Source: a virus (taxonomy: Duplodnaviria > Caudoviricetes). From it: DNA of 64,000 nt. Both the position numbers and the translations under genes were made by a program. Below are positions 1 through 64,000 of this stretch, one piece after another. The stretch is from the IMG/VR virus record IMGVR_UViG_2852783553_000005, positions 820 through 64,819 of that record, one strand, 5' to 3'. Each line of letters starts with the position of its first letter. Position 1 is the first letter of the stretch. Below the pieces are notes generated by a model. It was given only the letters and a program-made list of their open reading frames with translations. It made no database searches and was not told the DNA's origin.

Positions 1-934
1 ACAGCGGGTCACACAGCAAACGGTTTCGAAGTGGCGGGCGCGATTCGTGAGCCATCGTGTGGACGGCCTGCTTGATGCACCACGGCCCGGCGCACCGAGG
101 ACGATTGATGACGCGCGCGTCGATGCGGTCATCGCGAAGACGCTCGAGTCCGTGCCTGTCGGAGCGACTCACTGGAGCACGCGCACGATGGCTCGCGAAA
201 TGAAATTGTCGCAGACGGCGGTCACACGAATCTGGCGTGCTTTTGGCTTGCAACCGCATCGGCAGGAGACGTTCAAGCTCTCCAGCGATCCGATGTTCGT
301 CGACAAGGTGCGGGATATCGTCGGGCTTTACCTGGACCCGCCGCTCAAGGCCATGGTGCTGTGCGTGGACGAGAAGAGCCAGATTCAGGCGCTCGATCGC
401 ACGCAACCCATGTTGCCGTTGGCACCCGGCATCCCTGAGCGACGTACCCACGATTACATGCGCCACGGTACGACCACCCTGTTCGCGGCGCTGGACATCG
501 CTACTGGTGAAGTAATCGGCGAGGTACATCGGCGCCATCGCAGCAGCGAATTTGTGCGCTTTCTGCGCACCATCGAAGCCAGCGTGCCGTCTTACCTGGA
601 GGTGCATCTGGTAATGGACAACTATGGCACGCACAAAACGCCCTCGATCAAAGCCTGGTTCGCTCGTCATCCTCGCTTCCATGTTCACTTCACACCCACC
701 TCGGCGTCGTGGCTTAACCAGGTCGAACGATGGTTTGCCGCGCTCACTGAAAAATACCTTCGACGCGGTACGCATCGGTCGACACGTCAACTCGAAGACG
801 CGATCCGTCATTATCTGGATGTCTATAACGCGAACCCCAAACCGTTTGTCTGGAGCAAGTCGGCCGATGAGATCCTGGCCAGCCTCGAACGGTTTTGTGT
901 GCGCGTCCGCAAGGCTGCGGCAGGAGCATCATGA
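1..934 (+). CDS. IS630 family transposase (N-terminus outside window)
   Basis: HTH region ([14 protein letters not shown]) and DDE motifs [28 protein letters not shown]. Confidence 0.93.
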
Positions 935-1173
935 ATATCAATACCGACGCAATTGATGAAGTTTCCCTCGCGCTCCTCTACCTGACCCTGCATGACCGAT
1001 ACCGTGCATGGAAGGGCTTCGACTGGGATGTGCTGAACCGGCTCCATGAACGAGGCCTCATCGAAGACCCAGTCAACAAGACGAAGTCCGTGATCTTTAC
1101 GGAAGAAGGACTGCGCGAGTCCGAGCGACTTTTTAATCAGCACTTTGTCATTCCGGAAAGAACAGAGAATTGA
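931..1173 (+). CDS. DUF6429-like small protein
   Basis: [35 protein letters not shown] signature; RBS AGGAG; ATGA overlap with the transposase stop. Confidence 0.75.
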
Positions 1174-1198
1174 TTCAACGAACTTCTAACTCAGGACA

Positions 1199-1437
1199 CT
1201 AACGGCGGAACGGATCGTGGTCAAGGAAGTCGCGGGGCATCGGTTCTATGTGTGGGAGTTGCCGCCCGATCGCGCCAATGAGGCGCTGGATTGCCGCGTG
1301 TATTCGTATGGCGCGCTTTGCGGTTTGCTGCATTTCGGCTTGCGTCTGAATGCCATCACCGCGCGCGCCACGCGCCCGTATGGCGATACGGACATCACGG
1401 CACAACAGGGAGACGCGCGCGCTTGTTTCCCAGTTAG
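1199..1437 (+). pseudogene. C-terminal fragment of lambda gpA-type terminase large subunit
   Basis: ERIVVKE..WELPPDRANEALDCRVYSYGALCGLLHFGLRLN closely matches the C-terminus of the intact terminase at 43536-45644; cut by IS630 and IS5. Confidence 0.88.
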
Positions 1438-2602
1438 GGCTACGCTGAAGAAGCCGCCGTTTTCGGCGACGGTTTGCTGCTGAATTTCGGAATGCGAGAT
1501 CAGTGACGCAATTAGTTCGATTTTCTTGCCCTGAAGGGCCTTGCAAGCGGGTCTCTCGACCCACTTTGGCCCCTCATGGACGCACCTGTGCCATGAGCCG
1601 CTCGCGGCTCATGTAGATGTTGCTCAATGCCAGTGCGGTGAAGGCGCGCGTGGCGTTCTTCGCCAGGCCGCGATAGCGCACCTTGACGAAACCCCACAGC
1701 CGCTTGACGACCGCAAAGACGTGCTCGACCCGCGCACGTATCTTCGACTTGTTGCGGTTCTTCGAGCGTCTGGTGTCGTCGACCTCACCACTTCGCCTGC
1801 GCACACGCTGGTTGGTAAAGTCCTTCGCTTGCGGTGCCTTGCTGGCGATGAGTTCCTTCTGGCTCGCATACGCGCTGTCACCGTACACACGTCGCTCGGC
1901 GCCATGCAGCAGAGCCGGCAGCGGATGCTTGTCATGCACGTTCGCAGCCGTCACTACCGCGCTGTGTGCCAGTCCCGTCTGGCTATCCACGCCGATGTGC
2001 AGCTTCATGCCGAAGTACCACTGCTGGCCCTTCCTCGTCTGGTGCATTTCGGGGTCTCGCGCCTTGTCCGCGTTCTTCGTGGAACTGGGCGCACCGATGA
2101 TGGTGGCATCCACGATGGTGCCGGTGCCAACCTTCAGGCCGTGCCCTTGCAGTACCTCGCCGACCTTGGCAAACAACTGCTCGCCGAGCTTGTTGCGCTC
2201 CAGCAGCCGGCGAAACTTCAACAGCGTCGTGCCATCGGGAACGCGCTCGCGCCCCAGGTCAATCCCAACGAATCGCCGCAATGCGGTGCTGTCCAGCAGC
2301 GCTTCCTCGCAGGCTTCATCCGCCAGGTTGAACCAGTGCTGCACAAAGTGCATGCGCAGCATGCGCTCCAGACCAACTGGCGGGCGACCGCCTTGCCCCT
2401 TCGGATAGTGCGGCTCGACAACCTCGCACAACTGCGTCCACGGTACGATCTGCTCCATCGTCTCAAGGAACACATCACATTTGGTTGGCCGACGGTACTG
2501 TTCGAATCCGGCGCCTTGATCGGCCGCCATCGCAAGGGTCTGTTGTTTCATCCGCATTTAACGTCTTCCCGCCCGACGGCGTTGACCTTTTTCAGCGTAG
2601 CC
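1438..2602 (-). mobile_element. IS5-family insertion sequence (1165 bp)
   Basis: TIRs GGCTACGCTGAAGAAG (1438-1453) / CTTTTTCAGCGTAGCC (2587-2602); TTAG target duplication at 1434-1437 and 2603-2606. Confidence 0.93.
1574..2557 (-). CDS. IS5 family transposase
   Basis: VDATII, WYFGMKLHIGVD, YGDSAY, RARVEHVF..K motifs. Confidence 0.95.
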   Translation of the reverse strand: MRMKQQTLAMAADQGAGFEQYRRPTKCDVFLETMEQIVPWTQLCEVVEPHYPKGQGGRPPVGLERMLRMHFVQHWFNLADEACEEALLDSTALRRFVGIDLGRERVPDGTTLLKFRRLLERNKLGEQLFAKVGEVLQGHGLKVGTGTIVDATIIGAPSSTKNADKARDPEMHQTRKGQQWYFGMKLHIGVDSQTGLAHSAVVTAANVHDKHPLPALLHGAERRVYGDSAYASQKELIASKAPQAKDFTNQRVRRRSGEVDDTRRSKNRNKSKIRARVEHVFAVVKRLWGFVKVRYRGLAKNATRAFTALALSNIYMSRERLMAQVRP

Positions 2603-2616
2603 TTAGCATGAGGTTA

Positions 2617-3117
2617 TCAGGCTGGTTCTTCCGAGCGTGCAGACCGGTAAATTTCCAGCCATCGACTCGGAGTAACGACAATCGCACCGCAGACGGTCTC
2701 CAGTTCATCTGCGTGTGACAGGATACGCCTATCCGCTGTTATGAAATAAGCTCCGCCGTACTTGCCAGCTTCGAAGACGTGTCGTGCATCGGCTTCGTAC
2801 TTTTCCGGCCTTCCATTACCCGTCAGTATGTCGTGAACTTTCTGTCGGGTAACTCGCTCGCCGTCGGTCAGATCAGTTTCGTTTGTATAGATCATGTCTG
2901 CCGCTTCTGCCTTAACGTCTGCCGGTGTTTTTGGATGGTCAATTTCCTTCTGATTGGAATGCGCGAGAAGTAAATGAATCTCGCCGATGTTTCGCAATTC
3001 TCGTATTTCAGCCGCATAAGCATCTTCCGGCGCGTATTTCGTATCGAACGCACAAGAATCAAGAAAACTGTTTCGATACTTCGGATCGGGCGGCACATAG
3101 AACGGGCTTCGCTTCAT
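2617..3117 (-). CDS. PIN-like domain protein (moron)
   Basis: FLDS N-terminal motif, ADARHVFEA, YFITADRRIL; lower GC, opposite to the head operon. Confidence 0.6.
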   Translation of the reverse strand: MKRSPFYVPPDPKYRNSFLDSCAFDTKYAPEDAYAAEIRELRNIGEIHLLLAHSNQKEIDHPKTPADVKAEAADMIYTNETDLTDGERVTRQKVHDILTGNGRPEKYEADARHVFEAGKYGGAYFITADRRILSHADELETVCGAIVVTPSRWLEIYRSARSEEPA

Positions 3118-3150
3118 CTTCCGACCTCCACAACATAGGGAACGGTCATT

Positions 3151-3429
3151 ATGCGCCCGTGTGCCTGCTACGACCCGTCGAAAAGCATTTTCGCGGGCAT
3201 GAGTACGGCGCAGCTGGAAACGGCGCTCGCAGCGGCACAGGCGGCGTATATCCGCCTCGCGAGCGGCGCGCAGGGCGTGAGTTTTTCCTATACCCAGGGC
3301 GACGGTACGCGCAGCGTGACCTATACGGCCGCGAACCTCGCGAACCTTGTAGCGCTCATCCGGCAGCTACAGCAACAGCTAGCCATGGTCTGCCGCGGCC
3401 GCGCGCCGGTTCGCTTCCTGTACCGCTAG
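3151..3429 (+). CDS. gpW-like head-tail joining protein
   Basis: Between terminase and portal; SYTQGDGTRSVTY motif shared with 43244-43516. Confidence 0.8.
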   Translation: MRPCACYDPSKSIFAGMSTAQLETALAAAQAAYIRLASGAQGVSFSYTQGDGTRSVTYTAANLANLVALIRQLQQQLAMVCRGRAPVRFLYR

Positions 3430-3586
3430 AGCTAGGAAGCGAACTTAGTGTCGCGCGCTTGCCCGCAAGTCTCGTATCGTGTTCTCTGGCGATGTATTCA
3501 TGGCGGCTAACAGTGCGAACAAATTGGCTATGCCTTCCGTACAGGCTACACGACTCCTCGCGTAGCCTCGAACACATAGGCCGGTG

Positions 3587-4165
3587 CTAGTAGGACGCGC
3601 CTAGCGTCAGGCGACGACGTAGCACGCTGTAATCGCCCTGCGTCCCGCGGTCCGGCGGCAACTTGAAGCGATAGGCCAGCGTGCCGTTAGCCGTGGTCTT
3701 GGCAGGCTCTGGCGACGTCCTTAACGCCGTACTGAGCAAGTATGCGCCCCCAAGGAACGTAAGGAACGACAGGCCAGAAAGAAAGTACGTTACGGCTCGA
3801 ACCCATACCCGATTGAGGAATGGCTCATGCGATTCTTCGATTGGCTTACGGTTTAGCTCAAAATCGTGGAGAAAACTGAATTGACGTTCGGATTCGGTCG
3901 CATTGATCTGCCAGCGCCACACCATCAAGAAAAACGCCGAAATTATCCCTGCGACAAAGGAACGCGCGGCAAGCCCGATCACTTCGATATCCGACTTTGA
4001 AATAGCGTTAGCCGCGATTAGCGTTGCGCTTGCCGCTAACCCCGCACCGTTGAGTATAACTAGGTGTTTGATGGTCTCTCGGCCCCATTCGATCATTTCT
4101 CTAAACGATGTTTCCGCGCCTAGTTTGAGCATTTCAGTCCATAGCGCGTGCTGCCTATCCGGCAT
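3587..4165 (-). CDS. Multi-pass membrane protein (moron), start uncertain
   Basis: About 3 hydrophobic segments (LVILNGAGLAA.., FVAGIISAFFLMVW, YFLSGLSFLTFLGGAYLL); antisense between gpW and portal. Confidence 0.55.
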   Translation of the reverse strand: MPDRQHALWTEMLKLGAETSFREMIEWGRETIKHLVILNGAGLAASATLIAANAISKSDIEVIGLAARSFVAGIISAFFLMVWRWQINATESERQFSFLHDFELNRKPIEESHEPFLNRVWVRAVTYFLSGLSFLTFLGGAYLLSTALRTSPEPAKTTANGTLAYRFKLPPDRGTQGDYSVLRRRLTLGASY

Positions 4166-4281
4166 ATCGTCCGCAAAGATTCTCTTTTCGTCGCTCAAGG
4201 TCAACTCCTGATTTTCAAGGCTCTGGATTGTGCCAGAACCCGTGACGACCGATGCGCTACCGACTAGCGTTATGTCCAGCA

Positions 4282-5922
4282 ATGTCAACGGTTCAAATTC
4301 TCGACGCCAACGGGCGGCCGATCCCTGAGCGCTCGCGCGTGGTTTCGATGCTCGCGGGCTCAAGCATGGTGCCGTATGATGCGGCCGACGCGACTAACCC
4401 TGAACTAGCGCTCTGGACACCCTGGCTCGGCTCGCCTGATATCGAGCTAAACCCGTACCGCGATCGCATCGTATCGCGCGTGCGCGATCTGGTCCGCAAC
4501 GACGGCTGGGCATCGGGAGGTGTTACACGGATTCTCGATAACGCGATTGGCGCAAACTTCCGCCCTGTATCGAAACCGGATTTTCGCGCGCTCGCGTACC
4601 TGAGCGGTAATCCCGCTTTTGATTCGAGCTGGGCCGATGAATTCGGCCGCGCACTTGATGCGCGCTGGCGTGCATGGGCGAACGACGTAGGGCGCTATTG
4701 CGACGTGCAGCGCAACCCGACTATCTCGCAGATATTCCGCCTGGCATTCCGCCACAAGCTCGTGGACGGTGACGCGCTCGCCATGCTGCACTGGCTACCC
4801 GATCGTGTGGAACCGGGCCGCGCGCAGTATGCAACCGCCGTGCAACTGATCGACCCTGACCGCCTCTCTAATCCCTACATGATGTTCGATCAACAGACCA
4901 CGCGCGGCGGCGTGGAAATCGCTACGCGCGGCGCGGCCGTGGCCTACTGGATTCGCGAGGCGCATCAATCCTCCTGGTTCGAAGGGCCGAAGGTTATGGA
5001 GTGGCAACGCGTGCAGCGCGAAACCTCCTGGGGCCGCCCCGTTATCGTCCACGACTTCGAACGCGACCGCGCGGACCAGCATCGCGGCGGCGCCGGCATT
5101 TTTACGCCCGTGATTGACCGGTTAAAAATGCTCATTAAGTACAACGCGACCGAACTTGAAAGCGCCATTGTCAACGCGATCTTTTCGGCCTATATCGAAT
5201 TGCCGTTCGATCCGTCGTTCGTGGAAGATGCGCTCGGCGACTGCGTGGAACTCAAGGGCTACCAGAAATTGCGCGCCGACTTTCACGACCAGCGGCGGCT
5301 TCTGCTCGGCGGCGTGCGTGTTCCCTCGCTCTTTACCGGCGAGAAAATCAGCACCGTTAGCGCAGTTCGTCCGACCTCGAATTTTCGCGACTTCGAAGGC
5401 GCAGCGCTTCGCAATGTCGCCGCGTGCCCGGGTGTGAGCGCGCAACAGCTTTCGCAGGACTGGAGCGATGTTAATTATTCGAGCGCGCGAGCCGGATTGC
5501 TCGAAGCGTGGAAGACGCTGAACCGTCGCCGCACTGACTTTGCGAACGGCTTCGCGTATCCGGTTCGCGCCGCCTTCGTGGAAGAAGTGCTCGAAGTAGA
5601 CGATTTGCCGTTACCCAATAACGCGCCCGCGTTCATCGAGGCACGCGGCGCATACTCGCGCTGTACATGGATCGGCCCGGGCCGTGGCTGGATTGATCCG
5701 GTAGCGGAAAAACAAGGCGCGGTACTCGGCATGGATGCGGGTTTGTCTACCCTCGAAATGGAGTGCGCCGAAAATACGGGCGAAGACTGGGAAGACATTC
5801 TTGACCAACGCAAGCGCGAAGTCGATGCTTTCAGGGAACGCGGCCTGCCGCTTCCACAATGGGCGGGGCCGCTTCCCGCGAACACCGCCGCGAAATCACC
5901 CACAGCCCCGCAACCGCAGTAA
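4282..5922 (+). CDS. Phage portal protein, lambda family
   Basis: RDLVRNDGW, DWSDVNYSSARAGLLEAW, GRGWIDPVAE motifs; homologous to 41548-43236. Confidence 0.93.
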   Translation: MSTVQILDANGRPIPERSRVVSMLAGSSMVPYDAADATNPELALWTPWLGSPDIELNPYRDRIVSRVRDLVRNDGWASGGVTRILDNAIGANFRPVSKPDFRALAYLSGNPAFDSSWADEFGRALDARWRAWANDVGRYCDVQRNPTISQIFRLAFRHKLVDGDALAMLHWLPDRVEPGRAQYATAVQLIDPDRLSNPYMMFDQQTTRGGVEIATRGAAVAYWIREAHQSSWFEGPKVMEWQRVQRETSWGRPVIVHDFERDRADQHRGGAGIFTPVIDRLKMLIKYNATELESAIVNAIFSAYIELPFDPSFVEDALGDCVELKGYQKLRADFHDQRRLLLGGVRVPSLFTGEKISTVSAVRPTSNFRDFEGAALRNVAACPGVSAQQLSQDWSDVNYSSARAGLLEAWKTLNRRRTDFANGFAYPVRAAFVEEVLEVDDLPLPNNAPAFIEARGAYSRCTWIGPGRGWIDPVAEKQGAVLGMDAGLSTLEMECAENTGEDWEDILDQRKREVDAFRERGLPLPQWAGPLPANTAAKSPTAPQPQ

Positions 5923-5940
5923 CGCGCGCTCATCGCTCGC

Positions 5941-6828
5941 ACGGTTCATCCGCGCTTCGCGTTCCTCGCGCAACGGCTCTTTAATACCCCGCTCGCGATA
6001 CACCCGGCTAAAGCCGAAATGCTGCTGGCCGTGCTTGCGGAACGCCTGGGCATCGTGAGTCTGCGCGGGCTCGAAGGCGAAGCGCGCGCGGCGGGTGCCC
6101 CGATGCTTCTGGCGTCAGACGGGGATATGTCGCGGCACGTCGCACCCGTGGGTTACGACGTGCTCGCGGGCGTAGCCGTGATACCGGTCTACGGCACGCT
6201 TGTTCATCGGCTCGGCACGTCGCAGCCTGAATCGGGAATGACCGGTTACGACGGCATACGCCAGAACTTTCTAACCGCGCTCGCAGATAGCGCGGTGCGC
6301 GCAATCGTGCTTGATATCGACTCGCCGGGCGGCGAAGTCGCGGGCGCGTTCGATCTTGCCGACGCGATCCAGGCAACGCGCGGCACAAAACCTGTGTGGG
6401 CAATCCTGAGCGAAAGCGCCTATAGCGCGGCCTATGCGATCGCGAGCGCGGCCGATCGAATCACCGTGCCACGCACTGGCGGCACGGGTTCAATCGGTGT
6501 CGTATGGATGCACGTTGACTGGTCGCGCGCACTCGATAGCGCGGGCCTCGCGGTGACGTTCGTCACGTGGGGCGACCGCAAGCTGGACGGCTACCCCGAA
6601 TTACCGCTATCGCCCGAAGCGCGCGAGCGCGCCCAGGCGGATATCGACGCAACCGGCGAGCGATTCGCCGCGACGGTCGCGCGCAATCGCGGGCTATCAG
6701 TTGACGCCGTGCGCACGATGCAGGCCGGAACCTTCGGGGGCTCGCAGGGTGTTGCCGTGGGCCTCGCGGATGAAGTGCAGGCACCCGACGAAGCCTTCGC
6801 GTCATTGCTTGAATCTCTCGCACAGTAA
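5941..6828 (+). CDS. S49 (SppA/ClpP-like) prohead protease; homologous start codon reads ACG, first ATG at 6019
   Basis: DIDSPGGEV, AYSAAYAIAS, GSIGV motifs; conserved N-terminus RLFNTPLAI lies upstream of the first ATG. Confidence 0.88.
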   Translation, partial: TVHPRFAFLAQRLFNTPLAIHPAKAEMLLAVLAERLGIVSLRGLEGEARAAGAPMLLASDGDMSRHVAPVGYDVLAGVAVIPVYGTLVHRLGTSQPESGMTGYDGIRQNFLTALADSAVRAIVLDIDSPGGEVAGAFDLADAIQATRGTKPVWAILSESAYSAAYAIASAADRITVPRTGGTGSIGVVWMHVDWSRALDSAGLAVTFVTWGDRKLDGYPELPLSPEARERAQADIDATGERFAATVARNRGLSVDAVRTMQAGTFGGSQGVAVGLADEVQAPDEAFASLLESLAQ

Positions 6829-6838
6829 GGGGGACATC

Positions 6839-7468
6839 ATGGGCTTGAATCTCACTGCTTCGCGCTTCGCGCATCTGCTAGGGCCGCTTGCGCGACCGCT
6901 CGCCGCCGCGCGTGCTGACGACAAAGACGACGACAAAAAGGACGACGACGGGCGCGCCGACGATGACGACGACAAAGACCGCAAGGACGACGACAAAGAC
7001 CGCAAGGGCCGCAAATCAAAGCGCTCGAAGAAAGCCCGCGCCGAAGATGACGACGACGAAGCACGCGCCGAAGACGAAGGCAACGACGAAGCGAGCGCGG
7101 CCGACGATGACGAAGGCGACGACGACAGGAAAGACGATGCGCGCAAGGCACAGCATGCACGGCTCGCCGAGCGCGCGCGCTGCGCGCAGATTTTCCGGTG
7201 CAGCGCAGCCGGTGCCCGCCCCGATGTCGCGGCGCATCTCGCCTTCGAAACCGATATGCGCGGCCCCGATGCCGTGAACCTGCTTACCGCGATTGCATCA
7301 GGTGACGGCACGCGACTTTCGCGGGGCGATACGCTGCGTAGCCGCATGGCGGGCGTGAGTCTGCCCGCGCTCGGCAGTGACGGCGGCACGGCCGAAGATC
7401 GCGACGGGCCTCAGGCCGCCGCCTCGATGATCCTCGCCGCCGCACGTCGCGCGCGTGGCGAAGCGTAA
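6839..7468 (+). CDS. Acidic low-complexity scaffolding-like head protein
   Basis: D/E/K-rich with ERARCAQIF motif shared with 37526-38227; between protease and decoration genes. Confidence 0.65.
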   Translation: MGLNLTASRFAHLLGPLARPLAAARADDKDDDKKDDDGRADDDDDKDRKDDDKDRKGRKSKRSKKARAEDDDDEARAEDEGNDEASAADDDEGDDDRKDDARKAQHARLAERARCAQIFRCSAAGARPDVAAHLAFETDMRGPDAVNLLTAIASGDGTRLSRGDTLRSRMAGVSLPALGSDGGTAEDRDGPQAAASMILAAARRARGEA

Positions 7469-7483
7469 AGGGAGTGCCGCGAA

Positions 7484-7882
7484 ATGACTACGACCTATAG
7501 CGATAACCCGTTCATGCCGGGCATGGTGAGCGATGCCTACGTACCGGATCAACTCATAGCAGGCGATTTCAAGCTCGTCACCGAAGGGCAGGCGCAATTC
7601 CCAACCGGGCTCCAGCTCACGCGCGGAACCGTGCTGGCGCAGCAGGCAGACGGCACCTATGCCACCGCTACTTCGAGCGGTGCAGCGGCTAATGCAATCC
7701 TTGCCGATGACGTGGACACGACAGGCGGCCAGCCTGCGACGGGCGGCGTGTATTTCACGGGTGAATTCAACGCGCGCGCGCTGATTCTCGATGCGTCGCT
7801 CACGCTCGCCGCCGCAACAATCGCGCTGCGTCCGTTTTCGATTTTCGTGAAACCCAGTGTATCCGCCGCCGATCCGACGTAA
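7484..7882 (+). CDS. Head decoration protein (gpD-like)
   Basis: YVPDQLIAG, RGTVLA, ILADDVD, VYFTGEFN motifs. Confidence 0.85.
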   Translation: MTTTYSDNPFMPGMVSDAYVPDQLIAGDFKLVTEGQAQFPTGLQLTRGTVLAQQADGTYATATSSGAAANAILADDVDTTGGQPATGGVYFTGEFNARALILDASLTLAAATIALRPFSIFVKPSVSAADPT

Positions 7883-7962
7883 GCCCGTTGCGTCGCTTGC
7901 CATTCCTTTTCTAACGTAGCGCGTTTCTCCCGAAGGTACGCCGCCAAATCGCGGCCCTCGTA

Positions 7963-7997
7963 AGCCCGCCCGGTTTCGACCGGCGCGGGCTTTTTTG
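7963..7997 (+). terminator. Intrinsic terminator-like hairpin upstream of capsid gene
   Basis: AGCCCGCCCGG-TTTCGA-CCGGCGCGGGCT followed by a T-run. Confidence 0.55.
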
Positions 7998-8021
7998 TGC
8001 GCGCCGCCAGGAGTACAGCAA

Positions 8022-9059
8022 ATGAATATCTACGATACGAATGCGCTGATTCTCGTTGTGCCGAATCTCAAGCGCTCGCAAAAATTCCTCCTCGATCGCT
8101 TCTTTACGAACGTCGTAACCAGCGATACGGAACAGGTGAGTATTGACGTTGACGTTGGCAAACGGCGTATGTCGCCGTTCGTCTCGCCCCTGCTCGAAGG
8201 GCGACTCGTTGAACAGCGCCGGTATCAAACCAACATGTTCCGGCCCGCGTATATCAAGGACAAGCGCGGGCCCGATCTGCGCAAGCCGATTCGCCGCATG
8301 ATCGGCGAACGCATCGGCGGCGCATTCAGGGGCGAGGAACGCGCCGCCGCGAACATCGCGGCCGAAATGACCGATCAAATCGATCTGCTCGACCGACGCC
8401 TCGAATGGATGGCCGCGCAGGCGTTGATGACCGGAACCGTATTGATTGAGGGTGACGGCTTCCCGTCTGCACTTGTCGATTTTGGCCGCGATCCGACGCT
8501 TACCGTTGCGCTCTCGGGTTCCTCGGCGTGGGACCAGCCGAACGGCACGCCAACGCACGATATCGAAGTATGGCAACGCGCGATTCTGAAAAAGAGCGGC
8601 GCACAGGTCACAGACCTCATCTTTACGACCTCGCCGTGGGAATACTTCATTGCAGACGAACGCGTAAAAGCCGCCGTCTACTATCCGAAGCTTTCCGATT
8701 TCGGCAACGCGGTGGACCCCGGCGCGCGGATCACTACGGGCGCGGTGTACAAGGGCCGCTGGGGTCAATATTCGCTCTGGGTCTATAACGACTGGTACGT
8801 GGACGACAACGACGTGGAACAACCGATGTTGCCCGATGGGGTGGTCATCATGGCCGGTCCCGATTTGATGGGTACACGCGCATTCGGCCAGATCATTGAC
8901 CCGAAATTCAATTATCAGGCGTTGCCCTACGCGCCGAAAATGTGGATTGCGGACGATCCGCCGCAGCGCTTCCTCATGATGCAGAGCGCGCCCATTGTCA
9001 TTCCCTCGCGCGTCAATGCCGCGCTTTGTGCGACCGTATGCGCTGCCGAAGAGGACTGA
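8022..9059 (+). CDS. Major capsid protein, lambda gpE-like
   Basis: FLLDRFF, MSPFVSPL, F.PAYIK.K, RRLEWMAAQAL, MMQSAPIVIP. Confidence 0.9.
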   Translation: MNIYDTNALILVVPNLKRSQKFLLDRFFTNVVTSDTEQVSIDVDVGKRRMSPFVSPLLEGRLVEQRRYQTNMFRPAYIKDKRGPDLRKPIRRMIGERIGGAFRGEERAAANIAAEMTDQIDLLDRRLEWMAAQALMTGTVLIEGDGFPSALVDFGRDPTLTVALSGSSAWDQPNGTPTHDIEVWQRAILKKSGAQVTDLIFTTSPWEYFIADERVKAAVYYPKLSDFGNAVDPGARITTGAVYKGRWGQYSLWVYNDWYVDDNDVEQPMLPDGVVIMAGPDLMGTRAFGQIIDPKFNYQALPYAPKMWIADDPPQRFLMMQSAPIVIPSRVNAALCATVCAAEED

Positions 9060-9062
9060 GCC

Positions 9063-9383
9063 ATGAACACTCCGAACACGACTTCGAAAGCCGGTGCGGG
9101 CGCGAGCGGCGCGCAGCCTCTGGCCGCAACGCAGGATAGCGCCAAAGGCGGCGCAACCGGAACGGTAACGGTTGCACGCGGGCGCTTGATCCGCCACGAC
9201 GGCAAGACCTACACGGCGGGCCAGTCCGTCACGCTTGCGGCCGCAGACGTTGCGCGCCTTCGCGCGCGTGGCTTCATTGCGCCAGATCGTGACGCGACGC
9301 AGGCCGAAGACGAAGAGAAGGCACGCACGCAGGGGCCAACCTTCGAAAGCACGGACGGCCCTGCCGTAAAGACAAAGCGCTAA
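9063..9383 (+). CDS. Hypothetical head-associated protein
   Basis: Coupled to the capsid gene; IRHDGKTY..GQSV motif typical of post-capsid small proteins. Confidence 0.55.
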   Translation: MNTPNTTSKAGAGASGAQPLAATQDSAKGGATGTVTVARGRLIRHDGKTYTAGQSVTLAAADVARLRARGFIAPDRDATQAEDEEKARTQGPTFESTDGPAVKTKR

Positions 9384-9395
9384 CGGTTCGCCTCG

Positions 9396-9746
9396 ATGTC
9401 GCTTGCCGTTCCCGATGACTTCGACGGCCATATCCTCTCGCCCCTGTTCGATCAATTCGCCGAAGGCGTCACCTATGCGCACGCGAGCGGCGAAACGCTC
9501 GCGATTAACGGCATCTTTGATGAAGCGTATCGCGAACTGATCCCGCAAGGCGACGTGCTCGCGTACACGACCGAACGCCCCATGTGTGGGGTGCGGCTCG
9601 TTGAATTCGGCGACTCGCCGCCGCAACAGGGCGACGCGCTCACAGTGGATCGAACGGGCAACGCGTACGAAGTGCAGGAAGTGAGACTCGATGGGCACGG
9701 CGCGGCAAAGCTCATGCTTAACTGGATCGACGCCGCCGCGTTGTAG
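9396..9746 (+). CDS. Head-tail joining protein
   Basis: GIFDEAY, QGDAL, YEVQEVRLDGHG; homologous to 35181-35516. Confidence 0.75.
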   Translation: MSLAVPDDFDGHILSPLFDQFAEGVTYAHASGETLAINGIFDEAYRELIPQGDVLAYTTERPMCGVRLVEFGDSPPQQGDALTVDRTGNAYEVQEVRLDGHGAAKLMLNWIDAAAL

Positions 9747-9765
9747 CCGCTTTGTACCGCTCGCC

Positions 9766-10419
9766 ATGCTTTACCGCTCGTTGCTGCGCGACATCGCGGC
9801 CGACGTGCTACGCCGCGCGCAGACCACCGCCGCCGATCGCGTGTACACGCCGCGCGACTGGCCTACAACCGCATGTTATCCGTGCATTCTCGTTGACTGG
9901 CTGAGCGACCGGAAGGAAGCGCTCGGACAGGAACCGCCCGCATTCACCGCAACAGCGACGCTCGACGTTACCGGCCGGGTGCAGGAAACCAGCGTGGCCG
10001 CCGCGCGCGATACCTGCGAGGCGCTATGCGACCAGATCGAATGCGCGTTACTGACCTGCCGCGATCTGCTCGCGCACATTCAACGTGTATCGACCATCGA
10101 AAGCACGATGGAGCTGAACGCTACCGGCCGCGTGCATATCGCCGATATGCGTATGGCGTTCGAACTCGAATATTTCATTACTTTCGATCCCTTCACCGAT
10201 ACGCCGCCCGCGCTGCAACGCGTCGCGGTGCCGCTTGAATCGCTCGGCATCCACGCCGACACCGTGACGCCCGCCGACCCCTCTGGCACCTATCCGAATC
10301 CGCCATTTTCTAACGCCGTGACACCCGCGCCGCGCATGCGCGGCCCCGATGGTCGCGACGAGGGAACGCTCGAAATCACGCCTCAAGACCCGCCCGGCAG
10401 GAACCTCCGGCCCGTGTAG
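9766..10419 (+). CDS. Neck / tail-terminator-like protein
   Basis: C-terminal DPSGTYP.PPF..AV.PAPR..GPDGRDEG shared with 34488-35171. Confidence 0.65.
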   Translation: MLYRSLLRDIAADVLRRAQTTAADRVYTPRDWPTTACYPCILVDWLSDRKEALGQEPPAFTATATLDVTGRVQETSVAAARDTCEALCDQIECALLTCRDLLAHIQRVSTIESTMELNATGRVHIADMRMAFELEYFITFDPFTDTPPALQRVAVPLESLGIHADTVTPADPSGTYPNPPFSNAVTPAPRMRGPDGRDEGTLEITPQDPPGRNLRPV

Positions 10420-10486
10420 GTCCAGCGCACAGTCACCTTGCCGCTAGTTTGCCTGGCGCGTGCCATACTGAGGAAAGCACTCTCTG

Positions 10487-10993
10487 ATGCGAGTTGCCAT
10501 GCAAGACTGCCCCTTGAAAGATGATTTTCCCACCGGGTTTCATGAGGAACTCGGCGGCCTGCTCGTTGCGTGGGGCCGCGTCGAATATTTATTCAAGCTT
10601 TGCGGTAAGGATTTGTGCGGTGAGGGATTCACCGCAGGCATGCGCATCCAGATCGTCAAAGAGAAGAAATTCAATGATTTCTGTAAGCACTACGAGCCGC
10701 TCGCACAAGCCAAGCTTTCCGAGGAGCAAGCAAGCGTCTTTTCCGAGCTACTTGCTGAGGCACGCGAACTTCTGACCCTTCGCAATGACAACATCCATGC
10801 ACTGTGGACCACAGACGACCGTGGTGAGCCGGTACGGCTGCGGCCCAAAAAAAATAAGCATAGGGACGATGTGGACTGGTTTAAAAACGTTGTGCCAGTT
10901 TGCCAAATCCGCGATACGCGCAAGCGGATTGAAAACTTGTTTCTGCGAATCGACAAAGAGCGGCGCACCTGGTCGATTCCGCGCGCGCACTAG
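10487..10993 (+). CDS. Hypothetical protein with HEPN-like RxxxxH motif (moron)
   Basis: LGGLLVAWGRVE N-terminal helix and RNDNIH motif. Confidence 0.5.
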   Translation: MRVAMQDCPLKDDFPTGFHEELGGLLVAWGRVEYLFKLCGKDLCGEGFTAGMRIQIVKEKKFNDFCKHYEPLAQAKLSEEQASVFSELLAEARELLTLRNDNIHALWTTDDRGEPVRLRPKKNKHRDDVDWFKNVVPVCQIRDTRKRIENLFLRIDKERRTWSIPRAH

Positions 10994-11050
10994 CTATTCG
11001 ATGGTGTAACAGAGAAATGCCGGGATGGGAGCCTTGGATCAACAGGCAAC

Positions 11051-11073
11051 AAAAAACCCGCACAGGGCGGGTT
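11051..11073 (-). terminator. Intrinsic terminator (minus strand)
   Basis: A6-CCCGC-ACAGG-GCGGG-TT. Confidence 0.6.
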
Positions 11074-11187
11074 CCAGTTTGATACGACTTCGCCTAAAAT
11101 CAGCCGGTCTTGCCCTCAGTTTGCCCTAACGGTGAAACGGGGCAACGCACACGGGATACACAAACCGGCTGGAAGTCTTGATGCGTT

Positions 11188-11208
11188 TGGTTGCGGGGGC
11201 AGGATTTG
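11188..11208. repeat. att core (left prophage boundary), copy of tRNA-Met 3' end
   Basis: TGGTTGCGGGGGCAGGATTTG, 20/21 identical to 63957-63977. Confidence 0.9.
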
Positions 11209-11484
11209 GCACCACGAGACAGATTGTATGGCTCCATAGCGTGCCGCAGCGGGGTCGCCCCCGTGCCCGCATCACGCCCGTAACTGGAACGGACGACCTC
11301 GCAGGCACTTCCGTTATGCTTTCTGAATAACCAGGCGCACGCCCCAACAGCGTGCGCCTTTTTTGTGCCTGCGGAAGCAATCGGTTTCGGTCTGATGATA
11401 GAAAAACGCACTTGTCCACAGGCATCCACCGGCATTTATAAATATGTTGCTGTACATCCAACACTCGAACGGTGGAGACATGTC

Positions 11485-11766
11485 ATGCAAGAGGAGACTG
11501 ACCCGGCATCCGTTCCTCCGACGACCGGCGCGCGGCCCGGTCCCAAACCGGCTGTCATTGACACGGATTCGCGTCGCGTTTTCACGATTGACGAGTTTTG
11601 CGGCGCCTATCACCTGAGCCGGTCGTTCTATTACCGGCTACGACACACAGGACGGGGACCGCGCGAGGTTCACCTCGGTCGCAAGGTGGTCATTACCGTC
11701 GATGACGCGCGCGCATGGGAAGACCGGATGCACACGCTTACGCGTAAGGCCGAGCCGAATGGGTAA
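11485..11766 (+). CDS. Excisionase/AlpA-like HTH protein (likely recombination directionality factor)
   Basis: FTIDEFC..YHLSRSFYYRL...GRGP...GRKVVI..DARAW; follows the integrase in the circular genome. Confidence 0.75.
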   Translation: MQEETDPASVPPTTGARPGPKPAVIDTDSRRVFTIDEFCGAYHLSRSFYYRLRHTGRGPREVHLGRKVVITVDDARAWEDRMHTLTRKAEPNG

Positions 11767-11814
11767 CGCGCGCGGCCCGGATGACCGCGCTATTTTTCCG
11801 GGGGGGGGTTACAA

Positions 11815-12894
11815 ATGAATTACGGGTTTGATCTGTCTTCCTGCCAGTTCATAACCGATCACGAAGGGAAACGACTGCGGGTTGAAATGCCGATATGGTT
11901 GTTTGACCAGTTTGTGGAACTCAGGAACGCCGCGCTACGCGCACAGGCGACGGCTTTGGAAGAAAAAACACCACGCGGCGCGTACCGCAGTTCGCTCGCG
12001 GGGCTGACAGGCGTACCCGATGTTGCGGTCTCGGTCGATGCGCCGTTCCGGCCCACGCTCCCCGAACCGCGGACAAAACGTGAACGCGCCGAACGGCTGT
12101 TTCTGACGCCGGAAGAACGGCTGATGCAGGAGGCAACGCGAGCTGTCGAGTTCCCCACGGTGTCGGAAACGTCATCAGGCGCTCCTGCGGTGTCCTGCCA
12201 GGAAGAACCGGCCTCCCTGACGCCCCGCCACCCCGCGAAGCAGCAGGTATTCTTTCCGCGTGTATTTGTCGAGCCGATTCCCGATGAGGTTGCGCGACTG
12301 ATCGAGCAGGGCAACTACAACCTGCGGGCGTGGAGACTCTATCGGGACCTTACGCCCGTTGAGGCGGCTGAACTCGCGGGCCTCTCCCCCGGCACGGTTC
12401 TCTGGCACGAACGCGGCTATAACGTGCCCAGCGTCGAGACACTGAAGCGCTTCGCGGACGTGTACGACTGCACGACCGGGCAGTTGACCCCGCAACCTGG
12501 CTCCTGCACCAAACCCTACCAGTCCGTGCCGGCCCCAAAAGGCCATGTGGCCCAATTTGCACCCGACGACACTGAGTATCCCGACGCCGTGATGGCGCAC
12601 CTGATCGATGGCAGATCCCCGATTACCGCCTGGCGAATGTACCGGCGCATGACGATTGACCAGTGCGCCAAAGCCTTCGGCTGTACATCCAAGACCTTCA
12701 AGGGTATGGAAGCGTTACCCGTGCTGCGCGACCGGACCCGGAAGAGACTGGCGCTTGTCCTTTCCTGCAACCCTGTGCAGTTGCTGCACCCCCGAGGTCT
12801 TGAAAACAAAAACACATCGCGGCCCGGCGCTTCTGCGCATCGGACAGAACACCGTGCGGCCCGTAACGATAACGCGCATCGCGCGCACCTGTAA
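11815..12894 (+). CDS. Protein with two tandem XRE-family HTH domains
   Basis: Repeats P.EV..LI.G...LRAWRLYRDLT..EAA.. and PDAV..LIDG..PITAWRMYRRMT..QCA.. Confidence 0.7.
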   Translation: MNYGFDLSSCQFITDHEGKRLRVEMPIWLFDQFVELRNAALRAQATALEEKTPRGAYRSSLAGLTGVPDVAVSVDAPFRPTLPEPRTKRERAERLFLTPEERLMQEATRAVEFPTVSETSSGAPAVSCQEEPASLTPRHPAKQQVFFPRVFVEPIPDEVARLIEQGNYNLRAWRLYRDLTPVEAAELAGLSPGTVLWHERGYNVPSVETLKRFADVYDCTTGQLTPQPGSCTKPYQSVPAPKGHVAQFAPDDTEYPDAVMAHLIDGRSPITAWRMYRRMTIDQCAKAFGCTSKTFKGMEALPVLRDRTRKRLALVLSCNPVQLLHPRGLENKNTSRPGASAHRTEHRAARNDNAHRAHL

Positions 12895-13104
12895 CGCCGG
12901 AGAAAAATCGATGGAAAAGCGAGATTCAGTTGCAAGCACAAGCATAAGACCGCTTCGTTCCTGCACATACCGGTGCAGAACGGAAGTGAGAAATGTGCTG
13001 ACTGGTGCGCAGCGCCCGCGCACGTCCGCAGCCACCCTGGATGGATAGCATCGCGTTGTAAAGCGTCGCGGTCCCATCCCCGGACCGCGACGTGTGTGGT
13101 AATG

Positions 13105-13133
13105 CCCGCACCTTTGTGTGCGGGTTTTTTTTT
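13105..13133 (+). terminator. Intrinsic terminator directly upstream of an RBS
   Basis: CCCGCAC-CTTTGT-GTGCGGG followed by T9. Confidence 0.7.
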
Positions 13134-13152
13134 GCCTTTTGGAGGTAGGGAA

Positions 13153-13638
13153 ATGAGGCTTGGTGCAAATGTCTCCCATGTGCGTGAATACCTCGGATGG
13201 ACGCGAACCGAGTTCACGTATCGTTTCGCGCCCGCCACGTTCGACCATAACAACAGGAAGCGCTGCTACGACAATCTTCGTTCGCTCGAAGTGCGAAAGC
13301 AGCATTCGTCAGAATTGCTGGCGTGGATGGAACCTGTGTTGAGAATCAGCGCCGCTGTGTTGCAGACCGACGATCTGACCCAACTCACGCATGAAGGGAT
13401 GTCATCGTTGCGTGTCCGGTATGTCGGCCCGCCGATGGATGCGCTTACGGTGGTGGTGAACCGGTGCTGTGACGGCGTCAAGCCGACGCCTGATGAATAC
13501 CGGGCCGCTATGGAACAGGCAGATAAAGCCGGTAAGCGCGAAGCGGTGTTGCAACTGCTGGAGAAGATCGCAGCAGAACGGCGCAAGTGGCATCGTGGTG
13601 GATCGGCCCTGAGGCCCAATCGCTGGAATCAGGCGTAA
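13153..13638 (+). CDS. Putative XRE-like DNA-binding protein
   Basis: RBS GGAGG; LGANV..VREYLGWTRTEF start resembles an XRE HTH. Confidence 0.5.
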   Translation: MRLGANVSHVREYLGWTRTEFTYRFAPATFDHNNRKRCYDNLRSLEVRKQHSSELLAWMEPVLRISAAVLQTDDLTQLTHEGMSSLRVRYVGPPMDALTVVVNRCCDGVKPTPDEYRAAMEQADKAGKREAVLQLLEKIAAERRKWHRGGSALRPNRWNQA

Positions 13639-13640
13639 CG

Positions 13641-13670
13641 AAAAAAGGCCCGCGCAGTAGCGGGCCTTTT
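13641..13670. terminator. Bidirectional terminator between convergent genes
   Basis: AAAAAAGGCCCGC-GCAGTA-GCGGGCCTTTT; second hairpin at ~13677-13699. Confidence 0.75.
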
Positions 13671-13712
13671 CGCAGGAAAAAGCCCCGCCGAAGCGGGGAT
13701 AGCGAGCCGAAC

Positions 13713-14444
13713 TCAGAGATCAACGAAACGCGGCAACAGGTCCTGATCGGCGAGGCGGATTTCGATATCGTTAGCCGCCTTGACGTGCTCCCGGTTGTTC
13801 ACATCAAAGACTTCATCCGTCACGCTGATGATGATCGTGCCTTGCTGCTTGCCATCGCGCCTGACAGGGATAAGGGCGCGCGCTTCTGGCATCTGGGCCG
13901 ACGCGAGAGCGTGCGGAACATAGAGCATCCAGCTTACGCCTGGTCGGTCTTCGAAAACTTGCATTTCGAAATATTTGCGTGGGCCGAACGTCACGTAGAA
14001 TGGGTCGTAAATCTCAACGACCTTGGCGACGACTTCGGCAACGGATTGGCATCCGCCGAGCCGAGACGATGTCTGGTCTTTTTCATCCACGGCCAGTTCA
14101 AAGGATTGGGGTAAAAGCCCACCGCCATCGATCGAAATCGAGAATGCCGCGCCACCTTGATCTGACTGGATGCCATTCCAAATTCCGATGGTCTTCGACG
14201 CTCCTTCATCTTTGCCTTTATAGCGTGCAGCGACTTCATTCATTGCGTCTTTTGCGGGCCGATCGTCCTCGTAGACACGATACTTTAGCGCCTTCGTCAG
14301 ATCGTCTCCTTTGAGATACCAATTTTCAAGTAACCGGTCCTTCCGCACTAGCAATTCGATAACCGGCCGAAGACGTTCGAAATGAAAGAAAAAATCTCTG
14401 TTGGGAATGTTGTTGGCGTCCCGATGTTGCGAAAACAGGTTCAT
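13713..14444 (-). CDS. Imm52 family immunity protein
   Basis: WYLKG, GIWNG, QVFEDRPGVSWMLYVP, GTIIISV..VFD..N.EH..AN.IEIRL..QDLLP; follows Tox-REase-5. Confidence 0.85.
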   Translation of the reverse strand: MNLFSQHRDANNIPNRDFFFHFERLRPVIELLVRKDRLLENWYLKGDDLTKALKYRVYEDDRPAKDAMNEVAARYKGKDEGASKTIGIWNGIQSDQGGAAFSISIDGGGLLPQSFELAVDEKDQTSSRLGGCQSVAEVVAKVVEIYDPFYVTFGPRKYFEMQVFEDRPGVSWMLYVPHALASAQMPEARALIPVRRDGKQQGTIIISVTDEVFDVNNREHVKAANDIEIRLADQDLLPRFVDL

Positions 14445-14451
14445 GGCCGAC

Positions 14452-15075
14452 TCAGGGTTGATAGATAGAAGAAACGCCATTGGCTGAGAGAGTTCGCAGC
14501 ATATAGGCGCGGGTCTTCGGCGTTTGAAAGTACCACATTAGCTTCGCAGGAGGATTAGCGCGCACGATCGCGCCCTGCGTCTTGATCTGATCTTGCATCG
14601 AATCGAAGCCCGTGAAAAAGCGCAATACTTCGCCATCGTCCCTTATGAACTGATCGTAATTCCCCTTCGCTTCCTGCAAGAGACATCGGGAAGACTGAAA
14701 CCCATCAAAATCCGTGGCGAACCATTCCCATTCCATATTCCAGCCTTGGCTGGTCTCCCGGCCTTTGCCGTCCGTTGTAATCCCATACTCGAAGCCGGTA
14801 ATGCGCGCCTGATAGCGTCGAGGCTCGGGATTCATGCTGTGATTTCGCTGTACCTTTTTGCCGGCCTTCTCAGGCGGGCACTTGCACGGTCTCTCGCGCT
14901 CGCGGCTCCGGTCACGCGGTAGTTCGCCCCATCCGCCGTCTGCACCTGCGCCAGTGCTGCTGCTGCCTGCGGGACCAGCAGACGGTGCGGCGGTGGGGAC
15001 CGGAACAGGCATAGGCATTGCCTGCGCCATTGCGTTTGCTGCGTGTGCGAGCGCCGCCGGGAATGGAATACCCAT
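14452..15075 (-). CDS. Tox-REase-5 restriction-endonuclease-fold toxin
   Basis: CKCPP, YQARITG, DFDGF...CLLQEAKGNYDQF, P.AKLMWYFQTP. Confidence 0.88.
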   Translation of the reverse strand: MGIPFPAALAHAANAMAQAMPMPVPVPTAAPSAGPAGSSSTGAGADGGWGELPRDRSRERERPCKCPPEKAGKKVQRNHSMNPEPRRYQARITGFEYGITTDGKGRETSQGWNMEWEWFATDFDGFQSSRCLLQEAKGNYDQFIRDDGEVLRFFTGFDSMQDQIKTQGAIVRANPPAKLMWYFQTPKTRAYMLRTLSANGVSSIYQP

Positions 15076-15419
15076 CAGCGTTTCTCCTTCATTTCCTGTT
15101 GCCTTTTACCCGTTGCCTGTAGCAGCATTTCAAATCGCTGTTCAGCCGGAACGCCTGATTTGTGCAGCCATGCCATGACCGCCGGAATCCGGTAAAACCC
15201 CGGCGTGGTGGCTTCCACATACAGGAAATTGACTATCGGCACGTCACGCGTAAAGCGGAGTACCTTGGTTTGCGCGAAGGCCGCATTAAGCCGGTCGCGC
15301 AAGGTCGGATCATTGGCCAGCGCGGGATAGTCGCACACGATATGACCACGGATAAAGTCCACATAGTTGCGGTCTTCGTGGGCTTTCAGAAGCGCCCATT
15401 GCCCTTCAGTAAATTCCAT
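15075..15419 (-). CDS. Hypothetical protein (co-chaperone position in DUF4123 loci)
   Basis: Overlaps both neighbours; MEFTEGQW..L helical protein. Confidence 0.6.
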   Translation of the reverse strand: MEFTEGQWALLKAHEDRNYVDFIRGHIVCDYPALANDPTLRDRLNAAFAQTKVLRFTRDVPIVNFLYVEATTPGFYRIPAVMAWLHKSGVPAEQRFEMLLQATGKRQQEMKEKR

Positions 15420-15909
15420 TGTCGTTGATGGTGAACCGTCGTCCTTCGTTGAGGTAGTGCCACGCGTCGGCAGCCCTGAAAAGCTCGCGCTCGCTCCTGC
15501 CGTGGCATACCGCATTGAGCGCATGCAACACCCTGGGGTCCCAGAAGCGCAGCAGGGCGGAACGTCCGTCCGGTATTCGGGTATCCAGGTGCGGGCGCAG
15601 CTTTGCGGCCTGCCTCTCCAGGCTCTCTGAGGTGATCAGCCAGATCACGCCAGGGCGGGCCTGTTCGAGCTCGCGCAGGACCGCAAGATGGTCGCGCGCC
15701 GTCGTCAGATCAACCAGCCACGGCCCCGCGTGTGCGAGTGCCATGTCGTTCGTGCCCGCGAACAGCGAAACCGTCCTATCGTTTTCGGGCATGAATTGCT
15801 GGCCGGTATGCTGCTGGTAATGAATACCGTCCACCAGCGCCAGCACGTGGCCACTGAAGTGCCGTTCCCCATACTGGCGAAGCTGTTCATTGACAGAGGC
15901 GGGAATCAT
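15406..15909 (-). CDS. DUF4123 (T6SS effector adaptor/chaperone)
   Basis: ALVDG, SLF.GT...LAHAGPWLV, LRPHL, ALLRFWDPRVL. Confidence 0.88.
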   Translation of the reverse strand: MIPASVNEQLRQYGERHFSGHVLALVDGIHYQQHTGQQFMPENDRTVSLFAGTNDMALAHAGPWLVDLTTARDHLAVLRELEQARPGVIWLITSESLERQAAKLRPHLDTRIPDGRSALLRFWDPRVLHALNAVCHGRSERELFRAADAWHYLNEGRRFTINDNGIY

Positions 15910-16268
15910 CAGCGCTCCAGGGTCATTGCGCCTTGCCCGGCAGCGTGGATCATGCATTCGAGACAGATAGACGACTGCGGAAGCACCGATCGGGGTGTTG
16001 CGCCGTGGAGCGATAACGGGCCTTTTTTCTGCGCGGTATCAGGGGTGCGTCCGCGACAATTGCACGCCCATGCGTAACCCAGGGCTTCGGCCATCTCGTA
16101 ACCGGTTGCATAGGACTTCAGACTATCGAACGGAAACCATTCGCCGGTTTCGGCGTTCAGCGCCATTGCAGACGGCATTGGCGGGAAGTTTGAGTAGATT
16201 GAATAGGTGATACGGCAAAGGTCGCACTCTTCCTTGCCCATGGTTTCATCCTGTTTCTGTTGCTCCAT
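15909..16268 (-). CDS. Small Cys-rich protein with VgrG/PAAR-like C-terminal tail
   Basis: RBS AGAGG; CDLC and CNC motifs; ends SICLECMIHAAGQGAMTLER; TGATG overlap with DUF4123. Confidence 0.6.
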   Translation of the reverse strand: MEQQKQDETMGKEECDLCRITYSIYSNFPPMPSAMALNAETGEWFPFDSLKSYATGYEMAEALGYAWACNCRGRTPDTAQKKGPLSLHGATPRSVLPQSSICLECMIHAAGQGAMTLER

Positions 16269-16427
16269 CTGACCTCTGCTGTTTTTCCAGAACACACCCG
16301 ACGAATTAACCATCCAAAACGCGACACGGTCAACGACTTTAAATTGAGATAAAGCCGTTTTGACAGATTTCCACAATTGCCCTTCCTATCTCAATTTAAG
16401 GTGCATTTTTCCAATATCACCGTCCAA

Positions 16428-16453
16428 CAAAAAAGCGGCATTGAGCCGCTTTT
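16428..16453. terminator. Bidirectional terminator
   Basis: A-run-AGCGGC-ATTGA-GCCGCT-TTT. Confidence 0.65.
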
Positions 16454-16474
16454 CCCGTAAGTGATCGACGCCGG

Positions 16475-16876
16475 TTAGTGCTTTGTCCATGAAGCGTCCA
16501 TAGCCGCCAGTTTCCCGTTCGCGCCCTGCGCAGCGTCAGCGAGAATCGCTGCCGCGTCCTGCGGTGTCAGTTGGCGGTTAGGAAGCCCCTTGGCGTCGAG
16601 CGCAAGCACCGTGTACAGTTCCTGATCGCAGCGGTTGGTCGCGTGGTAGTTCTCGCCGATCTGGATCATCAGTTCCAGCAGGCTGCGGTGTTCGTGTCTT
16701 TCCACGACAGTCACAGCAGGACTCCTGAGCATTGAGGTCGCAAGTGTGATCAGGTGTTGAAGTTGCTGGCTCTGCCGATCACAAAGATGGAAGGCCGCAA
16801 GCGCGAGCCGTTCATACTGGAGAGCGTCTACAGGGGGACGAGAGGGAGATTGCTGCTTTCGGGTGGGTTTGGTCAT
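16475..16876 (-). CDS. Hypothetical protein downstream of c4-like RNA
   Basis: RBS AAGGA, 133-aa helical ORF. Confidence 0.55.
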   Translation of the reverse strand: MTKPTRKQQSPSRPPVDALQYERLALAAFHLCDRQSQQLQHLITLATSMLRSPAVTVVERHEHRSLLELMIQIGENYHATNRCDQELYTVLALDAKGLPNRQLTPQDAAAILADAAQGANGKLAAMDASWTKH

Positions 16877-17118
16877 GCGCGGTCCTTGTTATCGTGAAGG
16901 ATCGCCCGGACACATAAGGAGGTGGTGAGCGGGCGCAGTGACAGGGTTGGCAGACCGGACTTGAAGACCAACGACCGGCAGGCGCGAGCGCCTCCCTGCC
17001 AAGGCCCGCCCGTAGAAAACAGACGTGCAGAGGCAAAGGCATCGCCTGCTAGGCAGGCGTGCCGGTCTTCAAGATTTTTCAGGCTGCCAAGCCTGATCCG
17101 TCGATGTTTTGACGGCAT
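16873..17118 (-). CDS. Ash/Icd-like leader ORF overlapping the c4 RNA and its targets
   Basis: GGPWQGGARAC....SGLPT..RP resembles the Ash-family motif; translation uncertain. Confidence 0.35.
   Translation of the reverse strand: MPSKHRRIRLGSLKNLEDRHACLAGDAFASARLFSTGGPWQGGARACRSLVFKSGLPTLSLRPLTTSLCVRAILHDNKDRA
16945..16970 (-). promoter_or_regulatory. c4 antisense target site (a2/b2-like)
   Basis: Minus-strand GGTCTTCAAG..CTGCCAA complementary to single-stranded parts of the RNA at 17060-17117. Confidence 0.75.
17060..17117 (-). ncRNA. c4 / P4 CI-type antisense RNA
   Basis: Minus strand: CCGTC-AAAACATC-GACGG hairpin, TCAGGC-TTGGCA-GCCTGA hairpin, CTTGAAGACC element, terminal TGCCG/CGGCA complementarity; TATAAT -10 at 17123-17128. 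Confidence 0.75.
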
Positions 17119-17151
17119 TCCGATTATAAGCGGATGCTGGAGAATTCGCGA

Positions 17152-17316
17152 TTATTGGGATAGTGCGCTGTCGCGAAAGCTCGAGGGGACTTTCACCGTC
17201 CCCGTATGACCTTCAATGCCGCTCACGGTGTTGTCGTTTCCTTCGATGTAAATCACGGTGCAGGCCGTCAGCATCGGGACCGCGAGAACGAGCAGGATCA
17301 ACGCAACGCGTCGCAT
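17152..17316 (-). CDS. Small lipoprotein
   Basis: RBS AGGAG; MRR + hydrophobic helix + lipobox LTAC. Confidence 0.65.
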   Translation of the reverse strand: MRRVALILLVLAVPMLTACTVIYIEGNDNTVSGIEGHTGTVKVPSSFRDSALSQ

Positions 17317-17371
17317 GATGGAGTTCTCCTGCGCGACAGGTAGGCGTCTACCGTCCGTGCCGTTTGCCTCA

Positions 17372-18736
17372 TCAACTGTATTCACGCATGATCAGCAGCC
17401 CGTCGCTGCCATTGCCAGCGTTGTACGAACCTGGCAGGCCGGTTCCACCGCCACCGCCCGCTCCCCGACCTGTGGCGTCATGAACCGGAGTCGCCCCGGA
17501 AGGACCATAGACACCGCCCATCCCGGCTGTGCCGAACATCGACCTTCCGCCTGCGGTGTAATTCGATGCCGTCGTGCTGACAACCGGCAGGGAGCCTTCG
17601 CCGCGCAGGTTCAGGTCGCCACCGCTGCCAGTTCCACCGGGCGCACCGAGCAGGACGGCATTCGTGGCCGAGCCAGACCCGCCTGCGCCACCGGTCGCGA
17701 CGGCAAGGGGTGATCGCAGGTCTCCCAGATGAGTCAGATAGCCGGGACTACCCGCGTTGCCCGAAGCTGGTACGGTACCACCCTTACCGATGCCGATATC
17801 CAACTCGTCCGGCAGACTGTCAGCGGAGCGGCGCAGCCAGACATAGCCTCCCGCGCCGCCACCCGTTGCCGTGCCCGCATTGGACGTCCGGCTGGCGACA
17901 CCGCCCGAGCCGCCACCGCCCTGAAGTGCGGTCTCCACCATAGCCGGACTGTGATCCGATTTCCGCCACGGCGGGTTCCCTATCGAGTGCGTACCCGTCC
18001 CCGCGTTGGTCATCGATATGGGTGCGCCGCCCTGCGTGTCGGAAATCTGGAACGTGCTCTGGTCGGCGGACACCTGAACCACGAAATAGGTCGCGCCCTG
18101 CGCAATGCTGCCCGGTAACGAGTCCGTACTGCTGAACGTCACCGGCGATCCGGTGAGAGGCGAATGGAGCGAGCATGTGATGACCGGCGAGCCGGCCGAG
18201 AACGTGACGCTTTGAGCTACGACGGAATAGACGGTGGCCGCGAGCAGCGTCGAGCCGCGCTGCGGAGCCGGAATGTCCGGCCTGTTGAGTATCGCGGCAA
18301 CGCCTGATTCTGCGTTCCAGTCGGCGTTGACCTGCGCAGCAGGGATCGCAGGCCGGTTGAGGATCGCGGCGATTCCACTGTCTGCGTTCCAGTCCGAATT
18401 GACCTGACCAGGCGGAATGACAGGCTGGTCCGTCAGGTCGTGGTAGCTGCCAGTGGTGGCAACCGTTGCAAGACTGCCGGTAATCGTACTGACTGTTTTG
18501 GCGAACGACTCAACAAGAACATCCGCAAGCTGGTTAACCTGCGTGAAGTCTGGTGTTCCACCAAGCGCGATGATGGCGTTGCGCAGTTCCTCGGTAATCG
18601 CGTGATACCACCACTCGCCGGGCACAGTTCCGGTAACGCCCGCCGCCGGATTGCCATTTGCCGGAAAGCCCCCCGGATTATCTGCGGGTGTTTCGGGCGC
18701 ATCCTCGACCGCGTTGGCCTGCCAGTAGCGATCCAT
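17372..18736 (-). CDS. Tail fibre protein 2 (Gly-rich C-terminus)
   Basis: N-terminal WWYHAITEELRNAI..D.T..NQL baseplate-anchor domain, two VNxDWNAxSGxAAILNRP repeats, GGGG-rich tip. Confidence 0.8.
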   Translation of the reverse strand: MDRYWQANAVEDAPETPADNPGGFPANGNPAAGVTGTVPGEWWYHAITEELRNAIIALGGTPDFTQVNQLADVLVESFAKTVSTITGSLATVATTGSYHDLTDQPVIPPGQVNSDWNADSGIAAILNRPAIPAAQVNADWNAESGVAAILNRPDIPAPQRGSTLLAATVYSVVAQSVTFSAGSPVITCSLHSPLTGSPVTFSSTDSLPGSIAQGATYFVVQVSADQSTFQISDTQGGAPISMTNAGTGTHSIGNPPWRKSDHSPAMVETALQGGGGSGGVASRTSNAGTATGGGAGGYVWLRRSADSLPDELDIGIGKGGTVPASGNAGSPGYLTHLGDLRSPLAVATGGAGGSGSATNAVLLGAPGGTGSGGDLNLRGEGSLPVVSTTASNYTAGGRSMFGTAGMGGVYGPSGATPVHDATGRGAGGGGGTGLPGSYNAGNGSDGLLIMREYS

Positions 18737-18737
18737 G

Positions 18738-18947
18738 TCATTCCCCGTCACCCGGTACAAAGTCGGCGATATCGCCAAAGTGCCCCGCGAGGCACGCCTC
18801 GAAAATGTCGCGACCGTGCTCGTGCGGATCGTCCGGCATGGCGATGAATGGCATGAAGTTGTCGAAGCGCTCGAAGTGAACCTCGCAACGAATGCCGCTG
18901 TGTTCCGCGTCGGCCCATGCGGGATTCCTGACAGCAACAATGTCCAT
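18738..18947 (-). CDS. Tail fibre assembly chaperone-like protein
   Basis: RNP.W....I.CEV.F....PF.A..DD..EHGR.IF.....G.FG.I motif; coupled to fibre genes. Confidence 0.7.
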   Translation of the reverse strand: MDIVAVRNPAWADAEHSGIRCEVHFERFDNFMPFIAMPDDPHEHGRDIFEACLAGHFGDIADFVPGDGE

Positions 18948-19660
18948 CACGCGATCCTCGTCCATACGCACCAATAGTCGCTCGCAGCGGACGCATTGCC
19001 GCTGCTGAGCCACGTTCCGGGACGCCCCGGCAGCGCTGCGACCGTACCTTCCGGCGCGGACTGGCTGCTATCGCCTGCACGCACAATGAACGCCACCCAC
19101 CCGATTCCGTTTCCGCTGAGCGGTTGCAGGTTGGCCGGTGTCCATGCGCCGCCCACCTGGCCCCGCAGATCGTTCACCGCGTTGTTCACGTTGTTGATGC
19201 TGTTTTGCAGGTTGCTGACGTTGCCCTGCAGCTCAGCCTCGAAGACCACGTTGCCCTCGTCGGTCTGGTCAACCGTGACACCCAGCCCGCTGCCGTTGGG
19301 TCGCCATCCGATATGAACCTTGTTCGCCCCCTGGCTCACGCCGCCGCCTTGCTCCACGGGCGTGAATCCGAGCGGTGCAGGCGTCCCGATCACGTCTTCA
19401 TATCTGATCGAAACGGCGAGATGGGCGAGCGCTGCAAGCAGCGACTGCGCGAGTTGATCGACCTTCGTATGGTCGGGCGACGCGCCGAGCGCGACGATGG
19501 CATTGCGTAGTTCCTCGGTGATCGAATGGAACCACCAGGCGCCCGGTGTCGTCGGCGCTATCGCGGCGGGCAGACTGCCGTCTGTCGGAAAGCCGCCCTC
19601 GTTATCAACGGGCACGGCTGGCGCCTGAGCGGCGCTGTTCGCTTCCCAATAGCGATCCAC
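18947..19660 (-). CDS. Tail fibre protein 1 (short)
   Basis: Same N-terminal anchor domain as fibre 2; LGFTPVEQGGG..Q..NKV.IGW repeat. Confidence 0.8.
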   Translation of the reverse strand: MDRYWEANSAAQAPAVPVDNEGGFPTDGSLPAAIAPTTPGAWWFHSITEELRNAIVALGASPDHTKVDQLAQSLLAALAHLAVSIRYEDVIGTPAPLGFTPVEQGGGVSQGANKVHIGWRPNGSGLGVTVDQTDEGNVVFEAELQGNVSNLQNSINNVNNAVNDLRGQVGGAWTPANLQPLSGNGIGWVAFIVRAGDSSQSAPEGTVAALPGRPGTWLSSGNASAASDYWCVWTRIA

Positions 19661-19672
19661 GTTGATTTCCTC

Positions 19673-20278
19673 TCAGTGATGGGAGAACGCCACAACCGAC
19701 TGTGCAGGCGCATAGCGGCGCAGCAGACATTCGATCATCGTCAGCGTCGGCGACGTGCCCCAGGCGGAGAGCGGATTGTCTACGGTGTCCTCGACCGTGT
19801 TCCATCGCGGCGGCGGCGCGCTGATGACATCGACCAGCCAGCCATGCGCCCAGTCGGTATTGGCAATCGGTGTCGTGACGGACCGCATGACGTGATGAAC
19901 GGCAAATTCCGTAATCGTGATCGTGTAGCCGAGTGTCGCGGCCAGTGCCCTGAAATACTCGGGGGACTGGCCGCCCGTACCGATCAGGCGGGCGACGATC
20001 TGTAGCCTGTTCTCGTCGTCAGAGTCGAACGGCCCGAAGCATGGATCAGGCAGCGCGAGCGACGCATTCCATTCGGGTAGCAGCGCGTCGGCGGTCGCCG
20101 GAAAAGAGCCAGCGATCAGCGTCAGCGCGTCGCTATCGATCGTGGCGGGTGTGTTCGCGAGCGCATCGAGCACGGCGGCCTGCGTGCCGCTGTCCTCGCG
20201 CGTCCAGACACGTCCACGCGGCAGCAGCCGCCGCAATACGCCTGCGTAGTCCGCGCGGCTATAGCGCGCCGGGTTCAT
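19673..20278 (-). CDS. YmfQ/DUF2313 (Mu gp48-like) baseplate protein
   Basis: LLPRGRVW, LLPEW...L.LPD.C, GGQS..YF..LA..LGY.ITI.E. Confidence 0.88.
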   Translation of the reverse strand: MNPARYSRADYAGVLRRLLPRGRVWTREDSGTQAAVLDALANTPATIDSDALTLIAGSFPATADALLPEWNASLALPDPCFGPFDSDDENRLQIVARLIGTGGQSPEYFRALAATLGYTITITEFAVHHVMRSVTTPIANTDWAHGWLVDVISAPPPRWNTVEDTVDNPLSAWGTSPTLTMIECLLRRYAPAQSVVAFSHH

Positions 20279-20283
20279 GTCAG

Positions 20284-21396
20284 TTACGACCACGTAACCT
20301 CACCGGGCACCGCGAGCGCACCGGCCGGAAGCATCACGTCGTCAGTCGGCGACAGAATCAGAAAATCATTGATGCCGGAGACGGCGGCAATGGCCGACCA
20401 CAGATGCGCGAGAATCAGGAATCCGCCCGGTTCGCCCTCGCTTTTCATCAGTCCCGCGATAGCGTCGAGCGCGGCGTCCTGCCTGTCGGGCGCCACGCCA
20501 CGAATACTGATATCGACCGGGTACGGCTCCGGCGCGACGACATAAACCAGCGCGGTAACGGGCCGCAATGGATAGATTGCGTTGGCCACGGCGAGCTGGT
20601 CGCCAGTCGCGGGCGTGTCTCTTGTCTCGGCTGACGCGACACCGTCTCTGCCCTGCGGGAAGCCGTCATGCTGCGCGTTCGCCTCATCGAGCATCACGAA
20701 CACGATGACCGTACCGGCACCGTAGCCATTGCCCGTACACCACGCGCGCGTGACTCCCGGAACGGCGAGCGCCCATGCGACATAGTCGCTCGCCGCGCCA
20801 CCCTGCGGCGGGTTCTGGTAGACGAACAGGACACGCGCACGGTAGGCATCGTTCGATTCAATGTCCGCGCCGCCTCGGAATTCCGTTGCGGCAACGCCGG
20901 TCGAATCGATACCCGGAATCGCGCTGGCGAGCGTGAATTGCGTCCCGACCGCGCAATCGCCGTTCAGGCCTGCCAGTCCTGCCGGGTCCGGGTTCGCGGT
21001 CGCGGCCACCGTGACCTTACCGGCTTCGACGGCAGCCGCCGCAGTGACCGTGTAGGGCAATCCGTCGCTGCGCTTGAGTCCCGTTCCGCTATTGACCGGT
21101 ACGCCTTCGGAGCCGGCGAACGTGACAAGACCCGAGGACTGCGACGCGCTCTTGCGCAAAACGCCCCTGAGCGCGCCCCACGCCTCGAGAAATTCGTCAG
21201 TCGCCGTGAACGGCGTAGCCTGCAATGCGATCCAGTCGAGATACCCGTACTGCATGTGCGCGAGCCCGGCCTGAACGTCGCCGAGCACGCGCAGATTCGA
21301 GAAGCGCAACAGGGCATCGGCACCCGGCAGGTTCGCATTCAGTTCCTGCGCAACCTGATTGCGCAGGGCCGTCAGCGTCGGTCGTGAGAAAGGCAT
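20284..21396 (-). CDS. Baseplate J / Mu gp47-like protein
   Basis: RPTL..LR, GADIE..YR.RV, PPQGGA..DY..WA..VPGVTRAW. Confidence 0.92.
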   Translation of the reverse strand: MPFSRPTLTALRNQVAQELNANLPGADALLRFSNLRVLGDVQAGLAHMQYGYLDWIALQATPFTATDEFLEAWGALRGVLRKSASQSSGLVTFAGSEGVPVNSGTGLKRSDGLPYTVTAAAAVEAGKVTVAATANPDPAGLAGLNGDCAVGTQFTLASAIPGIDSTGVAATEFRGGADIESNDAYRARVLFVYQNPPQGGAASDYVAWALAVPGVTRAWCTGNGYGAGTVIVFVMLDEANAQHDGFPQGRDGVASAETRDTPATGDQLAVANAIYPLRPVTALVYVVAPEPYPVDISIRGVAPDRQDAALDAIAGLMKSEGEPGGFLILAHLWSAIAAVSGINDFLILSPTDDVMLPAGALAVPGEVTWS

Positions 21397-21426
21397 GCGC
21401 CTTAAGAAAGGGACTACCGGTCGGGG

Positions 21427-21861
21427 CTAGGTTCCCGTCCACACCCTGGGGAAGCTCATCGCGACGCGCGTGCCGTCGCGGCGGCTCGCGACAATCGCCA
21501 GGTCGAGCCGGTTGGGTGTGACCCATTGCGGCGTAATGTCGAAGCGCGCCACCACGCCGTCATCGAGCATCCATTGCAGCGCCTCGCTCGCGTAGTCGCC
21601 AGCGCGCTGCGCCACGTCGCGCGGTCCCTTGACCCGGGAGAGCAGCCACAGGCGCGAGCCAATCGGGTAGTCGGCGCTGTCGCCCCACCAGCCGCGCCGG
21701 TCGCCGTCCGGTGTTTCGTCGCTCGGCAATGCCAGCCGGTCACTGAAAAGGCTGATAAGCACGGCGGTCTGCAGGTCGTTGCCGGATCGCAGGGAGGCGC
21801 CCGCAAGCATCCAGTCGCCGCGCATGTCCGGTACATTCCAGACGGTTGAGATATCGCCCAC
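21427..21861 (-). CDS. Mu gp46-like baseplate wedge protein
   Basis: DLQTAVLISLFSDR.A, RRGWWGD, IGSRLWLL.R, EALQW..DGV. Confidence 0.88.
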   Translation of the reverse strand: MGDISTVWNVPDMRGDWMLAGASLRSGNDLQTAVLISLFSDRLALPSDETPDGDRRGWWGDSADYPIGSRLWLLSRVKGPRDVAQRAGDYASEALQWMLDDGVVARFDITPQWVTPNRLDLAIVASRRDGTRVAMSFPRVWTGT

Positions 21862-21871
21862 GGCGCGGAAA

Positions 21872-22459
21872 TCAGAGTTGCGGTTGCGGTATGTCGCTGG
21901 TTGCGATGTCGCTGCCGCGCTGCACGTCCGGCACCGGATGATGATGTGAGTTGTAGACGGCGCGCGAAGCGGCAGCGGTGTGCGGGTTGGTCGCGCTGTT
22001 GTCGCGCATGTCGCCCGCACAGGTGATATTGCCGTCGCCCTCGATATCCCCGGTGCAGTGGAACAGCGGCGCATCGGCGGTGATCTGCGGCGCGTTGGTG
22101 ATCGTGACAGGTTGACCGCCACCGTTGACGACGATCCCCGCTGCGGACAGATGGACCGATTGCCCCTTGTCGTCACTGATGCAGACCTCGCCCGGCGCGA
22201 GATTGCGGAACCTGTACTGCTGGTTGCCGCATGCAATCACCACGCCGTTCGTGCGGTCGCCACCGAGAAACACCGCGAGCGCGTCGCTCCCCGCTGGCGG
22301 ATTCGACTGGAACCCGTATTCCGCGAGTCGCGGCGTGCCGTCGCGTGTCTCGTTCGCGGATAGCTGCATCTGTACAAGCTGAACCGCGCCGCCATCGTCC
22401 ACGCGCGTAAGGCGTCCGCGTCCGAGCGCGCGAACGAGGCTCCAGAACAGGTGTTCCAC
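21872..22459 (-). CDS. Mu gp45-like baseplate spike protein
   Basis: EYGF.S.PP.G, GGDR..GVV, GEV...D..G, C-terminal HxH. Confidence 0.88.
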   Translation of the reverse strand: MEHLFWSLVRALGRGRLTRVDDGGAVQLVQMQLSANETRDGTPRLAEYGFQSNPPAGSDALAVFLGGDRTNGVVIACGNQQYRFRNLAPGEVCISDDKGQSVHLSAAGIVVNGGGQPVTITNAPQITADAPLFHCTGDIEGDGNITCAGDMRDNSATNPHTAAASRAVYNSHHHPVPDVQRGSDIATSDIPQPQL

Positions 22460-22467
22460 GATTGACG

Positions 22468-23532
22468 CTATCGTTGCGCGAGCGCGGCAGCAGCATCCGC
22501 AGGCAACGGCAGATAGAGGATCGGTTCGGGCCGGAACGCTTCAGGCGGCATCAGCGTGAGTTCGCAGCCGGTCCCGCTCATGTCGCGTCGATAGGTCACT
22601 TCACCAAGCGTCCACTTCGCGCCGTCGATGAGCTTCAGTTGCGGCAGCGAGAGCGCGGCCAGCGTGTTCGGCGCATAGAGCGAACCCGCGCTGTCGCGCC
22701 ATGACGTGGCCGTGATTGATACCACGTTACCGCGCCCGATGCGCCGGTTGCATTCCCATAGCGCGTGCGCGTTCGACACGTCCGCGCCCGCGTCGCCGTT
22801 CTGCGCGATGAACGCCTTGGGACGGAAACGCGGCATGGTGTCATCAGCCACCGTGTATTCGGCGAGCGGCTGCTGACCGGCATCCGTGAAAATGCCAGTG
22901 CCTACCAGATAGACGCGGTATTCGCTGAAGCGCTGCGAGATATCGCGCGTATAGCTTGCCTGTTCGACATTGACGCCCATCGCGAAACCGCCCGCCGCCT
23001 CAATGGTCGAAAGCGGCCCGATCACCAGATCACCGTCCGCATCCTCGTAACACAGTACCTGTGCGAGCTTGCACAGACGGTCGATGGCGGCATACGGTGA
23101 TTCCCCGACATTCAGACAGACCTGCGGGTGCAGCATGCCTGGCGTGAGCGCCTTGACCCGGATGCCGAACGGCTGCGCGAGCTGGGCCGCAATATCGGCG
23201 GTCGCCATGTTGACGAACTGGAACGAATCAAACTGTGCAGAACAGTCCACCAGGTCTTCGCACTTGCCACGCCCCGATATCGACAGCGTATGCGTTGTCG
23301 CGCTGACCGACTCTGCCACCCGGTCCACGTATCCAGTAATGACCGGGTTTGCACCGATGTTCACGACGCAGGAGTCCCCTTCCATGACCACGACCGTTGT
23401 CGTGTTTGGAAAGCGCTCGGTCATCGAGATATCGAAGTCGGCCGGGATACGCTCCATGCCGCGCGTGATGCGCACGCTTTTCCAGCCTGCGATGCTCGAC
23501 CCGTTGACGGTCAGCGATACATCGTCGCTCAC
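22468..23532 (-). CDS. Mu gp44/P-like baseplate hub protein
   Basis: GWKSVRITRG, VITGYVD, GR.K..DLVDCSA, RFSEY. Confidence 0.88.
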   Translation of the reverse strand: MSDDVSLTVNGSSIAGWKSVRITRGMERIPADFDISMTERFPNTTTVVVMEGDSCVVNIGANPVITGYVDRVAESVSATTHTLSISGRGKCEDLVDCSAQFDSFQFVNMATADIAAQLAQPFGIRVKALTPGMLHPQVCLNVGESPYAAIDRLCKLAQVLCYEDADGDLVIGPLSTIEAAGGFAMGVNVEQASYTRDISQRFSEYRVYLVGTGIFTDAGQQPLAEYTVADDTMPRFRPKAFIAQNGDAGADVSNAHALWECNRRIGRGNVVSITATSWRDSAGSLYAPNTLAALSLPQLKLIDGAKWTLGEVTYRRDMSGTGCELTLMPPEAFRPEPILYLPLPADAAAALAQR

Positions 23533-23623
23533 GCTCAGCCCCACGCTTTATCCAGTAGAGACACGTGGTACGCTGGCGCGGTGCAGTACAGTTACCCAAT
23601 CAACCCAACTCAACGGAGGGCAA

Positions 23624-24556
23624 ATGTACGACTCTATCGAACAGATTCGGGCACTGTTTGGCGTGGCCGAGGAATCAGTCTCGCTCGAATTTAAATCGGG
23701 CCGAGCTTTTGACGAAATGAACGACAGAGTGCGCGGCACGTTCGTGAAGGAAGTAACGGCCTTTGCCAATGCCGGAGGCGGAACGATCATCTACGGAATC
23801 AGCGAGCAGCGGCAAGGCGCGCGCAACGTTGCTGAAGACTTTGAGCCAGTCACGAACCCGGACGTGACGAAAGATCAGCTTACGGTCATCCTTACTTCGA
23901 ATACCGATCCTGTATTTAGCGGATTTCAGATCGACATCTTCCCAGTCGAACCCCGAGGGCGCGTTTTCGTGATTCATGTCGAGCAAGGCGATACGGCCTA
24001 CCAGAGTCGTCACGACAAAAGGTACTATCAGCGAATAGGCACCACGTCGGAGGCTATGTATGATTTTTCTATTCGCGATGTGATGAATCGGCGAAAGGCG
24101 CCACGTCTGTTTGCTAACCTTTCGATCCGAAACCTGCAACGCGAAGCCAAGCAGCACCGCTATCGTTTGATCCCTACACTGAAAAACGAAGGCGTATTTA
24201 CTGTTCACCACTGGTGCCTGCTGGTGGATATCCCTACACCAACGCACCTGGACCCGGAAACTGGACAGTCAGTTCTGCAACGTGGCCCCGTCAGGCATGA
24301 GAATTTGCAGTACACCCGCTTCGAATACTCGTCAGAACGTTTGCCACCCGCGTTAAACAGCCTTCGTTTGTTGCCGGACCAGAAACTGGAATTAACTGCG
24401 CAAAACGGCTTTCCCGACCTTGACCTGTTTGTCGATCTCGCTGCATTTGTGCGGTCCCTTGAGACCCTCGAACCTCCGTTACGATGGACCCTGTTCGTCG
24501 ACGACGCCGCACGGAAGGAAGGCCAGACACCGTTTGAACAATGGTGCACGTTCTAA
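23624..24556 (+). CDS. Schlafen/AlbA_2 domain protein with beta-rich C-terminal domain
   Basis: ES..LEFKS, KEVTAFANAGGGTIIYGI.E, YYQRIG. Confidence 0.85.
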   Translation: MYDSIEQIRALFGVAEESVSLEFKSGRAFDEMNDRVRGTFVKEVTAFANAGGGTIIYGISEQRQGARNVAEDFEPVTNPDVTKDQLTVILTSNTDPVFSGFQIDIFPVEPRGRVFVIHVEQGDTAYQSRHDKRYYQRIGTTSEAMYDFSIRDVMNRRKAPRLFANLSIRNLQREAKQHRYRLIPTLKNEGVFTVHHWCLLVDIPTPTHLDPETGQSVLQRGPVRHENLQYTRFEYSSERLPPALNSLRLLPDQKLELTAQNGFPDLDLFVDLAAFVRSLETLEPPLRWTLFVDDAARKEGQTPFEQWCTF

Positions 24557-24696
24557 AAATCGTTGCTCTTTCCGTCGGTACCCAGACAAGGACTTACTCA
24601 GTCCCCTCGGGGATGGGACATTGGCATGCGACTACCGTCCAAAGCGGCGGCCTGGCATAGTTGCTGGCGATCAGGCCATTTACAGATCGAACACTT

Positions 24697-25245
24697 ATGA
24701 CTGCACTCAATGTCGTCGTTCCAGCAATCTCGGCAATGATTGGAGCGCTAATCGCGCTGGGCGGCGTCTGGTTGACCAATTGGCAGGCAAATAAGCGATT
24801 TCTTACCCAACTAGATCGGGACGAACGCAAGGAAAAGCGCGATTTCATAAGGCAACGTGGCGAAGAACTATACGGATTGGCAGATGACTGGGCCACCTAT
24901 GTATGGCAAGAGCATCTAATCTGGCTGGCAGCAATGCATGGAAGACACAGCGTTCAAGAGGCTAGAGATTTAGCGATTGAAAACGCTAAAGGACATCACG
25001 ACCAATTCCGGAAGGTATCAATGTTGATGAACGTCTATTTCGATGAACTGAGGGATGCTCTTTCCGAGTTGAACCTCTGCCGGATCAAGTTGGATCTGCA
25101 TCAGTCCAGGTTTCTAAAGGTCGCTAAATCTGAAACGTCCGACTGGACGCGCGCGGCAAAAAGGCATCGTACGCTGATGCAAGATCTGCAGGGGGCGCAA
25201 GCCCGGTTTCTTAAATTGCTGGCAGAGATTATCCGCAACGCCTGA
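24697..25245 (+). CDS. Hypothetical protein, N-terminal TM helix + helical domain
   Basis: AISAMIGALIALGGVWLTN then charged helices; lower GC. Confidence 0.65.
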   Translation: MTALNVVVPAISAMIGALIALGGVWLTNWQANKRFLTQLDRDERKEKRDFIRQRGEELYGLADDWATYVWQEHLIWLAAMHGRHSVQEARDLAIENAKGHHDQFRKVSMLMNVYFDELRDALSELNLCRIKLDLHQSRFLKVAKSETSDWTRAAKRHRTLMQDLQGAQARFLKLLAEIIRNA

Positions 25246-25271
25246 GTAATGGTTTGGAACGGTCGCTAGTC

Positions 25272-25487
25272 TCAGGTCAGTGAAGCAGTGAAGCTGATCG
25301 GCGCAAACGCCGGATGAATTGACGCAGCCTGCTCTAACAACGTGTCAATAGCAAGGACACGCAGCGGCATCGGGACCGACGTGCTGACCGTCTGCATGCT
25401 CGCGCGCGACGCGCCGCGCGTAATGCTTACGCTTTTCCAGCCCGCGATGCTTAACCCGTTGACGGTCAGGGAAACGTCATCGCTCAT
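25272..25487 (-). pseudogene. Chimeric scar: gp44 N-terminus fused to gp43 C-terminus
   Basis: MSDDVSLTVNG.SIAGWKSV.ITRG matches the start of 22468-23532; RGAS.AS.QTVSTS.PMPL..LA..DTLL.QAA..HPAFAP..F.ASLT matches the end of 28354-29694. Confidence 0.88.
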
Positions 25488-25829
25488 GAGCGCAATGATA
25501 GTATTCGACGCTGCCAGATCAGCGTGTTCAGTTCGACATCAGCGTTGGACCCAACTTCCGCCTACCGCCCAACTACGGCCCTTTGCCCGCACTATCACTT
25601 GGACATTCGAACGTCGGCGTCGTCTCAGACAGCGGACGTTTCTGCACAGATGTTATCAGTCGAGTCGCCGCCGATCCGTATATTCATTCGACATCGAATT
25701 TCCGATCCCTGAGCGACCGCTATGGAAAAATCCCGGATCCAAAGCCGGCCATCTTAGCCGATCGATCCGCCTAGGAATCTACTGAATCAAAGGCTCTTCC
25801 AGAGATAGACCGGACCATCGCTCCATCAC

Positions 25830-26645
25830 TCACTTTGGTGAGACTACCGCTTTGCCGAGGGAGGCGCACAATGGTAAGTGATCCGACGAGTTGGTTGTAA
25901 GAACTGCCGATCCGGCGGGACACATCGCCGCAAAATACGCGTCGCCCAGTGCTCTGCAACTCGCTTTGCCGAAAGCTGTTGGACCGGCATGCTTCAGTTC
26001 TTTCAGGGCTTTTCGCCGCTTCTGGTTCTCATTTTTCGCGGCAGCCGCCGGGTCAAGATTGTTCGGATGTAATGCGTCGATGAGTTTTGAAAGGCTTGCA
26101 GCATTGTCGTGAATGTATGCCGCTGCAGCACAGCGCTCTGATTCAAGACAGTTAAAGGAATCGGCAGGCCCGCGAAGCTCACCCGTCGGCCCGTGCGACA
26201 AACTTCCATTGTTAAAGCATGCTAGCGGTTGAATTATCTTGATGCCATTTGTTTTGCGCGCGTTTCGCCAAAGCCGAGACACCTTTAACGCAAGGTCTTG
26301 AAGCATCTCCCGCTTGATGTCATCTCTGCCGCCGGTCGGATTTGTCTCGAACGCCGTACTCAAAGCCGCTGCTAGTGATTGGATAGCTGCGTCTTTCTTG
26401 CGCCCCGCAACACCGGGCATCCGCGCAAGAGCCATAAGTGCTTCGCCGACGTTTTCAGCTGCTTGCAATCTATTGTGGGCGTCGCAAAGGATTCTAACCC
26501 TGCCAGCCAGCAGTTCCTTCAATGCATAGTAGGGGGTTTGGGCTGGTTGGTTTCCCGCAATATATGGTAGTCCCCATGTCTTCGCGAGGTCACTTTCTTC
26601 TGCCAGTTCGACGACAACTGTGGTATCCAGGAAGCTGCCAGACAA
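25830..26645 (-). CDS. PIN-like domain protein with large insertion
   Basis: FLDTTVVV start; LGDAYF..CP....VLTTN..DH C-terminal PIN motifs; RBS AGGAGG + TTG. Confidence 0.65.
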   Translation of the reverse strand: MSGSFLDTTVVVELAEESDLAKTWGLPYIAGNQPAQTPYYALKELLAGRVRILCDAHNRLQAAENVGEALMALARMPGVAGRKKDAAIQSLAAALSTAFETNPTGGRDDIKREMLQDLALKVSRLWRNARKTNGIKIIQPLACFNNGSLSHGPTGELRGPADSFNCLESERCAAAAYIHDNAASLSKLIDALHPNNLDPAAAAKNENQKRRKALKELKHAGPTAFGKASCRALGDAYFAAMCPAGSAVLTTNSSDHLPLCASLGKAVVSPK

Positions 26646-26665
26646 TCTATCCTCCTTGCTGCCAT

Positions 26666-27358
26666 CTATGTACGGTTGTTCTCGGAGAACAACTCGGCCT
26701 GGTCGTTAGGTAAGTTTGATTCGACATCCTCACTGAACAATATCGCTATGAGCGCATTCACCACATCATGATCGCCTTGCCATCCCTCTACCGACAGAGC
26801 CTCCACGAGTTCACTGGCATCGTCCAAATCCATTGCAGGATTTGCATGCAATGACTGCAGCGCCTGTATCAACGCGTTCAACCCCGGACGAGTCACGTCC
26901 GCGCTGTTCGCTGCAAGAACCGCGCGTCGAATATATGAAATGACGGACCCAAAACTCTCGTTGAAGGTAGTCAACCGATGCGCTTTCTGCATCGAGGCGG
27001 CAATCAAGCCGAGGCGCGACCCGATAGAGTCAAAGTCGTTTTGTCCAAATGAGTCAAGCGCAAGTCGCGCATCGTTCAACGCTAGCTCAACAAGCACGCG
27101 CGTTTGACCGGCCGATGTATCTTCGTCGAACAAATGAGGGTAAACCTGCTCGGGTCCTGGAGAAATCGAGAGGGCCGATGTCGGCGACTCGTCGCCGGTG
27201 GACAAAGTGCTGCCGCTGCGAGCCGAAATCACGTGCGAGCTAGTTGCACTCCAGTCGACACCGAGGGTCTGCTGAACTACCGCAGCGGCGCCCGTGGGTT
27301 TCCCCAGCGGCCGCGCAGATTCTGTTCCACTCACGGGAATGATCGCTTTTATCGTCAT
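26666..27358 (-). CDS. Hypothetical protein (low-complexity N-terminus, acidic helical C-terminus)
   Basis: ATGA overlap with upstream gene; middle gene of a 3-gene operon. Confidence 0.7.
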   Translation of the reverse strand: MTIKAIIPVSGTESARPLGKPTGAAAVVQQTLGVDWSATSSHVISARSGSTLSTGDESPTSALSISPGPEQVYPHLFDEDTSAGQTRVLVELALNDARLALDSFGQNDFDSIGSRLGLIAASMQKAHRLTTFNESFGSVISYIRRAVLAANSADVTRPGLNALIQALQSLHANPAMDLDDASELVEALSVEGWQGDHDVVNALIAILFSEDVESNLPNDQAELFSENNRT

Positions 27359-28062
27359 GGTTTTGGTTGAATTACCTTATCGATATCCCGCCGTAGAACA
27401 TGAAGATAACCTTTCAGCCAATCATCCATTCGAAACTTCGTAGCGTCAACCACTCCCAATAAGCCTCGGTCGAAGTCGATAACCATCCTATATCGAGACT
27501 CTCTAATTGGCTCTTCAAAAAAATCTGGATCCAGGTCCATCTCGAGCCGCAACTCCTCTGCCTTTAAGCGCAATACTGAAAAAGACGTTTTGTCCTCGAA
27601 ACGAAGCTGGACTTCCACTCCGTTACGCTCCCCGTCCATCGGCTGATCGAACACCCGCTCAGTGGGCCAGTTGACGAGTTTCAGGTCTAACAGAGCCTCA
27701 TTTGCCTCGCGCAGGGATTTGAATTTCCGGGCATACGCAGTTCGCGCACTAACGCGTGTCAATTCAGTCAGTTCGAGCATATCGCGCCACACCTCAAAGG
27801 TCTCTTTGATCTGATGTGTCCTTTGGGCGTCCAGCGATTTTTCACCTCGCAGAGTTATGGTGGACTGTTTAAGTCCGGTCTGAATCTGCACTCCCGTCGT
27901 CTGAAGCGTCTGTTGATTCGGTTGGCCATCCGCCAAGGCTAGCCCCGGCCATATTTTCGCGAGCCTAGATGAGATTTGCCCCGCACGATCCCAAAGAATG
28001 AAAGCCTCTGAATACTGGATTTGAATGATTGTTGTATGTAATTTGAAAGAATCCAAGATCAT
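27355..28062 (-). CDS. Hypothetical beta-rich protein, possibly TIGR04255-like
   Basis: RBS GGAG; IIQIQY, TRVSART.Y, VIDFD pattern. Confidence 0.6.
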   Translation of the reverse strand: MILDSFKLHTTIIQIQYSEAFILWDRAGQISSRLAKIWPGLALADGQPNQQTLQTTGVQIQTGLKQSTITLRGEKSLDAQRTHQIKETFEVWRDMLELTELTRVSARTAYARKFKSLREANEALLDLKLVNWPTERVFDQPMDGERNGVEVQLRFEDKTSFSVLRLKAEELRLEMDLDPDFFEEPIRESRYRMVIDFDRGLLGVVDATKFRMDDWLKGYLHVLRRDIDKVIQPKP

Positions 28063-28353
28063 AGGGGCATCTCCGCACACCTCCGATGTAAGCGCCAAAA
28101 GGCCGAGCAGCGCCATTCTACGCTTGGTCAGATTCACCATGAACGAGTGGTCGATTAACCCCCTGGAACCGTCAGATCGAGAGCGGCTGGTCACGACCGG
28201 CAAGTTGCGCGCGCAGACGAATGACAAGCATGGCGGATGACTTGCCGTTGCACACGAAGGCACTGATGACGGCTGCATTTCAAGAGCCGCGATCGCAGCG
28301 ATAGCGAGTCGATAACCACAGGCTGTCACCCGGCACCCAGCCCCACGTAAGGA

Positions 28354-29694
28354 TTAGGTTAATGAAGCGCTAAAGACGGTTGGCGCAAAGGCAGGATGAA
28401 CCGGTGCGGCCTGCTGTAGCAACGTGTCGTATCGCGCCACGTCCTGATAGAGCCGTTGAGCAAGGACAAGCAGCGGCATCGGCTCCGACGTGCTGACCGT
28501 CTGTATGCTCGCGAGCGACGCGCCACGCATGGTTACGTCCTGCACCACGGCAACCTCAAGCGCACGCAGCGCGGTAAAAGTCGCGTCGTTGCCCGCATCG
28601 CCTGCGGTCGTGATCTCCATATCAAGCGCATCGCATACCGTTGAACGCAAGGATTCGGCGTCCTCAAGCGAGGCGAGCGCATAACCGGTCGTGCTCTCCG
28701 CAAGCGCGATAACGGCGCTGCGACGGTACAGCAATGTCGTGAGCCGGTTTGCAACGGTGAGCGCCGCCGTCGCCCGCTTCTGCGGGTTGATGGACGACTG
28801 TAACGCGACAAGCGATTGCACGGCCTGATGCGGATCGGGATTCGCGTTCTGCACGGCTCCCACCAGCGTCCGTGTAGCGTCAGACATGCCGTGCCAGTCC
28901 GAGACGGCCGCAGCGCTCCTCAGCGCTTTCCCCGCGACGCCTACGGCGGTCCGCGCCTGCGCGCCCGCGCCGATCAGGTCCTGTATCGTCGTTGCTGGTT
29001 GCCGCACGGCGGCGGTGAACTGTCCCACGAACCGGCCATACCGGCCTTTGAGCGTCGCGACCATCGCAACGAGGCTCGTTGCGCGCTGCGTGATCGCCTG
29101 CGCCTCGACGACGAAGTTCTGCGCGGTGCGTCCGATCTCGCCGACCACGGCCGGTGACGACAGCACGGCGGAAACCGTGCTGAAGAAGTCCTGCGCCACT
29201 GCCGCGAATGCGGCGACGGCTGACAGGCCGGTCTGTGCCTGCGTCGCAATCGCCAGCGTCGGAAACTGCTGCGCGCCCGACTCGATGAACGAAAATCGCA
29301 GTTCAAAGTACCGGCCGCGCTCTGAACGTTCCTCGCACTCGAATTCAATCAGCGCGACATTCAGCCGCCCAAGCGACGGATGCACCAGTTCGCCATCGGC
29401 GCTGTCACTGTCTGCAGGCTGCTCGCATGCGCGGATCATCGCCGCGCGCTGCGCGATCACGTCGCCGCCGCCAGGGCTACCCAGATAGGCGGCATCCTGA
29501 AGCAGAAAACCGCTCAGGCTGATGCGCCGTCCTGCGCGTCCGAGGTCCTCGACCCATACTTCGTCGCGGTACGGATATTCGTGCGTGACGTTGCGACGGC
29601 CAACCTTCAGCGTCGAACCTGTCACACCGAACGGCACGCCCCGCCATGAGGCGGCCTGCAACGCGCTGAAGAACGGATACTCGGCCACAGCCAT
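28354..29694 (-). CDS. Mu gp43-like DNA circularisation protein
   Basis: ASWRGVPF, GRR...HEYPYRD..WVEDLGR, ELVHP.LG. Confidence 0.92.
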   Translation of the reverse strand: MAVAEYPFFSALQAASWRGVPFGVTGSTLKVGRRNVTHEYPYRDEVWVEDLGRAGRRISLSGFLLQDAAYLGSPGGGDVIAQRAAMIRACEQPADSDSADGELVHPSLGRLNVALIEFECEERSERGRYFELRFSFIESGAQQFPTLAIATQAQTGLSAVAAFAAVAQDFFSTVSAVLSSPAVVGEIGRTAQNFVVEAQAITQRATSLVAMVATLKGRYGRFVGQFTAAVRQPATTIQDLIGAGAQARTAVGVAGKALRSAAAVSDWHGMSDATRTLVGAVQNANPDPHQAVQSLVALQSSINPQKRATAALTVANRLTTLLYRRSAVIALAESTTGYALASLEDAESLRSTVCDALDMEITTAGDAGNDATFTALRALEVAVVQDVTMRGASLASIQTVSTSEPMPLLVLAQRLYQDVARYDTLLQQAAPVHPAFAPTVFSASLT

Positions 29695-29698
29695 CTAC

Positions 29699-31723
29699 CT
29701 AGCCGAGCGCTTCCATCGGTCGGGCGATCTTCAGACCCGCAGGCGTGCGCGTCTTCACAGTCACGCTGCCGTCGCGCGCGACGTGGACGTGGTTGTCAAC
29801 GTGGACGACCGGTGCGGGCGCGCTCTGCATGCCCGCCGCCGCGCCGGGGGCACTGAGCGAAGCCACGTCCATGCCCGGATCGAGCGACGGCATGTGCGCG
29901 AGGACGCCCGGCGCGTAGTTGCGCGTTTCGGCCGGGGCGTTGGCGAGTCCCTTGCGGTCCAGATTGCCTTCGCCCCAGTTATAGGCTGATAGCGCGTAGG
30001 TCAGATTGCCCTTGTAGCGCGCGAGCAGGCCGGACATCTTGCGCGCCGCGGCGTCGGCGGCCTGCGCTGGATTGAACGCGTCGATCCCGTATTCGCGCGC
30101 CGTCGCGGGCATGAACTGGAACAGTCCGCGCGCGCCGGCAGGACTCACCGCCACCGGGTTACCGCGCGATTCCTTCTGCGCGATGGCCGAAAGCAGTCCG
30201 ACAGGCAGACCATAGCGCGCTTCGGTTCCGGCGAAATTGAGTTTCTGTGCCCACTGCGCGACAGCAGGATTGAGTGGCGCCCCCATTTCGCCGGTTGCGC
30301 CCGCTGCGCCGGGTGCGGTCTCCGCACGCTGGACGTTTGCCGAACCGGGCCACACGCCACCCGTTGCCGCTTCGGCCGCCCGGATGCGCTTCAGTTGTTC
30401 ATCCTCGCCTGTGTTGAGGTGTTCGCTATGCAGACCCAGATACGCGCCAACGGTCGCAGGATTGACGAAGCGCAGCAGCCGGCCCGCCAGGCGTGCGAGC
30501 AGGCCGCCGCCCGCTGCTGCCCCCGCACCCGTCATCGCCTCGGCTGCCATGCCTGCCGCTGCACCGATGCCGGTCAATGCGCGCGCGAGCATGAAGCCCC
30601 TGACCGCGAGCATTGCAATGCTGCCGAAAGCCGAAGCAATCGACGCAATGAATCCGCCCGTCATGTACAGGGCCAGCGCTGCGGCGGCGACCTTCCAGCC
30701 GCCAATGGCCTCCACCGCGTCACCGACCCACGAAGCGAAGCCGATCAGGCCGGTCACAGCCTCCGTGACGCCCTGCGCAAACCTGTTCCAATCGACCGAG
30801 GCGAGCCAGCGTGCAAGCCGTTGCGCAAGTTCCGCGATACGCTGCGCAACCAGTTCGCGGTTCTTCGCAATCCATTCTGTAAAGCGGTCGATCATTGGGC
30901 CAAGTACCGGCGCGAGACTGTCTGCAATCGATGCTTTGAGCCCATCGGCTGCCGTACGCATCCGGTCGAGCGACAGGGCGAACGCCTGCGCACGCGCGGC
31001 CATCTGCGGGGTAAAGTCACCGCGTAGCCGCCGCGCTTCGGCCTCATACGCCTGCATGCCCCGGCGACCGCGAACGAGGACCGGCAGAAGCTGCTCGACG
31101 CCGAGCGAGCGCGCCAGATTGCGTGCCGCAGCCGGGTCCGCGTGCTGGATTCTCTGGATACGATCCGCGAGCTCATGGAGCGCGGCCTGCGTATCGGTTG
31201 CGCCGGTCTTCGTTGTGCGCAACGCAATGCCGAGCGCCTGGATCGTCGCGAACGCGGCCTGATTGCGTCCCCAGCGTGCATCCTGCAACGTGTCTGCGAA
31301 GCCACGAAAGCCCGAGGTCATCGTATCGGCAGACACGCCCATCAGCGTCGCCGCGCTGCGCATCTGCGTGAGTTCGCCCGCCGTGATGCCGAGCAGTCGC
31401 GCGGTGCGTTCCGTTTCCGCGCCCATGCGCTCCCACTGCACAACGAGGTCAGCCAGACCCGCGAGCGTACCGCCACCGACCAGCGCGAGCAGCGGCGCAC
31501 CGATGCGCGTCACACTCGCCGCCGCCTTGCCTGCCTTCTGCGCGACAGCTTCCAGCCGCTTGCCAACTTCAGTCAGCCCCGACGCCTTCGAGAACCGTTG
31601 CACGCTGCGCGCGAGGTTCTGGTATGGGCGCGTCATGCGCGACACTGAATCGTTGATCCGGTTGATTGTCCTCGTCGCCCTGTCAACGGTCGAGATGGTG
31701 AACTGGATTGCCTGCGCTGCCAT
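29699..31723 (-). CDS. Tape measure protein with SLT lytic transglycosylase domain
   Basis: Ala-rich helical body; ES.G.P.AVS.AGA.GLFQFMP.TA, AYNWGEG. Confidence 0.88.
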   Translation of the reverse strand: MAAQAIQFTISTVDRATRTINRINDSVSRMTRPYQNLARSVQRFSKASGLTEVGKRLEAVAQKAGKAAASVTRIGAPLLALVGGGTLAGLADLVVQWERMGAETERTARLLGITAGELTQMRSAATLMGVSADTMTSGFRGFADTLQDARWGRNQAAFATIQALGIALRTTKTGATDTQAALHELADRIQRIQHADPAAARNLARSLGVEQLLPVLVRGRRGMQAYEAEARRLRGDFTPQMAARAQAFALSLDRMRTAADGLKASIADSLAPVLGPMIDRFTEWIAKNRELVAQRIAELAQRLARWLASVDWNRFAQGVTEAVTGLIGFASWVGDAVEAIGGWKVAAAALALYMTGGFIASIASAFGSIAMLAVRGFMLARALTGIGAAAGMAAEAMTGAGAAAGGGLLARLAGRLLRFVNPATVGAYLGLHSEHLNTGEDEQLKRIRAAEAATGGVWPGSANVQRAETAPGAAGATGEMGAPLNPAVAQWAQKLNFAGTEARYGLPVGLLSAIAQKESRGNPVAVSPAGARGLFQFMPATAREYGIDAFNPAQAADAAARKMSGLLARYKGNLTYALSAYNWGEGNLDRKGLANAPAETRNYAPGVLAHMPSLDPGMDVASLSAPGAAAGMQSAPAPVVHVDNHVHVARDGSVTVKTRTPAGLKIARPMEALG

Positions 31724-31727
31724 TGCC

Positions 31728-32131
31728 TTACCCCTGGCGGCGTTTCTCTGCGGCCTGCTGCGCAACGTGCTGGATGCGTCGCGCCTGCGCGAGCCATTGC
31801 GCGAGTTCAGCCCACGTCAGCGCGCCCGCGTCGCGCGGCCCCCATCCATAGAAGTGCGTCACATCGGCCACGATATCGCGCACGTTCGCGGGCACTACTC
31901 GAAAAAACCGGAGAGGTACTTGTTGCACGCGTTGAAGTCGCGCGCACCCATGCGGCCCACGGTCGCAACGTCGATCTTTGCCATCGTTGCGATCAGGTTC
32001 TTCATCGCGCGCACGTTGCCGAACTTCGCTGCGTCGTCGTTGACCTTCGCGATTTCATCGACCGTAGGTTCGCGCAGCGTGATCTCAGTCAGTCCGTCGA
32101 TGGGGCTCAGTAGCGTAATGACTTCGTACAT
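31728..32131 (-). CDS. Tail assembly chaperone (31895-32131) and -1 frameshift extension product (to 31728)
   Basis: ITLREPT..., ends SGFFE*; -1 frame continues FFRVVPANVRDIVADVTHFYGWGP (GpE'-like). Confidence 0.8.
31901..31907 (-). other. Programmed -1 ribosomal frameshift site T TTT TTC
   Basis: Slippery heptamer at the 3' end of the chaperone gene, in the canonical position before tape measure. Confidence 0.75.
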
Positions 32132-32152
32132 GGCGCGCCCCTTACTGTTCGC

Positions 32153-32527
32153 TTATTGCTCCGTGACGCTGCCCGAGAAGCCCTCGAAGCGGATTTCGAA
32201 CGTCGCTTCCGGGGTTCTGACTTCCTGCGCCTCGGTGCTCCACATATTGCGGCCGACGACCGTCTTGCCGTTCGCCAGTTCGAGCGTGACCGTGACGTTG
32301 GTCATGGCGTTGAAGTCCTTGACCGTCAGCGTACCTGCGTCGCGCAGCGTCGCGGAAATGAACGGCGCGCGCGGCTTCTCTGCGTAGCCGTGAACGCGGT
32401 CCTGTCCGACCATTGACTCGCGTTCGTAGTCGGCGGGCGAATACGCCAGTTCGCCGGACAGCATGTAGTTCTGGCCGTCCATCGATATCCATGCGACACC
32501 GGCCAGGCGATTTGTGTCATCTGACAT
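32153..32527 (-). CDS. Tail tube protein (Mu gpM-like)
   Basis: RLAG.A.I..DG, RES..G.D.VHGY.E.P. Confidence 0.88.
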   Translation of the reverse strand: MSDDTNRLAGVAWISMDGQNYMLSGELAYSPADYERESMVGQDRVHGYAEKPRAPFISATLRDAGTLTVKDFNAMTNVTVTLELANGKTVVGRNMWSTEAQEVRTPEATFEIRFEGFSGSVTEQ

Positions 32528-32608
32528 GGCGGGCTCCAGAAATGAAAAAGCCGCCGGGGCGGTTCGCCGGGGCGGCCTGGTGCGGTTCAGTGCTGCGGTT
32601 CGGAATGA

Positions 32609-34099
32609 CTAGCTGAGCCTGAATTGCGCGAGCAGGGCAAAAATCCGGAGCTGGTCGATCAGCGTTCCGGGCCACAGACAGTCAACGCGATTCGGGTTAT
32701 GCGCGTTCTGCTCGACAATGAGTTGCCGCGCGAACAGTGCGCTGTTCTGCACGTAGCCATCGAATTCGAGTTCCTGATACCGGGCGATCACGTCTGCGCG
32801 TATCAGCAGCGGTGTGACGATGGCGCTACCGGATGCGAAGCGCGTGCCGTCCGCGGCGAGCTTCATGCGTGAATACTTCGATGTGACCATCGAGCGCAGC
32901 GCACGCAGCACGTACATCAGCAGAAACATCGTTTCGACTTCGAGGTAACTGTCATCGGGATCGCCCCACGGATTCTTCTGGTAGGTCGTCGTGATGTTCT
33001 CGGCATAGCAGGTGCCGTCATCGCCAACATTGAACGTGCTGATACCGTCATAGAGCAGCGTGTTGCGCTCGGTGAGCAGGAAGCGCGAGGCAACCGGCGG
33101 CGCGAGCATGCCGCGAATCGGTAGCGTCTGGACCGGACGCCCCGGATCATTGCGCAGCGCGGGCGCGACCGAGCCGGCAAGCTGCGCGGCGACGATCCAT
33201 GCGGGTGTGGGCGAATCATGGAACCCAAGCACCGATTCATGCTGATTGTTGCGGCCCGCGCCGAATGTCGTACACGCCGCGAGCGTCCCCCGGTACGCGG
33301 CGAAGGCATGGCCGTAAATCTGCTGGGCCCACGACCAGCGCCCGGTCTGATCGTTCAGGAACGTATGCAGTGCATCGAGGCTGACGCTATCGGTATGGGG
33401 GCAGACGATGAAGTCGAATGGCATGTCGCCACAGTTATCGAGCGCGGCCTGTAGCGTGTCGGTCGGATTGATCGCGCCGCCCGCCATCGGCGTGATGGCT
33501 ATGTCCAGATTGAGCGGCGTCGATTCGCCTGCGCGTGAGCCGCCGTAATTCAGGCGCACGTCAATTTCATTGCCCACCATGCCCGCATTGATGGCGGTCA
33601 GCGTGACTACGTTGTCATGAGCCGATGCGCTCACCAGCCCGAACGCATCTGCAGCAACGAGTGTGGCGAGCGCTTCCGCGATGTCGGCCGCGCTCTGCGT
33701 GGCCTGCACCGGCAACTGGTAGCGCCGACCGGCGATATAAAGCGAGATGACGCCCGAGACGCCGGCGTCGGCTTCGATGTTGAGCGTGACCGTTCCACTT
33801 GCGGCCACCGCGCCGGTTGCGTCCTTGAGCGCCAGATACCAGACTTCGCCGAAGGAGTCGGCCGCGCGATAGGCAGCGGTCATCGCGGCGAGCATCGAAT
33901 TGCTGCCCCACCGTGCGCGCGCGTCACCCACGCCCGCGCTGATAACGGGCGTGCCCGGCTCGCCGGTTCCCGCGTCGGTCATCTGCCCGATAATCAGCGT
34001 GCGCTGGTTGAGCTGGGCGCTGTTCGCCTGTGACGCGTCGAGCTCCGCGTAGAACAGCGGGACGCGGATGTTCTCAGGCAGGTTGGTAAAGGGAATCAT
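32609..34099 (-). CDS. Contractile tail sheath protein (Mu gpL-like)
   Basis: RVPLFYAE.D.S.A, DP.RP.QTL, LL..GIST, PNRVD, QLRIFA. Confidence 0.93.
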   Translation of the reverse strand: MIPFTNLPENIRVPLFYAELDASQANSAQLNQRTLIIGQMTDAGTGEPGTPVISAGVGDARARWGSNSMLAAMTAAYRAADSFGEVWYLALKDATGAVAASGTVTLNIEADAGVSGVISLYIAGRRYQLPVQATQSAADIAEALATLVAADAFGLVSASAHDNVVTLTAINAGMVGNEIDVRLNYGGSRAGESTPLNLDIAITPMAGGAINPTDTLQAALDNCGDMPFDFIVCPHTDSVSLDALHTFLNDQTGRWSWAQQIYGHAFAAYRGTLAACTTFGAGRNNQHESVLGFHDSPTPAWIVAAQLAGSVAPALRNDPGRPVQTLPIRGMLAPPVASRFLLTERNTLLYDGISTFNVGDDGTCYAENITTTYQKNPWGDPDDSYLEVETMFLLMYVLRALRSMVTSKYSRMKLAADGTRFASGSAIVTPLLIRADVIARYQELEFDGYVQNSALFARQLIVEQNAHNPNRVDCLWPGTLIDQLRIFALLAQFRLS

Positions 34100-34249
34100 G
34101 GGAGCAACCTCCCGGGAAGGTGGGCGCGAACCGGAGACGGAAACGGACGCAGAACGGCCCGGGCGGGCCGTGGTGGGGCTCGCGCGATCGTCTTGAGGGA
34201 TTGCGCGGGAAGCGCGCGCAGCGGCAGGCAGCGGCGCAGAAGGCGCGTG

Positions 34250-34486
34250 TTACGTCGGGTCGGTGGCTTTGGGTTCGCGCGTGCGGTGTGATGCGCGCCG
34301 CGTCGCGTCGGGCTCGTCTGGCGTGTCCGGGATGGTGGGCGGCTCATCCGCGACCGGCACCACGTCACCATCGCGGAAACGGCGACGCCAGTACACCGAA
34401 TCGGGTACGACGCGCCCCGCGTCGGGCAGGAAGTCGCGCAGGTCGGGATCGCGCACCCGCATGCCGGTTGCTGGCCTGATGTGCAT
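34250..34486 (-). CDS. DUF2635 (Mu gp38-like) protein
   Basis: G..VRDP....LP..G..VP...YW.RR...GDV. Confidence 0.8.
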   Translation of the reverse strand: MHIRPATGMRVRDPDLRDFLPDAGRVVPDSVYWRRRFRDGDVVPVADEPPTIPDTPDEPDATRRASHRTREPKATDPT

Positions 34487-34487
34487 G

Positions 34488-35171
34488 TCAGTTCCCCTTT
34501 AACGGAACGTCAAGCCGGCCCTCGTCGCGTCCATCAGGGCCGTGCGTACGCGGCGCGGGGACGACCGCCTGCGGGAACGGCGGCGCGGGATACGTGCCGG
34601 TCGGGTCGGCGCGATTGGTGAGGTCCGCGTGCAGGCCCACGCTTTCGAGCGGTGCGGGCGCAGGCGGATCGAGCGGCCAGGGCGCCGGCTGCGGCTGCTC
34701 AACCGTGGGGTCGTACATTTCGGGAAACTCGCAGCGGAAGGACGCCGCGATACCGGCGAGGTGACGCGCACCTTCCGCGCGGATATCCAGCACGCTTTCG
34801 ACCGTCGCGAACTGCTGCAGCATGCGTACAAGCGACCAGTCGAGCAGTAGCGCGTTTTCGACGGCGTACCAGAGCGATTCAATGGCGTCCTGTGCGGCTT
34901 CGCCCGTCGCCGCCTCGACCATCGCCTTGACTTCGAGGCTGCATGTCGTGGTGAACTGCGGCATGCCGCGATTGAATGAGGATTTCGATTCGTGCGCGGT
35001 ACGCACGATGACCGCAGGCAGCACGTCAGACGGCGCGGCCCAGTCGCCCGGCGAGCGGATCAGGACCGGCCGGCCGGCGACCCGAAGCGCTGCGCGCTGC
35101 AGTGCGCCAAGCGCGGCGAGACGCACCTGACGACGCCCAAGCATCGGCAACGCAATGCGGACGCGGGGCAT
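34488..35171 (-). CDS. Neck / tail-terminator-like protein
   Basis: Homologue of 9766-10419; between head-tail joiner and sheath. Confidence 0.7.
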   Translation of the reverse strand: MPRVRIALPMLGRRQVRLAALGALQRAALRVAGRPVLIRSPGDWAAPSDVLPAVIVRTAHESKSSFNRGMPQFTTTCSLEVKAMVEAATGEAAQDAIESLWYAVENALLLDWSLVRMLQQFATVESVLDIRAEGARHLAGIAASFRCEFPEMYDPTVEQPQPAPWPLDPPAPAPLESVGLHADLTNRADPTGTYPAPPFPQAVVPAPRTHGPDGRDEGRLDVPLKGN

Positions 35172-35180
35172 ACACGTAAC

Positions 35181-35516
35181 TCAGGGAGCGAGGTTCAGCA
35201 GCAGGAAACACCACCCATGTCCATCCGTACGGACTTCGCGGACGACATAGGTCGTGTCACTGAGTGGCGCACCGGGCGCGGCCGGAATGAACAGCGTGTC
35301 GCCCTGGTGCGCAGTAACGGGAAGTGTTGCCACGCGAAAGCCGTAGCATGGGCGTGTCGTGGTCACCGGTACGCCGTCGACCACATCCACGTTCGTAAAG
35401 GCTTCGTCAAACACGCCGTTAAGCGCATGCGCGTTACCGCTTCCCGCGTAGAGCGTCGCGGGCTGGCCGAAGATGCCTTCGACGGGCGCAAGCACCACGC
35501 TATCCCAATCGATCAT
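35181..35516 (-). CDS. Head-tail joining protein
   Basis: GVFDEAF, QGDTL, YVVREVRTDGHG. Confidence 0.78.
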   Translation of the reverse strand: MIDWDSVVLAPVEGIFGQPATLYAGSGNAHALNGVFDEAFTNVDVVDGVPVTTTRPCYGFRVATLPVTAHQGDTLFIPAAPGAPLSDTTYVVREVRTDGHGWCFLLLNLAP

Positions 35517-35528
35517 GACCGCGCCCGC

Positions 35529-36680
35529 TCAGGCATGCGCCGCCGTACTGGCTGCGTCTGCCGGTTGTTCAGTCGTCGCGGACGGGTCTTCCAGTGGGGT
35601 GCGGGCAGTGCCGGCCGTTGTCGCTTCGAGCATGCGACCGGACAGCAGCACTTCGGGCCGCGTGCAGACATAGAGCGGGTACGCATACGCTTCCATCTTC
35701 CACCACATGCGCCGCAGCACATCGAAGATCGGCAGCACATATACGGGCCGTCCCGGCGTGTTGACCCAATCGACGGTTTCGCCCGGTGCCATCGCTTCGC
35801 GGAATACACCGGGCGCGCCGACCGGGAAGAACTTCACCACGTCATCAGGAACCTTGATGGTCACGTTGTCGTCCGAGCCGCGATAGTTGAACCATGTAAT
35901 GCCGGAGAACACGAACGCATCGAACGCGGCACCCTGCGAGTTGTCGCGCAGTGCGCGCGCATCGGACCAGTTCACGAACGTACGGATCACGTCCGGGTGA
36001 TTGACGAACGCGTCATAGAAAGCATCGCCGCACATCGCGTAGACGCGCGTGGTCGGCGTGAATGCGCCCTGCGACTTGCGCGCCATCGTACGGATGATCG
36101 CGTTGCAGATCGGCCGCAAGGGTGTGTTCGCCTTGCCTGCCTCGGTCGCGCCCAGATCGAACGGCGTTTCGGCGGCCTGCGGAATCTGGAATTCATCGAA
36201 CCAGTTGTAGAGCACGCTGCCGTCCTTCGGATCGAGCACCAGACCCTGCAGCGCGGCGAGCCTCAGGAATTCCTTCGTGTACTCGACGCTCGCCAGCAGA
36301 CCGGTTGGCCCTGACAGTCGCCGCGCAACTTCGGCCTCGACCTGCATCAGTACGGATTCCGTACCGAACTCGCGGATGCCCTGTACTTCCTCGGCGTACA
36401 CCGTGTCCGAGTGCATCAGGCGCGGCACGTCGAAATAGCGCATCTTGCGACGTTCGGTCGTGCGCTGCGTGCCTTCCTCGCCGCGCTGGGAGAACGGGAT
36501 CAGGATCAGCTTGCCGGTGCGTTCCTCGACTGCCAGCGCTTTCGTGCGGATCGGGTTGGGATCGAATACGCCCAGCTCGCCGAGGCCGACAGGCTGGTAC
36601 GGGTTGCGCTGAACGGCGTCGGAGAGCGCAATCGCCGTGAACGGGTCCTGATGGAATACATCGAGAATTTCGCCAGCCAT
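35529..36680 (-). CDS. Major capsid protein (gpE-like family)
   Basis: LDVF..D.F....L, T.E..RL.ALQG, PL..CTRPEVL. Confidence 0.88.
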   Translation of the reverse strand: MAGEILDVFHQDPFTAIALSDAVQRNPYQPVGLGELGVFDPNPIRTKALAVEERTGKLILIPFSQRGEEGTQRTTERRKMRYFDVPRLMHSDTVYAEEVQGIREFGTESVLMQVEAEVARRLSGPTGLLASVEYTKEFLRLAALQGLVLDPKDGSVLYNWFDEFQIPQAAETPFDLGATEAGKANTPLRPICNAIIRTMARKSQGAFTPTTRVYAMCGDAFYDAFVNHPDVIRTFVNWSDARALRDNSQGAAFDAFVFSGITWFNYRGSDDNVTIKVPDDVVKFFPVGAPGVFREAMAPGETVDWVNTPGRPVYVLPIFDVLRRMWWKMEAYAYPLYVCTRPEVLLSGRMLEATTAGTARTPLEDPSATTEQPADAASTAAHA

Positions 36681-36753
36681 GATGACGGCTCCCCAAAAGA
36701 AAAGACCGCCCCGGACCAGAGTCCGTGCGGCCTTGCGAGGAAGGAAAGGGGTA

Positions 36754-37479
36754 CTAGCGCAACAGGATGCCTGCGGCGCGCAACTGGTCGCCCGCGATCT
36801 GCATCTGGTACGGCGTCGCGTCCGACGGCCAGACGAGCTCCGATGCGTTCACTTCTGCGTCGCGCACGATCGCGACGGCCGCGCGATCCATCCGCGTCGT
36901 ATCGCGCGAGCCGAACAGCAGACCCGCCACGACTTCGGAGCCATCAGTCGCGGCGGGATTCCAGGGCATCCAGATACCGGGCGTGCCGATATCGGATGGA
37001 TCGGCAGCAGTGAACGTGATCGCGAAGGTATCGCCCGCAGCGAAGCGCTTTGCGCCCTGTTCGATGACGAAGCTCAGGCCGCCGACGACGACCGGCGCCC
37101 CGGTCTGCTGCGCAGTCGCGCCCAGTTCATCGGGTCCGCTCACGTCGAACGTGTTGCGGCTCGTGAAGGTGCAGACGTAGCGGCCATACGGCGACGAGCT
37201 GGCACGCGGCGGATCGGTGATCCGCAAGACACCGTCGCCGGTGTTCTCGCGCTCCGGCGTGCCTGCGACGACCGACGCGGCCCCCGCATCGCCCCTTGCG
37301 TCACTGCCTGGCGGCGGTGGCGGAGGCAAGGCAAGGCGGCTGAGAATGGTCCCGGCCATGACATACACACCACCCGTCAGGACGATGCCGTCGCGCGAGC
37401 GATGGCCGTTCGCTTCGGAGACGAGAAAGCCGCCGTCATGCCAGTTCTCAAAGAGCGGCGGGACAGTAGGAGCGCCCAT
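36754..37479 (-). CDS. Head decoration protein with internal insertion
   Basis: FLVSEANGHRSRD, A.DGSE...G.L, RDAEV...L.WP. Confidence 0.8.
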   Translation of the reverse strand: MGAPTVPPLFENWHDGGFLVSEANGHRSRDGIVLTGGVYVMAGTILSRLALPPPPPPGSDARGDAGAASVVAGTPERENTGDGVLRITDPPRASSSPYGRYVCTFTSRNTFDVSGPDELGATAQQTGAPVVVGGLSFVIEQGAKRFAAGDTFAITFTAADPSDIGTPGIWMPWNPAATDGSEVVAGLLFGSRDTTRMDRAAVAIVRDAEVNASELVWPSDATPYQMQIAGDQLRAAGILLR

Positions 37480-37525
37480 GATCGTGACCCCTTGTAATGG
37501 AATGGATGAAAACGCGGCACGCGCA

Positions 37526-38227
37526 CTAGCGTTTGCGCGCATTCACCTTCGCGAATGCGTGGTCCCATGCCGACGCGATGGCCTGGCGTGAGTTCATGCC
37601 TGGTGTACCTCCCGGGCCGACGCGCGGATTGCGCTCGACGCGTCCGCTATTGGCGGGCGGCGCGGCGGGTGTGCTTTCGAGTACTGCGAGCGCGGCACCG
37701 CGTGCGAGGCGCGTTCTGAACGCGAGATTGGCGGCCAGTACCGGATTACGCGCGGCGGCGTGACTTGAAAAGATGGCAGCGCAGCGCGCCTGCTCGCGGC
37801 GGCGCGCGCGCGCCTCGACGGAACTGCCATGCATTTCCGAGTCGTCATCATCCTGCGCGCGACCACGTCTGGCCTTGCCGCGCCGGCTGTCCCGTTCGTC
37901 GGCGTTGTTGGCATCGTCCCCGCTGTCCTCGCGGCTGTCGCCGTCCCCGAGCTGGACGTCATCGCCGTCGCCTTCGTCGTTGTCCTCTTCCTCGTCTTCT
38001 TCGTTGTGGTCGTCCTGTGCATCGTCACCGTTGCGCGGCTCGTCGTCCTGTGCGCGCGGTGTGCGCGCATCGTTGCGTGCGCCATCCTCGCGGTCGCGCT
38101 CGGCGGGCCGGTCGCGTTCGTCATCATCGACAAGCGGTGAGTCTTCATCGGCGCGTGTACGCGTTCCCACGCGCGCAAGATGCGCGAACGGCAGCGCGCG
38201 GGTCATCGCTGAAAGAGAGAATCCCAT
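37526..38227 (-). CDS. Acidic scaffolding-like head protein
   Basis: RBS AGGAGG; D/E-rich with EQARCAAIF motif. Confidence 0.65.
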   Translation of the reverse strand: MGFSLSAMTRALPFAHLARVGTRTRADEDSPLVDDDERDRPAERDREDGARNDARTPRAQDDEPRNGDDAQDDHNEEDEEEDNDEGDGDDVQLGDGDSREDSGDDANNADERDSRRGKARRGRAQDDDDSEMHGSSVEARARRREQARCAAIFSSHAAARNPVLAANLAFRTRLARGAALAVLESTPAAPPANSGRVERNPRVGPGGTPGMNSRQAIASAWDHAFAKVNARKR

Positions 38228-38256
38228 TTTGAAGACCTCCTGCATGATCCTGGTGG

Positions 38257-39138
38257 TTACTGCGGTACGGATGACAGCGCGAGCGAATCGAGTAGCGCGA
38301 GAAACGCGGCATCGGGTGACATCACAGCATCGGCAAAGCCGTTATCGACGCTCGCCGCACCGAGGAAGGTTGCGGCCTGCGTGCCGCGAACCTGCGCGAC
38401 AGTTAGTCCGCGATTGCGTGCGACCGTCGCCACGAACAGTTCACCCACGCTGTCCACGTCCGCCTTGATGCGCGTATAGGCTTCGTCGGAAAGTGGTCGG
38501 TATTCGCTGCCGTCGGCCTTGCGCTCGCCGTAGGTAATCAGCGTGACTGTCAGGCCCGCATCACTGAGCGCTTTCGAAAAATCAACGTGCGCGACGATCA
38601 CGCCGACGCTACCGGTCCCGCCTGTGCGCGGCACGATCACGCGGTCACACGCCGACGCGAGCGCATACGCCGCGGAATACGCGCACTCGGTAAGGATCGC
38701 GTACAGCGGCTTGATGCCGCGCGAAGCGAAAATGGCGTCGGTCAGGTCGAAGCACCCGGCGACTTCGCCGCCGGGGCTGTCCACGTCGAGCACCACGGCG
38801 CGCACCGCGTCATCGCCGAGCGCCGTCGCAAGGTTCGCGCGGATGCCGTCATAGCCGGTCATGCCCGAGTACGGATGCAGCGTGCCAAGCTTCTGCACCA
38901 GCGTGCCCTGAACGGGAATGACCGCGATACCGTCGATGACTTCAAAGGTGCGGTCGCCCGCAGGCTCGCCCGCTTCGTAATCGCCGTCGAACGTGAGCGC
39001 TTTGCCGTTGGTACGAAAGAGCCGCGCGAGACCGAAACGATCCGCGAGCGCGGCCATGATGACTTCAATCTTGCCGGGCGCAATGGCGAGCGGCACATTG
39101 AAAAGGCGCGTCGCCAGATGCGGGTAGTCCGGGGTCAT
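38257..39138 (-). CDS. S49 prohead protease
   Basis: DVDSPGGEV, AYSAAYALAS, GSVGV. Confidence 0.9.
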   Translation of the reverse strand: MTPDYPHLATRLFNVPLAIAPGKIEVIMAALADRFGLARLFRTNGKALTFDGDYEAGEPAGDRTFEVIDGIAVIPVQGTLVQKLGTLHPYSGMTGYDGIRANLATALGDDAVRAVVLDVDSPGGEVAGCFDLTDAIFASRGIKPLYAILTECAYSAAYALASACDRVIVPRTGGTGSVGVIVAHVDFSKALSDAGLTVTLITYGERKADGSEYRPLSDEAYTRIKADVDSVGELFVATVARNRGLTVAQVRGTQAATFLGAASVDNGFADAVMSPDAAFLALLDSLALSSVPQ

Positions 39139-39342
39139 GCCAGCTTCGAGATGTGGCTTTCACGTCGCACACAAATACGAGACACGTCTGATGGAATCAA
39201 CCTGCTCCGCACGCCATACTGGTACATGGAAATTTATAAGCTCGTGCTTCGCATTAGTTCATTTTGCGTTGCCTGATGACATCAGGCGCTCGGTAAGCTG
39301 CCGTAGTTATATTTCCAACCTTTCAACTTTGGACTTTCTGGG

Positions 39343-40107
39343 ATGAACGAGACATCGACAGACATGCGCACGATGACCAGCAATATCACCTATAAGCCAC
39401 GCGATCCGAGAAAGGCCGCACAAGTCTCAATACTACTTCTCTGGATTTACGTGGGCTCTGAATTGTTCTACGGATTTTCCAGCATGAGTGAACTCGTTGC
39501 GCTCCAGCAGCTATCTGGGGACACGCCATTCTCCATGTTCGACGAAGTCCCCGGCTTGACCGGCGGGGAAAACATGAGGAACGCGCTATCTGGCATCGCA
39601 AATTTTCTTGCATTTATGGTGACGTCCTTTTTCTTTCTGAAATGGGTGTACCTGACTAATGCAAACGCAAAGTATCTGGTAGCGACGAAACCTATGAGAC
39701 CCGGATGGGCGGTCGGCTGGTACTTCATTCCGTTTGCGACTCTGTGGAAACCCTTCCGGGGAATGCGCGAAACCTGGCAAATATCTGCAAATCCTGATAA
39801 TTGGCGCAGTGTGTCCGTTCCCGCCAAACTTCGTTGGTGGTGGGGCCTCTGGATTGCAACTTGCATATTTGGTAACGGCGCTCTCCGTGCGTCGATAAAG
39901 GCCGAGAATGTAAGTCAATATCGAGGTTCCGAATCACTGACAGTTATGTCATCTTTGCTCGGAATCGCAGCCGCGCTGGTCCTGATTCGGATAATTCGTC
40001 AGTTGACCGAGCGCCAGACCGCTGCGTTGGGGCCAGGCATGGCTGGAAGCGAACGGAGTTCGCGGAAGAGCGAGCCTTCATTCAAAACGGATACTTTTAT
40101 CGACTGA
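39343..40107 (+). CDS. DUF4328-like membrane protein (moron)
   Basis: 4 TM segments; W.Y....NA, PGWAVGWYFIPF..L..PF..M.E.W, WW..W. Confidence 0.78.
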   Translation: MNETSTDMRTMTSNITYKPRDPRKAAQVSILLLWIYVGSELFYGFSSMSELVALQQLSGDTPFSMFDEVPGLTGGENMRNALSGIANFLAFMVTSFFFLKWVYLTNANAKYLVATKPMRPGWAVGWYFIPFATLWKPFRGMRETWQISANPDNWRSVSVPAKLRWWWGLWIATCIFGNGALRASIKAENVSQYRGSESLTVMSSLLGIAAALVLIRIIRQLTERQTAALGPGMAGSERSSRKSEPSFKTDTFID

Positions 40108-40218
40108 ACATCACCGCGCTACCTCGACATTTTCTAACTCGGCGCAAGTCCCTTCACTCTGCGCTTCAACACCGGCACACGATCATCAGATGCCACCACG
40201 TATTGGTACTCCACTTCA

Positions 40219-40857
40219 ATGAAGATCATCGCCATCGGCTTAGTTTGCTTGATCGCCCCCTTGAGTGCACTCGCAACCTCCGATCAGCTCCCGGAAGGAA
40301 AGGCAGTAGTCGAAGAAATTCCGGTGAGTCCGCCAAAGATCGGATTGACAATCACCGTACCCAAAGGTTGGACCTATGACGTGAGTGACACGCCTGCCGG
40401 TATGGCACTCTTGCTCAAGCCGAGCATCAGGAATAAGGTCAAAGTTCGCCAGTGCCGTATCGATCGGCACATTTTGAAGCCTGGATATTTTTCGAGCGGT
40501 CAGCCGCAAATCAATGATTGGCTCGACCGCAATCCGATGACGAGGGAAATATTCAGTTCCCGAGTAAATGCGGGAGCCGAAGTGCGCACGACCATTATTG
40601 ACGTTGGCAGAGCAGAACTGGATTCTGCAACGGCTTACTGGGCGGAAACTCAAGCAAAGGAAGCAGCATGGATGGGCATGCTGACCATGCGCCTTCGTAC
40701 AAAGACGTATGTAACTGTCACACCAGGTAATGAATGGGTAATTCAATGTCTGGTGGGTTCGTACATCGGTGCTCATGCAGTTGATGCGCTTTACAGCGAT
40801 GCGCTGCCCACTTTTGACGCAGTCATTTCGTCAATACGATTTAGTCGCGAAAACTGA
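40219..40857 (+). CDS. Exported hypothetical protein (moron)
   Basis: Sec signal MKIIAIGLVCLIAPLSALA; ITVPKGW and FDAVISSIRF, PsbP/DcrB-like pattern. Confidence 0.6.
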   Translation: MKIIAIGLVCLIAPLSALATSDQLPEGKAVVEEIPVSPPKIGLTITVPKGWTYDVSDTPAGMALLLKPSIRNKVKVRQCRIDRHILKPGYFSSGQPQINDWLDRNPMTREIFSSRVNAGAEVRTTIIDVGRAELDSATAYWAETQAKEAAWMGMLTMRLRTKTYVTVTPGNEWVIQCLVGSYIGAHAVDALYSDALPTFDAVISSIRFSREN

Positions 40858-40880
40858 TTACAGATTGGCTAGGCAAGGTA

Positions 40881-40980
40881 TCACTTCGGTTTGAAAGTTT
40901 CCTCGTCGTGTCTGGCTTCACGCGCCGCGACGTTGTGCGCCCAGTCGGGCAATTCAAGGCTCAGTTTTTCATCATCCGGA
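40881..40980 (-). pseudogene. Remnant of a portal gene 3' end
   Basis: LSLELPDWA..VAA.EA...E....P aligns with portal end LGLDLPAWAGSIAAAEAAKPEAAPVPQ. Confidence 0.55.
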
Positions 40981-41377
40981 GCACGGTGGACAAACGCGTC
41001 GCCAGAGGTGGCCAGTTCACGACCATCGTGCGCGCCCCGGCTTTTCGGAGTTGTCCGAGGTCTGCGTCCGGCATATACGCCTAGCATTGAAGCGTCGCCG
41101 CTCAGGACGTCCCCCCGCTCTTGAGCGGCGATAGGGTTGGCATGCAGTACAAAGCCCTTTTCACGGCGCGTCCTTGTGGCGCGCTATTTTTTGCGTCCCT
41201 TCATTCGGCCGTCGCGGCACCGTTGGGCGTGTCGCCACCCGGAAACCTGCAATTCAACAAATCTGGCTTCTCTTTCCACCGACCTCGATATCCGGGGGCA
41301 TATATCTTTCGGACTGAACCTATTCAAATTTGAGACAGGGAGACCTATCCTGTATTCGAATTTATACGGAGAAAGTC

Positions 41378-41515
41378 ATGAGCCCCATTACCCTGATTGA
41401 AGCTACACACCTCTACAGCCGCGCAGGCGTTGCACGCCATAGCCATTTCCGCCTGAATCCCCTGCGCCTGATTGCGCTCGTACGCAAGCTGTTCGCCGCG
41501 CGTCGCCAGTCCTGA
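41378..41515 (+). CDS. Small hypothetical protein
   Basis: RBS GGAGA + ATG, 45 aa, basic amphipathic C-terminus. Confidence 0.45.
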   Translation: MSPITLIEATHLYSRAGVARHSHFRLNPLRLIALVRKLFAARRQS

Positions 41516-41547
41516 ACACGGCGCGCGGCTATCAACGCGGCCGGATA

Positions 41548-43236
41548 CTATTGCGGTACAGGGGCTGCCTCGGGTTTCGCCGCTTCTGCCGCAGCGATAC
41601 TGCCAGCCCAGGCAGGCAAATCAAGCCCAAGTTCCTTCATCAGCCGGATTTCATTCGCGCGCTGATGCAGTACTTCCTCGTAGTCGAGTCCCTGTTCTGC
41701 GCATTCGCGCTTGAGCGTCGAGAGCGCCGCGTCCATGCCCATCACCGCACCAGCCTTTTCCTTGGTCGGATCGATCCAGCCACGCGCCACCCCCATCCAT
41801 GAACAGCGCGCGTACGCGGCGCGCGCCTCGATATACGGCGGCGCACCGGCCGGCAGCGGCAGTTCGCCCCGGTCCATTGCTTCCCACAGCCACGCGCCGT
41901 AGAACGGTGACGCGAAGTTCAGGCAGAACTCGTCGCGCCGCCGCGTGAGGGTCTTCCAGGCTTCGAGCAGCGCCGCACGCGCGCTGCTGTAATTCGTCTT
42001 GCTCCAGTCCTGCGAAAGCTGCTCGGCGCTGAGCCCCAGCACCGCTGCAATCACGCGCTGCATTTCGTGCGCGAAGGTCTCGAAGTTGCCATGCGGGTGC
42101 GCGGCCGAGACGCTTTCGAGTGATTCGCCAGGTGCGAGCGTGGGAATACGCGCGCCGTTGAGCATCGCGGGACGCTCGTCGGCCCACCGCGCACGCAATG
42201 CCTGATACAGCGGCAGTTCCTCGCCTTCGCCCGCGCCAAGCGCGTCCTGCACCAGCGCCGGATCATAGGGCGACGTAACGTAGGTGCCGAATGTCGCGGC
42301 GATGGTCGCGGCCTGTAGCTCGACGCCGTAATACCGCGCGAGCATGCGCGCGTGCAGCAGGACCGGCGTGAACACCCCGAGGCCCCGATGCTGGCCCGCC
42401 CGGTCGCGGTCATAGTCGTGCAGCACGCGCAGCCAGCCGTCCTCGTCGCAGCGCTCGATACGCTCCCAGGTGTTCGCCTCGACGGCGAGATACCAGTCGT
42501 TCTGGTGCGCCTCGCGGATGTGATACGCGAGCGGTACGCCGTAGTCGTCAATCTCGACGCCGCCGCGCAGGTAGCGCGAATCGATGGCCTGATACGGATT
42601 GCTCAGGCGGTCGGGATCGAGCAGCAGCAACGCGGTCGCGTAGTCCGCGCCGCCATAGCCGACGCGTTCGGGTAGCCAGTAGATGAGACCCAGCCCCTCG
42701 CCATCGACCAGCTTGTGACGCATTGCGAGCCGGAACTGCTGACCGAGCGTAAGCTGTCGCGCCACGTCGTTGTAGTGCGCGGGGTTCTCAGCATAGCCGC
42801 GCCAGAGTGCTTCCGCCGTACGTCTGAATTCATCGGCCCAGGTCGCGTCAAAGGCGCTGATACCGGTACGCAATGCCAGCGCGCGGTAATCGGGATTCGC
42901 CGATAAAAGCAGGTTCGTGCCGATGGTGTTATCGAGAATGCGGGTAACACCGCCATTGATCCAGCCGTCATTGCGAAAGAGGTCGCGCGAGCGCGCAACC
43001 ATCCAGTCCCGGAAGAGATTGATCTCCGAATCGGGCGACCGTATCCACGGCAACCAGTTGCCCATCTCCTGGGCGAACCAGTCCGCAGCGTCGTACGGAA
43101 ACTGGTAGCCAGGAAGCCCGAGCCCCGGCATGACCATCGCGCGCCCCGGTTCCCCCGTTAGCGCGTTCGTCGCGCCGCCACGTACAGCAACGGGTGCCGG
43201 AATCGGCTGGCCGCTTTCGTCAACGATGACGCCCAT
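41548..43236 (-). CDS. Phage portal protein, lambda family
   Basis: RDL.RNDGW, DWSKTNYSSARAALLEAW, RGWIDPTKE. Confidence 0.93.
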   Translation of the reverse strand: MGVIVDESGQPIPAPVAVRGGATNALTGEPGRAMVMPGLGLPGYQFPYDAADWFAQEMGNWLPWIRSPDSEINLFRDWMVARSRDLFRNDGWINGGVTRILDNTIGTNLLLSANPDYRALALRTGISAFDATWADEFRRTAEALWRGYAENPAHYNDVARQLTLGQQFRLAMRHKLVDGEGLGLIYWLPERVGYGGADYATALLLLDPDRLSNPYQAIDSRYLRGGVEIDDYGVPLAYHIREAHQNDWYLAVEANTWERIERCDEDGWLRVLHDYDRDRAGQHRGLGVFTPVLLHARMLARYYGVELQAATIAATFGTYVTSPYDPALVQDALGAGEGEELPLYQALRARWADERPAMLNGARIPTLAPGESLESVSAAHPHGNFETFAHEMQRVIAAVLGLSAEQLSQDWSKTNYSSARAALLEAWKTLTRRRDEFCLNFASPFYGAWLWEAMDRGELPLPAGAPPYIEARAAYARCSWMGVARGWIDPTKEKAGAVMGMDAALSTLKRECAEQGLDYEEVLHQRANEIRLMKELGLDLPAWAGSIAAAEAAKPEAAPVPQ

Positions 43237-43243
43237 TGCTGGC

Positions 43244-43516
43244 TCAGAAATACGGCGTGACCGGACGGCGGCGGTTGCGACAGAGTCCGCGCAGCGCATC
43301 AATCTGCGTCTGCACGCCGATGATGGCCTGCACCAGATCGGCGATATTGGCCTGCGTGTATGCGATCGAACGGCTACCGTCTGCCTGCGTGTACGACGCG
43401 GACTGCGCCCGGGTGCCCGATATCAGCGCGAGATACGCCCGCTGCATACCTGCAAGCTGCGATTCGAGCGCGCCGAGCGTCATCCCGTCCAGGATGCTCA
43501 GGCGGCGACAGGGCAT
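43244..43516 (-). CDS. gpW-like head-tail joining protein
   Basis: SYTQADGSRSIAY; between terminase and portal. Confidence 0.8.
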   Translation of the reverse strand: MPCRRLSILDGMTLGALESQLAGMQRAYLALISGTRAQSASYTQADGSRSIAYTQANIADLVQAIIGVQTQIDALRGLCRNRRRPVTPYF

Positions 43517-43535
43517 GGCAGCTTAGACGTGCGAT

Positions 43536-45644
43536 TCAGGCAAGACGCTGAACGAGCGAGGTTCGCATGCGGGCAGTGGCCGGGTACGGACGGTGCGGCG
43601 TCAGTGGCACGTCAGGCGGCGGCGTCCACGCCTGTACCGCGTCGGCGCGCCGGTTCAGTTGCAGGCCGAAGAACAGCAGGCCGCACAGCGCGCCGTACGC
43701 ATACACGCGACAGTCGAGCGCTTCATTGGCGCGGCCCGGTGGCAGTTCCCACACCCGATAACGTCTACCGCCCGACTCCTTGATCACGATGCGCTCGGCG
43801 GTCAGTTGCGCGTAATAGCCAATGTCACGGTCGGCAGGGAAATGCATGTAACCTGGTCCCGGTGTATCGAGCAGCAGCCGCTGCCGGATCGTGTCTTTCG
43901 CCGCGTTCACGCCGAGCAGGATCGGGCGATAGGTCTTCTTCGTGCGCGACGTGGGGCGCTTTGACGGCCACACCGGATTGCGCTCGCCGCCGCGTGCCGA
44001 TTCGCCCTTGACCGCCCAGATACGGCGGCCGATTCGCGCCGCGCAGAACTGGTAGACCGCCTGCGTGTGATGCCCGCCCGAATCGATGCACGCCGCCATG
44101 ATCTCGAAGGGACGACCGTCGGCGCGATGCCACAGGCGTCTGAGATACGTGTCGATGCGCGCCTGCGTGCGCGCGTCCGAAAACTCGCCCTCGATGATTT
44201 CGTAGTCGATTGACCAGCTTTCCTCGTTGCGGCCCCAGCCCACGACTTCAAGCTCAACGCGGTAATCCTGCACGTCCGCGCCCACGACCAGCACGGCGAC
44301 ACCATCGGGCACTTCAGCCGCCCATATCTCACCGCGAGCGACGACCGCTTCTGCGGAGAGCGAGCGACCAGTGCGCGGACGGTACGGGAGTCCCATCTGT
44401 GTATTCCACCAGGCCTGCAGCCGTTCCTCGTCGCCCTGCGCGTCGATCCAGCGCGCCGCAATATCGGCGGGCCGGTCGCGCGTCCACGGGCTCAGGAGCT
44501 TGGACGCCTGGAATCCGGCATGCGAGTTATCGACGCTCCACGCGCCGCAGGTCGGACACTTCGCGCGGTAGACGGCATGACGTTCCGATGCCCACCAGTC
44601 CCACACCACGCCAACCGGGTCGGTGCCGTTGCCTGCTTCATCACTGCTTCGCCAGGCGCGGTCGTACGCGTCGAGCGGTACGTGCCGTGCGCCGCAGCAC
44701 TCGAACACCCGCGTCTGATGCCACCGTATGGACTGCAAGGCGGTAAGCCGTTCTGACTCGGACCAGCCCGCGCTGCACGACTCGCAGTACACGCGCGCGG
44801 TCTTCGTGCGATGGCCAGTTACGTTGCCTTTGTCGTCCTTGCGCTTCTCCCACTCAACATGGCGGAAAAATTCCAGGAACTGACGGTGCCCGCAATGCGG
44901 GCAGGCCACGCTCGCGCGACGCTGGTCCGACTCGCCGTAACTGGCTTCGATGCGGCTTTCCTCGGTGACGGTTGGTGAACAGGTCCGCACTGACAGCCAG
45001 TTCGCAAACGTGGCGACCCGTTCCTCGGCGAGCGCGATAGGGTCGCCCTCGCGCGTGACCGGGTACTTGTCGATTTCGTCCGCGAGAACCAGCCGGATCG
45101 GGCGCCGCGCGAGGTTATCGGGACTGCCCGCGCCCGCGAGCGCGAGGAAGCCGCCCGGAAACGACTTGAACAGCAGCGTTTCCTCGGCGTTGCGCGTTTT
45201 GGTCGTGCCGACCCGTTCACGCAGTACGGGCGTGACCCGTACCAGTGGCGTAATGCGTTCCTTGCTGAACTGTTCGGCCGCGGCTTCCTTCGGTTCGAGC
45301 AGCAGCATCGGGCACGGATCGAGATGCGCAAAGTAGCCGAAGACGTTCTCGATCAGCGACGTCTTGAACAGTTGCGTATTCACCATCGCCGTGATGACAT
45401 GCACGCCCGGCTCGGTCACTGCGAGCATCGGCCCGCGTGCGGCTTCCACGGTCCCGGTCGTCCAGCGGCCCGACAGGCTGCCCGATTCCTTCGCGAGTCG
45501 CCGGAACCGGTCAGCCCACTGCGGGACGCTCAGGCGTGGCGGCGGGGTCCAACCGCCGCGGCCGACACGTCGAAGGTCATCGGCCTTGTTCTGCGTCGAA
45601 GCGCGGTTCAGGCTCCCCGAGGTCGGCAAGCTGCTGATGGACAT
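43536..45644 (-). CDS. Terminase large subunit, lambda gpA family
   Basis: Q..KT Walker A-like motif, LADEID, EGDP..LA..R, CPHCG, GADVQD, IDSGG, NEALDC. Confidence 0.95.
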   Translation of the reverse strand: MSISSLPTSGSLNRASTQNKADDLRRVGRGGWTPPPRLSVPQWADRFRRLAKESGSLSGRWTTGTVEAARGPMLAVTEPGVHVITAMVNTQLFKTSLIENVFGYFAHLDPCPMLLLEPKEAAAEQFSKERITPLVRVTPVLRERVGTTKTRNAEETLLFKSFPGGFLALAGAGSPDNLARRPIRLVLADEIDKYPVTREGDPIALAEERVATFANWLSVRTCSPTVTEESRIEASYGESDQRRASVACPHCGHRQFLEFFRHVEWEKRKDDKGNVTGHRTKTARVYCESCSAGWSESERLTALQSIRWHQTRVFECCGARHVPLDAYDRAWRSSDEAGNGTDPVGVVWDWWASERHAVYRAKCPTCGAWSVDNSHAGFQASKLLSPWTRDRPADIAARWIDAQGDEERLQAWWNTQMGLPYRPRTGRSLSAEAVVARGEIWAAEVPDGVAVLVVGADVQDYRVELEVVGWGRNEESWSIDYEIIEGEFSDARTQARIDTYLRRLWHRADGRPFEIMAACIDSGGHHTQAVYQFCAARIGRRIWAVKGESARGGERNPVWPSKRPTSRTKKTYRPILLGVNAAKDTIRQRLLLDTPGPGYMHFPADRDIGYYAQLTAERIVIKESGGRRYRVWELPPGRANEALDCRVYAYGALCGLLFFGLQLNRRADAVQAWTPPPDVPLTPHRPYPATARMRTSLVQRLA

Positions 45645-46101
45645 GCGCCGCCAGTGTGTTCGTTAGCCGGTCAACGTCGTCCAGACCGAAAACCATTGCG
45701 ATGAACGGTGCGACCTTCGCGGGCCACGCAAGCCACGCGTCGCGCTGCTCGCGGCATAACTCGAACACGACGCCTCGCGCGACGGCCAGCTCAACGAGCG
45801 CGCCGGATTTCTGTTCGTATTCGAGGCGGCGCAGCAGCGCCGTCCAGTTCTCTTTCAGGCGCAGCGCTTCGCCGTAGGCGAGGCCCTTTGCACTTCCGGC
45901 TGATTGCAAAGTGTCCTTTGCGTTTTCCTTTGCGCTTTCGTCGGGTCTCTCGCTCGCGCGCCAGCGGGTACCGACGAGCGCCGGGTCCATGAGGCCGTCT
46001 GCGCGCTTCGCGAGCCGTCCCTGTTTCAGCGCCTGATGAACAAGCGTGTCCGAAACGTGCTCGCGCCGCGCGAATTCGCGGATTGAAATGCCGTCAGCCA
46101 C
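45577..46101 (-). CDS. Terminase small subunit (Nu1-like)
   Basis: N-terminal HTH (ISIREFAR..VS...V..A..GRL), L.YE...G.LV; directly upstream of gpA. Confidence 0.8.
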   Translation of the reverse strand: MADGISIREFARREHVSDTLVHQALKQGRLAKRADGLMDPALVGTRWRASERPDESAKENAKDTLQSAGSAKGLAYGEALRLKENWTALLRRLEYEQKSGALVELAVARGVVFELCREQRDAWLAWPAKVAPFIAMVFGLDDVDRLTNTLAAHVHQQLADLGEPEPRFDAEQGR

Positions 46102-46200
46102 GGTGCAAAGACTTTTTGAAACGTGTAGCTACAGAAAGAACGGGGTCGCGCAATTTCCCTCCAATTTTTCCAGGGGGCAAGGACCCGGGCTTTCACGGAA
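46102..46200. other. Probable cos region
   Basis: Non-coding gap upstream of Nu1; minus-strand GGGTCCTTG..GCGACCCC resembles lambda-like cos sites (positional inference). Confidence 0.35.
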
Positions 46201-46358
46201 ATGTTGGCTACCCGACACAAGTCAACACAAAGGGCAACAGAAGCCCCTCCGCCGGCTTCCATTCCGGCACCAAACAGGTAAACATCTGAGACTCATAGGT
46301 GTCTCATTGCTTCTGGTCCTCTGGTCGCCGTCGGCCCGCTGTTAACAAGAGGCGAACA

Positions 46359-47567
46359 ATGTCACGAGTACATCTGGACAAACAGGGCTTGTTCTGCGGC
46401 GTAGGTCGAACCGTGAGCAAGTCGGCTATCTGCATGCTTGCAGTTTTGGTCGAAGCGTGCTCGCTGCAGACGGGCCCCCCACCAATTGTCACTGCCGACT
46501 GGACGGTTCCGGCTCCTCCTGCTCCGGCTTCAGCTCCAATGGCGATATTTGCAGCACGCTTTAATAGAGCCGCGCGTGATGCACTTCCCGCTGACGGCAG
46601 CGTGCTTCCAACAGACGTTGAATCGAAAAATGCGGAAGCGATGCTCGAAGCTGGCTTCTCGCTAATCTACGCTTCATGTATGGATTACTTCCGTTCGGCC
46701 GGGAAAAGGCAGCAATGGATCATCGTCGCGAACGACACTGTTGCGGTCGCCGGCACGCTCGCGACGTCGATACTTGCGCTCACGCACGCCGGCACCGCTG
46801 CTGTTTCTGCTACTGCACTTGGCACATCCACTTTCGTCGCCGGTACTGGCGTCTACACTAAGGACTTTTTATTTGCCGCCGAGAACATCGACTCGGTACG
46901 TACGCTGACCATGAACGCGCTGGTCACGCATCAAAACAAGGTGCGTAAGGATCGTGGTGTCTTGACAGTCAATGCGGCTCTGGTCGCACTTTTCGACGAC
47001 CAGGATATCTGCACCATTCCTGAAATCACGAGCCTTGTGAGACAGGCCCTCCAGACCGCAAGGCCCCGAGCTACCGATAACGCCGGAAATTCCATCGGGC
47101 AGAATCCGGAACCAGGAGTAAATGGTCAGACGCCACCGATACCGGGCGCTAAACCAACGGTGACTCTGTCAGTGAGCGCAGCTGACAGGAATATCGTCAA
47201 CCAGATCGTCAAGAGGCTTGGCGCAGGAAGCGGCGACAAGCAGGTAGTAGCGCTCTATTGGCTGTTGCAAAAACAACCCACCCAACAGGAGGTGGACGGC
47301 CCGATTTGCGATGCGCTGTGGGGCACTCCCAAACGCCTTGGGATACTAGACAGGGGCGGAGATAGCGCCAACCGGAAATGTACATTCCACACCGACTGGC
47401 CAGACAAAGCCTCGGTGACGCAGGAATTTAAAGCGCTCAGTGCTGCGGCATTCGGCAGCCTAGACGACGCCGTGAACAAGTTGAAGGCAGCGGGAACCAC
47501 TCCAGAAACGGGTGGCACCACCCCGGGCGCTGCGCCGTCCAAGCATATCAATATCGGGGTTTTTTAA
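46359..47567 (+). CDS. Putative lipoprotein/membrane hypothetical protein
   Basis: Hydrophobic signal ending VEAC, internal hydrophobic hairpin, Pro-rich linker. Confidence 0.6.
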   Translation: MSRVHLDKQGLFCGVGRTVSKSAICMLAVLVEACSLQTGPPPIVTADWTVPAPPAPASAPMAIFAARFNRAARDALPADGSVLPTDVESKNAEAMLEAGFSLIYASCMDYFRSAGKRQQWIIVANDTVAVAGTLATSILALTHAGTAAVSATALGTSTFVAGTGVYTKDFLFAAENIDSVRTLTMNALVTHQNKVRKDRGVLTVNAALVALFDDQDICTIPEITSLVRQALQTARPRATDNAGNSIGQNPEPGVNGQTPPIPGAKPTVTLSVSAADRNIVNQIVKRLGAGSGDKQVVALYWLLQKQPTQQEVDGPICDALWGTPKRLGILDRGGDSANRKCTFHTDWPDKASVTQEFKALSAAAFGSLDDAVNKLKAAGTTPETGGTTPGAAPSKHINIGVF

Positions 47568-47594
47568 TAGATCTGTCTGGTTTGGAGTGATGCG

Positions 47595-48374
47595 ATGAAC
47601 TTTACCGGAAAGGGAGCACCGTTGACTGCGGCCGGGCTGGAAAGCGCGCGTAGCGACATGCAGGTTGACGTCGAGTGCATCTGGGCTCTGATCCACACCG
47701 AGACTGTCTTTCCTCATGCCGGTTTCTGGCAGAATCGATCACCGCAGATGCTATATGAACAACGAGTGTTCCATGAAATAACGCGAGGTCTCTATGACCA
47801 GACCGCGTCTGATATTAGCAGCACCACGCCCGGCTACTACGGCGACAACACAGCTGCCGATCAGTATAGACGTTTGAACAGGGCAATTTTCCTCGACGAA
47901 GATGCTGCCCTCAAAAGCGCTTCGTGGGGCTTGGGGCAAGTGCTTGGCCGGAACTTCGATGCGGCGGGCTACGGAACCGTAGATGCTATGCTATCCGACA
48001 TGGTCGCGTCTGAGGATTCTCAGCTTTTGGCAACTGCAAGGTTCATTATCAGTAGCGAAATGGACGGTTCACTTGCCTGCTTAGACTGGACGTCGTTTGC
48101 AGCAGCTTACAATGGAGACACAACGGGTAGATATGCCGGTCTGATCAGCGGTGCGTACGCGAAATACAAAAACGGCGGTGTGCCTGACATAGACGTCAGA
48201 GCAGCACAGATCTATCTAATGTACTTGGGCATAGACGCGGAAGAGATAGACGGAATTTTGCTTGATCATACCGCTTCAGCGCTTCGAACCTTTCAAAGCA
48301 CGAGAGGTTTACCTGTCACCGGACAGTTGGATCCCAATACATTCTCCCGGTTGGAAGCAGAAGCAATGGCCTGA
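47595..48374 (+). CDS. N-acetylmuramidase (DUF3380) with C-terminal PG-binding domain
   Basis: A..HTE, P..LYE..VF, SASWGLGQVLG.N, W..FA..YNG; DGI....T..AL..FQ..RGL.VTG..D..T. Confidence 0.85.
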   Translation: MNFTGKGAPLTAAGLESARSDMQVDVECIWALIHTETVFPHAGFWQNRSPQMLYEQRVFHEITRGLYDQTASDISSTTPGYYGDNTAADQYRRLNRAIFLDEDAALKSASWGLGQVLGRNFDAAGYGTVDAMLSDMVASEDSQLLATARFIISSEMDGSLACLDWTSFAAAYNGDTTGRYAGLISGAYAKYKNGGVPDIDVRAAQIYLMYLGIDAEEIDGILLDHTASALRTFQSTRGLPVTGQLDPNTFSRLEAEAMA

Positions 48375-48485
48375 CCGACGCTCATCTCCGGAAGGTACCG
48401 GGAGACGTGCCTTGCAGCGAATGACCGCCTCGGAGAAGTACCACCGTCCCTTGAAGGGCCATCTGTTGTTGTCGCACGTGGGTTC

Positions 48486-49148
48486 TCATGTTGCGTTCGC
48501 GATTGCCCGCGCAAGCTCCCTGCCGAAAACCCGGTCGAAGTTCGCAGATACGAGCGCTTCGGCTCGTTTGCCAAATTCAAGCCGTTTCTTCGTCTCGACC
48601 GGCGCGTGGAACGCGACCAGCAAGCGAAGGCTGCCGGTTGTGTTTGCAGCACGGTCTTTGCCGCGTCGGCGCGGTGAGGTGGACTGTGCCGGTGCGGGCC
48701 GCTGCCATACACCGTACGCCGTGCGGCGTTTCGTTCTGACGCTTCCCATGAACACGTCAAGCCGCCCCATGTACTTGCGGATCGCGTTGCGCGGCAGGTT
48801 GCCGTACTGGTTCGCCGATGCGCCGGCCGGAACGAGATTCGCAGGCTTCGCGCCAAGATACTGCACGCCGCCGAATTCATAGGGTGCAAGGTATCGAGCG
48901 GCCTTGTCGCGGATATAGACGCGTGCAACGGGCGTTCCCTTGCGCGCGGGCTGCACGGCCACCGAGTTGACCGTAAAGGGCGTCGGGTTGTCAAATACCT
49001 GCGGTAGTGCGTTCCTTTCGGCGTCGGCGGCGAGCTTCGCCAGTTCGGTCACAGTGCGTGCTTCGGCAAAGGGCAATTGCCGATAAGCCAGCGCTGAGAG
49101 CTTGCGCGACACGGCCTCAATGTTCGAGCGGATCGACAGTTCAAGCAT
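48486..49148 (-). CDS. Conserved phage protein (possible virion morphogenesis)
   Basis: QLPFA.A..., FD.PTPFT.NS, N.YGNLPR motifs common upstream of terminase in such phages. Confidence 0.6.
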   Translation of the reverse strand: MLELSIRSNIEAVSRKLSALAYRQLPFAEARTVTELAKLAADAERNALPQVFDNPTPFTVNSVAVQPARKGTPVARVYIRDKAARYLAPYEFGGVQYLGAKPANLVPAGASANQYGNLPRNAIRKYMGRLDVFMGSVRTKRRTAYGVWQRPAPAQSTSPRRRGKDRAANTTGSLRLLVAFHAPVETKKRLEFGKRAEALVSANFDRVFGRELARAIANAT

Positions 49149-49162
49149 CGATACACGCAGCG

Positions 49163-49750
49163 TCAGGACGGAATCCACGCGCGGCCGAACTCCGCTTTTG
49201 CGAGGCGCTTACCCACACGTTCAGGCATGCCGGAACGGTCTGCAAGTCTGTCTACTTCCTCCGGTTCCATGCCAAGGCCGCGCTCGATCTCCGGTACCGG
49301 TACGCCTGCCTCGATGATCGTGCGGACAATCCCGGCCATCGGCAAAACTGCGTGCGTGCCACGCGCGCGATTGTGACGGATGGTGGACATCATCCGGTGT
49401 ACCGGATTGGCTTCAATCTCCGCAGCCGGGACGAAGCCGCCGTACCGCTCGCGGATACGAGCATCGTCCGACACCAGCCAGCGATGAAAGCCATCAATCA
49501 GCAGATAACCGCTGCCGTCCCTGAGCACAACCAGCGGCTGTGTGAAGCCGTCCTCTAGGATCGAGAGAACCAGCAGTTCAAGTTCGGGCGGCGCAACGCA
49601 GTTGGGGTTGTAGTCGTTCGCCCGCACGCAATCGCGATGTACCCATTTCACGCGTGAGACGGCAGCGCGTTCAATAGCGCCGCGCACGTCATCCGGCAGC
49701 GGCGAAGCGGACTCAATAGCGGGTGCCATCGTTGTCGTTTTCCATTGCAA
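49163..49750 (-). CDS. ibrB: IbrB-like ParB/Srx N-terminal domain protein
   Basis: ANDYNPN.VAPPE..LL..SI.EDGFTQP, IDGFHR, STIRHNRARG.H. Confidence 0.85.
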   Translation of the reverse strand: MQWKTTTMAPAIESASPLPDDVRGAIERAAVSRVKWVHRDCVRANDYNPNCVAPPELELLVLSILEDGFTQPLVVLRDGSGYLLIDGFHRWLVSDDARIRERYGGFVPAAEIEANPVHRMMSTIRHNRARGTHAVLPMAGIVRTIIEAGVPVPEIERGLGMEPEEVDRLADRSGMPERVGKRLAKAEFGRAWIPS

Positions 49751-50915
49751 GCAGTTCTTCGAGCGTCACCCCACGCCGCTTCTGCTCGGCTCCAGCCAGC
49801 GTGACCAGCCCGCCGGCCTTGCGGTTCTTGAAGTCACCCTTGAGCGCGATCTGCGCGAGCGCGCGCCAGGACACGCCGCTCATCGGGTCGGCTCTTGTGT
49901 CGTCAATGGGCCGCTTCGTCTTGCGCTGATGCGTTTCGACGGCGCGTCGCAGTGAGAGCGCGACGCGTGAGCGCCACGGCTCATCGTACAGATTGATGAT
50001 CCGCCAGGTCCATTGCCGCCACGTCAGACCTTCTGGCGGCTCGCGCAGGTGCGTGCCGTAAAGCTCGGTCAGCGCATAGCGTGCCGCTGTCGCGGCGCCT
50101 GGCACGCGAGCGGTCATGCGGTGCCATAGATTGGGGTAGCAGATCGCCCACGTATGCAGCAGGTTGAGCGGTTCTTCGCCGAACGGCGGGCAGACGCGCT
50201 GTTGGGCATGCGCCAGTCCCATCGCTTCGAAGCGGTCATACGTGCGGTTGTAGTCCCAGCCGAAGCACGACGGCGCGACCCATACATCCTCGAACCGCCA
50301 GTCGTATATCGGATCGCACAACCACACGTTTCGCGCGTTAGGGCTCTGATGAATGTAGTTATCGACGCGCGAGCGCATGGTCATGCGCAACCGGCGCAAC
50401 GATTCCTGGGTGCGGATGCCGCGCAGCATGGCGACAGTCTGCGACCGGCCCGCGAATGGCAGGTGACTGCAATCGGGAATCATCATTCCGCGCGCGAAAC
50501 CCGGCATTGTCGCCTCAGCGCACGCCGGCATCCGGCGCACCCACAGGTCGCGCTCATCGGGATTCCAGCAGTACCAGTACGGCTGCTGCCGCGAACAGGC
50601 GTTGCGATGCTTGACCGGCACGCAATACCAGGTGAGCGCGATATTGGGCTGGGCGCGCACGCGCCCTACATAGTCCTCTGTGTCGGGCGAAATGCACTCC
50701 TCGTCATAGAAGTGAACCTCGAGCGGCAGGCGTCCGGTTTCGCTCGCGACCGAGAGCGCGAGATGCAACACGACGGTCGAATCCTTCCCGCCCGAGAACG
50801 AGACGACGATCCGGTCGAACCGGCTGTACAGATGCCGGATACGTTCCAGCGCCGCATCGTGAACAGTATCGTCCACATAATGCCGGTCCAGCGTCACACG
50901 CGCCTTGCCGCTCAT
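49713..50915 (-). CDS. ibrA: IbrA-like PAPS-reductase-family (PP-loop) protein
   Basis: VSFSGGKDS, D.E, GIR.QES..R, PIYDW...DVW, QRVCPPFGEEP. Confidence 0.85.
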   Translation of the reverse strand: MSGKARVTLDRHYVDDTVHDAALERIRHLYSRFDRIVVSFSGGKDSTVVLHLALSVASETGRLPLEVHFYDEECISPDTEDYVGRVRAQPNIALTWYCVPVKHRNACSRQQPYWYCWNPDERDLWVRRMPACAEATMPGFARGMMIPDCSHLPFAGRSQTVAMLRGIRTQESLRRLRMTMRSRVDNYIHQSPNARNVWLCDPIYDWRFEDVWVAPSCFGWDYNRTYDRFEAMGLAHAQQRVCPPFGEEPLNLLHTWAICYPNLWHRMTARVPGAATAARYALTELYGTHLREPPEGLTWRQWTWRIINLYDEPWRSRVALSLRRAVETHQRKTKRPIDDTRADPMSGVSWRALAQIALKGDFKNRKAGGLVTLAGAEQKRRGVTLEELLAMENDNDGTRY

Positions 50916-51655
50916 GAGCGTTCCAGTGTCGCGTCGCCGGTCGTGCGGATCGCGGCGAGATTGCGCGCTGATACGCCGTCCACGATGGTCCGGTTAATCA
51001 TCGGGTGATCGTCGTCGGTAGGCCCGCAATCGGAATCCGGGTGATACGCGAGCACGCGCATTTCGTCGCCCCGGTCGGTGGCGAAGTGATGACGCCCGTT
51101 CGCATGAATGCAGAAAATCATCCCCGCTTCGAGTGCGATGCAGACATCCGCGCCCGCATTACGTGCGATGCATGTCCCACTTCCTGACAGCACCAGCCCG
51201 AGCCGGTCCGATGGGTGCGTATGGGCGGTTTGGAAAACACCTTCGGGGAAGTACAGCAGGTTCAGACAGGGATCGCCGCAGCGAACCGGCTGAACCAGCG
51301 TGGTATCACTGCACTGGTCGATATAGCGCAGGCGGCCCCTGTGTTCGACGGGACCGCCGATCATGAACAGGCCGCGCCAGCCAGCGCGCCGCATGATGAC
51401 TCCGCGGCTGCTCCGTGCAGACAGCGTGAACCGGCCCGGGACGCAGAAGTACTGGCCGGCGTGCAGCATCCACGCATGGCCGTTGTGCTGCAGGCGCGCT
51501 GCCCCCTCATACACGTAGCCGAAATGAGTCGCCTGCGGCTCGGTGACGGTAAGGTCGTCCGTCCACGCCAGCAATGCGTCAGCCAGACAGCCATGCTGCC
51601 AGTCATAAGCCGTGAACGCGTGCGAGGGCGCGCCGATGTGAGCGGATCGATTCAT
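50912..51655 (-). CDS. Bicupin-fold protein
   Basis: LRYID.C.D, DPCLNLLYFP, QTAHTHPS.R.G.V.SG.G, HHF.T, YHPDSD.GPTD..HPMINRT. Confidence 0.75.
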   Translation of the reverse strand: MNRSAHIGAPSHAFTAYDWQHGCLADALLAWTDDLTVTEPQATHFGYVYEGAARLQHNGHAWMLHAGQYFCVPGRFTLSARSSRGVIMRRAGWRGLFMIGGPVEHRGRLRYIDQCSDTTLVQPVRCGDPCLNLLYFPEGVFQTAHTHPSDRLGLVLSGSGTCIARNAGADVCIALEAGMIFCIHANGRHHFATDRGDEMRVLAYHPDSDCGPTDDDHPMINRTIVDGVSARNLAAIRTTGDATLERS

Positions 51656-52401
51656 TGGATACTTTGGCTTGCATCAAGCCATTCGCGCGCTATCAGCAGG
51701 AGCGCCGCGCCGCTGTCGGCGGCGCCGCGCGTTCGCGCGTGTGCAATGGCATCGAACAGAATCTGACGGTCGGCAACTCGGACCATGCAGGAAAAGACTG
51801 CGAGAGATGCAGCTGCATCGCTCACAGCAGAAAAACCATTCTGGCTGGCGGCAGCGTCGGCGGCTGCACTGACAGGAGCCCGGTCGTGTGTATTGGCGTT
51901 CGCGCTTGCGAAACCAAATTCCGTAGGGTCTGCGACTTCGGCAATCTGCGCGGCGTGATCGAGCCGGAGCCTGTCTGTATCGTCAGTCAGCCGCGCCAGA
52001 TCAGCGTCAGAGAAACCTAGCAGATCGGGCTCGAAGCCCTCAACGGTGAGTGCCTGAAGCTCCTGCGCGAGCAGTTCCGTGTCCCATGAGGCGTTAAGTG
52101 CGAGCTTGTTGTCCGCAATCCGGTAGGCGCGCTTCTGGGCCTCACTCCATCCCCGCGCCACGATTACGGGCGCATCGTCCAGCCCGATCTGGCGCGCGGC
52201 GAGCAGACGTCCGTGTCCGGCGATGATTTCGCCGACTTCGTCTACAAGTACGGGAATCGTCCAGCCAAATTCACGCAGTGAGCCTGCAAGGCTCTCCACC
52301 TGCTCCGGTGGATGGCTACGCGCGTTGCGCGTCGCAAGCTGCAGCCGCTCAAGCGGCCAGCGCTCCACGCTGTCGGCAGGCCAGGGCGGTTGTTTCTTCA
52401 T
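51652..52401 (-). CDS. ParB N-terminal domain protein
   Basis: RNARSH...QV..LA.S..EFGWT.P.LVD...IIAGHGR..AA, AYRIADNKL...WD. Confidence 0.85.
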   Translation of the reverse strand: MKKQPPWPADSVERWPLERLQLATRNARSHPPEQVESLAGSLREFGWTIPVLVDEVGEIIAGHGRLLAARQIGLDDAPVIVARGWSEAQKRAYRIADNKLALNASWDTELLAQELQALTVEGFEPDLLGFSDADLARLTDDTDRLRLDHAAQIAEVADPTEFGFASANANTHDRAPVSAAADAAASQNGFSAVSDAAASLAVFSCMVRVADRQILFDAIAHARTRGAADSGAALLLIAREWLDASQSIQ

Positions 52402-52990
52402 TCGTGACGTCTGATGCGGATTCGTCGCGTACGATCCCCGCTTCGCGCAGGAGCGCATCGATGCGCCCGAACGCTGCGTCGAACTCACCGCTTTTCTGCC
52501 GCGTGCCGCTCAGTGTTGCACCGAGAATCGCGGTATGTTCGGCAACGGTCTGCCGGTGCACGCCGCAGCGCTGCGCGAGGCTGACCTGTGTCTCGCCGGT
52601 ATGGGTGAGGATGTTGGCGACCAGCGCGGAACGCAAACGGATATTCGGGACGTGCCCGATGAAGAGCGGCGCAGTGTGCGCGACGATCTGAGCGAGCGCG
52701 CCCGACCATTCGGGATTGGGATAGTGCCCCGCGCAGCAGGGACGATGGCACGCGCAGGTTATGTTTTGGGGTGCGTAGCTGACTACGAGCAGCGCGCGCT
52801 GCAAATCCGTCAATCGGTCCAGCCGGTAACGGATACGCGCGGCCTGCGCGGTGGCATCCGTGCCGGTCAGTACGTCATCGCCGGGAGCCGACTGGTGTAG
52901 CGCCTTGAGAGAGGACGCGCCTCCACGCAGAACCGCGTGCGAAAGCGCGTCACGCAGCGCCGCTGCTGTGCCGCAATAGGTGTCTTTCAT
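52349..52990 (-). CDS. Putative transcriptional regulator (Cys cluster + C-terminal HTH)
   Basis: C.C..PCC.G motif; LAQRCGVHRQTVAEH HTH. Confidence 0.6.
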   Translation of the reverse strand: MKDTYCGTAAALRDALSHAVLRGGASSLKALHQSAPGDDVLTGTDATAQAARIRYRLDRLTDLQRALLVVSYAPQNITCACHRPCCAGHYPNPEWSGALAQIVAHTAPLFIGHVPNIRLRSALVANILTHTGETQVSLAQRCGVHRQTVAEHTAILGATLSGTRQKSGEFDAAFGRIDALLREAGIVRDESASDVTNEETTALACRQRGALAA

Positions 52991-53024
52991 GGGGGGCGGT
53001 GCAGGAATCTGAACGCGCAAAACG

Positions 53025-53109
53025 AAAAAACCCGCTCGAGGCGGGTTCCGGGTGCAGTTCGGAGACTACTAATCTTTGCGTATATTCGACTGTTTTTGCC
53101 GGTTGTCAA
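53025..53109 (-). promoter_or_regulatory. Sigma70-like promoter followed by a leader terminator
   Basis: TTGACA (53109-53104), 17 nt, AATATA; then CCCGC-CTCGA-GCGGG-T6 at 53045-53025. Confidence 0.5.
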
Positions 53110-53194
53110 GAAATTTCAATCCGACCCACCAGCGCGCTAGCGTCAGAAACGCTCAGGCCTGCGCTCGGCGGGCTTGGACTGGTGCGCCAGATCG

Positions 53195-53629
53195 CTAGTC
53201 GATAGCCCGCAAAATCAGCCCGCCCTCGGCGTGCTGTTTCGCGTACTCCCTCAGCGCGTAGTACTGCTCGACCTGCGGATCGTAGTTACCGCCCTGTTCA
53301 TGAATCGTCCATATCAGCCGGTTCAGGACGAACAGGCTGATGGTGATTCCGGCTGCGTCCGCGCTCATGGTGCTATCGAACTGATTGCCCTCTATCCTCA
53401 GTGTCATCCGTTCCGGCGCGCGGGGCGCAAGATAGAAACTGCCGTTCGACAGTTCGTAAAAATTCCACGCCCCGTGCGCATACTCCGGCGAGAGCTTGGC
53501 CGCGCAGGAATACACCAGGTTCTCTGCAACCGGCCATAAAAATTTGCCCAGCATTTTCGGGAGAAACCTCAGGCGACGACTCTCAGGGACCAGCTTTGCA
53601 ACGATTCCGGCCGGCTTTTTCCTCGCCAT
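53195..53629 (-). CDS. Antirestriction protein, ArdB/KlcA family
   Basis: R..FLP, E..VY, Y..G.W.FY.LSNG.FY.AP, N.F...MSADAAGI, YY.LR.YA..H.E...I.RAID. Confidence 0.88.
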   Translation of the reverse strand: MARKKPAGIVAKLVPESRRLRFLPKMLGKFLWPVAENLVYSCAAKLSPEYAHGAWNFYELSNGSFYLAPRAPERMTLRIEGNQFDSTMSADAAGITISLFVLNRLIWTIHEQGGNYDPQVEQYYALREYAKQHAEGGLILRAID

Positions 53630-53630
53630 C

Positions 53631-54251
53631 TCACGCTCCCCTGGAAGCGACGACAGGAGTCTGCGCGACGCGCGCCAGGGGCACGATCGACGCGAGTACG
53701 CCGGAGAGCTCCTGAGTCTCCTGCGCGATTTCGTACGCAAGCTGGTAGCCCATCCAGGTCATCGGATCGTCGCCGAAGAACACAGCAAGGCGAACGGCCG
53801 TATCAGCCGTCAAACGGCGCTTGCCCTCGATGATCTCGCGGATACGGCGCGGCGCAACGCTGATCGCTTTCGCCAGCTTGACTTCAGTCACGCGCGCGTC
53901 GGCGATTCGCGCAGCGAGCGCCGCGCCAGCCGTCTGAGGAAGAGATTTTGCACCGCTGGACTGGCTCGACGCAGGCGGCGTCGGCGCTAACGTTGTCGAG
54001 GTTTTTTCGCCAGGCGTCGGCGCGACCTTCGCTGCGGGCGTCTTGACGGCGGGCGCGGCCTTCGTCGCGGGAGTCTTGGCGGCGGGCGTCGGCGCGACCT
54101 TCGTCGTCGGAGCTTTGGCAGCCGCCTTCGCCGCCACCGTCGTTTTTGCCTTCGGCTCAACCACACTCGCAGCCATCGTTTTCTTTGCCGGTGCCTTCGT
54201 TGCCGGTGCTTTCGTTGCGGCGTGGTTCGTGGTGGTCTTCGTCGATTTCAT
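53631..54251 (-). CDS. HigA/VapI-type HTH antitoxin fused to an Ala/Lys/Pro/Thr-rich N-terminal tail
   Basis: LAKAISV..RRI.EII.GKRRLTADTA.RLA.FFG..P..WM..Q..YE; about 100-aa AKAP-rich extension. Confidence 0.8.
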   Translation of the reverse strand: MKSTKTTTNHAATKAPATKAPAKKTMAASVVEPKAKTTVAAKAAAKAPTTKVAPTPAAKTPATKAAPAVKTPAAKVAPTPGEKTSTTLAPTPPASSQSSGAKSLPQTAGAALAARIADARVTEVKLAKAISVAPRRIREIIEGKRRLTADTAVRLAVFFGDDPMTWMGYQLAYEIAQETQELSGVLASIVPLARVAQTPVVASRGA

Positions 54252-54301
54252 CTGGAATCCTATCTAGTAAGTGGGTAATTACAAACAACTGCATACCCAC
54301 C

Positions 54302-54709
54302 TTAAGGCGACCGCGCAGGCCTGTCCAGAGGCAAACTTCGGCCAGACTCAGATTTCTTCCGAGGCGGCGAGGATGCCGCGTTGATGGGCGAGGATTGCAA
54401 CCGGGGCGGCGAGGATTGACCGTCGCCGGGCGAGGATTGCACCTGACGCGGCGAGGATTTGGTGTCCGCCGGCAAGGTTTGATACGCGGCTGATCGCCCC
54501 TCGGTGGTCTGCTCCCGTATCCATTCGAGCGCGGCGCGGTGCGCTTCCCGATACGAGCGTGAAGGATGGTCGCCGCGCTCGATTCCCTGACGGTAGGCGC
54601 GGCCGATCCACGCCCTCAGATCGTTCGGCAGCGCGTACCAGTGTCTCCGGCAACCCCACGCATTGCGCGGGTTGATCTGCCTGCAACCGGGCCACGGACA
54701 ACGGTGCAT
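54302..54709 (-). CDS. Small Cys/His phage protein
   Basis: H.CP.PGC......GC..HWY.LP..LR..I. Confidence 0.6.
   Translation of the reverse strand: MHRCPWPGCRQINPRNAWGCRRHWYALPNDLRAWIGRAYRQGIERGDHPSRSYREAHRAALEWIREQTTEGRSAAYQTLPADTKSSPRQVQSSPGDGQSSPPRLQSSPINAASSPPRKKSESGRSLPLDRPARSP
54366..54459. repeat. Five GGCGAGGAT(T) direct repeats at exact 21-bp spacing
   Basis: Cores at 54366, 54387, 54408, 54429, 54450 with variable spacers. Confidence 0.9.
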
Positions 54710-54711
54710 GG

Positions 54712-54924
54712 CTATGTCCTCTCAGCCCTGAACACTTCGCCAAACACGATACGCAGGTCCTCACCTTTGCATGGTCTGCGTCCGTACCACTTGACCGCAC
54801 GTGCCGCGCATTCGTCAGCCCGCGCCTTCCATTCGCCGCCGCGCCGGATCGCTTCAGCGCGCACCTGATCGGCGAGGGTCACGCTTAGGAGCGGCGCGCA
54901 TTCGGCGACCGGAAATCTGTGCAT
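54712..54924 (-). CDS. Hypothetical phage protein
   Basis: In operon order, 70 aa. Confidence 0.45.
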   Translation of the reverse strand: MHRFPVAECAPLLSVTLADQVRAEAIRRGGEWKARADECAARAVKWYGRRPCKGEDLRIVFGEVFRAERT

Positions 54925-54935
54925 GGTTTTCCCAC

Positions 54936-55163
54936 TCAGTGTGTCACCGCACCGGATTGCTGACGCGGGTCCGCTGGTTCCGCACCCACCAGCGCGGCGC
55001 GTGCAATCCGCGCGATATCGGGCAGCGTTAGCGCGCTCGTCGTGCCTTCCGCGAGGTCGGCAATCAGCGCGAGCGCTTCGCGCAAACGTGCAGCGTCGTG
55101 CAATGCGCGGTGGCGCATCTGGTCGGAACGGATCACTCTGACCTCTCTCTGTCGCAGGTTCAT
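54936..55163 (-). CDS. Hypothetical phage protein
   Basis: RBS GGAGG, ATGA coupling to the RusA-like gene. Confidence 0.5.
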   Translation of the reverse strand: MNLRQREVRVIRSDQMRHRALHDAARLREALALIADLAEGTTSALTLPDIARIARAALVGAEPADPRQQSGAVTH

Positions 55164-55651
55164 GGCATGGCCTCCATCGATAGCGCGTGCGCGAACGACA
55201 GCACGCACTGCTGTGCTGCAAGCGGTTCAACGACGACCTCGGTGCGCGGATTGGTGCGGTCGATACCGTGATAGACGTGTTTCTCGCGCACCTGCCTGTC
55301 GTTCCTGTAGACGCCGGCCTGTACCAACTCGCGCACACTTGCACCACCGGCCTTCACCCTTGCATAGCGGTTCTGCAGCACGTCGAGAATCACGGATTCA
55401 TCGAGGTCCGGCCGTTCGGACGCGTAGAAGATCCGCAGCGTGACGCGCACCGGGCCGGTCAGTTGCACGCGGCACAGCGGGGGAATCTGCCGTAGCGCGT
55501 AGCGCTCATAGGCGCGCGCCTTGTCTGACTTGATCGACATCGGGCGCGAACGGATGCGGTTCGCGTCATCGCGATAGCGGCGCGAGACGATTTCGCGGCT
55601 GTTCGCTTTGCCGGCGGGCTCGCCCAGGATCGTGAAGGCAATCGCGTTCAC
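55160..55651 (-). CDS. RusA-like Holliday junction resolvase
   Basis: GEP..KAN.R, RPDLD, Y.NDRQV, NPR.EV.V. Confidence 0.75.
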   Translation of the reverse strand: MNAIAFTILGEPAGKANSREIVSRRYRDDANRIRSRPMSIKSDKARAYERYALRQIPPLCRVQLTGPVRVTLRIFYASERPDLDESVILDVLQNRYARVKAGGASVRELVQAGVYRNDRQVREKHVYHGIDRTNPRTEVVVEPLAAQQCVLSFAHALSMEAMP

Positions 55652-56268
55652 ACCGTGGCCTCATGCGGCTCTTCGTCGTCTTCGCCCGGTACACGCGAGG
55701 GCAGCACGCCGCCGCGCAATTGGAACGCGGCATCGAAAACGGCTCGGTACTGCGCTCGTTTCTCTGCAGGCGCGTCGTCCAGATATGCGCGGCCCGCTGG
55801 CGACAGTACGGCATCAATCGAGATTCGCTTCGTTTCATAGGTGAGCGGTGCGCCGTTTTTTGCGCACCCGCGTAGCAACATCTCAAAGGCCCATTGCGGC
55901 GAGGGCCGGCGATTCGCGAGCGGCGCAAGAATTTCCCGCATGCGTGCGAGGCACGCTTCTACCTTCGCCGGGTCCGCCCGGTCGGGCTGCGGCAGACGTG
56001 GCGGACTGCTTGCTGCGGCTTGTCGGCGCGTGGCGCGGCAGAGTTCAAGGAATTCGGGCAGCGTCGGTGGATGCGGCACATCGCAGAGCGCGACAATGCC
56101 GGCCTGTAGCGCTTCGGCTGGCACACCCTGAAGCGTGTGCGTCCAGACGCGTTTCAGATCGTTGGTATCGACGCCGCGCCACATCGCCACGAAGCGCGCG
56201 CCATAGATCGCGTGCATCTGGCGAAACAGCCATTCGCCGCGGGTTTCAGGTTGATCGGTCGGGAACAT
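55648..56268 (-). CDS. Replication protein P-like helicase loader
   Basis: LF..M.AIYG.RF..W, W...L, PP.LPEF..LC; follows the initiator gene. Confidence 0.6.
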   Translation of the reverse strand: MFPTDQPETRGEWLFRQMHAIYGARFVAMWRGVDTNDLKRVWTHTLQGVPAEALQAGIVALCDVPHPPTLPEFLELCRATRRQAAASSPPRLPQPDRADPAKVEACLARMREILAPLANRRPSPQWAFEMLLRGCAKNGAPLTYETKRISIDAVLSPAGRAYLDDAPAEKRAQYRAVFDAAFQLRGGVLPSRVPGEDDEEPHEATV

Positions 56269-57145
56269 CGCGCACGTCCTCAGGGGCAAGGTCGAACACG
56301 TTTGGCGGGCGCGACGCATCGCGCCCGGTTAGCGCCGCGATCATTTCGCGGTCGCGTGCCTCGCGCACATCGCGCGGGCTGAGCCGCGCGAACGGCGGTC
56401 CGGTTGCACCGTTCGAGCGAGGCAGCAGCCATTCGGCCTGAAAGCCGGCCCAGCCACGCGTGCAGCAGATACGCAGTGCGTCGTTTAGCGACAAGGCAGC
56501 CGATTGCGCTTCCCGCAGAACGCCAGCAATGGCCGTTTCCGTGGGTTTCAGACGCTTGCCGCTGCGCAGGGTCAGCCAGTCGCTTGCGATCTGAGGTTCC
56601 ACACCGAGCGACACAAGACGCGCGTGCGCGTCGAAGCGCGCTCCGCGCGCGGTTTTTGTCTTTGCATTTGATGAAGTAGAAGATGAAGATGAAGAGCCGT
56701 CACTTAAGGAGGGCTTTGGTGCGGGGTTTGGTGCGTCACCCTCAGCAGCACCAAAGCGCGAGGAATTGCCGCGAATGGTACGCACGTATTCATCCCTGAC
56801 CATCCGCGAGGAATACCAGACTGGCCCGATCTGTTCGCATACCAGAACGACAGGCGTTCCCTCCCTTCGTCCCGAACGGGGAACGTAGAGATAAGGCTCG
56901 ACAGGTTCACCCACGTCGCCGCCTTTCAGGATTCGCTTGTCGGCCAGCATACGCAGCGCGGCGAGCGTGCAATGCACCGCTTGGGCGATGTCCCTCAACG
57001 GCCAGCGAACCGTGCCGTAATCCTCCTGGTCGTGTAGCAGGCACAGCACGTCAATCCAGATTCCTTTTTCCGAGTGCGAGCAGCGGCGAAGTTTGCCGTT
57101 CGAAGTCCAGTCGCCCGGATAGAACTGGAACGAGGGACGTTTCAT
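56246..57145 (-). CDS. Phage replication initiator protein
   Basis: RPSFQFYPGDW, G.WID.LC.LH N-terminus; DW..LR..KR, RGW.GF..EW C-terminus. Confidence 0.75.
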   Translation of the reverse strand: MKRPSFQFYPGDWTSNGKLRRCSHSEKGIWIDVLCLLHDQEDYGTVRWPLRDIAQAVHCTLAALRMLADKRILKGGDVGEPVEPYLYVPRSGRREGTPVVLVCEQIGPVWYSSRMVRDEYVRTIRGNSSRFGAAEGDAPNPAPKPSLSDGSSSSSSTSSNAKTKTARGARFDAHARLVSLGVEPQIASDWLTLRSGKRLKPTETAIAGVLREAQSAALSLNDALRICCTRGWAGFQAEWLLPRSNGATGPPFARLSPRDVREARDREMIAALTGRDASRPPNVFDLAPEDVRDVPDRST

Positions 57146-57192
57146 TGGTCCGCCTCAGTGTGTAAATGCTTTTGACCACTGCGAGCGGGCGC

Positions 57193-57447
57193 TTACGGTT
57201 GCCGATCCTGCAGCGCATCGGCGAGTGCCAGCAGAAACGCGCAGGCCGGTAAGCCAGAGCTATCAGCCAGCAATGCGCGGGCTCGCGCGTCCTGTTCGCG
57301 CAGCTCTGCCAGACGGCCACCTATGCAGCGTGTGACCGCTTCAGCGTCACGCAGTACGACGCGCGCCGCACGCTCATAGTCATCCAGCGCGCGTGCGCGC
57401 CTCGCGATGCGGATAGCGAAACTTCCCTTGATTCCGGAATCAGTCAT
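57193..57447 (-). CDS. Hypothetical phage protein
   Basis: Operon position, 84 aa helical. Confidence 0.45.
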   Translation of the reverse strand: MTDSGIKGSFAIRIARRARALDDYERAARVVLRDAEAVTRCIGGRLAELREQDARARALLADSSGLPACAFLLALADALQDRQP

Positions 57448-57462
57448 GGTTGCACCATCGGG

Positions 57463-57945
57463 TCAGGCCGCATTGCTGCCGCTGGCCTTTGTACGGGCGA
57501 ATGCGTCGAGCGCATCCGCGTGTCGTAAGTGAGCGCGCCCGACCTTGCGATGCTGACGCGCATTCCAACGGACCTGTTCGGGTGTAAGGAGATCGAGCAG
57601 CACGTATTGCGGGTTTTCGCCGCGCTGATGCGGAACGGGATAACGCGCCTGCAACGTGCCTGTGTACAAGTCGCCCTGTATCGCCCGTGTCTCGTGTGAC
57701 TCCGCGCCGTAGCTGCGCGCCAGTTCCCGGCGCGTGACATCGAGCAGGTACTGCATGAAGCCGTACCTCGCGCATATGGATTCGTTGCCGCTTTCGAGTC
57801 GTGTACGGGCGCGATCTGCAACCGTGTTGCATTCGACGCGCTGAACGTCTTCGGCTTCTAGTTCGAGGATTGCCTTGCGGACCGCCCGGACGATGATTTC
57901 CCGTGCGCCGCCTGCCGGTTGCGGCGTGGTGTTACGTCCCGTCAT
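57463..57945 (-). CDS. Hypothetical phage protein
   Basis: Coupled to upstream gene; LQARYP..YV motif. Confidence 0.6.
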   Translation of the reverse strand: MTGRNTTPQPAGGAREIIVRAVRKAILELEAEDVQRVECNTVADRARTRLESGNESICARYGFMQYLLDVTRRELARSYGAESHETRAIQGDLYTGTLQARYPVPHQRGENPQYVLLDLLTPEQVRWNARQHRKVGRAHLRHADALDAFARTKASGSNAA

Positions 57946-58783
57946 GGCTTGCCCCTTCCAGCATCGCGCACAGAAACCCGGCCATCGCCGGTACGATGCG
58001 CCGCACGTCGGTCTGCATGACGTCCGTCATCGCGTCATAGATCGCGGTGGGATTCTTCGAGAGATACCCGTCGCTCTCGAAGTCGCGCACACGGCCCCAT
58101 ATCCACAGAACATCCTCAGGGATGCGGTTGATCGTCGCCGCCACATCGTTGTGGATGTCCCGGATAAGAGCCGTCGTGCTTGGTTTCTTCGCGGGATCGC
58201 GTAACGCGTCTTCGAATTCCCGTTCGGGGATCGTCGCCAGCTTTTGCCACTTTGATGACTGGTCCCGCGTTACTCCCAGGTCAGCGAGCGTTGCGACGGA
58301 GGACCCCTTGTCGTTGCCTACGACTAGGGTTTTTCCGGTCGGGTTCGCCGTCTTCGGCATCGCTCGCAATTCCGCCTGTGCAAGCTCTGTCAGCAACGTG
58401 CCCGCGCGGCGTTCGGCGCGCAGGCGGATCGCGCAGGCCTTGCGTTCGGCGTCGGTGTTCTTCGCCTGCCTTGCATAGACTTCGAACGCGAGCGCCTTAT
58501 CGCGAAGGTCTTTCACTTCATCGACGCGATGGCATTCCGCAATGGCGGTACACATCGCGACGTAGCGTGCATCGACCAGCGCCCCGGCGTTGGCGGTCAT
58601 GTTGCGGCGCACGTCGATAACCGTATCGCGTGACGCGTTGGTCAGCCTAGCTATCGCCGTGTTGGTCGCGGTCGGATCGGCTTCGATGGCCTGCCGGATC
58701 GCGTCGCGGTTGACCTTGTAGCTGCGCGGGTACGTCTTGCCGTCCGAGCCGGTAAGGCGCGCTCCTTGATCGGCTGGATTCAT
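57932..58783 (-). CDS. HTH-containing phage protein, first gene of the leftward operon
   Basis: DP..TN.AIAR....SRDTV..VR HTH; VDEVKDLRDKA.A...YARQA..RLRAERRAG.LL domain. Confidence 0.7.
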   Translation of the reverse strand: MNPADQGARLTGSDGKTYPRSYKVNRDAIRQAIEADPTATNTAIARLTNASRDTVIDVRRNMTANAGALVDARYVAMCTAIAECHRVDEVKDLRDKALAFEVYARQAKNTDAERKACAIRLRAERRAGTLLTELAQAELRAMPKTANPTGKTLVVGNDKGSSVATLADLGVTRDQSSKWQKLATIPEREFEDALRDPAKKPSTTALIRDIHNDVAATINRIPEDVLWIWGRVRDFESDGYLSKNPTAIYDAMTDVMQTDVRRIVPAMAGFLCAMLEGASHDGT

Positions 58784-59239
58784 CGCGTCGTCCTACGGTG
58801 TCGTCACCCCGGGAAAATCGTCTGTCGCAGTAAGCATGACGAATTTCTTTACTGGATTCACGGACTAAAAATTAGGCGTAAAAAGGCATCCCGTCAATTA
58901 CGTTGATTTGTATTAAGAGTGCATGCAAGTGCATGGAAGTACACAGATGTTTTTTATAAAAAATCAAGAGGATAGGTGCATTCACTTAGGAAAATTGGAT
59001 GTTTCAACCATTATCGTCAGGTTATGTAAATTCATCCTCGACACCCGCTGCGCAAGCCGCTGATGGATATGGAAATAAAAATTAAACGGCCGTTCTGAAA
59101 GCGGCAGCTGATAATCTTTTTTGCGGCGGAGGGTTTTCGCTTTTTTCTTGAATTCAACCCGGCTTGACGCCTATCTTTCGATCCATGTTATTTCGGCACG
59201 GAGCGAATTGTGTCAACCGCATTTATCGAACACTGGTCA
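58784..59239. promoter_or_regulatory. AT-rich divergent control region
   Basis: Between leftward and rightward operons; TTGACG -35-like at 59164; inverted TT(G/T)ACGCCTA copies at ~58874 and ~59164. Confidence 0.6.
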
Positions 59240-59431
59240 ATGCCGCATGAAGAAGGCGGAGAAAACCATATTATCCGGTCGCCAGATAGCGAAGCAGCTT
59301 ATGGGCACGCGCTGACTATCCGCGACTCGATCCGCTCGGCTCGGGCGCCGGTCATCACCGGCCAGTATCGCGACATCGAAACGGGTCTGTGGACAGTATT
59401 CGTCCGCGTCCTGCCGGACCCGCAGCAATGA
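59240..59431 (+). CDS. Hypothetical protein
   Basis: First ORF of the rightward operon, overlaps next start. Confidence 0.45.
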   Translation: MPHEEGGENHIIRSPDSEAAYGHALTIRDSIRSARAPVITGQYRDIETGLWTVFVRVLPDPQQ

Positions 59432-59649
59432 GCGCATTCGACTTTTCGCTGCTTGCCCGGCAGCCGATTGCGGAGCTTGGCCTGTCGGTACGGATCGCCA
59501 ATCAGCTTCGTGCGGCCGGTATCACGTCGATAGGCGAGCTGTGCGAGCGTCGTGCGCGCGACCTGTTGCTGATGACGCACGTTGGCCCGGATTCTGTTCA
59601 GGCCGTTGTGGACGCGCTGACGCAACGCGGTCTTTCACTTAGGGAATAG
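59428..59649 (+). CDS. Stand-alone RNA polymerase alpha-CTD-like protein
   Basis: PI.ELGLSVR.AN.L..AGI..IGEL......LL....G..S...V...L..RGLSL matches RpoA CTD. Confidence 0.8.
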   Translation: MSAFDFSLLARQPIAELGLSVRIANQLRAAGITSIGELCERRARDLLLMTHVGPDSVQAVVDALTQRGLSLRE

Positions 59650-59653
59650 ACCC

Positions 59654-60562
59654 ATGAATGCAAGGGACGACTGGCTTGCGGAGCGCCGCAAGGGCATCGG
59701 CGGCAGCGACGCCGCCGCCGCTATCGGCCAGTCGCGCTATCAGACAGCCTATGAGTTGTGGCTGGACAAGACCGGGCAGACAACAGGCGAGCGCGAAGAC
59801 AACGAAACAACCCGCTTCGGCCGGGCGATGGAAGCCATCGCGGCCGATATGTTTGCGCATCGCACGGGTGTGCGTCTGCGCCGTCGCAATCAGATCATCC
59901 GACACCCGAAGTACCAGTTCATGGCTGCGTCCGTAGACAGGCTCGTTGAAGGTCGACGCGAAGGCTTCGAAGCGAAGAACGTCAATGCGGATTTCTTCCG
60001 CTTCTCCGGCGAGTGGGGCGATCAGGGTTCGGATCAGGTTCCGGTCGAATACCTGTGCCAGTGCCATCACTATCTGACGGTACTGAACTACGACGCCTGG
60101 CACCTGGGCGCGGTTGTCGGTGGCAACCGTCTTGTCACCTACACGATAGAGCGCGACCCGGAATTTTCGGAACTGCTGATCGGCCAGGAAATGACGTTCT
60201 GGACGTTCGTGGAAACCGGCGAGCCGCCGCCTTTCGACTATTCGCACCGGCATGGGGTTGACATGCTGAAGCGTCTTTATCCCGGTACGACTGGCGAAAC
60301 CATCACGCTCGATGCGGCGCTGATGGATTGGCACAACGTGCGCATCGAGGCCGACGAACAGGTCAAGGCGTACCAGGCCGTCAGCGACGGCGCACGCGCC
60401 CACATCCTGCACGCAATGGGTGAGGCCGCAATCGGCCGACTTCCCAATGGTGGCGCGTATAAACGCAAGTTCGTCCACCGTCCCGCGTACAGCGTTGATG
60501 CGTGCGATTACACGACGCTGACGTACAGCAAACCGAAGGAAGGAAAGGAGGTTGCCGAATGA
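59654..60562 (+). CDS. YqaJ-like viral recombinase exonuclease
   Basis: WL..RRKGIGGSDAAA, LWLDKTG, ASVDR, EAK, Y..QC.HY. Confidence 0.92.
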   Translation: MNARDDWLAERRKGIGGSDAAAAIGQSRYQTAYELWLDKTGQTTGEREDNETTRFGRAMEAIAADMFAHRTGVRLRRRNQIIRHPKYQFMAASVDRLVEGRREGFEAKNVNADFFRFSGEWGDQGSDQVPVEYLCQCHHYLTVLNYDAWHLGAVVGGNRLVTYTIERDPEFSELLIGQEMTFWTFVETGEPPPFDYSHRHGVDMLKRLYPGTTGETITLDAALMDWHNVRIEADEQVKAYQAVSDGARAHILHAMGEAAIGRLPNGGAYKRKFVHRPAYSVDACDYTTLTYSKPKEGKEVAE

Positions 60563-61719
60563 TCGCAACAGTGGAAGAGGAACCGCGCACCCTGAAACGG
60601 TTCGAATTGAACCCCGACATGCTTGGCTACATCGAGCGCTTCGCGAATCTGATGGCGACGGCTGGCGTCACCGTTCCCGAACCGTATCGCGGCAAGCCCG
60701 GCAATTGCGCTGCCGTGACGATTCAGGCGCTGCAATGGGGTATGAATCCGTTCGCTGTCGCAGCAAAAACGCACTTCGTCAACAACCAGATCGGTTACGA
60801 GGCGCAGCTCATCATCGCGGCTGTCAATACATCTGGCCTGCTGGTGGATCGCATCAACTGGGACTGGTTTGGCGATTGGGAAAAGATCGTCGGGCAGTTC
60901 GTTGAACGCGAGTCGAAGACGAAGAAAAACGAACACGGCGAGCCTGTCCGATACCGCGTGCCTGCATGGAATATCGAAGACGAAGCAGACGTTGGCGTGC
61001 GTTGCTTTGCGACGCTCAGGGGCGAGCGCGAACCGCGCGTGCTGACGATCCTGATGAAGCAGGCGCGCGTGCGCAACTCGACGTTATGGGCGGATGACCC
61101 GAAGCAGCAGATTGCCTACCTGTCCGGTAAACGCTGGTCCCGGCTGCACGCGTCCGAAATTGTCTTTGGCGTCCGCACGCCCGACGAACTCGACGTGATC
61201 GACAACGGCATGCGCGACATGGGGCCAGCCGAAGAAGTCAGACGGGAATCCGCGGCGCATGGATCGTCGCGCACAAGTAGCGTCAAGGAGCGCATGAAGA
61301 AGAACGCGACTACACGCAATGCAGCGCCGACGCTTGACGAGGTTCTGAAGGCCATTGCGGAAGCAACGAACAGCGGCGAAATGACGGCGGCAGGCGAACT
61401 TGCTACGAAGTTGCGCACCGATCAGGAAAAGGAAATCGCGCGCACGGCATACAGCGACAAGCTCAACGCCGAACGCGCAGCGGCGCACGCGCAACCCGCG
61501 CAGGACGATCCTGCTGACGCACGCTCGAAACGTGATCGCGGCGGCGAAGTGGCTGCAATGACGTTCGCCCAGGTCATGGACGCGCTGGAACAAGCGGAAA
61601 CGCTCGACGCGCTCGATGTTGCCGCCGGCCTGATACGCACCGTGCCGGACGAAGGCCAGCGCGAAGAACTGGAAGAGTTCTATCTAGCGAAACGCCACAG
61701 GATGGAGAGTGAGCAATGA
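60559..61719 (+). CDS. recT: RecT-family single-strand annealing protein
   Basis: VP...GKP..C.AV..QA.QWGMNPFAVA.KT, GYEAQL, RNS.LW..DPKQQ.AY. Confidence 0.88.
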   Translation: MIATVEEEPRTLKRFELNPDMLGYIERFANLMATAGVTVPEPYRGKPGNCAAVTIQALQWGMNPFAVAAKTHFVNNQIGYEAQLIIAAVNTSGLLVDRINWDWFGDWEKIVGQFVERESKTKKNEHGEPVRYRVPAWNIEDEADVGVRCFATLRGEREPRVLTILMKQARVRNSTLWADDPKQQIAYLSGKRWSRLHASEIVFGVRTPDELDVIDNGMRDMGPAEEVRRESAAHGSSRTSSVKERMKKNATTRNAAPTLDEVLKAIAEATNSGEMTAAGELATKLRTDQEKEIARTAYSDKLNAERAAAHAQPAQDDPADARSKRDRGGEVAAMTFAQVMDALEQAETLDALDVAAGLIRTVPDEGQREELEEFYLAKRHRMESEQ

Positions 61720-62222
61720 TGCGCTTCGAAAATCATCCTGTCAGGCTTGAACACATCAACACGCGCGTGGAATTTCACGGCGAAGAGGAACGGCTTGCGC
61801 TCGACCTGACCATCAAGGCGGACCTGCCGAATACTGCGCTCGATGATATGTCGCCGACGCTGCGCAGTTCGCTATATGAGGCGGATCGGCAACCCGATAT
61901 CGTTGACCCGGACAGTACGCCGGTACTGCGAAACCCACAGCTTGGCACGCTGCATTGGGCGGGCAAATTCGCTGGCGTAAAGCTCGCGCTGCGTGACGAA
62001 GATCGCGACGGCCTGGGCGACTTGCGCTTCGTGGACGCGCGCCTGGATCGCGTTCACTTTCAGCCGAAGGATGGGGGCACCTGTTCGTTCATATGGCACA
62101 TCCATGTGTACCCGGACGACGAAGCGACGACAGCGCACACGGTCTATTTCCTGCGCCGGCCGCACACGCTTGGAACGATGAACGTGCCTGATCCGAACGG
62201 CATCGAAGATGAACAGGAATGA
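61716..62222 (+). CDS. Hypothetical phage protein
   Basis: N.R.E.HGEE...A.DL motif; coupled to recT. Confidence 0.65.
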   Translation: MMRFENHPVRLEHINTRVEFHGEEERLALDLTIKADLPNTALDDMSPTLRSSLYEADRQPDIVDPDSTPVLRNPQLGTLHWAGKFAGVKLALRDEDRDGLGDLRFVDARLDRVHFQPKDGGTCSFIWHIHVYPDDEATTAHTVYFLRRPHTLGTMNVPDPNGIEDEQE

Positions 62223-62401
62223 ACCGGACAGCGCTCAGATTCGGAATGCGCTGAAAGCCTACAACGAATGTGGAGGCTAAAATTGTTGCGGGACAAGCAT
62301 CCTGAAGCATGGCAAGCCCTGATAAATCTTCTCGCGCGCAGCGTAGCACGCGACATGGTACGGGGTTCCCGAGCGGCGAACAACACGGAGAACGAATCGA
62401 A

Positions 62402-64000
<1,599 letters not shown>

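What the first reader, a model, noticed from the sequence alone, without database searches (positions are those of the whole stretch)
13713..16268. Prophage-borne orphan nuclease-toxin module led by a small non-VgrG, non-PAAR carrier-like protein
Seen: five tightly coupled genes: 119-aa Cys-rich ORF, DUF4123, small helical protein, Tox-REase-5, Imm52. No VgrG, PAAR or Hcp gene is in the window, and the toxin has only a short hydrophobic/Pro-rich N-terminus. Established: DUF4123 adaptors normally follow VgrG/PAAR and load effectors on the carrier's C-terminal extension. Inference: the first ORF ends in SICLECMIHAAGQGAMTLER, which by eye resembles the CxxC-helix tails of Burkholderia VgrG/PAAR proteins found before DUF4123, but its N-terminus (CDLC..FPPMP..GEWFPF..WACNC) is not recognisably PAAR or VgrG. 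It may be a new carrier class, a divergent metal-binding spike tip, or a link to the prophage's own gp45 spike (the module is co-oriented downstream of the tail genes).
Basis: partly seen in the sequence, partly recalled or inferred. Interest (0 to 1): 0.78.

Follow-up and report, generated by a model that had tools for sequence, protein, structure and literature searches.

The report
Phage-borne T6SS toxin carrier protein
A prophage of a Paraburkholderia soil bacterium carries a nuclease toxin kit whose first gene joins a small, undescribed four-cysteine domain to the tail end of a secretion-spike protein, and this domain seems to stand in for the whole spike when toxins are loaded onto the bacterial type VI injection machine.

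Summary
Five overlapping minus-strand genes (13713-16268) encode a 119-aa protein of no known family, DUF4123, a small protein, Tox-REase-5 and Imm52. The 64.8-kb provirus record has no VgrG, PAAR or Hcp.

ORF1 is a chimera. Residues 1-72 are a four-Cys domain found only in Paraburkholderia: 18 of 213 species genomes, 1-15 copies each, and 26 hits among 1.84 billion proteins. It is always N-terminal, its model is confident, and no PAAR homology or known fold was detected. Residues 78-119 are 88% identical to the last 42 residues of a VgrG.

In species without the domain, a full VgrG with this tail sits directly before the same cargo genes. Other family members carry a VgrG-type TTR loading platform or a fused toxin, each followed by matching effector and immunity genes. 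Two sibling proviruses carry a VgrG or PAAR proteins in the same slot.

Best reading: a lineage-specific T6SS delivery domain that makes secreted adaptors and polymorphic effectors, analogous to RIX or PIX, carried here as a phage moron. Secretion, zinc binding and the docking partner are untested. A link to the phage's own spike is not supported.

The parts
17152..17385 (-). 77-aa ORF with a lipobox-like LTAC motif. It is a conserved phage gene between the tail fibre and up133.
   Evidence: Found at the same place in sibling proviruses L122 (86% identity), L123 and L124, and as a fragment in the chromosomal remnant L098. No Pfam family.
16475..16876 (-). up133: 133-aa protein of no known family. 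It is the last conserved phage gene before the variable T6SS slot.
   Evidence: 89-93% identical in L122 and L123, 58% in L124. Intact upstream of ORF1-family genes in 12 of 51 genome loci, with fragments in more. 44% identical copy upstream of the VgrG in L098. No Pfam, PHROG or NCBIfam hit.
16429..16450 (-). Terminator-like hairpin (AGCGGC-N5-GCCGCT plus a T-run), 25 nt after the up133 stop. It coincides with the end of homology to the sibling provirus.
   Evidence: Sequence read. RNA fold -16 kcal/mol, z -4.24, 0 of 200 shuffles as stable. The consensus scan did not list it. DNA homology to L122 and L123 ends at 16,429.
16053..16268 (-). ORF1 residues 1-72: four-Cys N-terminal domain (C15xxC18 ... 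C69xC71), the proposed T6SS delivery or carrier domain.
   Evidence: C15, C18, C69 and C71 are among the 16 invariant columns in 34 sequences. AF2 pLDDT is above 90 for residues ~20-70. dN/dS is 0.11-0.27 in 10 of 10 pairs. 26 hits among 1.84e9 representatives, always N-terminal. DNA homology to the other family loci stops at 16,041-16,052.
15909..16052 (-). ORF1 residues 73-119 plus the stop: a fast-evolving linker and a VgrG-derived C-terminal tail (residues 78-119 = 15912-16037), the proposed docking site for DUF4123.
   Evidence: 88% identity (37 of 42) to the end of VgrG P0102. The core ICLEC..HAA..G...LER is conserved across 7 ORF1 and 7 VgrG tails. DNA homology to VgrG-led loci starts at 16,037-16,039. 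The AF2 model is disordered apart from a short helix at 104-109.
15406..15909 (-). DUF4123 adaptor (Tap/Tec/TecT type), 167 aa from the ATG that overlaps the ORF1 stop.
   Evidence: Pfam PF13503 3.6e-22, phrog_24412 8.1e-39, TGATG junction.
15075..15524 (-). ORF3, 149 aa. It sits where the co-chaperone gene sits in TecT/co-TecT/TseT operons.
   Evidence: No family. Always lies between DUF4123 and the toxin in the 10 of 10 related loci fetched. Found in 38 of 213 species genomes. The operon layout 'PAAR, DUF4123 chaperone, hypothetical co-chaperone' is described in 10.1101/835710.
14452..15075 (-). Tox-REase-5 nuclease effector with an ~85-aa Pro/Ala/Gly-rich N-terminal region.
   Evidence: Pfam PF15648 3.2e-28 over residues 86-186, phrog_17530 1.1e-52.
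13713..14480 (-). Imm52 immunity protein.
   Evidence: Pfam PF15579 2.6e-10, phrog_14863 5.2e-67.
13682..13698 (-). Terminator-like GC hairpin plus T-run, directly after the Imm52 stop. It marks the end of the operon.
   Evidence: 6 of 6 GC pairs. The scan found 3 sites in the region against 4.1 expected by chance, so this is weak on its own.
11815..13638 (+). Two convergent genes, dn221 (12973-13638) and HTH dn359 (11815-12894), that form the conserved far flank of the slot.
   Evidence: dn359 has HTH_31 and HTH_3 domains. Both genes recur beside the cargo in the chromosomal remnant L098 (59% and 65% identity). dn221 recurs in L004 (93%).

Best explanation
ORF1 is a secreted T6SS adaptor, a small carrier built from two parts. 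Its first 72 residues are a Paraburkholderia-specific four-Cys domain, probably zinc-binding. This domain acts as an N-terminal T6SS delivery domain and attaches whatever follows it to the host's secreted T6SS apparatus. Its last ~42 residues were taken from the C-terminus of a VgrG and form the docking tail for the DUF4123 adaptor encoded next. DUF4123, with the ORF3 co-chaperone-like protein, holds the Tox-REase-5 nuclease, and Imm52 protects the producer. The operon sits in a variable moron slot at the tail-fibre end of a temperate myovirus. Lysogeny therefore gives the host a new T6SS weapon that does not need its own VgrG or PAAR.

Shown here: the gene content, the chimeric structure and its recombination junctions, the family's polymorphic C-termini matched to downstream effectors, substitution for VgrG or PAAR in equivalent cassettes, purifying selection, and the phage slot.

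Inferred: secretion through T6SS, zinc binding, binding of the tail to DUF4123, and the identity of the docking partner.
For: 1. Chimera. Residues 78-119 are 88% identical to the end of VgrG P0102, which carries Phage_GPD, T6SS_Vgr and DUF2345. DNA homology with 35+ other family loci ends at 16,041-16,052, and homology with VgrG-led loci begins at 16,037-16,039.

2. Substitution for VgrG. In 8 of 10 loci fetched from species that lack the domain, a VgrG with this tail lies 3 nt before DUF4123-ORF3-Tox5-Imm52. In G001-G004 the tail occurs only in frames of 116-159 aa and on no VgrG.

3. Substitution for PAAR. The commonest family tail (26 of 51 loci) occurs elsewhere in the genus on ~178-aa PAAR proteins followed by an M35-like effector with an HExxH motif and a lipoprotein (seen in the translations of 3 of 4 such loci). 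It also occurs at the end of ~900-aa frames, at least one of which is a VgrG. Its model matches the TTR domain of the VgrG spike bound to Tle1 (6sjl_A: Z 8.1, rmsd 1.9 A, 56 residues, 29% identity; next row Z 6.4).

4. Polymorphic-toxin logic. The domain is always N-terminal. The tails co-vary with the first downstream gene: M35 in 9 loci, lysozyme in 9, SLT or its partner in 3, 3D-domain in 2. There are also direct toxin fusions, such as a 384-aa GHSLGG lipase.

5. T6SS setting. 5 of 5 carrier genomes tested have VgrG (3-5 each) and PAAR (1-5 each). One type-A module lies ~1.7 kb after tssM in a T6SS cluster that also holds a VgrG.

6. Selection. dN/dS is 0.11-0.27 for the domain (10 of 10 pairs) and 0-0.39 for the tail core. 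The TGATG coupling to DUF4123 is kept.

7. Phage slot. Sibling proviruses share fibre-lipo77-up133-terminator. After that, one carries a full T6SS VgrG (L123, 82% identical to P0102) and another carries PAAR-tail proteins (L122).

8. Precedent. [quoted passage not shown] PIX binds a specialised VgrG (preprint abstract).
Against: There is no experimental or expression evidence: no RNA run holds the region. The host genome is not held, so it is unknown whether this lysogen has a T6SS. No docking partner for the domain was identified. Co-occurrence with an extended ~1290-aa VgrG is incomplete and confounded by shared ancestry. In the published TseT-type systems the effector contacts PAAR itself (10.1101/835710), so the cargo might reach the spike without ORF1. 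The tail is predicted as largely disordered. The dN/dS values for the tail rest on 0-5 substitutions per pair. 8 of 51 family loci are truncated or pseudogenised, which shows frequent decay.
Confidence: 0.6

Rival explanations
1. The four-Cys domain is a structural spike-tip cap, a functional PAAR replacement that sits on the end of the VgrG trimer. On this reading ORF1 is a specialised structural component and not a cargo-type adaptor.
For: It replaces PAAR in PAAR-TTR cassettes and in the phage slot. Its CxxC...CxC pattern parallels the CxxC...CxC in the PAAR-tail proteins of the genus. It is small (72 aa).
Against: The model has three helices and two short strands, unlike the all-beta PAAR cone as I recall it. 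hhalign gives 0.8% probability against the PAAR-tail proteins and there is no PAAR_motif hit. Genomes hold up to 15 copies beside 1-5 true PAARs and 3-5 VgrGs. It also replaces a whole VgrG, which a tip cap cannot do geometrically.
Confidence: 0.15
2. ORF1 is a recombination by-product with no role in delivery. A vgrG 3' end was left fused to a resident small gene when the cargo cassette moved. The toxin is loaded through DUF4123 or its own N-terminus onto a resident PAAR or VgrG, and the Cys domain does something else, for example regulation.
For: The precise chimera junctions show it arose by recombination. The family decays often: 8 of 51 loci are truncated, and L038 is a deletion fusion of ORF1 to DUF4123. 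In the TseT-type systems the effector binds PAAR directly. L098 has a different 129-aa ORF carrying a second tail copy.
Against: The intact chimera is kept in at least 5 species at 79-89% identity, with purifying selection on both the domain and the tail core. In those genomes no VgrG carries the tail, so DUF4123 has no other cognate partner. The same domain precedes TTR platforms and toxins in 40+ loci, with tails matched to the effector, which is hard to explain without a delivery role.
Confidence: 0.15
3. The module serves the phage. ORF1 loads the nuclease onto the virion's own tail spike or baseplate for injection during infection.
For: It is co-oriented with the tail fibre genes and directly downstream of them.
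Against: A terminator-like hairpin separates it from the late genes. None of the 51 homologous loci had a match to this phage's structural proteins within 10 kb. No other IMG/VR contig has the domain. Sibling phages carry bona fide T6SS VgrG or PAAR genes in the slot. The tail and cargo are VgrG-linked in chromosomes.
Confidence: 0.03

Closest known systems
RIX domain proteins of Vibrionaceae: polymorphic T6SS effectors and secreted adaptors (PMC10435454; passages read)
   Same: A family-restricted N-terminal domain. It is fused either to toxins or to TTR-type loading platforms followed by a cargo effector and an immunity gene. The paper states explicitly that it replaces PAAR and VgrG in such modules. 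The loci are orphan, and the docking mechanism is unknown.
   Different: No sequence relationship was detected, since ORF1 has no Pfam or NCBIfam hit. RIX itself could not be compared here. RIX is arginine-rich, whereas this domain has four invariant Cys. Here one tail type is a VgrG tail that recruits a DUF4123 adaptor, giving an adaptor-on-adaptor relay. That arrangement is not in the passages I read.
PIX domain of Enterobacterales (bioRxiv 10.1101/2023.07.16.549128; abstract and outline seen)
   Same: An N-terminal delivery domain that defines orphan polymorphic T6SS effectors. It is necessary and sufficient for secretion and binds a specialised VgrG.
   Different: PIX is described on effectors, and in the abstract not on adaptors. 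A different bacterial order. No partner is known for the domain studied here.
PAAR-TecT(DUF4123)-co-TecT-TseT(Tox-REase-5)-TsiT operon of P. aeruginosa and the PAAR-DUF4123-hypothetical-Tse-Tsi operons of Burkholderia gladioli (as described in 10.1101/835710, passages; the original TseT paper was not read)
   Same: The same cargo logic: DUF4123 chaperone, small co-chaperone gene, Tox-REase-5 nuclease and immunity gene, led by a carrier gene.
   Different: The carrier there is PAAR. In most Paraburkholderia it is a VgrG with a short tail. Here it is the four-Cys domain plus that VgrG tail. Homology of ORF3 to co-TecT was not tested.
TTR domain of the EAEC VgrG1 spike that loads Tle1 (PDB 6sjl and 6ski)
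   Same: The commonest tail of the ORF1 family is predicted to have this fold (Z 8.1, 29% identity over 56 residues) and precedes a separately encoded effector.
   Different: The window's own ORF1 carries the short DUF4123-cognate tail and not the TTR domain.
Phage-borne T6SS auxiliary clusters: Ralstonia phage RSA1 (PAAR-DUF4123-hypothetical-Imm52 at its left end, RefSeq annotation) and the phiRSY1-like prophage aux clusters (PMC11481896, passages)
   Same: A temperate myovirus that carries a T6SS carrier, adaptor, effector and immunity cassette as cargo.
   Different: Those cassettes are led by PAAR or are vgrG-linked. Here the leader is the new domain, and sibling phages show VgrG, PAAR or the domain in one slot.

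Membership tests
PAAR (PF05488) | Match to the PAAR_motif profile | tested here: not met
   0 Pfam families for ORF1 at E<=0.1. As a positive control, the genus's PAAR-tail proteins score 7.1e-08 (L114) and 3e-05 (L116).
PAAR (PF05488) | Profile-profile similarity to PAAR proteins of the same genus | tested here: not met
   hhalign of A2 against A3: probability 0.8%, E 0.069, 20 columns around the CxxC only. A3 has only 4 sequences.
PAAR (PF05488) | All-beta cone fold that caps the VgrG trimer | tested here: inconclusive
   The AF2 model shows H16-27, E35-37, E44-46, H47-52 and H56-63. Binding to VgrG is not testable here.
VgrG | gp27/gp5-like body (Phage_GPD, Phage_base_V, T6SS_Vgr, DUF2345) | tested here: not met
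   No Pfam hit. BLASTP against VgrG P0102 aligns only residues 78-119.
VgrG | C-terminal tail placed immediately before a DUF4123 gene | tested here: met
   88% identity to the P0102 tail. The same tail ends the VgrG in 8 of 10 loci, 3 nt before DUF4123. Core residues are invariant in 14 of 14 sequences.
N-terminal T6SS delivery domains (functional class: MIX, FIX, RIX, PIX, WHIX) | The domain is at the N-terminus of all members | tested here: met
   Of the 26 hits, the 13 best (E<=1e-30) start at residue 1. Two distant ones start at residues 24-26 and the rest are fragments or weak repeat-protein hits. The longest member is 384 aa.
N-terminal T6SS delivery domains (functional class: MIX, FIX, RIX, PIX, WHIX) | Polymorphic C-termini (toxins or loading platforms) with matching downstream effector and immunity genes | tested here: met
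   Tail classes in the 51 loci: 26 TTR-like, 5 VgrG-tail, 2 NNQAQN, 1 lipase, 9 other, 8 truncated. The downstream genes are matched to the tails.
N-terminal T6SS delivery domains (functional class: MIX, FIX, RIX, PIX, WHIX) | Takes the place of PAAR or VgrG in otherwise equivalent modules | tested here: met
   for VgrG, for PAAR, and for the same slot in sibling proviruses.
N-terminal T6SS delivery domains (functional class: MIX, FIX, RIX, PIX, WHIX) | Necessary and sufficient for T6SS-dependent secretion | not testable with these tools
   This needs secretion assays.
N-terminal T6SS delivery domains (functional class: MIX, FIX, RIX, PIX, WHIX) | Sequence homology to one of the named domains | tested here: inconclusive
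   No Pfam or NCBIfam family matches. I did not verify which of these domains those libraries hold, and no RIX, PIX or WHIX sequence was compared.
TecT/co-TecT/TseT/TsiT-type cargo module | DUF4123 adaptor, Tox-REase-5 effector and Imm52-type immunity in one operon | tested here: met
TecT/co-TecT/TseT/TsiT-type cargo module | Co-chaperone homologous to co-TecT between the adaptor and the toxin | not tested
   ORF3 holds that position in 10 of 10 related loci, but no co-TecT sequence was compared.
Phage moron (cargo of a temperate phage) | Lies inside a phage genome at a position that varies between related phages | tested here: met
   L122, L123 and L124 share fibre-lipo77-up133. Homology to L122 and L123 ends at the hairpin (16,429), and different T6SS genes follow. 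The att sites were not located.

The most novel reading that the evidence does not exclude
The 72-residue four-Cys domain is a new minimal docking module for the T6SS spike. It would be a ~8-kDa zinc knuckle of no known fold that can functionally replace an entire 735-residue VgrG body or a PAAR cone as the handle for effectors. Temperate phages could then hand their hosts plug-in ammunition (adaptor plus toxin plus immunity) that rides on whatever spike the host already makes. The same handle has been reused for 10-15 orphan effector loci per genome.
Probability: 0.4. Interest if true: 0.75.

Novelty: new variant of a known kind. Interest (0 to 1): 0.66.

Why it matters
Finding T6SS effectors is hard because they lack a universal signal. 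Each newly recognised delivery domain (MIX, FIX, RIX, PIX, WHIX) has opened up a catalogue of effectors.

This four-Cys domain would do the same for a clade of legume-nodulating and soil Paraburkholderia. It marks 1-15 orphan loci per genome, whose cargo includes nucleases, M35 peptidases, lysozymes, transglycosylases, lipases and several tails of unknown function.

Three sibling prophages carry a VgrG, PAAR proteins or this domain in one slot, with the same or equivalent tails. This is a natural swap experiment, and it makes an open question directly testable: how do non-structural delivery domains attach to the spike? At 72 residues with a confident model, the domain is an attractive target for structural and binding studies.

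The finding also adds a case of temperate phages spreading T6SS weapons. In this case the weapon does not need to bring its own spike protein.

Tried and rejected
Binding of the tail to the adaptor remains an inference.
- RNA evidence: no RNA holder was listed for 13600-17000.
- ESM Atlas for ORF1: the best score was 0.82 with unnamed clusters, which gives no lead. For up133, clusters auto-named 'four helix bundle' and 'phasin' scored 0.91, which is a lead only.
- Fold searches with the ORF1 model: Foldseek PDB best E 4.2, VIA-align wide best Z 2.2, BFVD best E 1.1. No known fold was found. This shows neither novelty nor absence.
- PDB sequence search with the domain profile: only designer repeat proteins, with 0 significant stretches. 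Judged spurious.
- Word-based search for the TTR-like tail in longer proteins: nothing. The six-frame genome search then found it on PAAR proteins and in VgrG-sized frames.
- N-domain in IMG/VR: 52 pattern matches, 0 confirmed. ORF1 against the GenBank phage collection: no match.
- Docking-partner idea: a ~1290-aa VgrG with a 460-aa extension is present in all five carrier genomes first examined. Across the genus, 12 of the 14 genomes with an extension at least 67% identical also have the domain, but 6 of the 18 domain genomes lack such a copy. The pattern is confounded by shared ancestry and was rejected as evidence.
- Internal in-frame deletion of a vgrG as the origin of ORF1: rejected. The N-domain has no similarity to the VgrG N-terminus, and it forms a conserved, selected domain family.
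- Earlier findings of this scan: nothing on record.
- Literature searches turned up no paper describing this Paraburkholderia domain. This covers only the held open-access library and those search terms. PMC10673891, a genome-wide survey of T6SS discrimination domains, was seen only in a search listing and may bear on novelty.


Full report
**1. What is in the window**

The window is an IMG/VR provirus record (64,819 b; the window is bases 820-64,819 of it). No host genome is held. It is a temperate myovirus:
- a serine recombinase at 62309-64000 and RecT
- terminase, portal and head genes at 35-46 kb
- sheath, tape measure, baseplate and fibre genes at 17372-34099 on the minus strand

Left of the finding lie two HTH-type genes, a second phage remnant (portal and S49 protease at 4-7 kb) and two transposases.

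The five genes of the finding are present as described:

| Gene | Coordinates (minus strand) | Evidence |
|---|---|---|
| ORF1, 119 aa | 15909-16268 | no Pfam, PHROG or NCBIfam family |
| DUF4123 | 15406-15957 | 3.6e-22 |
| ORF3 | 15075-15524 | no family |
| Tox-REase-5 | 14452-15075 | 3.2e-28 |
| Imm52 | 13713-14480 | 2.6e-10 |

- All junctions overlap. The ORF1 stop and the likely DUF4123 start form TGATG.
- A stable hairpin with a T-run (-16 kcal/mol, z -4.2) follows the upstream gene up133. A GC hairpin with a T-run follows Imm52. The five genes therefore look like one separate operon.
- The record has no PAAR, VgrG (Phage_GPD) or Hcp match. For a provirus-only record this says nothing about the host.

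**2. ORF1 belongs to a narrow, expanded, polymorphic family**

- A search of 5.8 billion proteins gave 85 relatives. Every one that bears an organism name comes from a Paraburkholderia or from a strain named 'Burkholderia sp.'; a few are unnamed metagenome or assembly proteins. There are several per genome.
- A profile of residues 1-76 found only 26 representatives among 1.84 billion. In the 13 best the domain starts at residue 1, and the longest protein is 384 aa.
- In one genome per species, 18 of 213 Paraburkholderia genomes have the domain, at 1-15 copies each.
- The first 72 residues are conserved. Sixteen columns are invariant in 34 sequences, including C15, C18, C69 and C71.
- Everything after the CxCR motif varies.

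Tail classes in the 51 genome loci:

| Tail class | Loci |
|---|---|
| ~60-residue beta-rich tail | 26 |
| the window's CxxC tail | 5 |
| NNQAQN-type tail | 2 |
| fused lipase (GHSLGG) | 1 |
| other tails | 9 |
| truncated | 8 |

- The gene that follows tracks the tail. The window-type tail is always followed by DUF4123-ORF3-Tox5-Imm52 (L002-L006; L038 is a deletion fusion of ORF1 to DUF4123).
- After the beta-rich tails, the first downstream gene is an Aspzincin_M35 protein in 9 loci, a phage-type lysozyme in 9 (often with an LprI inhibitor), an SLT protein or its partner in 3, and a 3D-domain protein in 2.
- The upstream flanks are unrelated housekeeping genes. These are therefore scattered orphan islands. 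One exception lies ~1.7 kb after tssM in a T6SS cluster that also holds a VgrG.

**3. ORF1 is a chimera of the family domain and a VgrG tail**

- Residues 78-119 are 88% identical (37 of 42) to the last 42 residues of a 777-aa VgrG that carries Phage_GPD, T6SS_Vgr and DUF2345.
- I used ORF3 to find the cargo module across the genus (38 of 213 genomes) and fetched 10 loci from genomes that lack the domain.
- In 8 of the 10, a VgrG ending in this tail (45-81% identical to ORF1's) lies 3 nt before DUF4123-ORF3-Tox5-Imm52. In L095 the tail is in a different frame from the VgrG body. In the other 2 loci no tail was found directly upstream.
- The tail core ICLEC..HAA..G...LER is conserved in all 14 aligned ORF1 and VgrG tails.
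- At the DNA level, homology between the window and the other family loci stops at 16,041-16,052. Homology with the VgrG-led loci starts at 16,037-16,039. This puts the recombination junction within about ten bases.
- In four genomes that carry the chimera, the tail occurs only in frames of 116-159 aa and on no VgrG. The neighbouring DUF4123 therefore has no other cognate tail there.
- The domain itself has no similarity to VgrG, so ORF1 is not an internally deleted vgrG.

**4. The other tails are also spike-derived loading platforms**

- The beta-rich tail occurs in 109 of 213 genomes.
- Outside the domain-bearing species it sits on ~178-aa proteins whose N-terminus is PAAR (PAAR_motif 7.1e-08, 3e-05 and 0.0018 for three of four tested). 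In 3 of those 4 loci the downstream translations show an M35-like protein with an HExxH motif and a lipoprotein.
- It also sits at the end of ~900-aa frames, one of which I checked to be a VgrG (L103).
- A model of a family member with this tail (mean pLDDT 82) puts residues 78-136 on the TTR domain of the E. coli VgrG1 spike bound to Tle1. The match to 6sjl_A has Z 8.1, rmsd 1.9 A over 56 residues and 29% identity, and the next row has Z 6.4. Foldseek's top two rows are 6sjl and 6ski.
- A further tail (P0063, L030) is 60% identical to the tail of a PAAR protein in a sibling prophage.

**5. The domain is not PAAR and matched no known fold**

- The model of residues ~12-74 is confident (pLDDT above 90 over most of it) and the same in two independent runs: helix 16-27, strands 35-37 and 44-46, helices 47-52 and 56-63.
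- There is no PAAR_motif hit, and hhalign against the PAAR-tail proteins gives 0.8% probability.
- Foldseek (PDB, BFVD) and VIA-align found nothing.
- Zinc binding is an inference from the four invariant Cys. I could not reach the model coordinates to measure distances.
- The domain is under purifying selection: dN/dS 0.11-0.27 in 10 of 10 pairs. The tail core gives 0-0.39, but from few substitutions. The linker evolves faster.

**6. The module really is phage cargo, in a slot that takes T6SS carriers**

- Three related proviruses share baseplate, fibre, a 77-aa lipobox ORF and up133 with the window. L122 is 93% identical from 22,450 down to 16,429, and homology to L122 and L123 ends exactly at the hairpin after up133.
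- After up133, L123 carries a full T6SS VgrG of 847 aa (Phage_GPD 5.1e-50, T6SS_Vgr, DUF2345). It is 82% identical to P0102 and diverges after the same TVQK(Q/K)G linker.
- After up133, L122 carries an unknown gene, then a protein with a PAAR_motif hit (3.6e-10), then a second protein with a similar tail but no Pfam hit, then further genes.
- One phage lineage therefore shows a VgrG, PAAR proteins or the four-Cys domain at one position.
- A chromosomal locus in another species (L098) keeps both flanks of the slot: a lipo77 fragment and up133 on one side, dn221, dn359 and a third gene on the other. It has no match to this phage's structural proteins in the 20 kb fetched upstream. It looks like a prophage remnant.
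- up133 is intact upstream of 12 of 51 family loci. This suggests that such phages, or recombination through their ends, spread the cassettes.
- None of the 51 loci had a match to this phage's structural proteins, and no other IMG/VR contig encodes the domain.
- Phage carriage of T6SS cassettes is itself known. Ralstonia phage RSA1 has PAAR-DUF4123-hypothetical-Imm52 at its end, and prophage-borne auxiliary clusters are described for Ralstonia (PMC11481896, passages).

**7. Mechanism proposed**

- The domain attaches the protein to the secreted T6SS apparatus.
- The VgrG-derived tail recruits DUF4123, which with ORF3 carries the Tox-REase-5 nuclease.
- Imm52 protects kin.
- The prophage supplies the whole kit without a spike gene.

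[quoted passage not shown] That paper also speculates that other family-specific secretion domains exist (PMC10435454, passages). PIX binds a specialised VgrG (preprint abstract).

Shown here: architecture, chimerism, substitution, selection and the phage slot. Inferred: secretion, zinc binding, tail-adaptor binding and the docking partner.

**8. Weak points**

- 5 of 5 carrier genomes tested have VgrG and PAAR, but I did not test all 18.
- The tallies 38 of 213 and 109 of 213 include one unpublished genome (G180). No other claim rests on it.
- Gene calls in the related loci come from my own greedy ORF picking, so counts of 'first downstream gene' are approximate.

**9. Verdict**

The idea of a link to the phage's own spike is rejected. 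The logic is that of the RIX and PIX delivery domains, so this is a new variant of a known kind: an undescribed, non-homologous four-Cys domain, a VgrG-tail/DUF4123 relay, and a phage slot in which a VgrG, PAAR proteins and the domain are interchangeable.

Noticed in passing
window 23600-28350: A low-GC (52-55%) insertion of ~4.8 kb sits inside the tail operon, between the two baseplate-hub genes (22468-23544 and 28354-29694). Four minus-strand ORFs there have no PHROG or Pfam hit. A 495-aa plus-strand ORF (23069-24556) has a Schlafen AlbA_2 domain (6.3e-14) and may be a defence gene. In sibling L122 the gap between the same two hub genes is only ~2.5 kb.
   Followed up: partly
window 15406-15524; also L103 6896-6993: The DUF4123 and ORF3 genes overlap by ~100-120 nt in different frames. 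The overlap persists in relatives only 41-45% identical, and the tblastn alignments reach ORF3 residue 1-2. I did not test whether both frames are really translated.
   Followed up: no
L098 6249-6638: In a species without the four-Cys domain, a 129-aa ORF of no family ends in a second copy of the VgrG tail (ICIECLVHAASNGVITLER). It lies between the tail-bearing VgrG and DUF4123. Small tail-bearing proteins with other N-termini therefore exist.
   Followed up: partly
L063 7397-11260 (G002) and its orthologues: A ~1290-aa orphan VgrG has a 460-aa C-terminal extension of no Pfam family. It is followed in several genomes by one to three short frames that repeat only its last ~60 residues. This looks like an array of displaced C-terminal tips.
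   Followed up: partly
L038 10001-10510 (also P0076): An in-frame deletion joins residue ~56 of the four-Cys domain to the middle of DUF4123, giving a 169-aa fusion that the source annotates as a DUF4123 protein. P0001 has a 22-residue internal duplication across the CxC motif.
   Followed up: no
window 16475-16876 and 17152-17385: up133 and the 77-aa lipobox ORF are conserved at the fibre-distal end of this phage lineage. They persist, whole or in pieces, upstream of many chromosomal T6SS cassettes and of a VgrG in L098. Their function is unknown. The Atlas neighbours of up133 are auto-named four-helix-bundle or phasin-like (score 0.91, a lead only).
   Followed up: partly
L043 1230-1734: In a MAG contig, a fragment of a serine recombinase lies ~360 nt upstream of a truncated family member, in the opposite orientation. 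Its last 94 residues are 83% identical to the window's integrase. It may be another decayed prophage of this lineage.
   Followed up: no
window 47-7500: A second, fragmentary phage (lambda-type portal 4252-5922, S49 protease 6019-6828) and two DDE transposases (47-934, 1574-2557) lie left of the module. The provirus record therefore probably spans more than one element.
   Followed up: no
L017 (518-bp contig): A 518-bp contig filed under a Chryseobacterium assembly encodes residues 47-119 of a type-A ORF1 at 85% identity. It is most likely contamination of that assembly by Paraburkholderia DNA.
   Followed up: no
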